Source of the DNA: Antedon mediterranea
Lineage: Eukaryota; Animalia; Echinodermata
DNA length: 64,000 nt
Assembly: GCF_964355755.1 (NCBI RefSeq)
Contig: NC_092672.1
Coordinates: 15,562,001-15,626,000, forward strand
Reading direction: 5' to 3'
The position numbers were made by a program, and so were the translations under genes. This document shows positions 1 through 64,000 of the stretch, piece after piece. Positions within the stretch are counted from its first letter, which is position 1, and each line of letters begins with the position of its first letter. The notes under the pieces are model-generated. The model was not told the origin of the DNA. It saw only the letters and a list, made by a program, of their open reading frames with translations, and made no database searches.

Positions 1-222
1 TAGTTAGTAATAACACATTTGGAGTTGATAACAGCAGTAGGGCTGGTGTTAGGCTAGCCAAACCTGCAGGGTATGGCCTAGCCTAGTAGTAGTAGCCCAG
101 CTAGTTGTAAGCTAGCCCTACTAGACCTGGGTAAAACAATCAATATTTTACTACTGAAATAACAAAATGCGATATTCTATTCTTCTTCTTGTAATGTAGA
201 ATAATCCTTTAAAATATATCTA

Positions 223-635
223 AACTAGAGGGTACTCCGAGAGTACAAACCTCCGCCTACTGTAAAATTCCCCTACATAAAATTCCCTCCGAAAATGTTT
301 TTTTTTTTACTTTTTTTTTATTAGTTCTAAAGTGTAAATAGGCTAACTGCACACTACAAAGTTGTGGATGAGAGTTTGGTGTAATGGTTATGTATCCAGC
401 CTCTCACAGTTAAGGTCCCTGGTTCAAATCCCGCTGAGAGTTTTTTTTATTTTTATATATTTTTTTTTCGTCCGAGCTTTTGGGGCATAGATCATTGTGT
501 CCAAATTTGGTGGGAATCGGATAAAAACTGTGGCCTTCAGGCTGTTCACAGACACACACACACACACACCCACACACGCGCACCCACGCACCCAAACATA
601 CAGGGGTGAAAACATAACCTCCTTGGCGGAGGTAA
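223..635 (-). mobile_element. Helentron-associated (HINE/DINE-1-like) non-autonomous element
   Basis: Minus strand: TTACCTCCGCCAAGGAGG 5' hairpin, (GT)n microsatellite, 3' subterminal GGCGGAGGT, short stem-loop, CTAGTT end. Confidence 0.7.
372..440 (+). repeat. tRNA-derived (SINE head-like) segment inside the HINE
   Basis: A-box-like TGGTGTAATGG and B-box GGTTCAAATCC with tRNA spacing; acceptor stem imperfect. Confidence 0.5.
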
Positions 636-762
636 CAAAATATGAGCTTCACCACTAGTACTGTGTAGTAGGATAGTTAATTCAGTACTGTATCTGTATT
701 GATGAATTTAATTATTAATAATAATTTGTTTTGTTTCAGATAACTACTGTAAAAATAAAACC

Positions 763-2830
763 ATGGCATCGCTTTCAACAACTGATATAGATAATTTAAC
801 CAAATCCCTACTATCAAATGACAATTTTTTAACAATCATTCAGAATGTAACTCCAAATGCTCAACCTCAAGCACATAGAAATACTACAAGAAGACCACAC
901 CAAGATCTAAATAGTGAAATGAATAGTTTATTTACCACACCATCAACAAGATCAAGAAATACCACCAGAAGAAGAACACAAGATAATTCAAGGTCTCGTT
1001 CATGCTCTAATTCTAGGCAAAACCAAAATTACTTCTACTTAAAAGAAGTCATTTTATTGGATACATCACAAAGCGATCAAATACCCAGGGCAAATTACTA
1101 TGGAAAACTAGATGAAAAAGGTTAGTTATTTATTATGATTATTATCCTAATCTACTATGTATTTCAGTTTTTTTATTCAATACTAATAAAAACAAGGCCA
1201 ACAGCCATAAGTCGCGTGCTAAAACGCATAGTGATACCGGACCAACAGACAGACCGACCGACCGACATAGTGAACTATAGAGTCGCGTACACGCGACTAA
1301 AAATATTGTTTCTTACCAATTTTTGTTTCAGAAACTTTTTTGGCACATTCACTTAAAAAAATGTATTTATAGTCTAAACATTTAAGTAATGAACTTTTTT
1401 AAACAAAATTCCTCAATTCATGAATAAATATATAAAAAGTATAGAACAGTGTCTTGACTAAAAAATAAATTGATTTTTTTTTTCAATCTTTTGAAAGTTG
1501 ATAAACATTTTCAAGGTTCAACATGGCCTATTTTTGTTTTTGTCTACATGAGAAATCATATTTACTGATTATGTATCATGAAATTTACTTTTAACACTAC
1601 AGGTCATGTTTATCATCATGTTGAACTAGAACAATGCATGACAGCAAAAGAAGTTTACAAAAAATTGGAAAATATGTTTTCAGATATATTGGAAATTGAA
1701 AGTGATCCAAATAAGTAAGTTCTTTTGATTTATTTAAATTTAAAATAAAGTACTGTAACTGTAGTGAAAACTAAAATGTTAAATTTAGTTTACAAGCAAT
1801 GTTTGATTTGCAAAAAAATATTTTGAATAAGTTTTTGCTCAGCAAAGTGGGATTCTGATTGGTTACAAGCATGACTGATTCATAGAAACAATATTCCAGC
1901 TTCCTTTTCATCTTCAAAAGATTAAACAAAATGCCTTGCAAAATCTTAACTTTGAGCTTTCAATATAATGTGATAGTACCAACATAAGAAGTTTGTTAAC
2001 CTGTGTGCAATGATATGATGTACAGTTAAGATCAGAATAATTTTTGATTGGTCATTACAATATACACACCAGTACATATTCTGAATGTTTTTAATAAATA
2101 ACTATAATAATAAATGAACTGTAGCTTGATATTTAGGTGCTGAGCGTTTTAAGTCAGAAAAAAAAGAATGCCTTGTGTACAGCTTTCACCTCCCTTCAGT
2201 AAATAACATAACATTTTGTCATCTACATTTTATAAATTATATCTTCTAGGTTTGAGTTTATGATTGGAATGGGTTCACGATTAACTAAACTACGTTTAAC
2301 TGATGATCAAGAAAGGAATGCACAGCTTTTGCATCGTTTATATGGAAACAAGAGGGTGTACTTGTTGCCTTCCCGAGATATTGTTAGTACAACTAACAGT
2401 AACATTAGTGACTATTTATTACCTCTTAGTCCTACATCTGATGCAAAAGAAAGTGATACTGAAGCATAAGAGATGGCCTTCAGTATACAGAACTTATGCC
2501 ATTCATTGAAAGATGCAATGAAATGTGTTCTATTTTCCTAATGAAACATGTGGATATGACACCTGAGTTGATGGTAGACATAGGAGAGTGGGATACTCTG
2601 GAGAATGTTCATAAAGAGAAAGAGTGGTTACGGGAAGCAATTAATGAGATGTCATGCCAAGAATTAACATGTATGCTAAAATTTTGTACCAGCTTTACAC
2701 AGTTCTTTTCTCAAACCAAAAATGTTGTTGATAGCTGATCTTATTCAATTGTTATGTTTCTTTGAATGCTTGAGCATTCAGACTTTAGACAGTTTAGTTT
2801 TTATTGTAGCAATGATAGCTTTAAAATGTT
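763..2830 (+). pseudogene. Spliced accessory gene of the IS3EU-like element with a degenerate HECT (G2E3-like) C-terminal remnant
   Basis: Exons 763-1120, 1603-1714 and 2250-2469 join in frame across GT-AG introns (..LDEK-G-HVYHH..DPN-K-FEFMIG..). Stop at 2469, then in another frame WLREAINEMSCQELTCMLKFCT and FNCYVSLN, resembling a HECT C-lobe. Confidence 0.55.
1191..1303 (-). mobile_element. Short HINE-like element in an intron
   Basis: Minus strand: TTTTTAGTCGCGTGTACGCGACT hairpin, (GTCG/GTCT)n microsatellite, CACGCGACT subterminal repeat, GGCCTTGTT end. Confidence 0.6.
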
Positions 2831-3772
2831 AGTAATTAAGTGCTAACATGTTTAATACAATAATGACATTCAGTTTTGTTATTGTTAATATGTTTTTATT
2901 GTTTTAATCAAGCTTAATTCAAAGTCTTAATTCCAATTTAAAAAAAAATATTTTGCAATTAGTGGCTACATTTTTTTTTTACAATTTTTGTTTAATATTA
3001 TTGTTGGGAAACACAATCATAAAGTTATTTTTATCACATACAGTGGTAGTTATATTTTGAACACCAGTTTTAACATAGTTACATGAATGTTTTAATGATG
3101 GAGGGTTTTATTCTTAAATCACATTTAAATAATTATATAATATTGAGAGTTTTTTTCCCTAAAAATCATATTATGAATTGCTCATTTATGTCAGACTTCA
3201 ATACTTGATTTGTATGTATAGAAATTGATTTTCTACTACATCTTAAATGTATAAAGATAATTTCATGTTAAATATCTTCAATGCTTGTTACTTTCATTCA
3301 TTTAATACCATGTACCACATTTTTTTTTTCTTGTACTTTTATACTTGAAATTCATATAAACTATACTTTGGTAATGTTTGGGTTACTTATAAACCAAAGG
3401 ATTCATTTCTATTTAAAAAAAAAATTTGGTTTAGAATAAAAGAACAGCCTCTATAATAAGCTATTTCTTTGCACTTATGGGTATGTTAAATAATTCCACA
3501 GAAATTTTACTTAACACGCTTCTGATTTTATAACGTATTTATAGTATGGTACCTTCATGGAGTTTTGCATACTTTTTAAAGTTTGTGATTGTATTTGAAA
3601 CAACTAAACACTGCATTAAAAGTATTTTTGAGTCTGTCTTATTTTGTTGTTTGTTTGAACTTATTGAAAGTATACCGCTGCAAAAACAATGTCACAAAGG
3701 TCAATTTTGGAAGTTGATGCGACAAATAATATTATTAGTATACTATACGAATCATGTACGTGTGTAATTATA

Positions 3773-5097
3773 TTTTTAGGTGATCATTTAGAATAAAATG
3801 ATTATCTATTATTATTGTATGAAATCTTTATTGTTATTTTTTTTCCTTTTTATTGTTTCTGTACACTATTTTGTGTAACAATTATCTCAAAAAGTTCACT
3901 CATCTGTGACGTAATTTATACCCAATTTTGTGAAATCACATTATCGATCATATCTCTATATTACTTGTAATCACATGTCAATAAAATTCACTATACATAA
4001 ACTGCATGTCAAGGGTAAAAAGAATAGCAAATAAAATAAAAATTAATAGTGAAATCGCGCGTTAAAAATTTAAAAAGCTCAAAATTACATTCACCAAATT
4101 ATACGAGCAGGTTAAAAAATGACAAAATGCGCACATTAATTGCACAAAAGTGTCAAAAACGGTAAAAAATAAGGCCTTATAATATATAAATATAACTCTT
4201 CAGAATGGACGCTTACTACCAATTTTTTTAAACTGATTGTGGAAGCCAATAAGTTGGAGTTATGAATGCATCATGTACATATTAGACGTACAAAATTATA
4301 TGTCATCATTTGGCCACATAAATAAAAAAATTGGATTTTTTTCGTTTCATCTTAGACAATCATATTGAACAGAGGGCATCTCGCTTATCTGTGATTGATT
4401 TTCTTTTAATTTTTAATATATTCTACCTCAACCAATTATGTTACTCATGAGTTGCCAACATTTCCATTTAGATGATTTCATCATGTCTAAAAATTTAAAT
4501 AACGCTGATTACGTAATTTCACCTACAACGGATATTTGAATACCTTGCAGCTCTTCTGAAATAAAGTTGACCTTGATTTTTATAACTTATTATGAGAGCT
4601 TGTAAAATGTAGATATGAATTTATTTAAAAATTAGGTCTATCAGATGTTGTAACGTTATCATATGGCCAGTTGAAGTTAAAAAGTAGTTTTTTCATCTCT
4701 TTCGTCAAAGTTATACAAATTTTAAAGAGCGCGCACCACGCTTCTACGTGCCAAATTTTCTTCCAATTGTTATATTTTATTGCTCAATTCATTATCTTTC
4801 GATATTGTTATCCACAAGTTTATTTTGATAATGTTATCAATGCCAAAAAATTAGAACATGATGTTTGTCCGTAATTTCACCAATGCTACACGGTATATAG
4901 ATATACAGTATATACTGTACTTAATGTATATGGCATATAATATACACAACTCAGCACTATAAGCGTATAATAAGAAGGCATACATCAACATTTTCCGATC
5001 GTATGTTCGCATACGTGCATGTTTAAAAAATATTAATGTCCATAAAATTATAAAAAAGATCAACAATATTTCGTCAAAGTTAAATTAATTTCTAGTT
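3773..5097 (+). mobile_element. HINE-like element, copy 1
   Basis: 5' AGGTGATCATTT..AAAATGAT hairpin, 3' hairpin plus CTAGTT; collinear with 56622-58182. Confidence 0.7.
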
Positions 5098-6403
5098 TTT
5101 TTTACATCTATATTGAAAATTTGTTTAGAAGCAATAAAAATCAATTTGTGGGTAATAGGGGTAGACGCAGGGGTGTTGCCTGGGCAATTCCTTCTTTCTG
5201 CAAATTTCAATATTTTTTTCTGGAGTGTTGTTTAGGCAACACTGTTTATACAGTTTATAGTGGATAAATGAAAATAAATTTTGCTAATTGTGGTTTTACT
5301 GACTTATTTAGCATTTATTTCAAAATAATACAATTAAACGTTTTGCTCAAAATATTTATAGCAGCAGCCTCTTATTTTTTGTTTAGCTTTTTAAAATTAT
5401 GATTTGATAATAAATAATTTGTACTCATTATAATTGCTAATTAAATTTAATTAATTAATTTCCGGCCATCTAGTGGTGTAATTAAAAAAAATTTGCATCG
5501 CTCCTCTATGGGCCAAATATGTGGTTTTGCGGCTGGACTCTTCTTGGCCAACACCCTTAAAATAGTCCTCTACGACCACCCCTGCCTGTTAAAATTGCAT
5601 GTTGCAAATCTAGCCAAAATACAATCGATTTTAAATAGCTTGGATCAGCTCTGTATTTGTTTTGCATTGGGAAATCTGTAACATTCACAACAAATATAAT
5701 TTTTACTAAAAAAAAAATCATGTCATTCAAATTTTGTTAATATAAATTTATTTATGTATAAGTTTCTAGCCACAGTACAATTGAGTTTAGATGAGCTTAG
5801 CTCTACCTTTTGTTTGAAGGCTCTGTGTTTACTGTACGTTATTAATATAGCTATCATAAAAATTTGAGTTTTTACACCAAAAAACTGTTAAAAATCATGT
5901 TACTGTATTTATTTAAATAAACACCTGAGGATTGTTATGAGTGCAAAGCACTATCCAATCGTATGCTACACCTCAAACAATATAAATTATAATATAAAAT
6001 AAAACTAAACAATAGATTAAAGCAACAACAAAAAATTTATTTACAGTTAAAATGTTTCATGTGTACAGAAAAAAGCTGCTTAATATAACATTGGAGAGCT
6101 GTCGCAAATATGTTGAAAATAATAAAGAATGTTCTTTTGGAATATCTTACCATACACAGAGACAATTATTATAATAAATATTAGAAAAACTAACTCTCTC
6201 GTCCATAGAAAGTAAATTTAAATTACCCATTGCACAAAGTTGTATTTGTGCTACAGTAGTATTATATTTTTTCAAAAAAGAAAACCAGACTCTAGTGGTC
6301 CTACGGAAACCGGTGAAAAGTTCATTAGAATCAATGTTTGTTCATTTCTAGGGTTGTTTACTATCACTGATCGGAGATAGTTACTAAATGGTTGTTTAGG
6401 GGT

Positions 6404-8144
6404 TTACATCATGCCTTCCACTATATGAACTAAATTGACATAAATGTCTATACATTGGTCAACATCTGCTTTATTAGCACCTAGTGCATATGATTTAATA
6501 AATTGTTCTTGGTTGTTGGTTAATGGCAATTGTATATATGGAACAACAATCTGTTCATTATTGTTGTCATCAACAGCTTGTGGCCCATCTTCATCAATTC
6601 CATCGTGAATTAGATCTTGATATTCTTCAGGATTGTTAAATGCATAAGCATTTAATCCCATATGCCAAAGTTGATTCGGTGAAAGATTATGTTCGCTACT
6701 CATGGGATGGTCATTCCAATTGCCTTCCATCTCTCTTAATGAATCATTAATGGGACTTAAAAATACCGAATGAAGGCAATAAATATGAATCTGGTTTAAG
6801 GGATCAAGAATTCCCAAATTTTCCATGTAGTTAAATATACCTTGAAATTGTTTAACAACAGTTTGTTTGACATCCAGCCACAGCCTTTCAATTCTTTGAT
6901 TGTGAACTGATGAACCTGTTATATGGCTGCCACGATTTAAGCCTCTATTGCTTAACATAAAGCGAGCCACCAATACATTCTCGCCTCCTTTATCAGATCT
7001 GACTCGTGATGGTAAACCATGCTGTCCAACAGCTTCTTGAAATAGCTGAAGAACACTCTCTGCTTTGTTATTTGTGCAACATCTAAGATAAACAATCTTG
7101 CGTGAATATCCATCAATGCCTCCTAATATGACAAAGTTCCAGCAAATTAACTTATGATGGCCATCGATGTGCCTGTAAAACAAAACAAATTGGCTACTCT
7201 CTTGAATCATGCATAATAAACTTTTTGTACTGACGTACATTGTTAATGTTACATGTGTATATTTTCTTATCAATTATATGTACAGTACCTCAACAATAAT
7301 TCATGCAAATAAGTATTATGGGCAACTTATTATTCACATCTTAAAAAAGTTCATACTTTTTTTTAAATCTGCTAAATATACTGTATTTATTATTGTTAGT
7401 AAAAACATCTACCGTATACTGTAATCCTTACCATAAACTATTTGGACTTGCAACATTGTAAACTTCTTATAACAGATCTGGTTCGCCTTAATGATCTATT
7501 GATTGGGTCAACCTCCATTATAGCATCCCGAATTAGACTTCTCTGAACATGTACTGTATACGCCTTCTTCTTAATCCACCAATAATTAATTTTTCTCCAG
7601 CATCAGGCAATAAAATCAATATTCTTCATTTAAAAGCTGATCTCTTGAAATATTTGAATAGTAGTTTCTAGTAGAGTTAGGCTGGGAAACGGGCAAACCA
7701 TATAATCTTCTTCTTCTTCGAAGTGTATCAACAGAAATCGCTAATTGATGTGCAACAATTTTCCAACTATGAAATATTTCAAATAGTTCTTCAATATTCT
7801 CTTTATTAACTATAATCCTTGGTCGCCCATTAGATGTTTGTTCAGTTTGATGCGATGCAAACCACCTATGATGATCATGATTTCCGTTTATTCTTTCATC
7901 ATATGAGGCAAAAATAGAATTTAATTCAGTAGAAAGTATAACAAATTGTTCAATGGTATCTAGAGGAACATCACTCTCTTGTAACCTTCTTAAAACAATA
8001 TTAAATAAAATGTTTAACTTCTCAATCCTAAGATGCCAGTTTTCAAGCACATTAATATTGTCAGATATAAGACCTCTTTGCGCCTGGCATAAAGTTCCTG
8101 GTAATTCTCTGAAATTTGCAGCAAATCCATGGTAAATGCCTGTT
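6404..8144 (-). pseudogene. DDE transposase/integrase (IS3/IS481-related, IS3EU-type), spliced and frameshifted
   Basis: Motifs NSLW|HIDGHHKL (intron 7173-7431, GT-AG), [29 protein letters not shown]; HTH-like IAHQLAISVDTLRRR region upstream; frameshifts within 7433-7620. Confidence 0.85.
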
Positions 8145-8204
8145 CTGAAATAAAAATATGTACAAATTAATTCTTAAAATTTGATTTGAAATAAGAATTA
8201 TTAT

Positions 8205-8880
8205 TAGCTAGCTAGCCTAGGGCCTTTAGTAGGCCTACTAGTACTACTACTAGGCCCGAGTCTATGGTCTCCAGGGAGGCTATATTTATTATAATAGGCT
8301 AGTACTAGCCTAGCCTACTAGGGCCTATAGGCCTAGAAGGCTAGTAGTAGAAGGACTAGGGCCTAGTAGTCTAGGCCTGCCTACTATAGCTAACAATGCC
8401 TAGCTAGTAAAGACCTAGCCTATAGGCCTGCTAGGTAGGCAAGAGGTAGGCCTAGCCTAGCTAGCTTAGTAGTTAGTGGGCATAAGCCTAGTTAGAGGTC
8501 TTTGGTTAGTTTAGTAGGCTCCTTGATTGAGAGCTAGCCTATATAAGCCTAGCCCTATTTAGGCCCAGGGCTTTAGGCCTACTGGCTAGTAGGCTTAGGC
8601 CTAGCTAGCCTAGCCTAGGTTTAGGTCTAGGCCCGGGCCCTACTTCTACTATACTACACAGGCTAGGCCTCTATGCCTAGTATAGCCTAGCTAGGCTAGG
8701 CCTAGTAGTAGTAGTTACTCCCGTTACTAGTAGGCTAGCTGTTTCATTCTTTTCTTTTAATAACGGAATTGGGTCTTTATTTATAGGCGCGAGGTCTAGG
8801 CCTAGCCTAAATATTGTATTGTTATACATACCTACCACCCTTAGTGATTTAGTATAGTCCGGCCGCGCCTAGGCCTAGTT
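8205..8880. repeat. CTAG/TAGGCCTA-rich low-complexity tract in the probable first intron of the transposase
   Basis: Dense TAGGCCTA, CTAG and TAGTAG words between a minus-strand donor (~8831) and acceptor (~8145). Similar tracts at 1-130, 12670-13130 and 48895-48965. Confidence 0.7.
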
Positions 8881-9109
8881 ATTATATAATTTAGTAGACG
8901 ACCGACAACAGTGTTTCGCCGTCGCTTTTCAATATAATCAAAACTCCCAAAACGCCAATGCTATAACGATAAAAAAGAAATAAATATACCATCGGCGGCC
9001 GGCCGCCGGTTAGATAGCCATTTTCCATGGTATACCCCTCTCGAGAAATGGTATGGTCTTCACGCTTGATTAGAGATCTCTAACCAAGCGTTACAAGTAT
9101 ACATTCCTT

Positions 9110-9320
9110 GTTACAACTACATTTTAAAAGTGTACAACTACATTTTAAAAGTGTACAACTACATTTTAAAAGTGTACAACTACATTTTACAAATGTACAA
9201 CTACGTTTTACAATTACAAACATGAATTTTACAAATACACACACATTTTTAGGTTTACAAATACATTTTGCAATTACACACACACACATTTTAAATGTAC
9301 ACATACATTTTTCAGCTACA
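9110..9320. repeat. Subterminal 21-bp tandem repeats (TACAACTACATTTTAAAAGTG)
   Basis: Directly visible tandem units, degenerating towards the element terminus. Confidence 0.85.
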
Positions 9321-10100
9321 CACTTTTGCTGCTTATGGCGCCCCATAAGCAAATAGCATTTGCCTTCACCCAGTGTGCTTTTTTCGGGGCGGCTCCTAGA
9401 TATACGTTCGCATTGAACTTGAACGCAAAACAAAATACGGAGTAAATGATCAAACAATCGGCGGTTCCGCACAGAGCACGCGCATCTAACATACGGCAAC
9501 AAATAGTTATCGTCATTTAAATTATCGACGTGTTTGAGGAGGAGGAAAAAAGTACGATCTTTTTGCTCATTGGTTATATAGCATGCTGCACTAGTGTCTT
9601 TCCGGCCATCTAGGGGTGTCTTTCCGGCCATCTAGGGGTGTCATTTAACAAAATTCGCTTCGCATCAGGCTGGGGGAGGGGGGGGGGGGTTGACCCAAAT
9701 ATTTAGTGTCCGAACCCCACCTTGACAGATCCTGGCTACGGCCCTCCACTCACTAGCGGCCTAACTGGGGGCCTAACTAAATTAAAATACAGTATACACT
9801 GCCCACTATCAGGCCATCCATATCCTCCCCTTCATCGTTACCGCGTGGCATCGTGCAGATGTACACTTCTAGCTAACTTCCCACCCACCCTAGCTCTCAG
9901 GTATGCACTGCGCTGCCACTACAGTAGGAGGCCTAGGCCTAGCCTATTTCGGGTCTCATGTCTTGCAGCATTTGAAAATACGTGACTAATATTGTACATT
10001 ATTATTATTTTTTATTCGCACTGGAAGTATATAGGCTCTCCTGTCATGTTAAAATTAAAGTATATTATTTATTATCCACAGCAGTGAAAACAATTATTAT

Positions 10101-10700
10101 TTTTCGATAAATCTCGCGTCGCGTGTGTGAAAAAACTCTCAGCAAGTTTGCTTCATTAAATATGCATGAGACTCTGTGACGACCCACTTTAACGTGACGT
10201 CATTTTACTTTAGCTGCATGCGAAGAAGTAGTCACCGTTGAATATGCCGTGATTTTAATTGTCAAAAACATGATCGTCAGTTGATGGCTCGGAGTTTCGA
10301 TAAATCTCGCGTCGCATGTGTTACGTGGTGGTGGAAAACACTCTCAGCAAGTTTGCTTCATTAATATTATGCATGAGACTCTGTGAAGACCTGCTTTAAC
10401 GTGACGTCATTTTACTAGCTGCATGCGAAGAAGTAGTCACCGCGATCGACCCGGCGTGCGTGTAAGAAAATAATACCGGCCTAGGCTAGGACAAGTTTAT
10501 GCTTATATAAAAGCTGAAAAACATCGTCGCGTTATAAAACTTTAGATGTAAAGTACAGGCAAGTTGTTAGCTTGCTTTGGTACCCTAGGAAAGTATCAGC
10601 TGCATGTTCCACATGTCGTAATTTGCGAGCTTTAGAGTGTTTGGTAAATGACAAATATGAGATGTTTGTAAATCGTTTTAAACGACTTACAATGCGCTAG
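10101..10700 (+). repeat. Dispersed repeat with internal ~150-bp duplication; inverted copy at ~60370-60843
   Basis: TTTCGATAAATCTCGCGTCGC.. occurs at ~10102 and ~10295; the block reappears reverse-complemented near 60370-60843. Confidence 0.75.
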
Positions 10701-11020
10701 AACGCCAAAATTTCACTAAGCTATGCCACCCCTATTTCAATATCCTGGATCCGACCCTGCATGGGTGTTAGTCTCGCACATTTACAATTTTCGCACCCCC
10801 AGACAGCAACCAGCCTAACATTGGGTCACTACCCATAGGTTGAGGAACGCTTTAGATATTTGCAATTCATTAAAACTATTTTTAACAAACGCCTTCTATA
10901 TTTGTTATTCGAATTTCAATTTCAACTTGCACCCTTAATCAATGGAGTAAGAGCAGTTTTCTGTTTGGGCTCATGCCTATTACTTGCTCCGGGCGAAATG
11001 AAATGTAAAACATACTTTTA

Positions 11021-11841
11021 TATGGAACGCCGTTTACGCAACATTTCGATGATATGAATTTTATGACGCGATATGTGAATGAAATGCATCGATATGAATT
11101 GAATGGCGTGATATATGAATGAAATGTTTTGAATTGAATGCTTTGAATTGAATGTTTTGAATGAAATGTTTTGAATGAAATGTTTTGAATTGAATGTTTT
11201 GAATAAAATGTTTTGAATGAAATGTTTTGAATGAAATGTTTTGAATGAAATGTTTTGAATGAAATGTTTTGAATGAAATGTTTGAATTGAATTGAAAAGT
11301 CAAACTATTGGCGGCGTATGTCATTCCCGCTCGCGATTTTTTTTCAACCTCTTAATAGGCCTAAGCATGGGTACCCTCATCTCCTTTCAACGCTGTCATC
11401 AATATGAATCCTTTACAGAGACTCCCTAACAGACCTGAAACATTGGAATACATATTTCCGAACCCAGGTCTGTTAGGATTCTCTGTAAAGGCAGCGTGGA
11501 AGAAAGGAGATGAGGGTACCCATGCTTAGGCCTATTAAGAGGTTGAAAAAAAATCGCGAGCGGGAATGACATACGCCGCCAATAGTTTGACTTTTCAATT
11601 CAATTCAAACATTTCATTCAAAACATTTCATTCAAAACATTTCATTTAAAACATTTCATTCAAAACATTTCATTCAAAACATTTCATTCAAAACATTTCA
11701 TTCAAAATATTCAATTCAAAGCATTCAATTCAAAACATTTCATTCATATATCGCACCATTTAATTCATATCGATGCATTTCATTCACATATCGCGTCATA
11801 AAATTCATATCATCGAAATGTTGCGTAAACGGCGTTCCATA
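11021..11841. mobile_element. Foldback MITE, IS3EU-like (TATGG...CCATA, 6-bp TSD)
   Basis: TSD CTTTTA at 11015-11020 and 11842-11847; ~400-bp inverted arms containing 14-bp tandem repeats (TGAAATGTTTTGAA). Confidence 0.9.
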
Positions 11842-12001
11842 CTTTTAAGAACTTTTGCCGAATAAATATTATTATTAATCACATGTTATAATCATTTCGA
11901 TTTGAAGTTGAGTCTTGTTTTAATACGATCTTGTTTTTGCACTGACACACCTAACTATAAGGTATTTATTTCAAGATTAGCATTACAACACAGAAACTTA
12001 A

Positions 12002-13600
12002 AGGGGGGTTCCGGGTTTAAAATGAATAGTAAAAAATGTAAAATATATTTGTTTGTCTCTTGAACGGTAAAAGTTTCAATTTATATAAGCGCCCAGTGAA
12101 GCAGAACGAAGGCTGTGAAATGAGGCCAGATTACAAGTGCAGCTACGGCGATATGACACTGTGTTACAGAATAGGAAATTCGTGAAATGGTCAATCTTCC
12201 GACGACTCGTTATCATTAACCATATCAATTACTTTTGTAAAATTATACTTATCTGATGTAATTTTAGTCGGTCTTCCCATTTATAAAGTCAATGTTCTAT
12301 GAAAATTCATCAAAACAGTGAAAAATTAGATTTGTTTGCACTTTACGTTTGCCGATTTACGCACTGACTTAGGGAAAGCCTTCAAAATCAATGAAGCGTA
12401 ACGTATACATTCCTGCTGAGAGCGAGGAGAGCGAGACGATGATACACGTGCTCTATCTACCCATGCCTGGCATCGTCACGTGATAATAAGCAGATACAGT
12501 ATACAATACCAAACTGGTCGGGTCGAGTATACCCCGTCTATAATTACAACATGAACGATGTACAGTATTTGATTGAAGGTCGACTCGACCTACCGGAATG
12601 GTATAGATAATATAGCTCGAATGAGAGAGTTGGAATATTTGTAAACATAAGTATTGCTAATTTTAAGAAGTGTAGCCTAGTAAAAGGCCTGGTAGTATCA
12701 ATTCGCATAGGGTCTACTACACTAGCTAGCTCAATTTTTAACTGGGCCGGATCGGCTAGGTCTCCTTCCTACTACTGGTCTACTTGCTTGATGCAGTAGT
12801 ATCCGCTTTTTTGGAGAGTAAACTAGGCCTATTTTAGGCCTACTTAGACGATCGGGACATCATACGTGCGGACGGCGGACGGCGATAGTTACAGCCGATT
12901 TTGTAGAATGTTTTAGGTTTAGATTGTTTAGGAGTTTGGTTGATAGGATGGGTTTGGAATCCACTGAGTTTTGTTATTTATGGGCCAATCGTTTAGTAGT
13001 GGGCCAATCGTTTAGTAGTAGGCTAGCTAGGCCCATGATGGGCCCCAATGTTTTAGCGTTTTAATCTCTAGTCAGAATGGCTCTCACCCATGAAAAAAAA
13101 TGATTTAGGCTAGGCCTAGCCTAGTACGTGAAGCCGATAGTACGATCTGTACTATTCGAGGTATAAAAATAGTATATAATTTATGACTCCGTAATCTGTA
13201 CTAAATTTTGTATTTTATTAAATGTCAAATAAATATATGCTACTACTGTTATTATTACAGTACACTTTAGGCCTAGCTTAGAAAACCTACAAATAATGTA
13301 TTTCACAATGATCGGGTGGTCGTCGTTTGACAGGGGAGATTGAAAAACACAACGTACATGACGTCGCGAGTTTGGAATCCACTGATGACGTGATTTTGTG
13401 AATATCTCATGAATATTAATGAGCTTCCCTAAGCTGCTGAAAAACAGACTTTCCATGAATTTACCCTAAAATGTATATGAAATTTTATTTTGTTATTTCT
13501 CGTTATTATTTCTTCATTCTGACATGTCTATATTTTTATAATATTTTTTATTTAATAAATAAACGATATTTAAAAGCAATTTTAAACCCAGAATCCCCCT
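12002..13600. mobile_element. Non-autonomous Kolobok-like DNA transposon
   Basis: TTAA at both sides (11998-12001, 13601-13604); TIRs AGGGGGGTTCCGGGTTTAAAAT / ATTTTAAACCCAGAATCCCCCT. Confidence 0.8.
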
Positions 13601-13757
13601 TTAAGCAGGGCATATCGCCCTCTACATTAGGGAAGTGAATAACATGGCTCCCTGCAAAGGTAAATCTTAAATTAAATATATTCATTTCTTTTGCAAACTA
13701 GTCAATTAATAGTGTATTATGTAATTGTATATTGTGTATGTGTTCCATTATATGTGG

Positions 13758-14506
13758 GGCGCTACTGCAGTTTCGCACCACACTGTTGTATCTTCGATTT
13801 CTCGCTTAATTTTTTTCTCACACCCACATCATACAATTTTGGGCCATTATGTAACATGTTCCCATGATTTAGCCACCGTTAATTACCTTTATCATAACAA
13901 AAAATGCCTTTCAAAACAGCTCCTTTTTTTGCGAATACTTCGATCGAACTGTGGCCATTTCAGAATCAGAAAATTGCCAGAAATCAATGTATGTTTTATT
14001 ATCTGTTTTTATTTTTAAACTGCAAAGAGTGGTTTTTATAAAGAACCAGCTGTACATATCAAAACGGCAACGATATGAGTCCGTACATAAAACATTGATA
14101 GGAACCATTAATATGAATAATAATACTAATAATGAAATATTAATTTAACCTTTATTATTTCGCCAGCTGAAAACATTTCTTGCTTTTCAAAACTAAATAG
14201 GCCTATATGTGTAATCGGATTTTATAACACTGCCCTCTATAGTTTCTACAATTTTTGGGGTAAAATGAGCATAAATTCTGGCAATTAAGTGATAAATATA
14301 AGATGGCGAACATTTCGCAGTGTGTTGACAGCGAGTTCAGTATTGTTTAAAATGTTTTGAAAAGTATTGTTATTTAAAAAAAATTACTTAGTAAGTGGTC
14401 GAATCGTATAAACATGTTACATAATATTATGTTGTGAGTGTAAAAAACGAAAGTTTAGGTAAGAAATCGAAGATATAACGGTGTGGTGCGAAACTGCAGT
14501 AGCGCC
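13758..14506. mobile_element. MULE/Mutator-like MITE
   Basis: TIR GGCGCTACTGCAGTTTCGCACCACAC at both ends; 9-bp TSD TATATGTGG (13749-13757, 14507-14515). Confidence 0.85.
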
Positions 14507-15085
14507 TATATGTGGCTCCTTGATAGCAAATTGAACATCTTTTTTTTCATTATTATTTTTTTCTATTATAGGCAAATTGCCAATTTATTCACTATCCTTC
14601 TTAAAGGTGGCAATTCTGTTCACAAGACAAACATATACACAAGATGTTCTACATAAACAAAGTCCTTGTTGTAATTTGTCATTAGAAAAAATCCTGACAT
14701 ATGACAGGACTTGAACCCAGGACCCTTGAAGCCAAGCATCATTACCACTACCAACTCCACTTCACAACTTCTGCTGCAACCAACATCACAAGTTTGTGTA
14801 TAGGTCTGTCCAAAATAGTATAGGTCATGGTGTCGCTTCCCATTGTCATCCAACTTCTTACTGGCTACAGTTATTTGAACATTTCTGACGAGATTATCCA
14901 CATTATGTTTTATGCTAATCAGTTCCTGAATGTGTATGGATTAAATAATAAAAAAAAAATAACATCTGAATTTAAAGCGAAGGTAATTTGCTATACCTCG
15001 TCAGAACCGCACTTGAATTCATTCATTCAAAAAGCATGAATATATATATAGTTCTTATGCTATGACGTTATCCAAATTCCTACAC

Positions 15086-15125
15086 TTGCACTGATGAAGG
15101 GCTAGTAATGCCCGAAAGCTCTATT
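15086..15125 (+). ncRNA. Degenerate minimal hammerhead ribozyme (Penelope pLTR-like)
   Basis: CTGATGA-A-GGGC..GCCC-GAAA-GCTC core is present, but the 3' strand of stem I does not pair. Confidence 0.4.
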
Positions 15126-15182
15126 AACTTTTCTGGCTGTTTTACTTTATCTTTTTGATTTAGCTTTTCACTTTTCACTCTT

Positions 15183-15620
15183 CCGATTAACATCAGGAAA
15201 TCAATATCTACAGACTTGTTTAAAAGGCATCTGAAATCATATTTATTCCAACAAATTTGCGAGTGCTAGCGGTTCTGGCGCATTATAAATACGAATTGAT
15301 TGATTAATTGTATATACTAGAGGGTGAGCTCGCTTCGCTTGCTCCCCCCTCTAGGAAGTGTAGACGATGTTTTTTTGGAATGATAATGTCTCTGGTCTCC
15401 TGATTAACATCAGGAAATCAATATCTACAGACTTGTTTAAAAGGCATCTGAAATCATATTTATTCCAACAAATTTGCGAGTGCTAGCAGTTCTGGCGCAT
15501 TATAAATACGAATTGATTGATTAATTGTATATACTAGAGGGTGAGCTCGCTTCGCTTGCTCCCCCCCCCCCCCTCTAGGAAGTGTAGACGATGGTTTTTT
15601 GGAATGATAATGTCTCTGGT
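15183..15620 (+). repeat. Local tandem duplication (~220 bp x2); part recurs at 35115-35349
   Basis: GATTAACATCAGGAAATC...GGAATGATAATGTCTCTGGT occurs twice. Confidence 0.85.
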
Positions 15621-17020
15621 GAAAAAGACGTTCTCCTTGTACGTTTTCTGTCGGTTACCATTATTGAAAATTCTTGACATTCGTAAAACTAAACCTACTC
15701 TGTTTCACAGTGTCTTAGATGAATAATAACATTTTAAAGTAGGCCTATTGTGTGTATTGTTTGGTAGGGCCCTTATAGGGCTGAGGTGGCGAGGTGGAGT
15801 TCATTTGAGGGAGGTGCTTATTCAAGGGATATGTTTAATTGTTTAATTTTTTCATAATATGGTAACATTTATAATCAAATAAAATCATCAGATCTCCCTA
15901 TGTCATTTTATAATAATATTCCCCACAATATATTCCGATGCCTTATGGCGTATATTTAATTTGATATTTATTAATTTGCAGTATAATTTTTATTTTCTAA
16001 CTACCGAACCTTCACACGCACGGTCCGATCCGAAATAAACAAAAAACTAAAATGGCTATTAGCCATACAATTGTAGCGTACAATTGAAATTGAATTGAAA
16101 ATATACTGATGAAATCAAAAATTTTGTTATAAAACCATTTACAATATCTTCCTAAGATAGAAATATGGAAAAATACCATGGTACATAATTTATATATAGA
16201 TACAGTACCCACAAAAGGGCTTTAAGATATCCTCTAAATTTTTTTAAACCAATTATTCCTATATAACCATGCTATAACATTGTGTCGATATGAGTATTTG
16301 GTTCATATTGTCTAGTCTGCATGTTTTATATCCTGCAAATCAACATCTTCATATATCTGTATGCACATCGATTGAGAAAACATGGGATATAAGACCACCC
16401 TGCACTATTTAAACAAGTGCGGAAATTGCCATTTTTAATTTGCCATGATGTTTTATTTTAAAATTGCGGGATTTTTTTTTAATTGCTGTTTTTTTGAAAA
16501 AATTTCCATGATATTTTTTGAAATTTGTGTGACTCTTACAAGCCACCGTAATAATACCCTTATATAACCTAATATTTTAATATATGTGCTTGAAATGACC
16601 ATCTAGTCAGTTTACTTTGAGTCTGAGTCTATTACATGTTTACCACTCTATAAAAATAAAGAACACAACACACACTTTATAAATGATAGATAACTATCCT
16701 TGTGAATCCAGTGAAGCCCATTTATCAATTATCATTATTGTTGAAATAGTAGAATCCTTTTAATACAGTTGATCATGTGATTCTGTACTTAATAAATAAT
16801 AAAGGCCATGTCTTATAGCGCTGCTGAAATCCCAATTGATTTTCATCTTATTTCTACAGCCTTGATAATAATAATAATAAAAACTTTATTTAATCACAGT
16901 ATATATATATATATATACCGTGCACTCTTTGTGTTCATAATCAGTGTACCATGTCCCACATACTTGGCTCAGCCTATATATTGTGCCAGTTCTGCGGTAC
17001 ATTTCATTTCGAAACCTGAG

Positions 17021-17065
17021 CTGCACTGACGAGATCTAAGAAGATCGAAACAGTACTGTCTGCAG
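17021..17065 (+). ncRNA. Type I hammerhead ribozyme
   Basis: Stem I CTGCA/TGCAG; core CTGACGA; stem II GATCT-AAGA-AGATC; GAAA; palindromic stem III ACAGTACTGT; GUC cleavage triplet ending at 17060. Confidence 0.85.
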
Positions 17066-17099
17066 ATTGGATATATTATATATATATATATTTCGCAAA

Positions 17100-17600
17100 G
17101 GCCTAATTGTAATGTAAATATTAATTTTAACCTAAAATTTTATCGAACATACAAAAAAAGTATATCCAATGGCTTAATATGATACAAAACCATCAACCAA
17201 AATTACGATCCTTTTGTACATATAAAAAGTCCTTCTGTATATAGAATTATAAATTATTATATAAAAGAAATAAAAGATGTCAGTTTAGCAAGCTAAGAGT
17301 AAGTGCGCATGCTCTCGAAATCGAGAGAGGTTGCTAATGCTACAAAATTCCCAAAACAGATGCAAACAATAGATTGTCTACTCTTTGTAAAGGTGGCGAT
17401 ATTGAAGATGAGATCCATTTCATGCTATATTGCTCCAATTATGATGACATCAGAACTGCATTATTCTCGGATCTAGATTTTAATCTAAACTTAAAAAATA
17501 TGTCACAAAATGATAAGTTTATATTATTATGGGTGCAAATAAGTCAGTTATGAAGTATGTATGTTCGGCGTTTGAAAGGTGCTCAACTATTCAGGCCTCC
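17100..17600 (+). pseudogene. Decayed LINE 3' fragment (C-terminal zinc-finger region)
   Basis: Translates piecewise as LRVSAHALEIERG...RLSTLCKGGDIEDEIHFMLYCSNYDDIR. Confidence 0.6.
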
Positions 17601-17649
17601 ACCTGATACTGAGCAACCTTTATGCAACATACATGTTCATTGAATGCTT

Positions 17650-18033
17650 TTATTATTAGGTTATATGCATTAATGCATATAACCTCTTGATTCTGTCAGA
17701 ATCTTTATTTATTTCTTTATTTATTTATTCTTTCCTTAGCACTATTTGTCCGTCCATTATCTTGATATCAGTTTCATCTAACTAAATCAATTTTTCAGAG
17801 TATATTCCTTATGGCCAGGAATCGATGTGGTTATGTTTTCACGGTGCGCAATCAAACAAAAAAAAAATAATCCTACCATAAGGAAAAAAGAATTGGGAAA
17901 AAAGCGTAAAAAAGAGTAAAGTACTTTCACTTTTGATTAAAACACATTGTTTCAGCGTCGTGCTAATTTACTTTTTATTAGAGGTCACCATTGCCGTTGC
18001 TGTCTGTAAATTTCTGAGAGTTGCGAAATGAAT
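17650..18033 (+). mobile_element. 5' part of a HINE-like element interrupted by the nest
   Basis: AGGTTATATGCATTAATGCATATAACCT hairpin followed by (TTTA/TTTC)n, same layout as the element at 41939. Confidence 0.55.
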
Positions 18034-18430
18034 GGCGCTAGTTCCGTTTCGCACCTGTTTTTATTTTGACTTCCTTTTGACTCCAAATTGTTAAGCAACT
18101 TATTGTGAATACCACACCTTAAAATTGGGCCTCATAAGTACAGATACAGATACAGATACAGATAACTTTTATTGTCCAAATAAACTGGAAATTGCATTTG
18201 CTCACTTATCACATACAAAAATCGTATAAAAATATCGAATAAAAATAAAGTATAAAATGTAGAATAACAATATAAAAATACACAATGATTAAAATAGTAC
18301 ATCATAAAATTACAGCTCAAAAATATTTAAGTTAAAAATACAGATCATTACAAACGGTTTAAAAAGTGTCTTATATTTCATTATTAATTATATATTATAT
18401 TATTTATTATTGTTATCAAAATTATTGTAG

Positions 18431-19057
18431 TTACCTCTTAAAGTCATCGTTAAATTTTTTAATCCCAGCAGGTAGAAACGAATTTGAGTATCGACCCGTC
18501 CGCGCCAACACCGACCTCAGTCTACCACTTCTACCAATGTGGCAGCGAAGAAGATCCGAATGAAGGGGGTGGCTTTCCTCCTCCATGACCGCCTGTAAAC
18601 CATTTTTCAATCGTTCTCCGTAGTGACAATCGTAGACTGAGTCCGCTGTCAGCGCCGACGAGCCAATCACTCTTAATGCCCTTTCTAACACTTTACATAT
18701 GCGGCCCTTATCTCCTTTGTTTATGTTCCCACCCCAGCCTAATAGGCAATAATCCCAGATTGAAAAAATAACAGATGAATAAAACATTGTAAGTATCTCT
18801 TCCCTTACCCTAAAAACGTTCATTTTCCTCAAACAGTACAGTCTAGTATTTAATTTTTTAATTAGTTGATCTACATGCTCTCCCCATGATAAATTATTGT
18901 CATACGTTACCCCAAGATACTTATATGTTTTAACGATTTCTACCTCATGTCCTTTAATCTGGACAGGCTCAATTTCCCTTCTTTTTTTACGGCGGAAATC
19001 TCCATTCGCATTTCTTTGGTTTTTGCTACATTAAGTTCAAGGAAATTTTCATCACAG
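18431..19057 (-). pseudogene. C-terminal part of the Rex1-like ORF
   Basis: Continues ..KYC|DENFLELNVAKTKEM..YKYLG..; frameshift near 19003; stop at 18431. Confidence 0.8.
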
Positions 19058-19416
19058 TGTAACCCAGGCTACAAAAGTAGGCCAGTCTAAGAAGATGAAG
19101 GGTAACCCAGGCTACAAAAGTAGGCCAGTCTAAGAAGATGAAGGGTAACCCAGGCCACAAAAGTGTGCCAGTCTAAGAAGATGAAGGGTAACCCAGGCCA
19201 CAAAAGTGTGCCAGTCCAAGGAAATTGCAACATTTACACATTCCTACTTCCTTACAAACAAAGAAAGTACTGACCAACATACTTTAAGTATGAGCTAATT
19301 ATTTTAAGGATAAACTATTAGCTGATCAAACTCCAAATAAGGAAATAGGGCCACCATCATCTACCATTAGATAATGGTCCAGGAATGTATTTCGGAACAA
19401 CAGGGTGGGGCCAAGA

Positions 19417-19450
19417 TATATAAAAAAGACTGCAGAGTTGGGAAAAGTCA
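19417..19450 (+). promoter_or_regulatory. LTR TATA box and initiator
   Basis: TATATAAAA at 19417 with TCA at 19448-19450, about 30 nt downstream. Confidence 0.7.
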
Positions 19451-19555
19451 CAACTCAACTCTAAATCTATTGAGAGCAGTCAGGTCCTCCCTGATACTTT
19501 TTGTACGTTCTGAAAGAAGTTGTATTTACACTTATTCCTTGCTCAACAAATTCAG

Positions 19556-20026
19556 GTAAGATAACCAACATAAACTTATTATTTTGTAGCGTAAGTAACA
19601 TAGCTAAATTCTTTAGTTGTACTTGTTAACTACATATAGGATACTACTTTTATGTTTATCATTGCCTGTTGTTAAATCCAGCAATGAATTTCTTATCTTA
19701 GATACAACTTGATATATTGTAAATATGTACTATATGTTTGACCACCTTATATCGTATTGATTGTATGTTTATATGTAAGTTAGAGTGTAGTAATAAGACC
19801 CTGTCATTATATACTCACTAGGCTATGATTTATTAGCTAATCCTAAATTATCCTTGAATGAAGCCTGTATAGAGAATTCTGTAGTTATAGGAATTAAATA
19901 CAAAAAGGCTACCGTAAATCACAACTCAACTCTAAATCTATTGAGAGCAGTCAGGTCCTCCCTGATACTTTTTGTACGTTCTGAAAGAAGTTGTATTTAC
20001 ACTTATTCCTTGCTCAACAAATTCAG
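19556..20026 (+). other. Predicted 471-nt intron inside the LTR
   Basis: CAG|GTAAGA donor at 19556; ..TTATTCCTTGCTCAACAAATTCAG|G acceptor at 20026; contains ATTAAA at 19893. Confidence 0.6.
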
Positions 20027-20418
20027 GTTGAGGGAAGATTGCCCAAGTTGGATTCTGTGTGTAAAGTCCACAGCCAGACGAGGGAATCGGTGGAGTGTAT
20101 AAGCATCAAACTTCGAACGGGTTTACCACACCAAAAAGGGGACAAGCTCGACCACTGCCAGTTGTCAACAAACTTAAGTTTGACTTGTTATCTAAATCTT
20201 TAAGCATACTTAATTGTGTGCCATTTCAATTATAAGTCGCATATTGTATAATTTGTATTATGATTTAGAATAATAACACATCTACTATAAGCCAACTATT
20301 TTGTACTCTTTTATTTATTATCTATGTGTGTCTAGTGCCGCTGCCCCAATCAACTCGAACCCCGCTTACCCTAAGTCGATAATCTTTTGTGTTGTGTGTA
20401 GAGCGGTTACATAAAAAC

Positions 20419-20436
20419 TGGCGCCCAATGTGGGGC
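20419..20436 (+). promoter_or_regulatory. Primer-binding site, tRNA-Lys type
   Basis: TGGCGCCCAATGTGGGGC, one difference from the tRNA-Lys1,2 PBS TGGCGCCCAACGTGGGGC. Confidence 0.85.
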
Positions 20437-20641
20437 TTGAAAAGGCACTAGTTAGATAATAAATTTATAATTATATACTATATTGCATATTTTTATCATT
20501 GTATTATATTTCATGCTTTTCAATTTTACTTTATAATATTTTTGTACCCTTATATATCTAATTATTGTTTTACAATTTGTAATATTTGATCGTAATTTCA
20601 CTTATTTTAATTTACAATTGTAACTTCTTATTGTGTATACC

Positions 20642-21961
20642 ATGGATATATATGACTGGTGTATTAAACATAAGGTCGATCCTAGTCATGCTATTGCATT
20701 AAGGGGTGTATTGAAGGCCAATTATAGTCACGATAGAATACCTAATGCATTCAAAGAAATAGATCGATCCCAGGTTGTTGAAGTTATAGATGAAACAGAT
20801 ATCACTTTTCAATTACTACTTTCGTTTTCCAAACCTGTAGTAGATCTAAATATCCCCACAACCATTGACCACACAGATAACGAAACCTGGACTATTATAA
20901 AATGGGATGGGAAGACCCCAGAAAAGGACACCCATATCCTACCCACAGATTTCCAGGGACAACTACAAAAATTTCTCTTAGAACATGGGAAAACCCTGAA
21001 CGATCTTAGGCTAGATTCCATCCCCTCCGACACCAAAGAAGTAGTAGTAAAACACCTAATAGGCAACAACGTGCCCCGTACGGCCGGTGTTCGTCGGTTA
21101 CGACAGTTTTCGGGACGGGTGCCAATCCCTTCAAATGAGGTAGACTTTGAGACTTGGTCTCAACTAGTCCAACAACTTTTAAGGGATGATAGCTTATCAC
21201 AGGCTGAACAAAAGAGCATCTTAAGTCAAAGTCTCTTTCCACCAGCACTTAATATCCTAAATAAAGTGACAGATAAATCAACTGCTAGGGAATGCCATGA
21301 TGTACTTAATGAGGTCTATGGTTTGGCAGTGGATGCAGATGACCTCTATACTCTATTTAGGGAGACATATCAGTCGGAAGGGGAACTGCCCTCTAAATTT
21401 TTAATGCGCCTAGATGAAAATCTAACTAGGGCAACAAAGGCAGGGGCAGTTGGGGTAGCAAAGGCTGACCATATGAGACTAGCTCAATTTGTCCGTGGGC
21501 TAGTATATGACGAGATGCTATCATCTACATTAAACCTGAAACAACGCAAATCAAATCCCCCTACTTATTTAACACTGATTAAAGAAGTTAGAAGTGAGGA
21601 AATTAATAGTAGGGCTAGGGCAGAAAAGCGAACACCTAAGGCAGTTAGTGCCAAGGCTGCGTTATGTAGCTATGAAGCCCTTAGCCATGAGGTAGAAGTT
21701 CTTAGAACTGAGCTACATCACCTCAAATCAACACCAAGCCCACCAGAGTCCACCCCTAACCCAAAAACGCGTTCTTCACCTGCGCCAAACACTAGGCCTA
21801 AAATATGTTATAATTGTGGCGAGGATGGGCACCACATGAGGGGTTGTCCCAACCCAACTAATGCCACATTAGTACAGCAGAAATTGGTCAAACGGTTTAA
21901 TCAGGCGGGAAACGGCAGAGGGCATCCGGGAAGAAGGGACAACGGTCTGCCCCATCAGTAA
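20642..21961 (+). CDS. gag: Gag (PNMA/Ma-like capsid plus CCHC zinc knuckle)
   Basis: First ATG at 20642; RLRQFSGRVPIPSNEVDFETW; CYNCGEDGHHMRGC. Confidence 0.9.
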   Translation: MDIYDWCIKHKVDPSHAIALRGVLKANYSHDRIPNAFKEIDRSQVVEVIDETDITFQLLLSFSKPVVDLNIPTTIDHTDNETWTIIKWDGKTPEKDTHILPTDFQGQLQKFLLEHGKTLNDLRLDSIPSDTKEVVVKHLIGNNVPRTAGVRRLRQFSGRVPIPSNEVDFETWSQLVQQLLRDDSLSQAEQKSILSQSLFPPALNILNKVTDKSTARECHDVLNEVYGLAVDADDLYTLFRETYQSEGELPSKFLMRLDENLTRATKAGAVGVAKADHMRLAQFVRGLVYDEMLSSTLNLKQRKSNPPTYLTLIKEVRSEEINSRARAEKRTPKAVSAKAALCSYEALSHEVEVLRTELHHLKSTPSPPESTPNPKTRSSPAPNTRPKICYNCGEDGHHMRGCPNPTNATLVQQKLVKRFNQAGNGRGHPGRRDNGLPHQ

Positions 21962-21970
21962 AAAGGTCCC
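21907..21970 (+). promoter_or_regulatory. -1 ribosomal frameshift signal (G GGA AAC plus predicted pseudoknot)
   Basis: Heptamer is in the correct gag phase; the -1 frame is open into the protease; stems GGGCA/TGCCC and GGGAC/GTCCC. Confidence 0.8.
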
Positions 21971-24811
21971 AACAAAAGAGAAAGGGAAACACTGGAACAA
22001 AAACCTCCAATAATTTACTCCATAGTGCAATATCACAAACTAATAATCTTATAGGCGACCCTAGTGTCGTAACAATAATTGTTGACGGTCATATATGTAA
22101 TGCAATGTTAGATACAGGCTCGCAAGTTACATGTATCAGTGAAGACTTTTATAAAGATAAATTAAGGGATAAGCCTATATACCCATTAACCGATTTAATA
22201 GTAACTGGTGCTGGCGGTCAGAACGTACCTTATCTAGGTTATATAGAGGTCAATTTAACGTTTCCTAAAGTCCAGACGGGCTATACAAAACAATTCCCAA
22301 CATTAGCTTTAGTGTGCCCCAAATTAGGGAAGGGACTGTCTATGTTAATGGGCACCAACACCAGTATAGTTCGGGATCTGGCCACTGGCTGGACAAATAC
22401 TAAGAAAAAGGGAAGGAAAGTAGGCCCCATACACTCTGCTTGGGCTGAAGTGTATAAAGAGGATAAGGCTAAGAAAGATAAACTAGGCCCCGTTAAAATA
22501 TGTTCTCCTATGACAATACCTAGAGGAAAAATAGTAGAGGTAGAATGTGTTATAAAGAACACAGTACACCCTAACTTAGATGTGTTAATTGAAGCATCCC
22601 CGGATATCCCACTTCCTGGAGGGCTTTTAATCACACCCTTAATAGTCAAGTTAGAACATATGGGCCCAGTTAAACTTAGAGTTCCTTTGTCAAATTCTAG
22701 TAAAGAAATTAGGCTAAATAGAAACTTTAAGATTGCCACTGCTTTCATCCCCCAGTCTATAACGCATCACAGTCCGGAAGTTCACTGTAACTCAAGTACG
22801 GCCTCAAACAATTTTAATTTTGATAGCTCGCCAATTTCACATATAGATAAGGCAAAATTTATTAATTTACTTAATAATCATCCGAATGTTTTTTCAAAGA
22901 ATGATTTAGATATAGGGAGAACTTCGGCTGTAAAACATAAAATACACCTAACTAATGACACCCCATTCCGTCAACCTTGTAGGAGGATACCCCCATCTGA
23001 TTTCAATGATGCTAGGGACCACATTCAAGATTTATTAAGGAAGAATATCATTAGAGAGTCCGAAAGCCAGTATAGTTCTCCTATAGTATTAGTCAGGAAA
23101 AAGAAGACTAACGAAATTCGATTATGTATAGATTACAGACTTCTAAATTCTAGGACGGTTAGGGACCAATACAACGTCCCCAACATTGAAGATGCCCTTA
23201 CAACCTTACGTGGTGCCAAATGGTTCTCATGTCTTGACCTCAAATCAGGCTATTACCAAATTGAAATGGCTGAGGAGGATAAAGCAAAAACTGCATTTTG
23301 GTGCCCATTGGGATTCTATGAATTTAACCGAATGCCCCAAGGGATCACTAATGCCCCCGCCACCTTCCAGCGATTAATGGAGAAGTGCATGGGGGAGTTA
23401 ACATTTTCCGACGTTCTAGTTTATTTAGATGACTTACTAGTTTTTTCAACCACACTAGACGAACACCTAGCTAAGTTAGACAAAGTATTATCTAGGCTTG
23501 AAGAGTATGGCTTGAAACTAAATCCAGACAAGTGCAATTTTGCCCAAACTTCCATTAAGTGCTTGGGCCATGTCATTTCAGAGGATGGGGTAAGCACTGA
23601 CCCAGATAAGGTAGAGGCTGTCAAATCTTGGCCCCGCCCCTCAAATGTAAAAGAATTGAAATCATTTCTAGGTTTTGCTGGTTATTATCGACGATTTATA
23701 CAGCATTATAGCCATATTGCCAAACCATTAAACCAACTTATGACTAAGTATGACCCAATACGTAAACGAGGTAAAACGTTCAAAAAACCTAAATCCAATA
23801 CTCCCTCAGAAAGGCGCCCTAGTCCTAATACCCCATTTGGTACTAACTGGTCCGAATCATGTCAGGTGGCATTTGATGTACTAATAGATAAATTGTCTTC
23901 AGCCCCTATATTAGGATTCGCAGACTACAATTCACCATTTATTCTACATACCGACGCTAGCACAAGCGGGTTAGGTGCAGCCCTATATCAAGAGATAAAT
24001 GGGATAAAGAGGGTAATTGCCTATGCTAGTCGTGGGTTATCCAAAAGTGAAGCCAATTATCCTGCTCATAAATTAGAGTTTCTTGCCCTAAAATGGGCGG
24101 TGACTGAGAAATTTACTGACTATCTTTATGGTCAACGATTTGTAATTTACACCGATAATAACCCCTTAACGTACGTGTTGACGACAGCTAAGCTTGACGC
24201 TACAGGTCAAAGGTGGCTTGCCGCCCTGGTCAATTACAACTTTGATATTAAATACAAAGCAGGTAGAAACAATCAAGATGCAGACGGTCTTAGTCGTCGC
24301 CCACATGACCCCCCTTCCAATGACTTTGAATACGAACAATATCAAGAGAAAGCTGACGAAGTGTTAGGTAGAGTAAAATTTTCATCCTGTTCGTTCACAG
24401 CAGTCTGTAATGCTAAAATAGTTAAAAAGTCTACTATACCTAATGATACAACACCCTTAGTTGAGTCAGTTAGTGATTCTCCTGATGCAATCCCCGCCAT
24501 CTATGATAACCCTATTAGGCCTATAGATGGGCAGTCAACCTTGCCTAATGTTACTGCAGCGGAGTGGGTAGAGCATCAACAACAAGACCCTAATATAAAA
24601 CCTATTTTTAAATTTGTATATAACAAACGGAAACCTACACAAGATGAACTCACAAAATTACCCGAGGAAACTAGGCTACTCCTGAGACAGTTTGATAAAT
24701 TATTGGTAAAAGATAATATTCTATACCGCCAATTTGTAAATAATATCGGAGCTATGCAATTGCAATTAGTACTTTCAACCGCTTATAGAGATAAAGCATT
24801 TACTGGCTTAC
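21907..24811 (+). CDS. pol: Gypsy Pol: protease, RT, RNase H and start of integrase
   Basis: LDTGSQ, LCIDYR, YLDD, HTDAS, YTDNNPL, DADGLSR; continues in frame into the inserted LINE. Confidence 0.93.
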
Positions 24812-27738
24812 CTAAAAGTCGTAAGTTTTTCTCACGTCCGATCGCTTATTACAGTAACCATACGGCATGTTTTAGTATTGATATCTTGTCTGCTGGTGAT
24901 ATTGAAACAAATCCAGGTCCAATGAATTCCAGAATGAAAGATTTAAACGAAATCCACCGACCCAACAACATAAAAATCGCTATGTTCAACGCCCGAAGTA
25001 TTGCTAATAAAATCCAGGATCTTCAAGTACGGATAGAAAATAATGTTGATATAGTGTTGTTGACTGAAACATGGTTGGATCCAACGATTAAGAGTGCAGA
25101 GATTTTCCCGTTAGATTACTGTGTTCATAGAAACGACAGAAACAGACACGGTGGTGGTGTTCTGATAGCATGCAAACATTCTATTGATGTATTATCTGTG
25201 GACATTGACACTAATATTGAGGTTCAACTGGCTGAAATCCATGTATCTGGAGGAAGTATTCTGCTTGGCTGTGTTTATAGACCCCCGAGTTCATCAAGAG
25301 AATGGTTAACCAATTTTCAAGAACTCTCAGACAATATACTCTCCATCATGCACAAATATACTGCTGTGATCATCGCTGGTGATTTCAATTATGACTTTGG
25401 TTCGAACTCGAACTGTAATATTGAGTTTGAAAATATAATGTCATCTCTTAATCTTGTTCAACTTGTAAATTTTCCTACCAGATATGCAAATAATGGATCA
25501 CATTCTATGTTAGACCTTGTGTTCTGTAATAATAATGACATTATTCATAATGTCACAGGTGAACCTGGAATTAGTACAAGTGATCATATAGGTATCTTCT
25601 TTGACTTAGCTGGACGGTTGGTCTGTCCTAAACAAGTTCCTAGATATTTTTATCAATATAAAAAGGTTAATCATGATGATTTTTTCCAAACTCTTAATTC
25701 AGTCCCGTGGGATATCTGCTTTACACAGCTTAACTTAGATTCCACTTGGGCTTGTTTTAAAGACCTTTTTCTAGCCGCAATTGATGATTGCATACCCAAA
25801 GCTAAAAGCAAACCTCGCAGAAAATCAATCTGGATAACAACTGAAATTATTAAAATGTCTCGTAAAAAGAGACGCCTTTATCGAGATGCAAAGAAACATC
25901 CGAATAACATGTATAAGTGGGAAAAATACAGAAAATTTAGTAACGCATTGCGTGAAACTACGAGAAAGTCTCATTATGATTACCTCCATAATCTTAGTTT
26001 AGGCTGTAAATCTAATCCTAAACGATTTTGGTCATATGTTAAGAAAAAACGAAAATGTGCAACAGAAAGAAAGTATACTTTAAACGGCAATATCATAGAT
26101 TCAGATTTAAATGCTACTAAAGCATTTTCGAAATATTTTCATTCTAATTTTACTGAAGATAATGATGATTTCAATGTAACAAACGAAACATCTTATTGTA
26201 ATCACAGTGAAATTGTCTTACCTTTAACTAGTATTGTCATCAATAGGGATCAAATTTTCCGTGCCCTGTTATCTTTAGATACTAATAAATCCCCTGGGCC
26301 CGACGGGATTACCCCTATGATGTTGAGTATGGCTGCACCTGTTATATCCCCAATTTTGCTTAAAATTTTTCAAATGTCCCTTGACCAAGGCATTGTGGTG
26401 AAGGAATGGAAATTGGCCAATGTTGTACCAATTTTTAAATCTGGTAGTAGAAATGATATAAGTAATTATAGACCAATATCACTTTGTTCAGTTGTTGGCA
26501 AAGTTCTAGAACGTATTGTGGCTGATCATTTTTTATTTCATCTTCAATGTAATGCGTTTGTTAGTCCTGTACAGCACGGGTTCTATCCTGGAAGATCTTG
26601 TATTACACAAGCTTCATCCATATACCACGAATGGTCCAAAATATTAGATGGTACGAACCCACCAGTCGTCGATGCTATATTCCTTGATTGGGAAAAAGCA
26701 TTTGACCGTGTGAGTCACCCTAAACTATTACGTAAGCTCCACAATTTTGGTCTATGTGGTCCAATTTTGAAATGGATGGGCTCATTTCTTACTGATCGTT
26801 GCCAACAGATTGTCCTTAATGGACTGATATCTGACCGTACACAAGTTGTTTCAGGTGTACCTCAAGGGTCGGTACTTGGCCCATTACTTTTCAACTCGTT
26901 CGTTTTTGACCTCCCTATGTCGATCACCTCTCAAATTAGACAATATGCCGACGATACGGTGGTGTTCAGGCCAATTAGATGTGAATATGATGCGATATTA
27001 CTTCAAAAAGATCTAGATAACATCGATGAATGGTGTCAAAATAACATGATGAGACTTAATGCTAAAAAATGCAAAGTTCTCCATATTACTCGCAAACGTA
27101 ATCCCATTCATGCTCGTTATCACATTCACACTAATGACCTTCAAGCAGTTACCTCCTACAAATATCTTGGTATTCACTTTGAAAGCAATCTCTCTTGGTC
27201 AACGCATGTGTCCGCAATTACCACAAAATCTCTCCAAATTGTCGGATTCATAAAGCGTTTTGTGATATTTAACGACCCTGTAATTTTGATGAGGCTTTTT
27301 AACGGTTTATGTAGGCCCATACTTGAGTATGCTGCCCCTGTTTGGGTGCCTCATCAAAAACAACATATTACTAGCATAAATAAACCTCTTCGAAGGATCA
27401 CAAAATTGTGTGCTAAGGGCGATTACGAGCAACGGCTCGAACATTTAAATTTGCCATCTATGGACCAGAGAGTGTGTTTTCTCAGTATACTTTTTATTAT
27501 GAAATGTATGTATGGTCGAATTGATCTTAATATTCACGATTTTGTTGATTTTAATCCAAGGTATTCCGAATCAGTTATTTTTAAACACAAATATGCCAGA
27601 ACCAATTCTTTTAAATATTCATTGTACACTAATTTTCCCCGTGTATGGCAAGAGATTCCTAATTATATTAGAGAACATTCTTTATTTAGTTTTAACACAT
27701 TTGTGACAGCTCTCCGGTCTTATGTCAGGCAACTTTAA
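24812..27738 (+). CDS. LINE ORF2: 2A-like peptide, AP endonuclease and RT
   Basis: GDIETNPGP; LTETWL, GDFN, SDH; GVPQGSVLGPLLF, YADD, YKYLG; no stop codon. Confidence 0.9.
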
Positions 27739-28026
27739 ACTTTTTATTTTTTTTATCTTTAAACAATCATTTTTATCTGTACATAATATTTATATATATA
27801 TATTTTTTAGATTCAATTTTAATGATTGTTCAACTTGACGCCTCGCAATTTTAAATTTTTATATCTTTGTCTTTTTATGGTTTACTTATTTGTTCAAGTG
27901 CAGTATATGGAGAGCCATCTCGATAGTGCTTTGCACTCATGGCAATCCTCAGGGTGCTGCACCGCTGTCTTGTTGTCATGTTTTTTTGTGCCTGAAAATT
28001 GAATAAAATAAAATAAAAAAATAAAA
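24812..28026 (+). mobile_element. 5'-truncated CR1/L2-group LINE with intact ORF2, inserted in Gypsy pol
   Basis: Removing it restores ..KAFTGL-HDDIGH..; TAC duplicated at 24809-24811 and 28027-28029; (AAATA)n tail. Confidence 0.9.
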
Positions 28027-28028
28027 TA

Positions 28029-29674
28029 CATGATGACATTGGTCACCCTGGGATGGAACGGACCTTGGATCTTGCCCGATCCAGATTTTATTGGCCTCGT
28101 ATGTCCTCCCAAATTGAAGATAAATGTAGGTGTTGTGAACGATGTGTCCGAAGAAAGGCCCGTGCTACCAAAGCAGCCCCCCTAGTTAGTGTCAGAACCA
28201 CCATGCCTATGGAATTAATGTGTATTGACTTTCTGTCTATAGAACCTGATTCTAAGGATACTAGAAATGTATTAGTTGTGACTGACCATTTCACTAGATA
28301 TGCTATTGCTATCCCAACTAAGGACCAAAAAGCCCCCACAGTAGCAAAAGCTCTGTGGAATAATGTCTTTCAACATTATGGCTTTCCAAAACAATTACAT
28401 TCAGATCAAGGCAGAGATTTCGAATCAAAAGTTATCCAAGATTTATGTAAATATTTAGGAGTAAGAAAATCTCGTACAACCCCATACCATCCCCAGGGTA
28501 ATGGTCAGGTAGAACGGTTTAACCAAACCCTGCTTAAAATGCTAGGCACTCTAGAAAACCAAAAGAAAGAACATTGGCGAGACCATGTTGCACCCTTAGT
28601 GCATGCATACAATTGTACTAAGAATGATGCTACGGGAATGTCCCCATATTATTTAATGTTTGGTAGAGAAGCCCGCCTCCCAATTGACATCCAACTACTG
28701 TAGGTATTGACCCAAATCAAAATGGTTCACTTTCTCCAAGGGGATATGCCGACAAATTACGACATCGCCTAGAAACAGCACACAAATTAGCCCAGGAAAT
28801 GGCAACCAAGAAAGCTAATGCCAATAAAGCCCGATATGATAGTAAAGTGCGTGAATGCACTATTTGCAAGGGTGATAGGGTACTAGTAAAAAATGTGCGC
28901 TTAAGGGGTAAACATAAACTTGCTGATAGGTGGGAAGAAACTATTTATGTGGTTTTGGAACAAATAGGGGACAACCCTGTGTACAAGATAGAACCTGAAG
29001 ATAGTGATGGCCCTACTAGAACATTGCATAGAAATATGCTACTCCCATGTAGGTTTGCTACAGCAAAGGAAACTCCCCCTAAAAGTGGTACTAAAGAAAA
29101 ACAAAGACAGAGAAAGCCTGTCACTCGACAAGGGCACAAAACGCCTAAGTCAACTGTCCCACAGCCAGAACTATCTGGACATGAAACAAGTGATAGTGAT
29201 TTAGATTATTACATTCCAAATTCAGTTCGCACACTTCAACAACCAACAGATCCATCTATACCTCCTAATCTGGGTAATGACCAAAACGTGGCTCAAACTA
29301 TTATAGAAACCCCAATTGTTAACGAAATAGAACCTCAGATCAATGAGGAAGATGTAATAGTTAACCATGATATTAATGATATCGAAGATGCTGTTATTCA
29401 TAATTTAGACAACAATGATAATGTTAATATTGATAATGCTAATAATGAGCCTGATATTCAACCTGATGTCCACGAACCACAGGCTAATACAGATGATACC
29501 TTACGTCCTAAACGACTAAGAACACAGCCAGAAAGGTTAGGTTATTTTGCTCCTGGCCAACAAGTTACATCAACTTCTAATATGGTGGTCCAAGTCATTG
29601 GGATGCAAAACCAAATGTTTGCTGATATGATGCAATCTCAATTATCACTTTTAAGAGGCTCTAAGCCGAATTAA
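28029..29674 (+). pseudogene. Gypsy integrase (HHCC, DDE core, C-terminal tail), cut off from pol and frameshifted
   Basis: HDDIGH..CERC, CIDF, HSDQG, QVERFN; a 5-bp insertion at 28698-28702 breaks the frame. Confidence 0.9.
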
Positions 29675-29900
29675 TTTTATAATGTTATTTTTACTATATG
29701 TTTATATATACACGCCAATTTTGATTCCTTTTCAATGTAATATTTTTTTTCACTGTCTATTTTTATGTGTTAAGACAGGTGAATTACGATCAAAAAACTA
29801 AATGGTGACGTAGTTAAGCACTATTTTTAATGTAAATGTTGGTTACCATTGAGTTTGTTGAGCGTCGTCCGGGGACGGACGAGTATTTTGGCAGGGTGAG

Positions 29901-31215
29901 TGTAACCCAGGCTACAAAAGTAGGCCAGTCTAAGAAGATGAAGGGTAACCCAGGCCACAAAAGTGTGCCAGTCTAAGAAGATGAAGGGTAACCCAGGCCA
30001 CAAAAGTGTGCCAGTCCAAGGAAATTGCAACACTTACACATTCCTACTTCCTTACAAACAAAGAAAGTACTGACCAACATACTTTAAGTATGAGCTAATT
30101 ATTTTAAGGATAAACTATTAGCTGATCAAACTCCAAATAAGGAAATAGGGCCACCATCATCTACCATTAGATAATGGTCCAGGAATGTATTTCGGAACAA
30201 CAGGGTGGGGCCAAGATATATAAAAAAGACTGCAGAGTTGGGAAAAGTCACAACTCAACTCTAAATCTATTGAGAGCAGTCAGGTCCTCCCTGATACTTT
30301 TTGTACGTTCTGAAAGAAGTTGTATTTACACTTATTCCTTGCTCAACAAATTCAGGTAAGATAACCAACATAAACTTATTATTTTGTAGCGTAAGTAACA
30401 TAGCTAAATCCTTTAGTTGTACTTGTTAACTACATATAGGATACTACTTTTATGTTTATCATTGCCTGTTGTTAAATCCAGCAATGAATTTCTTATCTTA
30501 GATACAACTTGATATATTGTAAATATACTATATGTTTGACCACCTTATATCGTATTGATTGTATGTTTATATGTAAGTTAGAGTGTAGTAATAAGACCCT
30601 GTCATTATATACTCACTAGGCTATGATTTATTAGCTAATCCTAAATTATCCTTGAATGAAGCCTGTATAGAGAATTCTGTAGTTATAGGAATTAAATACA
30701 AAAAGGCTACCGTAAATCACAACTCAACTCTAAATCTATTGAGAGCAGTCAGGTCCTCCCTGATACTTTTTGTACGTTCTGAAAGAAGTTGTATTTACAC
30801 TTATTCCTTGCTCAACAAATTCAGGTTGAGGGAAGATTGCCCAAGTTGGATTCTGTGTGTAAAGTCCACAGCCAGACGAGGGAATCGGTGGAGTGTATAA
30901 GCATCAAACTTCGAACGGGTTTACCACACCAAAAAGGGGACAAGCTCGACCACTGCCAGTTGTCAACAAACTTAAGTTTGACTTGTTATCTAAATCTTTA
31001 AGCATACTTAATTGTGTGCCATTTCAATTATAAGTCGCATATTGTATAATTTGTATTATGATTTAGAATAATAACACATCTACTATAAGCCAACTATTTT
31101 GTACTCTTTTATTTATTATCTATGTGTGTCTAGTGCCGCTGCCCCAATCAACTCGAACCCCGCTCACCTCAACCCTAAGTCGATAATCTTTTGTGTTGTG
31201 TGTAGAGCGGTTACA
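29901..31215 (+). repeat. 3' LTR (1315 bp), preceded by PPT GGCAGGGTGAG
   Basis: Matches the 5' LTR; duplicated 108-bp block at 30248-30355 and 30717-30824. Confidence 0.95.
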
Positions 31216-33155
31216 ACAGTATTTCGTAAACCTAACTATTTCAGATTTGAAATTTGTATCGTCATCCTCTTTTATTAAACCTATCATAGCAGAATCATCT
31301 GCAAATTTAATTACTGGACAGTCCGGGAACCTAGGTTGGAAATCCGATGTATACAATGTGAACAAAAACGGTGCAAGTACAGTACCTTGTGGTGCTCCCG
31401 TATTTGTCCGAATAATGTCGTCCGATCTGACATTTTGATTTAGCCTAACAAACTGGAGACGTCCAACGAGGAAGTTAAAAACGAACGAAATTAGTAAATT
31501 GGGGATATTCATGCCGAACAACTTATTAATTAAAATGTGTGGTTGGATGGTATTAAAAGCTGAACTAAAGTCGAAGTACATAATCCTAACAGACGGGGAT
31601 GTTCTCCAATTGTCAAGATGGGCATACATTTTTTCATTTTTGTATATTAATGCGTCTTCAGTGTTCCTGTTTCTCCGATAAGCGAACTGATGTGGGTCCA
31701 AAAAATCTGCAACTAATGGTTTCAGGCTTTTTAGAACAATCTTTTCACAGACTTTTATTGGGACGGATGTTAGCGCAACAGGTCTAAGATCGTTAAAACA
31801 CTGTATATTTTGTCGTTTAGGGATTGGGATGATGCATGACGTTTTCCAGGATTCCGGCAAGGTTTGTGTTTCAAAAATCAAGTTAAAAATATATACAAAA
31901 ATATCTGCCAATTGGGTTGCGCATAATTTAAGAACTTTGGGTAGAATTTGGTCTGGTCCAGCTGATTTGGATGCTTTCAGACCTTTAAAGTGGCTGGTAA
32001 CTTCATCCGCATTTGTCTTAAGGTCAAAACCACTTTCATCTGGTAAGGCCAACCTACTTTTGATTAAGATCTGTTCATCAGAAAAATTATAGCGATCAAA
32101 CCTATTAAAAAAAGTATTTAATTCATTAGCATATTGATTAGTCAAATTTGACACAATTCCACTTCCTTGTGGCGATTTTGCATATCCGCTCATTTGCCTC
32201 ATTGCCCTCCAAACCTTACTCATATCATTACCTACAAAATTTTCTTCTATTTCACGTTTGTACTTTAGTTTACTTTTACGTATTACTCGTTTAAGTTCCT
32301 TTTGGATTTTATTTAGTTCAATTACATCACCTCGATCGAAGGCCTGTCTCTTTTTCTTAATAACATCTGTCACCTCCCTATTTATCCATGGTTTACGGTT
32401 TCCGTAGATTTTAACTTTCCTTTTTGGTATTACATTTTCAGTACAAAAGTTAATATATGCACTGACCGCTTCCGTTACCTCGTCTGACCCGTTTGAATTT
32501 TCCGTAAAAACACTCCAGTCCGTAGTTTCAAATTCGCATTTCAGCTGTTCTATTGCATCTTGAGTCCACTTCTTAACAGTAATTACCCTGGGTTTCTGCC
32601 GTTGTACTAATGGACGATACTTGGGTTGTAGTATAATTAAATTATGGTCAGATTTACCAAGTTTCGGCAATTTTCTTGCTAAATATGCGTGTTTTACGTT
32701 TGAATAACATACGTCAAGGGTAACAGATTCCCGCGTGCTGCACTTCACATGTTGGTAATAGTAAACGCTACTCTTTTTTAGGGTACAATGATTAAAGTCT
32801 CCATTTATTACAATATATGCGTCAGGGGAAGCCGTTTCAATTTCCGCTATAACTACGGTTAGTTCTCTTTGTGCTTCCTTGGCCAGATTTTTGTTTGGTA
32901 TGTATACAACCACTAACACAACATGTGAAAATTCCCTCGGTATGTAGAACGGACGTATTGAGAGTACCATTATTTCAACGTTAGGCGAGCAGCTGTTTTT
33001 CTTTAGATGCACATTATTTGGGTGACAATACCTTTCGCTTATATATGCCATAACACCGCCTCCTCTATTTTTTCCGGATTTAACCGTTCTATCACCTCTG
33101 AATAATGTAAACCCATCAATCCTAAAATGTTCGTCACTTTTCTCTTCACTTAACC
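31216..33155 (-). pseudogene. N-terminal/central part of the Rex1-like ORF (APE-RT)
   Basis: TWL, GGGV, GDFN, SDH and RT motifs up to FADD; the 686-aa ORF runs artefactually into the LTR. Confidence 0.88.
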
Positions 33156-35520
33156 AAGTACTTTTATGAAGAAGAATCACATAAAAAGTAACAAATAAAT
33201 CCTTAAATTGATGATTTTACAGACATGTTTCTCGCATACCGTTCGCGAATTTAGCATACTCGAAGTTCAATATTTTCGTTTCTATGGAGCGCCAGAAGAG
33301 CAACAACAACAGATGGTTAAAAACTCAGTGGAATGCGTCTTCTTTTAATGCATTTATTATTGAAATGTAACATTTTACTGCTAATAATTTGCTGTTTTCA
33401 AATAGCAACCAACCCTAGGCCTAAGAGTAAGACTAAGACTAAGAAGAATATTATTTAGATCAGGTATACCTCTACAGTACATGTAATATGATGATGAATT
33501 TGTCGATTTTCATTCCTAAAAGTTCCTGCAAAAACCATGTACAGTATGAACAGTAATATTTTTGTTGCATTGACATTGACAAAATATGATAAAATTGAAC
33601 GTAATTTTCACCAATAAATGCATTAAATATACACAATTTACTGAGTGTTTAGCCCTCTATTATGATTGCTCTTTTGGCACTCCATATAAACAACAACATT
33701 GAACATGGAGTATGCGAAATTCACGAACCGATGTGTGAGAAACATGTCTGTAAATTCATCAATTTAAAGGATTTATTTTTTACTTTTTGTGTGATCTCCT
33801 TCGTAAAAGTATTTTTGAGGCCTAATTCTAGGGTGTGGTACTCATGATAAAGTTACTTAACCAATTAACCAGTGCGAAACGGAACTAGCGCCAAATGAAT
33901 TGCCTATTTTCATCTAAAAAATAAACGCATTTGGTCCCCGGGGCACAAACGATTCGTACAAAGGACACCATACAACTGCGTAGGCCTACCTATTGTTTAG
34001 ATTGCTGGCAGTCAGCAAGCATAAATAAAAGTGTATATACGTCAAAAATGGAACGCCGTGGTTACCTACAGATCATCATCATAGAGGATATTTTAATAAT
34101 AATATAGTACACTGTGTACTGTAGTATACATTATAGCAACCGGTTTTTTTTCTAGGCCACCCACCCAACTGTATCACTATTTATATTTATATAAAAAAAT
34201 AATTAATTAATAATTGATGTAAATAAATATTGAGCTATAATAAGCATTAAATTTTGCGCTTTTTTCGGGGTTTCCCCTAGATGTACGTTCGCATTGAACC
34301 TAAACGCAATGCAATCAAAACTAAATACTGGGTGAATGAAATCGGCAATCGTCCAGTAATTAGTCACATGTTTATTGGAGGGAAAAAATATGATCGTTTT
34401 GCTCATTGGTGTAGCATGCTGCATATGACAGTGTCTTTTCGTGCAAATTAGAGGTGCCATTTATCATGAATTTTATGTGCGAGTGTACCATTTCTGGCCA
34501 TCTGGGGCGTCATTAACAAAGTTTGTTTCGCCACAGGTCCTGTCGACGGCCCTGGACAAGCACCTTTTTCGGCCATGTACGTGCAAACTCTGACTTGCGC
34601 GAAACTCTCTGTTGTGATGCCTATGGGGAAAATGTCACTCTTTAATAGTTTTCATATTTAAAATATCAATTTTTAAAACATTTATTTAACGTGAGAGTGC
34701 CATTTCCGACCATCTAGAGGTGTTATATTTTCAAAATAGCCAAAACTTAGCCCCAACCATGGTGGAGCTGAGTTTGTGTGGACTCTCTACAGCTGAGAGC
34801 CCCCCCCCCCCCTCCCCTTTCACAAAATCCTGGATCCGCCCCTGACAATATATCACTAAAACAGTAAAACATTTGCGATTTAATACTTTGGTAAAACTGT
34901 CAATGTCATAGTCGATTGAAATAGTAAAGTACATGTAACGATACACCACTACGACGTTTATATTTGTTATAGTTATTAATTAATACAAACGTTGAGAAGC
35001 AACTATCACTAATAAAGTTTATTTATATATTATGTGTTTATATATCTAACAGACCCACAGTAAGAAATTTTCGATTGAAATGGCGAACAAAAATGGTTAA
35101 TACTTATTTACAGTACTAGAGGGTGAGCTCACTTCACTCTCTCCCCCTTTAGGATGTGTAGACGATGGTTCTCGGAATGATAATGAATGAAAAGGTTTTA
35201 GAAGGACGTACTCTCCTTGTACGTTTTCTGTCGGTAGGCCTATACCATTATTGAAAATGCTTGACATTCGTAAAACTAAACCTATTCTGTTTCACAGTGT
35301 CTTAGATGATTAATAACATTTTAAAGTATAATGTTTTTTGTTTGGTAGGTGTAGTATTGTGATAAACCATAATTATAGTAAACCCTAGAGGGCAGTAGAT
35401 ATAGAGGACGGGATACATACAATGGACATGGAGACAGAATAAGAATAAAGACAACTAATGTTGTTTAGTGTTTATTAATGGTTCTTGTATTAACGTCAGC
35501 ATACAGAACACAACATTACA

Positions 35521-38500
35521 TGTATTAGAATGATGGCTGACACAGGTGCCAGTTGCAACCTCGCAGATAAGTGTACCTATGATAGATATTTCAGTTCTAA
35601 GATATTAGACAAAGGTAACGCCGACATTGTTGCATACGGAGCCAAAATAAAGATCCTTGGTTGTTTTAAAGATAATTTAGCATATCATGATAAGGCAGTC
35701 AATGCAACAGTCAATGCAACAGTTTATGTGACAGCAGGTCAGTCTGGAAACCTGTTGAATTTGGATACGTCATCCAATCTAGGCTTAGTGAAAATTAATC
35801 AGGATGTTAATAAGTTAAGCACATGTAACAATAGTGATGTGGCCTTAAAGTACCCTAATGTATTTACAGGCAAAATAGGAAAAATGAAAAATGTAAAGGT
35901 TGATTTACATATTGATGAATCTGTAGTGCCCGTGGCCCAACCACATAGACGTATACCTTTCCACCTACGTAAAGCGTAGATAAAGAACTAAAGAGGCTTG
36001 AAAGCGAGGACATAATCGAAAGAGTGATAGATGGTCCCACCCAATGGGTAAGCCCTATAGTTCCGGTGCCTAAACCAAAGAACCCAAAAGAAGTGCGTAT
36101 TTGCGTTGATATGCGCAGAGCAAACGAAGCGATAAAAAGGGAAAGACACCCCTCCCCGACCATAGAAGACATAATCGCAAAAGTAAATGGTGCTGTAATA
36201 TTTAGCAAAATTGATCTGAGATCCGTTGTCGGATAAATCCAAGTCCATTACTACGTTTTCAACACATGATGGTCTTTGGCGATATAAGCGTCTAATATTC
36301 GGTGTATGCAGCGCGAGTGAGAAATGTCAAAAAGTAATAAGTAACGTCATTTCAGGTATAGAAGGCGTTTTAAACATATCGGATGACATTTTCGTGTTCA
36401 GTCGTAATGCAGCAGATCACGATGAAACTCTAGATAAAGTGATCAAACGATTAAATGATAATGGGCTTACAGCCAACCCACAAAAATGTGAGTTTAAGAA
36501 AGAAGAAATGGAAGTTGATCCTAAAAAAGTTGAGGTAATTACCAAGATGAAAGCCCCCTCAAATGTTAGTGAAGTCCAAAGTTTTTTAGAATGACAAACT
36601 ATTGCGGCCGATTCATTAAAGATTACTCCTCAAAGACTGAACCTCTTCATCGTTTAATGCGTAAAGACGTAGTCTTCCAGTGGGGAAGTCAACAGATCGA
36701 TGCATTCCAAAATATTAAAACAGCTCTTCGAGAAGCACCAACAATGGCCTACTATGATATAAATTTACATACCGAGTTAATAGTAGATGCATCTCCTGTT
36801 GGGTTAGGAGGAATATTGGTGCAATATGATGCAAACAAAAATTCGTGTGTTGTCGCGTACGGAGCTCGATCACTAACACACACTGAACCACGTTATAAAA
36901 GCCAAATTGAACGTGAAACGTTGGCGGTAATATGGGCATGCGAACACTTTCATATTTATATTTTTGGAGCACCCATAACTCTTATAACGGATCATAAGCC
37001 ACTAGTAAAGCTTCTAGGGAATCCGAACGCGAAGTTACCGTTGAGATTAAAGCGATGGCGTTTGAGATTGTTGCCGTACGACCCAAAGGTCATGTACAGG
37101 CCGGGAATAGATAATCTGTCTGACTATTTGTCAAGGCCTCCGGTAGACTCGGGAAGTAGCTCTCGGAAAGAAAAAGTTGCCGAACAGTACGTTAATTTAA
37201 TGGAACAAGCGAGCATTCCAAAAGCTATGAATCTAGTAGAAATTGCAGAAGCTACAAATGATGATCCAACTTTAAGTGCTTTAAAGTCACTAATCGCGAC
37301 AGGCCAGTGGAAATTAATCAAAACAAAGTTTGGAAATTCAAAAAATGTAAACATCAACGATTTAATGATATTTAGTAGAGTTCCAAACGAGCTCACCATT
37401 ACAAATAATGGACTAATTTTCAGAAACACTCAAGTTGTTATGCCGCAAAAAAGCTAAGAAATAGAGCCTTGTGTTTGGCGCATGAAGGCCATCAAGGCAA
37501 GGTAAAAACAATAGCACTTCTAAAAGAGAAGAACATTGAATCAAGAGTCTCGGAACTCATAGATAAGTGTGTGGCATGTACTGCTACGACAGACACAAAA
37601 CCAAGAGAACAACTGAAAATGTCTGAGCTACCAAATGGTAAAAACATTCATCTAGCCGCAGATTTTTATGGTCCACTACCATCGGGCGAGCACCTGTTGG
37701 TGATAATAGATGAGTATTCGCGATTTCCGGAAGTAGAGATAATCAAATCATTATCGGCTAAAACTGTAATTCCAGTTATTGACAAAATATTTTCGTCTCG
37801 AGGAATTCCTGTTAAATTTAAAACAGATAATGGTTCCCCGTGGAACAGTGAAGAGTTTAGAAATTTCGCGGATTATATGGGTTTTGAACACCAAAAAGTA
37901 ATACCATACTGGCCAGAAGGCAATGGTTTAGTGGAAAGATTCATGAAAACCTTAGGTAAAGTATGTAAATGCGCAAATACCGAAGGGAAAAGTTGGAAGC
38001 AAGAGCTTTACATATTCCTACGAAATTATAGGGCAACCCCCCATACGTCAACCGGGGTCCCTCCAGCAACTATTGCAAATGGTGAAGCATTAAGGGTTAA
38101 GCTACCACAAATGTAAACAAGTATGTCTAAAACTAAGACCCACAAAGACCTTCTAAAGCAAAAATGAAAGAAAACGCTGAAAAGCGAAGGAATATATCCA
38201 AAACTCTAATGTTAGAATAGGAGACTATGTTCTGATGAAGAATATTAAGAAAGGAAAGTTAATTCCTCTGTTTCAAATTGAACCCTTCAAAGTAGTAGAC
38301 ATAAAGGGTGATATGATTGTAGCTAAAAGAGGAGAAGAGATAAAGGCAAGAATTTTTTTTTATTTTTTTTTATTTTATTCATTTCGGCAATAAACATAAA
38401 ATAATAATTACAAAAAAAAACATAAAAATATATATATATATATGAAAAACAAGACACGAGGCCGAGGAAAGACAAAAGCATTAAACAAACGCTGTCACCG

Positions 38501-38736
38501 GTAAGGTGTGTCTCTCCAACACATAAATAACAAATAACAAGAATATATACAAATATAGTAGACATATCATTTCATTTAAAAATTTAAAAAGTTTCTCTCC
38601 GACATTTAAATATAAATAAATCTCACTTTAAAAAGATAGTAAATTCTAAACATGGTCACAAGAAACAATTAACACCTATAACTGTCAATAATAGACCAAG
38701 AAGAGTGGTGAAAGCACCCAATAGATTTGATCTGTA
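35521..38736 (+). pseudogene. pol: Pol (PR-RT-RH-IN) with several frameshifts and stops
   Basis: ADTGAS, WVSPIV, RICVDMR, ISDD, VDAS, TDHKPL, AHEGHQG, KTDNG, LVERFM. Confidence 0.88.
38353..38613 (-). mobile_element. Short A-tailed retroposon 3' fragment in the integrase tail
   Basis: T-rich tail on the + strand interrupts IKAR|NKSHFKK. Confidence 0.6.
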
Positions 38737-39589
38737 ATCAGTAAATGAACAGATATTGTTATGTGTTATAAAATATGTTTTGAGTTTTATAGTGTTAACA
38801 AGAGTTTTGAGTTAATTTAGTTAAACAAAGAAATACTGTATGTATGGAGAACAATTATTCACAATATGAAATACTGTATAATAATTCTAATATAACTAAA
38901 GGAGAAAGAGATGTAGTACAGTATTGTGATAAACCATAATTATAGTAAACCCTAGACTAGAGGGCAGTAGATATATGGACATTGAGACAGAATGAGAATA
39001 AAGACACAGAGTAAAACTAATGTTGTTTAGTGTTTATTAATGGTTCTTGAAAAGTAGTGAAAAAGAATAAATGCTTGTTAAATTGTAGATAACAGTGCGA
39101 TGAATTATACAAATAGTATAATTGTCTTATAAATATAATACAATATTGTGTGTATAAATGTGGATGGGTGTTTATTAGATAGATGGGTTGGGGGTGGGAG
39201 GGGGATTATTATTCAAAGTGATTTTTTATTGGGGAGGTTTTGGGCGTTTATTCAAATAAATACAATCCTAATAATTAATACATTAATTAATACATTATTT
39301 AATTTAAACATCTTTTGAACCTAACTTCCACGACAGAGTGGGCCGTTTCGGCCCAAGAAGGAAGACGTTCTAAACGGCTTGCAACATGGGCAGACGTATC
39401 CCGGTCCTGACGGGACACAGATAGCCCACAGTTATTCTTGCCGACTTACTGAATAAAACTCGGCTATTAGGATTTCACTCGATTTTAAACAAAAATTTTA
39501 TAATACTATTCCTCACAATATACTCCGATGTTTATGCCGTATATTTAATTTGATCTATTAATTGGCAGTATTAATTTTTATTTTTTAAC

Positions 39590-41870
39590 TACTGTACCTT
39601 CACATGCACGGTCCGATCTGAAAGTAAACAAAAAACTAAAATGGCTATAGCCACTAACAGCCGACTTAGTTGAAACCAGGAAGTTGCAAGGTGAACCTGT
39701 GAACGGTTGAACTCATAGTGAACCCGGAAATTACTTGGACTGTCTGCCAAATTTGGTCTGACAGACCGATTTTGGCCGCCAAATTCAGTCCGGCAAACCG
39801 ATTTTGGTCGTCAAAATTGGTCCGGCCTGGATAAAACCGGTCCCGGTGGCAGGACTACTTTAGGCCGCTAAATATGACCAGGCCTTGTTTAAATATGGTG
39901 CGCCAAATTGGTCGCAAATAAGAAAGAGTTTATTATATAGTCAAAATATGATCGCAATTTTACTGATAATGTTTATATTGTATATTTATTATAGTGTAGT
40001 AAAAAATCAGAAAAAACAATTTTCCTTTCTTATCTATATATAAATTTACGTAAGGGCAAAATTCGGTAAATCGCGCCTTACTTCTAGAATTTTTACTCGA
40101 TGGTATGTAAAGTTGGTTCGTACTTTCGGTACTGATTTTAACCACCTGATGTAACCCTGTTTACTAATTAAATTAAGTTAGATAATTAGTTATTGACGAT
40201 TAAAACGAATTTAGGTTCAACGATTTGCCCCAAATAGGGGTGTTTTCCGATCGTGGTATACACTGTCTAATGGATGTCCATCTTGAAAAATACCTGCCAC
40301 AAAAATGCGAGGAGGCTTCGCATTTTCCTATCTCCTCCTACGATAATTGTTTTTAATAGCTGAAAACCGGATGAACAGCTAGAGTACGCCATCATAATGT
40401 TGAAGACAGTTTTTTTAAAGAAAATCGGCTTAGATAGATTTAATATACGATTATACAAATGTATTGATTTGCGATGAATGGAACATCCCAATCTCTCAGT
40501 CTGCCAGAGTATGGTTTAACACAAGTACTGTAGGTAAATTTATGAGCCCTTGGTTTAACACATACCGTAGGTAAATATATGGGCCCTTTGAGAATAAACT
40601 TGCAATACCTTGACAATACTGTAAATACCTATTAACTATTTTAACTTACTGTGAATGTTCGTACTGTTAGATGTAATATAAAAATATATACAAATAAACT
40701 TTATTACTGAGATTGTGGATAGGCTCTACTGTTAGATATATAAACACATTATTATATACAAATAAACGTTATACTGACAGTTCTTTCTCAACGTTTGTAT
40801 TAATTAATAATTACCAAATATAAACGTCGTAGTGGTGTATCGTGACATGTACTTTAATATTTCAATCGATTATGACAGTGACAGTTTTAACTAAACTAAA
40901 TAAAGAATGTTCTCTAATATAATTAGGAATCTCTTGCCATACACGGGGAAAATTAGTGTACAATGAATATTTAAAAGAAATAAATAAATAAATAAAATAA
41001 ACAAAGTATTAAATCGCAAATGTTTTACTGTATTTAGAGGTATATTGTTTATAGGCCTATAAAACATGAAAAAAATATTTCGTTACTGAGTGGATAAAGA
41101 ATATATTTAAAAATTGTTCCTCTTTGTACCTATCCGCTTTCCCATCCCTCAACCCTAATGTTACATACAAAACACAAATTGGGTTTCTTAAAATTTGGAC
41201 TCATTTTGTGATAAGTTTCTCCTTCGAAAGTAATTCCCAGGGTGCTAATTTTAGTTGACTACATAAATCATCGTGTCTATTTATTCGTTTCTGTAAACGA
41301 CAATGTATTATAGTCCTGCGGTACGTACATTTGAAATCGCCAGTTTTGTTACGCTGAAATTACTGTGTATTCGAGAACCATCTGTGGGCACGACCTAGAT
41401 GGTACGCGAGCGAAGCGAGCGTACCATCTAGTTTTCATAATCGACACTAAATATATCTTTTATCTTGTTATAAATGTTGTTCATTTTGCTCATAATATCA
41501 CTGTGTAAGAATAGCAGGTGTAAAAGTAATTTCCGCGTTCACGATTAGTTCACCAATTACATCGTCACCTTGCAACTTCCTGGTTTCAACTAAGTTGGCT
41601 GTTAGTGGCTATAGCCATTTTAGTTTTTTGTTTACTTTCGAATCAGACCTCGCATGTGAAGGTACATAGGCCAATATATGAACGTGGGACAGTCTGAAAT
41701 TTTGACGAAACAAATCGTTGGACCTAAATTCGTTTTAATTGTCAATAACTAATTATCTAACTCAGTTTAATTAGTAAACAGGGTTATATCAGGTGTATAA
41801 AATCAGTACCGAAAGTAAGAACCAATGCGTGATTTACCAAATTTTGCCCTTATGTAAATTTATATATAGA
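39590..41870. repeat. Inverted repeat arms (39590-39690 plus 40030-40235 versus 41565-41870)
   Basis: AAATGGCTATAGCCACTAACAGCC..GTTGCAAGGTGA and TCGGTACTGATTT..TTATTGACG recur reverse-complemented. Confidence 0.65.
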
Positions 41871-41938
41871 TTCTGGTTCTTACATCAAAATCAACCTTTA
41901 GCTGCGATGCTAACTAGTGAAAGTTTAACTTAAGTTTA

Positions 41939-42887
41939 TTGGTTATCCGCACTTGGCGGATAACCCCTTGTTATTGTCAGGATCTTTTTTTTTTTTTTCT
42001 ATATCCTTCTTTCTTTCCACGAATTTTGTTGGCAGCGTATCTCTAATTCTGACCAACATAAGATTGTATAACTTTGTCATAAGATTGACCTGTAACTGTA
42101 GATGTGCAAGAAACTTTGTGTTATGCAGCGTAATATGCGCGATTTTATGAATTTCAATGATTGATCATAGATTATAAACCAAAAGTCATTTTGTATTGAC
42201 ACTTGGTGAAAATTTAAGTCATATCAAGAGCAAACTTTCTATGGATTAAAAATGGCATGTTTCACAAGAAGTTAAGCGCGTTTAAAAATTAAAAATGCAA
42301 AAAATCATATTCTAACCAACTTTCTATGCGTTTTATGTCATTTGGAGAATGTCAAAAATTCCCACGAGCGCGAAATTTTTTTCGTGCGCGGTACCCACGT
42401 AACGCTAAACACATTTTGTTCGCGTGATTTATGTTTTTACAGCCTTTTATAGTAATTTTACCAATTTTTAAACAATTTCGACTTAAAATCACGTCATACG
42501 AGCACATTGAATTGGACAATTTGTGAGTGTTTTTTATGAAAAAGTTAAAAAAATGCCTTTTTTAAATCTATTATAGCTCTTCAGGATCGAAGATGACTCC
42601 CAATTTTTAAAATTTATTATGCAAGAAGATAAATTGTAGATATGAATTCATGCAGAATTTTTACCTCTTGGATGTTATGACGTCATCGTATGGCCACACG
42701 AATGTAAAATATAGGATTTTTGTCTGTTTCGTTATTGCTCATCACATTCAACAGAGCGCATCTCGCTTATTATATACGTATTCTATTTCCCTCGAGATTT
42801 TAATATTGTCTAGGTCAATCAACTATCTTCCGTGGCGTTTGTCGCGCGGATAACCTGAACTCGTCAAAGTGACGAGTTCAAATCTAG
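41939..42887 (+). mobile_element. HINE-like element
   Basis: GGTTATCCGC..GCGGATAACC 5' hairpin; 3' GCGGATAACC; GAACTCGTC/GACGAGTTC hairpin; CTAG end. Confidence 0.75.
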
Positions 42888-43349
42888 ATATATTCTCAAT
42901 TTGGATCCTCCAAAAGAAAATATAAGAAAAAATGTTATTTCAAAATTTAATAACGAACAATAACAATTTGTCCACCATTTTTTTTAATGTCGCTAATATA
43001 ATTTGTTTAAATACAAAGCACATGTGATACCATTTGCATAACAATGAAAATTCCTTAAATATTTAATTATCTTTAAAACTAACAAAATACATTGGCCACA
43101 TTGGTATCTGTATTGGTATTATATAGTTATGAATTAAATTGGATAAAACACTACCTATCCTGACAATTAAGTGTAATCTTATTTTTTTTAAATGTAATTT
43201 TAATCAGAACATTTTTTATTAGGCCAAAAATTGTAGGTGACGGATGGGCTTTAAAATGTGTTCTTTTTTTATTAAAGTACTATATTTTAATAGGTCATTA
43301 ACATTGATTTATATACATTTGAAATAAACTCTATTGTCTCTCTTTAAAC

Positions 43350-44047
43350 ATGAACAAATGATCTACCTAACTCAGTTTCCTATGTAAATGTAAGCATGTA
43401 CGCAGATGACACTGCGTTATATTATGCATCTAAAGAGATACACGATATAATAAGCAAAGTAAATACTGATCTAAAACATGTACAACTATGGTTAGCAAGT
43501 AACAAATTAAGTCTAAAAGACTGAATATATGAACACATCAAAAATTAAAGAAATTGATTAACATGGATATTAATATTAATATAGATGGTACAAAACTTAA
43601 GTAACTTTAAACATTTAGGTGTCATTATCGATGAAAATTAATTAAAATGGCATAAACAAATAGATCAAGTAAAAAATAAAGTAATATCAGGTCTGTACTA
43701 TCTAAAAAAATGCAGCAAACACTGAGTACAAAAAGAAAAGTTTCTCGTATTCTGGCGCAAAGCTATGGAATAGTTTAAATGCTATAATCTCAAATGCAAT
43801 TACAGCTCCTAATATACATATATTTAAAAAAATAATAAATGACCAAAGATAAGATATACTTGAAACTCTATGTTTTTCATGAAATCATTTTTTTTTTTTT
43901 TGTATAGTTTTTTTAATCATTATGTACTGTAAATGATAACTTGTGTAAATAGTTTTGTAGTAAGTAACGGCCTTGTGAAAAACACCAATCTGGTGATCCA
44001 AGTGTTGCATCCGTTTTTAAATGAAGTTGTTACTATTATTATTATAA
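43350..44047 (+). pseudogene. Decayed CR1/L2-like LINE 3' fragment
   Basis: VSMYADDTALY..WLASNKLSL..FKHLGVIIDE; (TAT)n tail. Confidence 0.7.
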
Positions 44048-45520
44048 TCACTACATACATTTTCAACTTCAATAAAACTATTTTAAAATGCAATAAAATT
44101 GTTCCTGTACGGTTAAAAAAATCAAATTCTCCAATTTTATTTGGTATTAAATCATGGTATTAATTCTGTCTTCTCCCTTTAAAAAGCTAATAGAAATTTC
44201 TGTCGCATAAATTCATCAGTTACGCTGTCAGAAAAAAGGGCAAGATCTGCTGTGGGTAAAAACAGACAACAAAATAAAAGCTAGTGTATACAATTACTAA
44301 GTCTAAGTCATATTATATATTATTTAAAAAATACATGAACCATTCCAAGAATATAAAAATTTCAAGAATATAAAAACATTAATTATTTGTTTTATATAAC
44401 ATCTATAGTAGATTCTTGTCGCTTTATGCAGATTGAATAAAAGGTTAATTTGATTCAGATTTAAAGGTAGGCCTATGATATATATATTTTTATAACATCT
44501 AAAAATATTTATACCATACGTCATGTTCAGCCAAAAAGTGCCGGCCTTAACCCATATATCAATTTGTTTGCATCTGATTCCCCATTATGTCTGTAAACCT
44601 CCATAGAATCGGCTAAAAAAATATTGTCGTATTTAATTTAATTTTTTTTATCGCATTGTCTGTTCTTCCACTGGCTGTATAATATACTGCGTGTATATAA
44701 ATATACTGCGCTCTCAAGAGTGAAATAGTAGGCCTAACCCTATTTTGTATCATGTGACCCACAATTGTTACAGGAATCTATTTAGATGTTATATAATACG
44801 CAATTAATTATCCATAAGGATACTAAAACTATTTTTATTATCTGTCTATACACGATATAATGAAATCTTGTTTGTATAATTTCCCAGGCATGTATCATTT
44901 TTTTTGTTATTTATTTCAGTATAAAAAACACATACCGTATATACAAAATTTATCATTCAAAAAAATTCCTTCAATTGAATTAAAAAACTACCAAATGAAA
45001 CAATGATTTGCAATATGCTAAAAACAAGGATTTAAGGTAGTTGAATAGGGCAGTGTCCATATCAAAACAATCTTAGTAATTTATCTGTATAAATTTATCA
45101 AGTTGAATCTGATATTAAAATTGTAAACATGTAGCAGTTCTTTGATATAAGAATAGAGATCATTTACTATCCTTTCTCACTTGAAGATCTCATATTTCAT
45201 GCATGCAAATACATTCTTTATATGAATGAATGATTGATTTCACTCTTTATTTACACCATCAATTAATTTGCAATCTGTATCATCAACCTTAAATATTGAA
45301 CCTAAAAATTTCCAGAACATAAAAACATTATGAACATTTATACTAGGTACATTGAGAGTACTTGTGAACAACATATGCAAGTAATTATCAAGTGGTGATT
45401 ACGTCAGATTACTCTACACCCTGACACAAAGCTACTCCATTAGTACAAACAATTACAATCCTGTTGGTGCAGTACCCGATGCTTACTTGGCCTCAAATAT
45501 AATCCCTAGCCATCAGCGCA

Positions 45521-45592
45521 AGCTCGGTGGTCTTGTAGTATGAACGCCAACGTAGTAATCTGGAGGTCATCGGTTCGTGTCCCACCCGAGAA
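45521..45592 (+). repeat. tRNA-derived SINE head
   Basis: A-box-like GGTGGTCTTGTAG and B-box-like GGTTCGTGTCCC; CTCGG/CCGAG closing stem. Confidence 0.45.
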
Positions 45593-45671
45593 GTATTCTC
45601 AATGTACTTAGTATAAAGTACAAATTACATCAGAGTATCGTGCAAAACATCATTTTAGTCTTTATATATAT

Positions 45672-46176
45672 TAGGGAGGTTTCGCAACCTTACGAATACG
45701 ATAACGAAAACGGATACGTCATACATTTGTGAAACTTTTGAGCTGATCCCCTTTTCATATTCGTAAAGCGTATTCGTGTTGACGAATATCACCAGTCATA
45801 TTCGTAACTACAAAACGAGTATAGTTTTTGATCTATTTTGCACATTTTGCATTTGAATCAGGAATGATTCATGATTATAATATAATTATAGATTTATTGA
45901 AAGTTACTAAAGTAATTTACTAAAATGCCAAGTCAATTTTGATAAATAGCAGTTTTTAAAGTCCTCACTCGCTTTGATGTTACGCTAGGCCTAGGCAGCC
46001 AAGCACCAAGCAACACATACCTGCGCTTCGCTCAAATTTACCGCAGTCATATTTTGGACGCGCCTCATATTTCGTTGCCATGCGAAACAGATTTTTTTAT
46101 GGCTTACGAAAACGAATACGTGTGCGTGATGTATCAGTTTTCGTTATCGTATTCGTAAGATTGCGAAACCTCTCTA
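45672..46176. mobile_element. TIR-bounded MITE (probable AT TSD)
   Basis: TAGGGAGGTTTCGCAACCTTACGAATACGATAACGAAAAC and near-perfect complement at the right end. Confidence 0.8.
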
Positions 46177-46551
46177 ATGTATTGATTTTGATTACTGTTA
46201 TCAGAGGTGGGGGTCCAAGGAGCGAAGCCCCGGAAACAACGCGTTTTAGCATAATTTAAGGCCGTTTTAATCAGATTTAGGGTAGTCAACTGTGGTACAT
46301 AAATAAAATACTGTGTGAAAAACACATTGCACGAGGTTCGATGTGATGACTTTGTGTAAATCCATTCTTTCAATTTAAAAAATGAAGTTACCTTTAAAGT
46401 TCAATATGCCTATCATAGAAAATATACGCGAATGTAAAAACTTCCTACGGGCAGAACATGGGCTGATCTGTAAGAACATTTTGAAAAATAGAGCTGCTAG
46501 GTCCCCATTGCAATTGTACATTGATGTATGAAACCAAATTACAAGTCTACA

Positions 46552-46710
46552 GAGAACCAGCCCACTAAGGTTGGGATGGAGCTAAGAACATTTACCAGCC
46601 CACTAAGGTTGGGATGGAGCTAAGAACAGGAGAACCAGCCCACTAAGGTTGGGATGGAGCTAAGAACAGGAGAACCAGCCCACTAAGGTTGGGATGGAGC
46701 TAAGAACATT
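46552..46710. repeat. Minisatellite, 4 units (ACCAGCCCACTAAGGTTGGGATGGAGCTAAGAACA)
   Basis: Directly visible. Confidence 0.9.
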
Positions 46711-47293
46711 TAAATAAAATAGGTCCTTTGAAATTGGATTATACTTCAAAATATGAAACAAAATATATAAGTCTCCAGGACCAGCCTATATATATATATA
46801 TATATATTTTTATTGTCTTTTTAAATTTGTCATTGAGGACCCACCCCATTGGAAATAAATCCCACATCGGGACTTTCATGGGCTATCCTGCATCTCTGTT
46901 TTTGTATTTTTAACATTTTTGAATTGTATATATCTTTCTGTTTCATAAACTGTGTATGTATTTTTAATGAGATGATAATAATATTTTTGTTTTTCTTCTG
47001 TAATTTAAAACACAACCACTATCACTGAGTACGCCCTGAGCAAAAATTGCACTTATACTTTGAAAACATCAAGTCTAGAAAGCTTAAAAAAGTGGACCGT
47101 CTTGCCTTTATTTGGGAGTGGGTGGTGGGGAGCGTCCGTAAGCGTAGACCATTTTCCGTCGGGGAAATCAGTTACCTCCTAAGTTTATGCATGCGTACCA
47201 TCAGGAATTCCAAGTACGGTGAGAAGTTCATGACATACAGGACATTGAAAATTGTAAAACTTAGCTATAATAAAATGTTGGCTAAGTGAAAAT

Positions 47294-48398
47294 GGGGGTG
47301 TCACGAAACCTAAGATCACAAAACCTAAGACCCCCTAAGACCTAAGATCACGAAACCTAAGACTTTTAAAGACCTAAGATTACAAATTCTAAGATATACG
47401 ACAGCTTAAAAACAATAATTGTTTATCTATACACAATTTGAAAAATAGTAGGTTTTCATTTATTAATGCTTTTTACCATAAATTTAATTAAACACTTATG
47501 ACAAACAGAAATAAACTCACAATATTTTCGCCCATTGAGTAAATATATACTTTTGATTCACAACAAACAAACTGACGGTTTGTTTGTTGATATATATTTA
47601 CTCCATTGTGTTAATTCCATTGCACTGCATTGTATTTTAACTCCAAATTAATTCAACTAACTTTATTCTGAATACCACACCTTAGAATTAGGCCTCATAA
47701 GTACTTTTATGAAAGAGATTCATATAAAAAGTAACAAATAAATACTTGGTATTATTTATAAATAAAAATTGGTGATTTTACAGACGTGTTTCTTGCACCA
47801 TTTCGCATACTCAACTTTCAATATTTTCGTTTCTATGGAGCGCCAAAAGAGCAACAATAATAGAGGGCTAAAACTTGATGGAATGCGTCTACATTAAAAA
47901 AAATCAGCATCACTACTTATCCTAGGCCTAGTCATAAGGGTGACCTAAGGGGATATGATGAATTTGTTGATTTTATTCTTAAACCATGTAAGGTATCAAC
48001 AGTAACATAATTTTATTTGTATTGGCAGTGACTTGACTTATTGACTTGAACATGATTTTCACCAAAAAATGAGTTAAATAGATGGATTCCACATAGTTTA
48101 TAGCCCTCTATTAATGTTGCTCTTGTGGCGTTCCATAAAAACAAAATATTGAACATAGAGTATGCGAAATTCGCCTGAGAAAATCGTCATGTAATGATGT
48201 AAAATCATCAATTTATTAACAAAATTTATTGTTATTTTATTGATTCTTTTTCATCTAATTTAAGGTGTGGTATTCAGGATAAAGTTGGATTTAACAAATT
48301 TAGAGTTAAAATACTAGGCAGGTGCGAAAGAGAACTATTGGTAATCTTAAGTCTTGGGTCTTAGGTTTTGTGATCTTAGGTTTTAAATTGGTGAACAT
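47294..48398. mobile_element. Degenerate MITE with (CCTAAGA)n subterminal repeats, enclosing a copy of the 18034 MITE family
   Basis: CCTAAGA arrays at 47305-47395 and TCTTAGG arrays at 48345-48385. Confidence 0.55.
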
Positions 48399-49329
48399 AC
48401 GAACAATTAACATAATTCGTTTTTGCTGTAGCGTACTTCGATACACAGTACACGACGTAAATTGTCGGTAAACCTCACCTGGAAAGTAACTACAGTACAC
48501 ATTTGGTACTGTACATTTTGGGATGGAACATGATATCAAGCAATAGTACGCACTATTAAATGATCGTTTAATAGTACTTTTTAAACATGTTTGTGTACCA
48601 AAAAAAACATTTTGCGGATGAAAAAAAATCTAGTGTACAAATTACTGTGAAATACAACAGCGCCACCTGTTTCCTTGCCTTGTAATGTTAACACCACCGC
48701 GAGATATGCAGCAGCAGATTTTGTGTATGATTTGGAGACTAATTTCATTAAAAAAGGCATTTAAATTAGCTTTAGATAATTTTTAGGATTTTGATTAATT
48801 AATGGGAACAGACGTAGAATCATTGGAAAAACCATAATTAGCCTAGATAAGGTCAAATTGTCTGTCAAAGTTTTCCTTTTCAGCCAAGCTGGTACTTGTC
48901 TAGCCTAGGCCTGTTAGTATTAGGCAAGGCCTAGCCTAGACGTTTTAGCCTTGCTAGGCCTAGGATTGTTTGGTCGTTTGTTGACATAATTAACACTAAA
49001 AGTATGTGTGTTTATAAAATCCATATAAATATAACATTTAATAAAATATTATTAAACCAAATGTTACTGTTTTAATCAATGTGAATGAAATGTAGGCCTC
49101 TTGGCTAGGGCTACCTTTTATTTGATTCAAATGACAGGAATCTATTTAGATGTTATATCAAACAAATAATTAATGTTTTATATTCGTGTAATGGTACAAA
49201 TAATGGCATTTGGTGAATGATGAAAGGTTAAATATCAACTTGGCGTTGCCTCTATATAACCTTTCATCATTCACCTCATGCCATTATTTGTACCATTACA
49301 CTCATAAACATTAATTATTTGTATAATAT

Positions 49330-49745
49330 TATAATCTCCGACGAAAAGCTAGAGCTAGAAATTGTCTAAAACTACAGTATAACATTTGCGATAGATGTAA
49401 GAATGTGATAGAAAAAGAAGAACATATGTTACTTAAGTGTAAAGTGATTAAGCCAGTTTGGAGGAAATTCAGTGTTCTTATTGTTGAATGTTTTCCAAAT
49501 GAAACGCCAATACATTGATTTGATATAGTTACTGATTCCAAAGATAAATTTGTAAATGAACTAACATCTATATTTACGTTTTGTATCTACAAATCCCGCA
49601 TAAGGCTTTGTTTATCAGATAACATTCAAAAAGCATCTTGAATATGTTTAAGTTCGAATTAAAAAATCTTATAGAAAATGAATATGCATGTAATCAGTAT
49701 AAAGCAGTTACAAAATGGAATAATGTTAAAACTAAATGATTAGAA
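49330..49745 (+). pseudogene. L1/Tx1-like LINE 3' fragment
   Basis: CDRCKNVIEKEEHMLLKCKVIKPVWR zinc-finger motif. Confidence 0.55.
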
Positions 49746-49874
49746 TTCATAAAATAAGAAAATATAAAACTAGTACAGGCTGTAGTATATTATATTATAT
49801 ATAAAAAAAAGACTACAGGTATAATAGAAATAATAACTTTACTAGTAGTTAATACAAAGTAAAATGTAATAATA

Positions 49875-50840
49875 TTGTGATGATAATTTCCTGGAACTAA
49901 ATGTAGCAAACACCAAAGAAATGCGAATAGATTTCTGTAAACACAGAAGGGAAATTAAGCCTGTCCAGATTAAAGGACACAAGGTTGAAATCGTTATCTT
50001 GGGATAACGTATGACAATAAATTATCATGGGAAGAGCATGTTGTGCAATTAATTAAGAAATGTGCTGCTTGAGGAAAGAAAATGAATGGTTTTAGGGTTG
50101 GAAAGAGATACTTGCAATGTTTTATTCATCTGTTTTTTTCAATCTGGGATTATTGTTTAAGTTGGGGTGGGAATATAACAGGAAATAAGGTGATAAGAAA
50201 TATAAGGTGTTGGATATGGGCAGTAGGAGTGATTGGCTCATCGGCAGATTTGGTCAAAATCTGTGTAGTTTTCTCATCACATCTAAAAAAACATAGGAAT
50301 GCTCTTCACAGAAGTGTTTTTAAAACTGCAGCCTATCCACACAAATGACAAAATCAGCAGAATCTTAACCCTGAGTCTGAACAAAACAACACAACACCAA
50401 ACCTATTAAAAACGTTAGGTGAAGGCCTCGCCTAGTACTTTTCTATTTATTTGCTATCAAGTAGTGGAATTTATGTAACGCAGTGCTAACATATTGCACA
50501 CTCCTCCTGTGATTACGTAACAACAACTGTATTTAATGTACAGGGTGCTATTGTTTGCATTGTGTTAATGCCAATAAATGGTTTAATGAATTATGCTGTC
50601 TCTGCGCCCGTAAAATTACCATACAAAAAATCTAAATTTTCATAAAAAGGTGGCCGTAGTTGCTTACAGGAAGCACCAAATGCACTAATTAGATGAAGAA
50701 CAAACATGAAAGTGCGGTCAATAAGGGAGGTGGCCCACGGAGGTTCAGCAACTGTACTACATTTTTATACTATTATATAATCTGTTTTTGTGATAGGTGA
50801 GCAATGCAATTTCCAGTTTATTTGGACAATAAAAGTTATT
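49875..50840 (+). pseudogene. Decayed second copy of the Rex1-like LINE 3' end
   Basis: Homologous to the reverse complement of 18160-19057 (TGTGATGATAATTTCCTGGAACTAAATGTAGC..; GCAATTTCCAGTTTATTTGGACAATAAAAGTTAT). Confidence 0.75.
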
Positions 50841-52838
50841 ATATATGTAGTAAAATTATTAAAAAATGCACTGGATTCCATTAAAACTATTTTCATATTT
50901 GTACTTGGTTAAATTTGATATTTGCCCTGTGGCATTGTATGCAAAGTAATTCTTTTTATAATTGAATTGGAATATATAAGTGCCATTTATTTGCAAATTT
51001 GATGAGTTTTTTCCAAGCTTATTAGTGTTTTTGTGAAATACTAGGGTTTCAATTTGTTTTTTATTGATAATAGACTTTAGATAATGGCCTTAGTCATGTT
51101 TATCATTAGATATTAGATTGCGAAATGGTTGAAGTAAAGAGGCTAATGTATAATGAAATTAATGTAAAGATGGGCAGTGTGAACATTAACTATCTGGTAA
51201 CCGTTTTCAGGTTTTATTTCATTTGAGTAATTTGGGTGAAACTAAACATTGTTGAAGTAGGATGTCTATGTTTGAAATACATTAATTCAATTTAGTGGAA
51301 CTGGGATGAAGAATGAGGTAGTATAGTACATCCGTAGGCTGTTAATTAGAATCTAAAGAAATTAATTTAGCACAATCATTTAGTGGATGTAAAATTGGCA
51401 AATGTTAATTTCTGAAGTTGTTGTTTTGTTGGTTATAAAAATGCAGTTTTCTATACTACTTATTTATATCCTACCATATACCTATGTTATATTTTCGATC
51501 TCAAAGATAGCCATTCATTGCTCAGGTCCATTCTATTGTCGCCACAGATTGATATCTTCATCAGTACTTCTATGAATGGATTATTAGATAGGAAGATGTT
51601 ATGTCTAGCTATGGTGCCAGTAGGCAAGATGATACATTTGTTATTAGTACACTTCCTGTATTATCAGTTGGTTTACAAATACCACCTGTACCTATACCAA
51701 TTTGTATAGTCATATAGATAGTAGAATTGTGAATAAAATAGTTGTTAAAAAGTAGTCGAAGTGAATACATGTTTCTTTGAGTCAACTTTACAATACATTA
51801 CTACTGTACAAAGGTACTGGGGGTATATAACAGAACATAAACACTAGTTGGTTATACCCAGTACCGTTTTGATCATGCGATTAATCGGGAAACCACCTCA
51901 CGCCAAGAGAATGCAATGAGTGTTGACAAAGTGCGAGGCAGCGAGGCACAAAAGGCAAGCAAGGAATGCGAGGCATGCCAAATATTTGTGCAAGGCATCA
52001 TTTTATCATTTGCAAAAGAGCGAGGCATGTGAGGCATATAGTTTACAATTTTTAAAAGTGTGAGGCATATCATAGCGTTCTATGCTATATTATAGGTCTA
52101 ATAATCAATATTATTTATATTTTTATAATAGGCTTAGCGTATCTAAATAGATTTGTGTACACTCATCATGTTGTTTATTTTTATGTAACGATTGTTATTT
52201 TCATTCAAGTCATATCGTGTCAAATTTTACTTTTACAAAAGTGCCCAAAAAAGTTGTCTGTGGTAATAGTGTGCATGAATGACAGTCTTCAACTTCCAAT
52301 AAACAATAATTGATATAGCAAAACACATCAAATGACTGCATGCTTGATTGGCATTTCGAGCCTGTTCACTTTCCAATTAATTTAACATGTCTCTCGAACA
52401 TAGCAGAGTGAAAATAATATTTTGTCACACCCACACACGTTGATCCGGTAGAAAAAAAATAATGTTTTCAAAAAAACAAAATAAATAGTTTTTTGGATAT
52501 TTTCGCCACAATTCCTGCATTTTTGTTTTGGACTTCACAAGAATGAAATTATGAATATAGAATATGTTGATAAGTTATTAAAAACACAATATCCCAAAAC
52601 TGGTTATATCCTAGGACCGAAGTTTTATATTATGTATATTAAATCCTTGGGCGAAATCTTTCGTCAACATGGAATGGAATTTTTGTTAATATACAAAATA
52701 AGTAGATTAAAACTAAAATTCTCAATTCAATAACATTTATTTACTTCCTTTTAAGATTTAAACAATAATGGAATAAATAAGAAATAAAATAGACAAATAA
52801 CAATAAGGAAGGAAGAAGGCAGGTATCCCAGAAAGATA

Positions 52839-54645
52839 CAGGATCTTAAGTCAGGTCTGCCTCGGACACAAAACAAAGGGACAACGACAAGCAGGATCTT
52901 AAGTCAGGTCTGCCTCGGACACAAAACAAAGGGACAACGACAAGCAGGATCTTAAGTCAGGTCTGCCTCGGACACAAAACAAAGGGACAACGACAAGCAG
53001 GATCTTGACTCAGGTCTGCCTCGGACACAAAACAAAGGGACAACGACAAGCAGGATCTTGAGTCAGGTCTGCCTCGGACACAAAACAAAGGGACAACGAC
53101 AAGCAGGATCTTAAGTCAGGTCTGCCTCGGACACAAAACAAAGGGACAACGACAAGCAGGATCTTAAGTCAGGTCTGCCTCGGACACAAAACAAAGGGAC
53201 AACGACAAGCAGGATCTTGACTCAGGTCTGCCTCGGACACAAAACAAAGGGACAACGACAAGCAGGATCTTAAGTCAGGTCTGCCTCGGACACAAAACAA
53301 AGGGACAACGACAAGCAGGATCTTGAGTCAGGTCTGCCTCGGACACAAAACAAAGGGACAACGACAAGCAGGATCTTGAGTCAGGTCTGCCTCGGACACA
53401 AAACAAAGGGACAACGACAAGCAGGATCTTGAGTCAGGTCTGCCTCGGACACAAAACAAAGGGACAACGACAAGCAGGATCTTAAGTCAGGTCTGCCTCG
53501 GACACAAAACAAAGGGACAACGACAAGCAGGATCTTGAGTCAGGTCTGCCTCGGACACAAAACAAAGGGACAACGACAAGCAGGATCTTGAGTCAGGTCT
53601 GCCTCGGACACAAAACAAAGGGACAACGACAAGCAGGATCTTGAGTCAGGTCTGCCTCGGACACAAAACAAAGGGACAACGACAAGCAGGATCTTGAGTC
53701 AGGTCTGCCTCGGACACAAAACAAAGGGACAACGACAAGCAGGATCTTGAATCAGGTCTGCCTCGGACACAAAACAAAGGGACAACGACAAGCAGGATCT
53801 TGAGTCAGGTCTGCCTCGGACACAAAACAAAGGGACAACGACAAGCAGGATCTTAAGTCAGGTCTGCCTCGGACACAAAACAAAGGGACAACGACAAGCA
53901 GGATCTTGAGTCAGGTCTGCCTCGGACACAAAACAAAGGGACAACGACGAGCAGGATCTTAAGTCAGGTCTGCTTCGGACACAAAACAAAGGGACAACGA
54001 CAAGCAGGATCTTGACTCAGGTCTGCCTCGGACACAAAACAAAGGGACAACAACAAGCAGGATCTTGAGTCAGGTCTGCCTCGAACACAAAACAAAGGGA
54101 CAACGACAAGCAGGATCTTGAGTCAGGTCTGCCTCGGACACATAACAAAGGGACAACGACAAGCAGGATCTTGAGTCAGGTCTGCCTCGGACACAAAACA
54201 AAGGGACAACGACAAGCAGGATCTTGAGTCAGGTCTGCCTCGGACACAAAACAAAGGGACAACGACAAGCAGGATCTTAAGTCAGGTCTGCCTCGGACAC
54301 AAAACAAAGGGACAACGACAAGCAGGATCTTGACTCAGGTCTGCCTCGGACACAAAACAAAGGGACAACGACAAGCAGGATCTTGAGTCAGGTCTGCCTC
54401 GGACACAAAACAAAGGGACAACGACAAGCAGGATCTTGAGTCAGGTCTGCCTCGGACACAAAACAAAGGGACAACGACAAGCAGGATCTTGAGTCAGGTC
54501 TGCCTCGGACACAAAACAAAGGGACAACGACAAGCAGGATCTTGAGTCAAGTCTGCCTCGGACACAAAACAAAGGGACAACGACAAGCAGGATCTTGAGT
54601 CAGGTCTGCCTCGGACACAAAACAAAGGGACAACTACAAGCAGGA
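52839..54645. repeat. Satellite: 34 tandem 53-bp units
   Basis: Unit CAGGATCTT(A/G)A(G/C)TCAGGTCTGCCTCGGACACAAAACAAAGGGACAACGACAAG; highly homogeneous. Confidence 0.97.
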
Positions 54646-55119
54646 CGCATTTTTTTTCCCCCATGAGACCAAGGCAGAAATCATGAATAATTCATTAGAA
54701 TACTTATGACATAATATTGGACATTTAGAGGGTGCTTATAAGCATGGAGAGAGATTAAATAATTTGTGTAAACAGCGTTTGCCAACCGAAATGTTTGGTC
54801 CAGTAGTAAAGGCTTTAACCTGTTTAGGCCTGTTTATACTACGTTTAAACTATAACGATACACAATATAAAAAAATCACTTACGGTAAGTTAAAATCAAT
54901 AGTTCACACTAGGACAATAACTATACGATTCTATTGTGTACGATAAAAGATAGTTTTACATACCGCTTGCGTGATCGATATTTTATTGGGACATGAACGA
55001 TAAAATATTTCAACCAATCAGAGAGCTTTATTTATGGCAAGCGCCAACAAAAATCAGACAGATATCAAGTCAATCGCTATGGAGTCATCCATGGGCCTAG
55101 ATGAAACGTTAATCCTCAT

Positions 55120-55390
55120 TGTACAAAGATACACAGAGGCAGAGAGGCACGCCAAATATTTGGTTTACAATATCAAAAAGGTGCGAGGCATATCTTAACG
55201 TGCTATTATGCTATACTATAGGCCTAATAATCAATTATTTATATTTTTATAACAGGCCTAGCGTATCTATAGATAAAATATATATAAATAGATTCGTGTA
55301 TACACTCATGTTGTTTATTTTTATGTAACGATTGTTTTTTTCATTCAAGTCATATTGTGTCAAATTTAAATTTTACAAAAGTGCCCAAAC
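55120..55390 (+). repeat. Dispersed repeat, direct copy of ~52000-52250
   Basis: GAGGCATATC..TACACTCATG..TTTTACAAAAGTGCCCAAA shared on both sides of the satellite. Confidence 0.7.
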
Positions 55391-56621
55391 TGTGCATCCG
55401 TATGCGCAATATTTTTAAAATCTGAACCACAGTCTTCAACTTTCGATAAACAATAATTGTAATAACTCATCACTCCCCCCATAGCACGCGGTTTCAGCAG
55501 CAACGCAGACTTCTCTCTGAGCGGCGTGCCAAAGACATTTTTGACATTACATTCAGGAAATCAATACTAATAGTAATACTAAGCCTAAAATTATACTTGA
55601 GCTAATATGCTTAGCCCTAACCTAGAGGCCTATGTAGAAAACAATTTTGATATAATAATATTTGGTGTAATATTAATAATGATACACTATTTCTGTTTTA
55701 GTAGGCTAGGCATATTACGAACGATTTTTATTTATTGTTGTCCATTTACGTACTAATAAACCTGGCGCTAGTTTCCTTTGCTTGTATTTTGACTCCAAAT
55801 TTGATAACTAACTTATCCTTAGAAGTATACCTCATAAGTAGTTTAATGAAGAATCACCAAAAAAGTAACAAATAAATCCTTAAATTAATAATTTTACAGG
55901 CGTGTTTCACGCACAATGTTTGCGAATTTTCCTTATTTAATGTTCAATATTTTTGTTTCTATGGAGCGCCAAAAGAGCAACGATAATAGAGGACTAAAAC
56001 TCAGTGGAATGCGTCAATTTTTCATGCATTTATTGGTGAAAACACATTTAATTTCAATATATTTGTTAATTTGTCAATAAAAATTTGACAATTACTTTTT
56101 TTAAAAGAATAATAATCGATCGTAAATCAACATGACTGGGTCCTCCTAAATACCAAGACCTACCAAGACCTACCAAGACCTGTCAATTTAAAGTGTTAAT
56201 TTAACGAAATATGATATATATATAGACTTCTAATAGCATTTCTAAAAATAAAACCTCAATTTTAGCGCGATATAGACACCAAAAATGTTAAATAATCGAC
56301 AAGCTTCAAATTCACGAAACGAACTGAGTTGATGCATACATTGCGTCACAAATGTCCGTATTGTGTCAACTAGCATGACCTACCAAGAACTGTCAATTTA
56401 AATGTATCGCATGTAGAGCATCTTGTGTATATGTTTGTCTTGTGAATGGGATTGCCACCTTTGAGAAGGATAGTGAATGAATTCACTTGTGGTTATCCTT
56501 GGCAATTATTTGCCTAAAAATGAGAATAAAAAGAATAAAAAAGAATAAGTAACAATAACATTGTTGTATTTAATTTCAATAGGACACAAGATAGATGCAT
56601 TAGAAAAAAATAAATGTTTTA

Positions 56622-58182
56622 TTAGGTGATCATTTAGAATAAAATGATCACCTATTGTTATTGTACGAAATCTTTATTGTCATTGTTGTTATTGTTCTAC
56701 TTTTTGTGTAACAATTATCTCAAAAAGTAAAATAGCAATGATCACAAACATTTTATAATGTCTTTCAAATACTTTAACTTAACCATAATAAGCTTTTCAG
56801 TGTGATCACTCAACCGTGACGTCAATAATATGCGATTTTGTGAAATCACACTATCAATCATATCTCCATAATTCATTATCACATATCAATGAAATTCACT
56901 ACACGTAAACGTCAGGTCAAGGGTAAAAATATTAGCAAATAAAAACGCGCGCGTTTCAAGGTCATGCGTGTGAAATCGCGCGTTAAAAATTTAAAAAGCT
57001 CAAAAGTTTTGATCAATTTAGAGCATGAATTAGGCCATTTGCGTGTTTCAAAAAATGACTGCGCAAAAAAAATGTTTTATGCGCACAATTCTTAAAATGC
57101 ATAGAAAATATAAAATTTGATGTATAAATTACATTCTACTCATAACTCTTAGTACATTCACCGATTTTGAGTCCATTCCCTCTTAAAATAACGCTATACG
57201 AGCACGTTAAAAATGACAAAATGCGCACATTAATTTCACAAAAGTTCTGAAAATGCTGAAAAATAGGTCTTTTTTAAAATGAAAATAACTCTTCAGAATG
57301 CAAGATGACCCCAATTAACTTATTCAGGAAGCCATTGAGTTGTAGATATGAATTCATGTACACATTTGATGTACAAAATGTTTTGACATCATCAAATGGA
57401 CACTTGAATTTAAAAATTAGGATTTTTATCTTTTTGTGTAGATTATCACATTCAACAGAGCGTATCTCGGTTATTTGTGCTCGAATTTTGCACAAATTTC
57501 AGTATATGCTTGCTTAATTATTTATCTTTCCATAAGTGGTCAGCGTTTTCATTTTGATGACGTCATCACGCGTAAAAACTTGAATAACGTAGGACGTGTA
57601 ATTTCACCTACACCATACATTTGAATATCTTACAGCTCTTTAGAATTAAAGGTGACCTTGAAGATTATAACTTTTTATGAAAGCTGATGAAATGTAAAAT
57701 ATAAAATAAATCATAATCGGATGTTGCGATGTTATCATATGGCCAATTGAAGTTAAAATGTAGTTTTTAAATTCCTTTAGTCAAAGTTATACAAATTTCA
57801 AAGAGAGCGCATTGCGCTTCTACGTGACAAATTCTCTTCCAATTCTTATATTTATTTGCTCAATTCATTATCTTTCGAAATTGTTAACTTTGAGTTTATT
57901 TTGATAATTCCATCATACCAAAAAATTAGAACATGATGTGTGTCCCGTAATTTCACCTATGCTACACTGTATATAGGTATACAGTATATACTGTACATAT
58001 TGTATATGGCATATAACAGGCACAACTCAGCACTATAAGCGTATAATAGGATGGCATACATCAACATTTTCCAATTGTACAGTATGTTAACATATTATGT
58101 GCATGTTCAAAAATATTAATTTCAATAAAATGATAAAAATGATCACCTATAATTCGTCAAAGTGACGAATTAAATTCTAGTT
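56622..58182 (+). mobile_element. HINE-like element, copy 2
   Basis: TAGGTGATCATTT..AAATGATCACCTA hairpin; 3' AAATGATCACCTA; TTCGTC/GACGAA hairpin; CTAGTT end. Confidence 0.78.
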
Positions 58183-58919
58183 GCTATTTGGGATTGTCAA
58201 TTGCATTTAATTTATTTATATGTAGGTTTACAGTAAAACATATAAGAAACGCCACTGGAAAAGTTTGTGGCCTATATTTTCATCCTCATGGTATGAATGA
58301 CCTATTAAATACGCGAGTACGGATTTAGTAACGGTACTAAATAAAACATAAAAATACTTGATGGTTTCAAGAACATAAACATTACTTATTAGATCCGTAT
58401 GCTCCTATATCGACTGCGGTAAAACAGTAGTCTGCATCTACAAGGGCCAACAGAACGATACAAAACGACCCCTTGTAGTTGAAAAACAAACTGCCTGACT
58501 AGTTAGGGGCTTTGATGTATATGCTTTCCGTCAATTGCCCCAATACAGTTTGTTTGGGTATTGCCATCGCCTATTAAAACTGTCTAAAATCTGCCTACAC
58601 TGTTGTTCATTCGGCGAAGACATATATATATAGGCTGGAGACATCTCCACAGACTTCAGCAAAATTTGTTGGTTGACACAGTAGCCTTTCCCATACGGAA
58701 ACTGAAACCTATAGTTTTATAGGAATCTCTGGTGGCCAAAAGAACCTGATAATTTAACATAAAAATAATGCTACAGATTAATCTCATAACAGAAACTTCA
58801 ATGTGAAGAAAAGAAACTTTTCTTATACTAAATTAATTATCGATGACAGCCCTCAATCGGTATTTAGATCGATGTACCTACTTAGCCTCTACTGTATATG
58901 TGGCACATGCAAGGGAAAC

Positions 58920-59298
58920 GGGTATTGCTAAACCCCGCAAACCTAAAAAAAAACATAGCAAACCCCACCAAACCAACATAAAAGTGATTGAATCATGTAG
59001 TGTACGACCCACTTGGTATTTCAATGTAAAAAACAAAAATTTAATTTCTACTGTTAACAACTTATTTTTGGGGTAAAACATCATTTTTTTGTCAAAAATT
59101 ATTGCTAAGCCCCGCAAACCTCCAAAAAACCATAGCAAACCCCACCGAACCAACATAAACGTGATTGAATCATGTAGTGAATCATATACTGGGTATATAA
59201 AATTTTAAATTTCTACTTTTAACTACTTATTTTGGGGATAAAACATCATTTTTTGGTTAAAAATTAGCTGTTAGGGTTTGCTGTGTTTAGCAATACTC
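58920..59298. mobile_element. Small MITE with internal duplication
   Basis: GGGTATTGCTAAAC.. and ..GTTTAGCAATACTC termini; ~180-bp unit present twice. Confidence 0.55.
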
Positions 59299-61477
59299 AG
59301 GGAAACCAGACACAAGTCGCAATTTTCAAAATTGAGATTTCCACAAATACTGAAACTAAATAATCCAAGATTTAAAATGCTGAAAAAATATCTTGATACC
59401 ATGTCTACTTCCAAAGATATCTTAGTCTAAAGTTTTGGTTGTTACAATCAGTATTTTGAGAAAAATGCTTTTAATTTAAGTAACAGGAAATGACAACTAC
59501 AAAAAAATAAACAGGGCGTCTAAGTTTACGCCTTAGCAAAAGGGTATTCTAATTGTTTTATTTCAATGAAATTTCGCACCTTCCTAAATTAACTATTGTT
59601 CTATTATTATGCAAAATTTTCATTAAAATCAACCCAATGGAACACTTTCAATTTAAGCATAAAACATGATAGGTTTTATGAAAATCATATGAGGCATGGC
59701 ATCACAAAATCGGCGTAGTGTCGGAAATAATATTTTTTTTTTATTTTTAAATATTCGTAATCTATATTTAATAAGCTTTAAAATGAGCCGTTGTTTATTA
59801 AAATTGGTTTATTATATGAAGAGTTATTAATGAAAACATACGAGTCACTTTCTAGCTCAGGAAAACTTCATTTTGAGAAAATCAACAATGAAGTAGCGAC
59901 GCCGATTAGCTTGGCCCAGCCTAGCCCGCCGATCAACGCGACAAGACTCTGTCAAAACTCGCTATTTTCTTCTCAATATAACGGCAAACTAGTCAAAAAT
60001 ATATCACTGTGTGGTACATAATATTATATATTTTGATATTTTTTAAAAATATATGGATAAAAATAACAATTAACTTCCTAAATATTCACAAAATGTTGAA
60101 ACATTCATTCGAGAAACCACGATAGAAGCCATGCTGCTTATCGTAAACAAAAGCGTTAGCCAATCAGAGAGCGTAATTTATCTCTATAGCCAATCACAGT
60201 CAATGATTCATAAATTCTTCTTAGAAAATTCAGCAACCTAACACCAGAACCAATTTTCATTGGCTAGATTTTAAAAAATCTCTTAGGTTGTTAAAAATTA
60301 TGGTAGCTGATATATTTTCGAACAGATAGGTACCAAACATGACGTGATTCGGGTTAGTGGTTTGTTTGCCGTTCTAGTGCATTGTAAGTCGTTTAAAACG
60401 ATTTACAAACATCTCATAATGTCATTTACCAAACACTCTAAAGCTCGCAAATTACGACATGTGGAACATGCAGCTGATACTTACCTAGGGTACCAAAGCA
60501 AGCTAACAACTTGCCTGTACTTTACATCTATATTTTTACAACGCGACGATGTTTTTCAGCTTTTATATAAGCATAAACTTGTGCTAGGCCGGTATTATTT
60601 TCTTACACGCGCGCCGGGTCGATCGCGGTGACTACTTCTTTGCATCCATATCATCCATGCAGCTAAAGTAAAATGACGTCACGTTAAAGCGGGTCGTCAC
60701 AGAGTCTCATTCATATTAATGAAGCAAACTTGCTGAGAGTGTTTTCCACCACCACGTAACACATGCGACGCGAGATTTATCGAAACTCCGAGCCATCGAC
60801 TGACGATCATGTTTTTGACAATTAAAATCACGGCATATTCAACGACCTGGTTTAAACGATCGTTTAAAAATTAGCGGTCCGGCTCGATCATCATTACATT
60901 GTATTTAGTGATTTGAAAAAAACAAAACACCTCTTTTGTCATCGCGATTTGTTTATGAGAATCATCGACGGAAAAGCAAATAAAACAACAAGGGTCATGA
61001 ATTGTTAATATTTTAATAGTAATATGTTTTAATAAAATATAGGCCTAACGGGATAATTTTCATAGGCACTATACAGTCCTAGCCTTTGTTTTTATTGTAC
61101 TTAATAAATGGGCGCGTAGTACGTAGCACTGACCATGTCACTTCATAAACTCTATTGATCGTCGGAGGTACCGCTACTCTACAATACGGGAGTGACGATC
61201 ACAAAGAATGCCGACCTGCTTAGTAGGACGCGACCAAGCTCACCACGTGGCTTTTATCAACTTGCTCCTTTTACACTTAACTGTGAATGATCGTTGGTAA
61301 CGCTAGAGATTGATAGTACACAAAGGATGTCGACGTACATGCTTGGTGGAATGCGATCAAGCTGACGATGTGCTCCGACGTATTATTTTCACTATGAAAA
61401 TGACCGTCGAAACGATACGTGTTTTTAAAATCTATCTCATTTAAAAAAAAAAAAAAAAATCTTTAAAAAATAGAGCT

Positions 61478-63620
61478 CACAACCAAACTTACAATCACTA
61501 AGCATACTGTTTAAATTGTCAATGTAAACATTATATAACAGAGGAGACATAACACCACCCTGTCTAACCCCATTGGTAACTTTAAAACCTGAAGACATAG
61601 AGTTACCCCATCTAACAAAAAATCGTTGATTCTCATACCAAGATTTTAGAAGTCTAATAGCAATAATGTTTGTTTCTCTCATAATTAATTGCCTGTACAG
61701 TGACCAGTGATTGACTCGGTCGAACGCTTTACTCGCGTCGCGAAAACAAGTAAATACGGGGCTCCCATTCCTATTATAGTAATCCACTATCTGCTTAAAA
61801 ACAAAGATACAAGTATCCGTTGAGTGTTGACTTTTGAAAGCAAACTGGTGATCCCCTGACTTAAGGGTATCTCCACAATAATTGATTAACAATGTTTCAA
61901 ATATCTTAGATACAACAGAAGCAAGAGCTATAGGCCTATAATTGTCCATACTCGTAATGTCACCAGATTTACTCTTAATTATAGGCACCAGTACAACTCG
62001 TGCCATTTCATCAGTGACATGGCCGTGAATACACATAGCATTAAAACATAAACTAAGTAAAGTAATAACATGTTTTGAAGCATACTTCAAATGCTCTGCA
62101 CTAAGCCCGTCAAACCCAGGGGATTTACCACTATTGAGCTTATTTATACTATCAAATATATTACTATCAGTACAAATTTTATTATCAAAAGCAGATACAT
62201 TAATTTCGTTAAGATGTCTTTCAACATAAATTCTATGAGTATCATTGTTAACACAATTGAAAAGCTTCTCATAATGATCAGCCCATGTTTTACATATATT
62301 ATTATCCCCTCTAACATCATTAATAATGTTAGATGAACCAGAAGATGAGTTGTTCATACGCTTTACGTTATTCCAAAAACTGTTAAAATCGTTATTAATA
62401 TAAGAGTTCGCAATCTTATCAGCTCGAAGCTGCTCTTCATTTTGTCTGCAGTTCCGAAGAGCCAATTTAAAACGAGATCTAGCAACTTTCATGGTATCAA
62501 ATAAAGGACCATGTCTAGGTTTCCCATTAAATTTCCACAACAAGAAAGCTTCCCTAGCTATATCATGAGCTTCCGAAACATAGTCGTTCCAACCGGGAAC
62601 AACGTTAAAAGATTTACTTTCATGCGAAACAAATGAATGATTAGCAGCTTGATTGAGACAAGAAATTATATTATTATACAAAGTATCAATATCATCAAAA
62701 TGTTTAGTGTCACCACAATTCACATCATTGCATGAACATACTGAAGGAGGAATAACAACATCATTAAGCAACAATTCAGTACGCTCCTGATAGTTGTAAA
62801 TTTCCTGATGAGTAACCTTCTGCCAATTTATATTGCTTGTATAATTCTTTTGGTTATCTTTTTCATGTTCAATTTCAAAAGAAAAATCATAAACAAAGCA
62901 AAGTGGAAAATGATCCGAACCGATCATGTCATAACGTATGGAAAGCTCTTTTATCCGAGCATTAGCTCCGTTGGTAGACAGGACATGGTCAAGCCAACTC
63001 GTAGCAAAAGCATCACTGATATAAGAAAAGTTATCAGAGTGCTGTCCTAATAAATTTAAATCAGTTAAAATCAAGTCGCACTCGGATGTAAAATTGAACA
63101 ATTCAGCACAAAATCTTTTTTTGTGATCAGCATTAAAATCACCGCATACAATAACATTATCACCATGGAAATCACTAATTATAGATTGAATTGTACCCAG
63201 GTAGTCAACAAATTCAGCGAAGTGCTCATCGCACTCATAAGGAAGATATACATTGATAAAGAGTGTAATATCATTACCACTTCCTAGTTCCAAACCAATA
63301 ATCCTATTGTCGTTGTAATTAACTGTTTTGATGTAGTCGTGCAAACATTTTCTATAAAATATGGCAATGCCTCCATAGGGGCGTCCTTCATGTAAGCCAT
63401 CGGAACTCTTAACAGACGATACCCCAAAACAATCAAACTCTTCATGTAATGATTTTAATATAGGTAACTCGTCATCAAGCAGCCAATGCTCCTGAATGGC
63501 AATAATATCATTACTCATGCAAAGATCATAAATTTCTTTTTTGCGAGATTTAAATGACCTACAGTTAAAAGAAACACATTTCAGTTTACTACAATTAATT
63601 TTAGATTCACTATTCATCAT
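61478..63620 (-). pseudogene. RTE-X-like LINE ORF2 (APE plus RT), truncated just before the YADD motif
   Basis: SFNCRS, IQEHWL, GDFNAD, SDH, YRPIAL, DASKAFD, GVRQGGVMSPLLYNVYID; then unrelated low-complexity sequence. Confidence 0.85.
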
Positions 63621-64000
63621 GATGTATTGTTTGCCTTATCGGTTCATAATACCATCTGATTATAGCAGATTGAGGCCAGAGCTCCGCTTCATTAATATAG
63701 TTCTTATGTGCAAAATCGCATTCAACCATAAACGAAGTATAGTCAGAACGCTTACTAGGCAACACTTCCACAGTAACGTCAATTTTCTTTACTCTTTTTA
63801 GATACGATTTTATATCGTCCGCTTTAGTATCAGGACTCAGATTTCCTACATACATCTTGTAAGGTGGGGGATCCCTACCTTTTAAAGCAATATCAACACC
63901 GGTTCCACGCTTGAAATTACCCCGTTTGCGTTTTCGTCTTGGGTACTGAAAGCTGTCATCACAATCCATCCAATCACGAGCGTCCGGATCACTGGAAGGC
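63610..64000 (-). CDS. C-terminal part of LINE ORF1 (runs off window)
   Basis: YVGNLSPDT..SFMV..LWPQSAIIRWY, typical of LINE ORF1 C-termini; overlaps ORF2 by 11 nt. Confidence 0.7.
   Translation of the reverse strand, partial: PSSDPDARDWMDCDDSFQYPRRKRKRGNFKRGTGVDIALKGRDPPPYKMYVGNLSPDTKADDIKSYLKRVKKIDVTVEVLPSKRSDYTSFMVECDFAHKNYINEAELWPQSAIIRWYYEPIRQTIHHDE

Follow-up and report, generated by a model that had tools for sequence, protein, structure and literature searches.

Intron-like layout with a putative first-exon copy in the LTRs of a Ty3/Gypsy retrotransposon from Antedon mediterranea

The window analysed here, a stretch of 64,000 nucleotides from Antedon mediterranea (assembly GCF_964355755.1, contig NC_092672.1, forward-strand positions 15,562,001 to 15,626,000; all coordinates below are those of the window), contains a Ty3/Gypsy retrotransposon in each of whose LTRs a stretch of 108 nt occurs twice. 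From sequence comparisons we think it probable that one of the two copies is the element's first exon and that the other was made from it by reverse transcription, the latter forming the tail of a predicted intron and being rewritten at minus-strand transfer. With high probability the layout marks an origin of the second copy from spliced RNA, and its renewal in most replication cycles is likely.

The repeat, the predicted intron and the host element

In the 5' LTR an exact match of 110 nt relates positions 19448-19557 to 19919-20028, and in the 3' LTR 30248-30357 is matched by 30717-30826. Each match comprises 108 nt through an AG and the two bases GT, which come after CAG in either copy, and the exact 108-bp duplication within both LTRs that the first-pass annotation had reported is in this form borne out. 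Beyond it the sequences part, copy 1 reading CAG/GTAAGA and copy 2 CAG/GTTGAG. Upstream, the putative TATA box TATATAAAAA (19417..19426 on the plus strand, core TATAAAA at 19419-19425; 30217-30226 in the 3' LTR) begins at 19417, 31 nt before copy 1, and copy 1 (19448..19555, plus strand; 30248-30355) opens with an initiator-like TCA, in good agreement with the suggestion that it starts at an initiator some 30 nt past the TATA box; transcription would begin here and copy 1 would be exon 1. The expected donor stands directly after it as CAG/GTAAGA, which matches 6/7 consensus positions, and a plus-strand GT-AG intron of 471 nt is predicted to follow (19556..20026; 30356-30824 in the 3' LTR), made up of the donor, a spacer of 363 nt that is unique and AT-rich, and copy 2 (19919..20026, plus strand; 30717-30824). 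Copy 2 would thus be the 3' end of the intron and the source of its pyrimidine stretch and AG, and the remainder of the LTR (20027..20411, plus strand), in which a second candidate poly(A) site is found, would be exon 2, or U5.

Two details require adjustment. A pyrimidine-rich TTCAG acceptor had been proposed; the AG is present, but the sequence beside it is only weakly pyrimidine-rich and scores -0.7, the lowest of 7 scorable repeat-type acceptors, those of 6 relatives lying between 0.4 and 3.5 on a score trained on those very sites. Similarly, the copies had been taken to start at 19448 and 19919, and in the commoner reading across the family they start one base later, at 19449 and 19920. 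The exon 1-exon 2 junction, 19555^20027, is identical letter for letter to the unspliced copy-2/exon-2 sequence, so that plain junction reads cannot prove splicing.

The element itself is a Ty3/Gypsy (Metaviridae) LTR retrotransposon, with direct LTRs that have TG...CA termini and a 4-bp target duplication, ACAG, at 19054..19057 (plus strand) and 31216-31219. Its 5' LTR (19058..20411, plus strand, 1354 nt) and 3' LTR (29901..31215, plus strand, 1315 nt) are 99% identical, differing by two substitutions, two small indels and one unit of the 43-nt tandem repeats that occupy the beginning of U3 (19058..19225, plus strand), of which the 5' LTR has one more. Seven nucleotides past the LTR lies a primer-binding-site-like 18-mer (20419..20436, plus strand) that is presumably of the tRNA-Lys type; a multi-base gap between LTR end and primer site (20412-20418, 7 nt, in the window) recurs in the relatives L002, L014 and L041. 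A short purine-rich tract (29890..29900, plus strand) precedes the 3' LTR. On the plus strand follow gag (20642..21961), which is of the PNMA type (PF14893, E 4e-26) with a CCHC knuckle under the Pfam cut-off and a GGGAAAC slippery-type heptamer at 21907; a pol segment (21901..24810) with a protease-like region, recognised by inspection, reverse transcriptase and RNase H; and integrase (28029..29674), with a frame change near 28690-28700. The pol order after gag is accordingly reverse transcriptase (RT), RNase H, integrase, interrupted just ahead of integrase by an inserted LINE (24811..28028, plus strand, ends approximate) that carries an AP endonuclease, a reverse transcriptase and an A-rich tail and is in frame with the Gypsy pol. 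Given the LINE insertion and the frame change in integrase, this copy of the element is probably inactive.

LINE insertion and Gypsy pol form one frame of 1945 codons, and the insertion contains DIETNPGP at 24898, presumably a 2A-like motif, which could free the LINE protein from a Gypsy-driven polyprotein. An exact inverted match of 87 nt (27606-27692 and 40893-40979) places a fragment of the LINE's 3' part elsewhere in the window and suggests that the inserted LINE belongs to a young family. The Gypsy element in turn sits in the RT frame of an older minus-strand LINE, whose two sides (18950-19057 and 31216-33216) read as adjoining pieces of one RT domain. Its closest RT/RNase H proteins are from a sea cucumber (71%) and then from fishes (about 57-66%). 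No match to a GIY-YIG endonuclease was obtained in the 4 element frames scanned and integrase domains are present, so that the element is not Penelope-like. Through its PNMA-type gag it may be linked to the Barthez lineage, to which PNMA genes have been traced (Kokosar and Kordis 2013, Table 1; PMC3670739).

The window also includes a second, degraded Gypsy-like element with partial pol (about 35350-39050), whose short LTRs (about 35353-35487 and 38920-39049) are 79% alike and show no internal repeat at the sensitivity of our comparison; a 53-nt tandem array at 52680-55100 with about 35 or more near-identical units; and, at 11021-11841, a foldback element with long inverted arms of a 14-nt unit.

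The layout among related LTRs

Relatives were taken from the best 80 of 526 related metagenome-contig loci, which are 49-68% identical to the window element in RT/RNase H; a search of viral contigs returned no related loci. Among these 80 we delimited by hand 21 complete LTRs on short-read contigs (50-68% RT/RNase H identity), L054 being dropped as nearly identical to L053 and the remaining loci being truncated or without the region. An internal repeat was defined as an exact match of 18 nt or more with 60 nt or more of spacer between its copies. By this rule 8 of the 22 complete LTRs, the window and 7/21 relatives, contain a repeat and 14 do not, and the search of related Gypsy LTRs that had been recommended at the outset has thus turned up the same layout. 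In all 8 the repeat ends 0-2 nt past an AG and GTA directly follows copy 1; no internal repeat of another kind was seen in the 22 LTRs at the same thresholds. The order TATA, copy 1, GTAAG, spacer, copy 2, AG of both window LTRs is the same in the 7 relatives, with a clear TATA box at -30 in the window only. Repeat lengths range from 23 to 108 nt, the predicted introns from 153 to 531 nt and the spacers from 118 to 505 nt. Several copies start at or within 5 nt of a TCA or GCA, which we take to be initiator-like. Because AGGT[AG] is rare, occurring at 37 of 22,119 LTR positions, the ending of the repeats at AG/GT is not a coincidence; the chance per repeat is ~0.005, with three registers allowed, and ~6e-10 for four independent lineages outside the window.

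Individual loci add some variety. L014 has the same repeat layout divided between both contig ends, and the L040 contig ends where its copy ends; the repeat of L071 is made of two exact segments; and at L047 the acceptor is AAG followed by GTGAAG, which fails the acceptor score. By eye, more than one donor/acceptor-like pair can be picked out in the LTRs of L015, L066, L072 and L052, the last three of which are 1.6-2.5 kb long.

Within elements the two copies are exact in 7/8 cases (96% in L071). Between families they do not align: none of 28 pairs beats all of 100 shuffles, and even in the sisters L030 and L035 little more than the bases at either end of the copies is shared. Copy 1 and copy 2 therefore co-vary as the first-pass annotation had proposed to check, being alike within elements and different between families. 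On a tree of 23 rows the layout is scattered, requiring 5 changes, at least 3 of them by starred branches, and a single clade for it is rejected with p-AU 0.00016 (quick tree, simple model). The core of the earlier idea, an LTR intron whose copy 2 derives from spliced exon 1 at strand transfer, gains from this co-variation and from the junction at which the repeats end, and loses three of its details.

The earlier claim that the copy is what allows the element to keep an intron stands only in part, since the copy may be dispensable. A strict intron rule is satisfied by 3 of the 14 copy-less LTRs, compared with 2/14 on the reverse strand and 0.47 expected. A softer acceptor score, devised post hoc and trained on the eight repeat-bearing acceptors, was applied to 11 of the 14, the 3 omitted having no poly(A) signal in their last 400 nt. 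As a set these 11 show, at a distance of 5-45 nt upstream of their last poly(A) signal, sites that resemble acceptors, the summed score being reached by 0 of 500 local shuffles; taken singly, 2/11 give p<0.05, and L006 and L053 are poor fits. Introns may thus be common among the LTRs of this Gypsy clade. Since its copy has to act as acceptor, exon 1 would need to finish with a pyrimidine stretch and AG, and LTRs with the exon copy may represent a derived condition that only such an exon end permits. Such an end was found at 1 of 15 hand-picked donors of copy-less LTRs. A pyrimidine-rich CAG immediately precedes the donor in L003, the window's nearest neighbour in the tree, and in L008. To create the copy, a single transfer of full-length strong-stop DNA that missed its target and landed in the intron might have sufficed; both RNA ends would be collinear from then on.

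Renewal of the copy, the ends of the RNA and rival explanations

Reverse transcription of spliced RNA normally erases introns. In the route that we propose transcription would start at copy 1 and, as the cap assists use of a nearby splice donor, the cap-proximal donor would be used, giving an RNA whose 5' end is exon 1 joined to exon 2. The intron of the 3' LTR would stay in the RNA in one of two ways: the RNA might be cut inside copy 2 before the acceptor, which fits L044, L063 and L014, or the donor, now far from the cap, might go unused, which fits L048 and L071. Strong-stop DNA would then pair with copy 2, by which the unspliced 3' end is made collinear with the spliced 5' end, and this pairing would require that R run tens of bases or more into copy 2. 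After transfer, synthesis would proceed via the spacer, copy 1 and U3. A transfer at full length would overwrite copy 2 with exon 1, and an early transfer would leave the 5' part of copy 2 unchanged. Direct repeats are unstable under retroviral reverse transcriptase, with 41% deletion in one cycle measured for one repeat (PMC3187697), and an exact repeat in an active family consequently needs renewal or selection.

Where the RNA ends is central to this scheme. The only AATAAA/ATTAAA of the 5' LTR is the ATTAAA at 19893..19898 (plus strand; 30691-30696 in the 3' LTR), a candidate poly(A) signal that lies 20 nt before copy 2, just as had been noted. A second, weaker candidate consists of AATAATAAC (20269..20277, plus strand) followed by a stretch of 70% T at 20300-20319. 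From the sequence either the ATTAAA at 19893 or the weaker signal at 20269-20319 could set the 3' end of the window's RNA. None of the 7 complete repeat-bearing relatives has A[AT]TAAA in its spacer; the motif is inside the copy in L044 and L063 (also in L014), just past the acceptor in L048 and L071, and lacking in the three others. The acceptor of L063 is 14 nt from the LTR end, so that cleavage before it is likely and R there would cover much of the copy. A switch of the foamy-virus type, in which U3 would bury the donor, was considered and set aside: folding predictions gave no such pattern in 7/8 LTRs, the donor being clearly more buried with U3 in one, and for the window donor the predicted mean unpaired value is 0.01 with or without U3.

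Traces of copying were sought in assembled contigs of the runs X2, X5, X6 and X7, none of which is on record as RNA. The X2 and X5 contigs are interrupted where a 109-nt unit begins and ends, each of its four flanks being on a contig of its own, a shape that would be expected if the repeat exists in these samples; the overlaps of 28-31 letters are mostly too short for the bridging rule. At the three bases ahead of the family-wide start of copy 2 (19917..19919, plus strand) the window differs from the X2, X5 and X6 contigs and equals the bases that precede copy 1 in those runs, and these bases were likely overwritten from copy 1; the window also differs from the same contigs at 19447, the base ahead of copy 1. 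This is most simply explained if, in the lineage of the window, a transcript began three bases early and was copied in register over the flank of copy 2, with 19447 changing afterwards; gene conversion could be another source of the overwrite. A T>A change at 19970 occurs in 3 X7 contigs, one in intron context and one, judged by its loose end, probably in U3 context.

Evidence for less than complete renewal comes from a subfamily in organism B (depth 305.6 of 831.6 in X6 and 67.8 of 175.9 in X7), which has private changes in the 5' half of copy 2, at about +1, +20, +22 and +38, that are in no copy-1 contig among those listed, while the 3' half of its copy merges with the main type. Overwriting is therefore probably incomplete in some cycles, and these changes argue for an RNA 3' end well inside copy 2. 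Organism B also contains a more distant family with unbroken contigs through copy 1 and through copy 2, which implies that the copies share no 31-mer and have apparently diverged; it may be an old decayed locus and meanwhile counts against renewal.

A low-depth X5 record of 237 nt on 19956-20088 has the copy's end without a mismatch, followed by 46 letters of other sequence and then by a diverged copy with exon 2; a splice from one LTR into a diverged LTR may lie behind it. Contig depth cannot rank gene parts, and the idea that the excess depth of copy and exon 2 marks X5 as an RNA run (copy 297, exon 2 162.5, spacer 59.5) was for this reason set aside; the depths in the DNA-like X2 (12848, 5672, 4758 versus 5027) are likewise no measure of the rarity of intronless LTRs.

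Several other explanations must be weighed against renewal at strand transfer. The intron may be real and the packaged RNA usually unspliced at both ends, copy 2 being rewritten only occasionally from spliced mRNA or LTR-only RNA, which would make the copy a recurring by-product instead of the normal route. We judge this unlikely, if well worth keeping in mind: the 14/22 LTRs without a copy, 11 of them acceptor-like as a set before the last poly(A) signal (post hoc), the private copy-2 changes in organism B, the 96% identity in L071 and the dominance of spliced LTR-contained non-coding RNAs in maize (PMC13192763) all speak for it, but 7/8 repeats are exact and, without routine renewal, repeat deletion should erode copies present at both RNA ends (PMC3187697). 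Distinctly less probable is the form given in the first-pass annotation, in which the ATTAAA at 19893 directs the RNA 3' end to the first bases of copy 2, R is a few bases long and the copy is remade in full each cycle. That hexamer is the sole canonical one in the LTR and lies 20 nt ahead of copy 2, no variant is among those listed at this site for X5, X6 and X7, and cutting before the acceptor also fits L063; against this, a spacer signal is present in 0/7 relatives, the organism B changes extend to about +38 of copy 2, the window has the weaker signal and T-rich tract at 20269-20319 as well, and a 108-nt match to copy 1 should outcompete an R of a few bases and delete the intron. As a general account a very short R does not hold.

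The exactness of the copies might instead reflect a plain duplication event, produced by template switching or by unequal exchange, with DNA-level gene conversion keeping the copies alike and the splice-like motifs being incidental or yielding an intron only afterwards. Gene conversion can also produce the 3-base in-register overwrite, and the distant organism B family seems to have diverged copies; the AG/GT end of the repeat in 8/8 LTRs, the unique spacer and the repeated appearance on the tree are left unexplained, however, and this account, already strongly disfavoured, is in our view very improbable. An assembly artefact is scarcely credible, even though the relatives are short-read contigs of multicopy elements, given that both LTRs of the window element, which has a target duplication of its own, contain the repeat, that contigs of independent runs break at the same 109-nt unit and that the terminal overlaps of L044 and L063 (127 nt) exceed their repeats (64 and 74 nt), suggesting that assembly words were long enough. 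Renewal of the copy from spliced RNA at minus-strand transfer is the reading that we prefer.

Known systems and what the layout would mean

The window element has in common with Barthez-type Ty3/Gypsy elements its LTRs, a 4-bp target duplication, a putative primer site and the order gag(PNMA)-PR-RT-RH-IN. R forms an uninterrupted segment of the textbook U3-R-U5 LTR, whereas here splicing would create it at the 5' end and the exon copy would supply it at the 3' end. In the Rogers model introns are reportedly gained by tandem duplication across AGGT, one duplicated segment giving both donor and acceptor; such an intron is all duplicated sequence and its copies drift, in contrast to the window layout, where a unique spacer is present and the copies stay alike. 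An intron derived wholly from tandem duplication is ruled out in the window, where 363/471 nt are unique.

Some Barthez LTRs are longer than 1000 bp, and neither 'intron' nor 'splic' occurs in the accessible text of that source (PMC11117352); the accessible parts of PMC9341512 and PMC6431247 likewise have nothing on LTR introns. In maize, introns inside the LTRs of retrotransposons have been established with long reads, the authors claiming the first such evidence yet citing an earlier report of the splicing pattern; the spliced LTR transcripts, with a mean intron of 1303 bp, are read as long non-coding RNA, and the accessible text describes neither an exon copy at the intron end, as proposed for the window, nor a route by which the intron is kept (PMC13192763). 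Penelope-like elements have a 5'-UTR intron in the pseudo-LTR and so, as is proposed for the window element, retain an intron that lies within a terminal repeat and close to the start site, by a retention mechanism stated to be unknown; unlike it they have a GIY-YIG endonuclease, pseudo-LTRs that derive from partial tandem insertions and no integrase, and no exon copy is described in the portion of the source at hand (PMC8557442). In foamy virus a splice donor lies upstream of the LTR poly(A) signal and RNA structure blocks U1 at the 3' LTR; donor and poly(A) signal are thus found in both LTRs and the two ends are treated differently, as would be the case here, but neither an acceptor nor an exon copy figures in the accessible account (PMC3694450). 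Introns inside LTRs are therefore known already, from maize (PMC13192763), and what appears to be new is the exon-copy layout. We found no account of it in the literature searched; the same search missed the maize LTR-intron preprint, so that an existing description may have been overlooked.

For hosts, a lack of introns is one sign of a retroelement: in human cells HUSH represses intronless transgenes, and an inserted intron counters the repression (PMC8770142). More tentatively, with a confidence that falls a little short of even, we suggest that the layout represents a widespread mode of LTR replication, in which splicing generates R at the 5' end and an exon copy that renews itself provides it at the 3' end, that it arose repeatedly from intron-bearing LTRs in a large animal Gypsy clade and that hosts which silence intronless DNA are thereby confronted with an RNA spliced like that of a gene and with an insertion that bears an intron. 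The arrangement provides a signature for which repeat libraries can be searched, namely an LTR repeat ending at AG/GT together with an acceptor-like exon end before the donor. If the proposal is correct, an intron-rebuilding LTR would mean that the U3-R-U5 model has to be revised for some Gypsy elements. It would also supply a testable explanation of how a retroelement can undergo splicing and yet transmit its intron, and host genes would have in such LTRs a natural supply of promoter, exon and intron as a finished module.

What the first reader, a model, noticed from the sequence alone, without database searches (positions are those of the whole stretch)
22105..27738. LINE inserted in frame into Gypsy pol with a 2A peptide able to release its ORF2 protein
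Seen: one 1877-aa ORF with two reverse transcriptases (Gypsy PR-RT-RH, then LINE APE-RT). The promoterless, 5'-truncated LINE begins at 24812 in the pol frame and about 30 codons later reads GDIETNPG-P (24895-24921). Established: D(V/I)ExNPGP causes ribosomal skipping, and 2A-like motifs occur at the N-terminus of some invertebrate LINE ORFs. Inference: the LTR promoter, -1 frameshift and StopGo would give free full-length ORF2p plus an integrase-less Pol, so 2A could rescue truncated LINEs landing in frame in any ORF. In-frame sense insertion also happens by chance about 1 time in 6.
Basis: partly seen in the sequence, partly recalled or inferred. Interest (0 to 1): 0.78.

Follow-up and report, generated by a model that had tools for sequence, protein, structure and literature searches.

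The report
LINE nested in-frame inside Gypsy pol
A young jumping gene (a LINE with a known type of predicted ribosome-skip signal) sits in frame inside another jumping gene's polymerase gene and splits its integrase; this is likely a one-off accident, though the fused message could in principle still release the LINE enzyme, which is untested.

Summary
Observation confirmed. One open frame (21901-27738) joins Gypsy PR-RT-RNaseH plus an integrase stub to a LINE with GDIETNPGP, APE and RT. The LINE occupies 24812-28029. Contigs of 6 public runs show the Gypsy empty site (24811 joined to 28030). LINE contigs run 120-325 nt further upstream, so this copy is 5'-truncated inside its own leader. The 2A is native to the LINE family (Odon 2013); its 30-mer matches the assayed-active STR-51_SP at 20 of 30 residues. 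The rescue idea is possible but unsupported. No listed contig bridges the junction, and 0 of 375 fetched proteins match both halves. Longer LINE copies exist without any Gypsy help. Both elements are very young (LTRs about 99.8% identical), so an open frame needs no selection. The integrase has a second, independent break. Best reading: a chance nested insertion in an integrase-dead copy that may still yield a little free ORF2p. The scan has noted 2A-led LINEs on other genomes, but not this fusion.

The parts
19054..19057 (+). Left copy of the 4-bp Gypsy target-site duplication (ACAG)
19058..20411 (+). 5' LTR (TG...CA, 1354 nt)
   Evidence: 1306 matches and 3 mismatches to the 3' LTR (one beside a gap), 3 indels of 43, 2 and 6 nt
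20419..20436 (+). Primer-binding-site-like stretch (tRNA-Lys type is recalled, not tested)
   Evidence: one search shows the sequence
20642..21961 (+). gag (PNMA-type capsid, CCHC knuckle), open
21907..21913 (+). G GGA AAC heptamer in X XXY YYZ register with gag: predicted -1 frameshift site
   Evidence: the downstream hairpin 21920-21952 is not better than shuffles (z -0.53)
21901..24811 (+). Gypsy pol 5' part: PR, RT, RNase H and the integrase N-terminal stub up to just before the first His of the zinc-binding motif
24812..28029 (+). 5'-truncated APE-type LINE, 3218 nt including a 3-nt TAC repeat that is either a short duplication or microhomology
24832..24921 (+). 30-residue 2A-like peptide ending GDIETNPG/P, native to the LINE
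   Evidence: 20 of 30 identical to STR-51_SP (counted by eye); no differences here in the main LINE contigs of X2, X5, X6
24985..25587 (+). APE endonuclease domain
   Evidence: PF03372, aa 1029-1229
26230..27738 (+). LINE RT (YADD at 26944) and C-terminus to the stop; left edge approximate
27739..28028 (+). LINE 3' UTR and A-rich (AATAA)n-like tail with three AATAAA hexamers (28002, 28012, 28020)
28030..29674 (+). Rest of Gypsy integrase (H2C2, rve, C-terminal part), cut off from pol
   Evidence: continuous with the 5' part in 6 of 6 homologs, no residue lost
28696..28703 (+). Second break in integrase: frame shift and early stop, absent from family contigs; reads like a Tc1/mariner excision footprint
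   Evidence: table 4 (X1, X4, X7); footprint sequence in PMC6943129
29901..31215 (+). 3' LTR (1315 nt), preceded by a purine-rich tract and followed by the right ACAG duplication
31216..33216 (-). Older LINE (5' part) into which the Gypsy element inserted
18431..19053 (-). Older LINE, C-terminal part, continuing beyond the Gypsy element

Best explanation
A 5'-truncated, 2A-bearing APE-type LINE sits sense and in frame in the integrase gene of a young Ty3/Gypsy copy, most likely as a single chance insertion by target-primed reverse transcription that left an integrase-dead, non-spreading copy. The 2A is the LINE family's own feature: it likely separates a short N-terminal leader from APE-RT, and the truncation fell inside that leader, 37 codons before the skip site, so the whole 30-residue peptide survived. 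If the LTR is active, the predicted products are Gag, and after the -1 frameshift a Gag-Pol that ends in the 2A plus a small amount of free LINE ORF2p. That is a by-product of the anatomy, not a selected function. Shown: anatomy, empty site, truncation, youth, second break. Inferred: insertion mechanism, frameshift, skipping, single-copy status.
For: Empty-site contigs in X1, X4, X7 and X2, X5, X6: two organisms, three studies. No Gypsy residue lost (6 of 6 homologs) and an A-rich tail, as expected of a LINE insertion. LINE contigs extend 321 (X1), 120 (X2, X4, X5) and 325 nt (X6) upstream with non-Gypsy letters. 0 of 10 contigs laid on 24400-25300 bridge the junction. 0 of 375 fetched proteins match both halves. 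LTRs differ at 2-3 of about 1309 sites and the LINE differs from family contigs at 2 of 1526 (X1) and 1 of 490 sites (X2). 19 of 25 classified differences from run contigs are synonymous, so little neutral decay has occurred and an open frame is expected. Second break at 28696-28703. 2A motifs are common in relatives: 29 of 110 relaxed, 16 of 110 strict, 13 of 21.
Against: Contigs drop rare variants, so a low-copy chimeric family is not excluded, and hid 662 records. No genome is held, so copy number in this animal was not counted. Sense, in frame and 2A kept is a 1 in 6 event at best and about 1 in 27 on rough depth ratios in two of three runs. Everything needed to express the fusion is intact in sequence. 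LTR identity dates the last LTR-type copying, which could in principle postdate the LINE insertion.
Confidence: 0.8

Rival explanations
1. Functional rescue: LTR transcription, -1 frameshift and StopGo release full-length ORF2p, which copies the chimeric RNA through the LINE 3' end, so the locus is a source element.
For: LTRs, gag, heptamer and all listed catalytic motifs are intact. The 30-mer matches assayed-active STR-51_SP (20/30) and STR-69_SP (16/30). All three assayed natural YY-x-N-type peptides listed are marked active. The 3' UTR, which non-LTR RTs usually recognise (PMC2881922), is complete, and LINEs co-transcribed from a host promoter exist (R2, same passage).
Against: No junction-bridging contig. 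Longer LINE copies are present, so the family does not depend on it. Output would be frameshift rate times skip rate. The motif alone is not sufficient, and several CR1-clade 2As were weak or inactive. Only 43 of 580 RTE-linked 2As scored above 0.7. Activity tracked 3 or more leucines at -19 to -10 and this peptide has one.
Confidence: 0.1
2. The LINE was captured by template switching during Gypsy reverse transcription (LTR-mediated retroposition), which would make sense orientation automatic, and the chimera travels as a non-autonomous LTR element.
For: Sense orientation, both LTRs intact, short shared letters at both joints (1 and 3 nt). Tan et al. 2016 describe such chimeras and their further copying.
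Against: In Tan et al. all 15 fly cases replaced part of the LTR ORF, had a median 6 bp of microsimilarity and lacked tails. Here no Gypsy residue is lost, the tail is present and the overlap is 1-3 nt.
Confidence: 0.06
3. Assembly artefact joining two repeats.
For: No independent contig bridges the junction.
Against: Both joints fall at the same Gypsy position with nothing lost, the insert has a proper tail, and the element is closed by two LTRs and a 4-bp duplication.
Confidence: 0.04

Closest known systems
2A-bearing single-ORF APE-type non-LTR retrotransposons (Odon et al. 2013, PMC3708506; main text parts 1-5 of 6 and supplement passages read; Luke et al. 2013, PMC3894237, part 2 of 3 read)
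   Same: GD(V/I)ExNPGP in the N-terminal region of ORF2 directly before APE; echinoderm-type upstream context; apparently no room for an ORF1; N-terminally truncated copies were already noted.
   Different: Here the native leader is replaced by about 970 codons of Gypsy pol. The closest assayed peptides come from L2-clade elements, whereas this RT resembles the CR1-19_NV entry by eye (no tree built).
Tick Ty3-like RT with a C-terminal 2A-like peptide, XP_037284885.1 (Snell and Matreyek 2026 preprint, PMC13405545; abstract, sections 11, 13, 14 and supplement rows read)
   Same: A 2A-like peptide in frame after LTR-retrotransposon RT sequence.
   Different: That 755-aa model ends about 10 residues after the motif, with no APE-RT behind it; its class is 'falloff only, reduced protein' in one file and 'skipping' in another.
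LTR-mediated retrocopies (Tan et al. 2016, PMC5131818; abstract, sections 5 and 8 read)
   Same: Foreign sense-strand coding sequence between two LTRs, transcribed from the LTR.
   Different: Those replace part of the LTR ORF and lack tails; this is a clean insertion of a tailed LINE.
Ty3/Gypsy elements with PNMA-type gag (hits P0115-P0122)
   Same: LTR, PBS, gag, -1 overlap, PR-RT-RH-IN order, 4-bp duplication; 44-55% identity over the RNase H to integrase stretch.
   Different: Integrase is broken twice in this copy.

Membership tests
2A-bearing APE-type non-LTR retrotransposon (Odon 2013) | GD(V/I)ExNPGP in the N-terminal region of ORF2, upstream of APE | tested here: met
   24895-24921, APE from 24985
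2A-bearing APE-type non-LTR retrotransposon (Odon 2013) | APE and RT in one ORF, 3' UTR and tail | tested here: met
2A-bearing APE-type non-LTR retrotransposon (Odon 2013) | Single ORF, no ORF1 | tested here: inconclusive
   Family contigs end 321 (X1) and 325 nt (X6) upstream of the junction, too short for ORF1, but contig ends need not be element ends
2A-bearing APE-type non-LTR retrotransposon (Odon 2013) | Measured ribosome skipping | not testable with these tools
   Only similarity to assayed peptides
CR1 clade | RT phylogeny places it in CR1 | not tested
   Resemblance by eye to CR1-19_NV only; no clade-labelled reference set could be loaded
Ty3/Gypsy LTR retrotransposon | Two LTRs, target duplication, gag, PR-RT-RH-IN order | tested here: met
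Autonomous Ty3/Gypsy copy | Intact integrase in frame with pol | tested here: not met
   Split at 24811/28030 and broken again at 28696-28703
LTR-mediated retrocopy (Tan 2016) | Part of the LTR ORF replaced by the captured RNA | tested here: not met
   0 residues lost in 6 of 6 homolog alignments; empty site is exact
LTR-mediated retrocopy (Tan 2016) | No tail, microsimilarity of about 6 bp at the joints | tested here: not met
   A-rich tail present; overlaps of 1 and 3 nt
Self-propagating chimeric element family | Multiple copies with the same junction | tested here: inconclusive
   0 of 10 contigs bridge it and unbroken empty-site contigs, but contigs drop rare forms and no genome is held

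The most novel reading that the evidence does not exclude
The 2A makes the LINE enzyme portable: any copy truncated within its leader and landing in frame in an expressed ORF still yields free ORF2p. This locus would be a live case, a LINE driven by a Gypsy LTR, a -1 frameshift and StopGo in series, seeding new LINE copies and perhaps travelling between LTRs with the help of natural intact family members. That would give a selective reason for the unexplained 2A peptides of LINEs.
Probability: 0.1. Interest if true: 0.7.

Novelty: new member of a known kind. Interest (0 to 1): 0.27.

Why it matters
As it stands it is an ordinary nested insertion of two known element types, with a tidy coincidence. 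Its value is as a pointer to a testable idea. Why many invertebrate LINEs carry 2A peptides is still open (Odon 2013; Luke 2013), and a family-wide excess of in-frame insertions upstream of the 2A would be a cheap genomic test of a 'portable enzyme' explanation. It also warns annotators that a two-RT ORF can be a nesting product rather than a new element class.

Tried and rejected
Whole-genome search for further copies: no genome is held. Expression: no RNA holder listed; X1 is only guessed to be RNA and was not used as evidence of transcription. Frameshift stimulator: the hairpin after the heptamer is no better than shuffles (z -0.53); pseudoknots were not tested. Longer fusion proteins: 1 hit among 3980 candidates, a brittle-star gene model starting with LINE pieces, no 2A, no Gypsy; weak evidence by the tool's own note. 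Fused-region search: the best 120 of 2794 hits cover at most 47% of the query and none lists an APE family. Clade assignment by motif look-up was uninformative. ATG 22105 rejected as a start. AATAAA in the tail is weak evidence, since six more occur in 20412-31215. Paper searches listed no report of a 2A LINE fused in frame to Gypsy pol or of the rescue idea; the library lacks most subscription papers, and the bioRxiv supplements of Baral et al. 2026, which may hold closer assayed peptides, were not seen. PMC12846837 gave only a reference-list passage.
Full report
Observation. The + strand frame is open from 21901 to 27738 (1945 aa) and 1877 aa from ATG 22105. Pfam finds RVT_1 in two stretches, RT_RNaseH at aa 675-779 and Exo_endo_phos at aa 1029-1229. 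GDIETNPGP at 24895-24921 is the only 2A-type motif in six frames of the window. ATG 22105 sits directly before the protease motif LDTG, so the real product would be a Gag-Pol fusion: gag runs 20642-21961 and overlaps pol in the -1 frame behind G GGA AAC at 21907-21913, in correct register. The hairpin behind it is not unusual (z -0.53).

The host element. LTRs at 19058-20411 and 29901-31215 start TG, end CA and are flanked by ACAG on both sides. They differ at 2-3 of about 1309 aligned sites plus three indels. The element itself interrupts an older minus-strand LINE (31216-33216 and 18431-19053). The best LINE homolog is from the crinoid Antedon mediterranea (55% over 848 aa), which fits other notes calling this genome a feather star (unchecked AI notes).

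The insertion. No genome is held, so I laid public contigs (8 of 12 listed runs laid). In X1, X4 and X7 a single contig runs up to 24811 and resumes at 28035 after 5 letters. In X2, X5 and X6 the letters after 24811 are those of 28030 onward. That is the empty site, in two organisms and three studies. The two pol halves are contiguous in 6 of 6 homologs with no residue lost. The break falls just before the first His of the integrase zinc-binding motif. The insert is 3218 nt, ends in an A-rich tail, shares one C with Gypsy at the 5' joint and has TAC on both sides. This is the signature of a LINE insertion, and differs from template-switch capture, where part of the LTR ORF is replaced (Tan et al. 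2016).

The truncation. LINE contigs begin at 24811 and continue upstream with non-Gypsy letters for 120 nt (X2, X4, X5), 321 nt (X1) and 325 nt (X6). The 30 letters shown read by eye as ten codons without a stop in the same frame. So the copy lost the 5' end and part of its own leader. Relatives P0233 and P0239 carry the same YYSN-type 2A ending at aa 74 and 79, and their leaders look hydrophobic by eye. The window copy keeps 37 codons up to the final proline.

The 2A. It is a family trait: 29 of 110 homologs have a relaxed motif, 16 of 110 the strict one, and 13 of the 21 LINE-side hits. Odon et al. 2013 described such peptides 40-80 aa from the ORF2 start and found STR-51_SP and STR-69_SP active. 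Rao et al. 2025 list their sequences (supplement rows); the window 30-mer matches them at 20 and 16 of 30 positions (counted by eye). Against: the motif alone is not enough and several CR1-clade peptides were weak or inactive. High-throughput data tie activity to three or more leucines at -19 to -10, and this peptide has one. Two 20-mers with a similar F-x-L-E-L context scored non-skipping. Only 43 of 580 RTE-linked 2As were highly active, though 56% were mid-range (Baral et al. 2026 preprint, section 31). My estimate is about 60% for measurable skipping.

Has the chimera spread? All 10 contigs laid on 24400-25300 were listed and none bridges the junction. In one search the empty-site contigs are unbroken, though 662 records were hidden. 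None of 375 fetched proteins matches both halves (244 Gypsy side, 131 LINE side). Contigs drop rare forms, so this shows that the chimera is not the common form, not that it is unique. Near-full-length LINE contigs have summed depth comparable to or above the Gypsy ones (191 vs 373 in X2, 213 vs 21 in X6), a rough sign of several copies with longer 5' ends.

Is the open frame selected? Of the 40 difference rows shown (173 hidden) I classified the 25 coding rows where X1 differs and dropped X7-only and non-coding rows: 19 are synonymous (gag 7 of 8, pol 6 of 9, LINE 2 of 3, integrase C-terminus 4 of 5). The copy therefore comes from a recently active lineage and has had little time to decay. 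The LINE differs from family contigs at 2 of 1526 and 1 of 490 sites. An open frame needs no selection. The integrase has a second break at 28696-28703, absent from X1, X4 and X7, which reads like the canonical Tc1/mariner excision footprint (PMC6943129, one passage).

Chance. Sense and in frame is 1 in 6. Keeping the 2A also needs a nearly full-length copy; rough depth ratios give about 0.04 overall in X1 and X7 and 0.16 in X4. In a repeat-rich genome with deep nests such events are expected now and then.

Mechanism if expressed (inferred). LTR transcript, Gag as main product, a minority of ribosomes shift to pol, translate PR-RT-RH and the integrase stub, then skip at NPG/P and release ORF2p starting Pro-Met. 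The tail's AATAAA cluster could end the RNA at the LINE 3' end, which non-LTR RTs usually recognise (PMC2881922, passage). The 2A is not strictly needed, since the Gypsy protease normally cuts RT-RH from integrase (established knowledge, recalled) and an ATG follows the motif at 24922. None of this is shown.

Novelty. Both parts are known kinds. A partial precedent exists: a tick Ty3-like RT with a C-terminal 2A-like peptide. Seven paper searches listed no report of this fusion or of the rescue idea, and the scan's own index has none, though it has several notes on 2A-led LINEs in other genomes. Verdict: real, well-formed, most likely a one-off nested insertion; interest 0.27, with a 10% tail for a functional rescue route worth 0.7.

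Noticed in passing
window 28696-28703: The second integrase break reads like a canonical Tc1/mariner excision footprint, so a DNA transposon may have entered and left this very young copy.
   Followed up: partly
window 18431-19053 and 31216-33216 (-): An older LINE (APE-like N-terminus, RVT_1, ALKBH8_N-type C-terminus) is split by the Gypsy element, giving a three-level nest.
   Followed up: partly
window 40893-40979 (-): 87 nt identical to LINE coding sequence 27606-27692 with unrelated flanks; a similar left flank appears as a loose end in run X1 and depth spikes here, so it may belong to a high-copy non-autonomous repeat.
   Followed up: partly
window 5924-6182 (-): Decayed 3' fragment related to the inner LINE (74% over 123 nt, 94% over 32 nt).
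   Followed up: no
window 19056-19225 and 29899-30025; 19445-19557 and 19916-20028: The LTR holds a 43-bp tandem unit (one more unit in the 5' LTR) and a 113-bp internal duplication.
   Followed up: no
runs X2 and X5 laid on window 24823-25146: A second, about 92% identical LINE subfamily has a changed first residue of the 2A core and frame-shifting indels.
   Followed up: no
window 52680-54700 approx.: Homogeneous 53-bp tandem array, about 35 copies at 97-99% identity.
   Followed up: no
window 11088-11763: Two opposed arrays of a 14-bp unit with shared flanking sequence, suggesting a foldback or MITE-like element.
   Followed up: no
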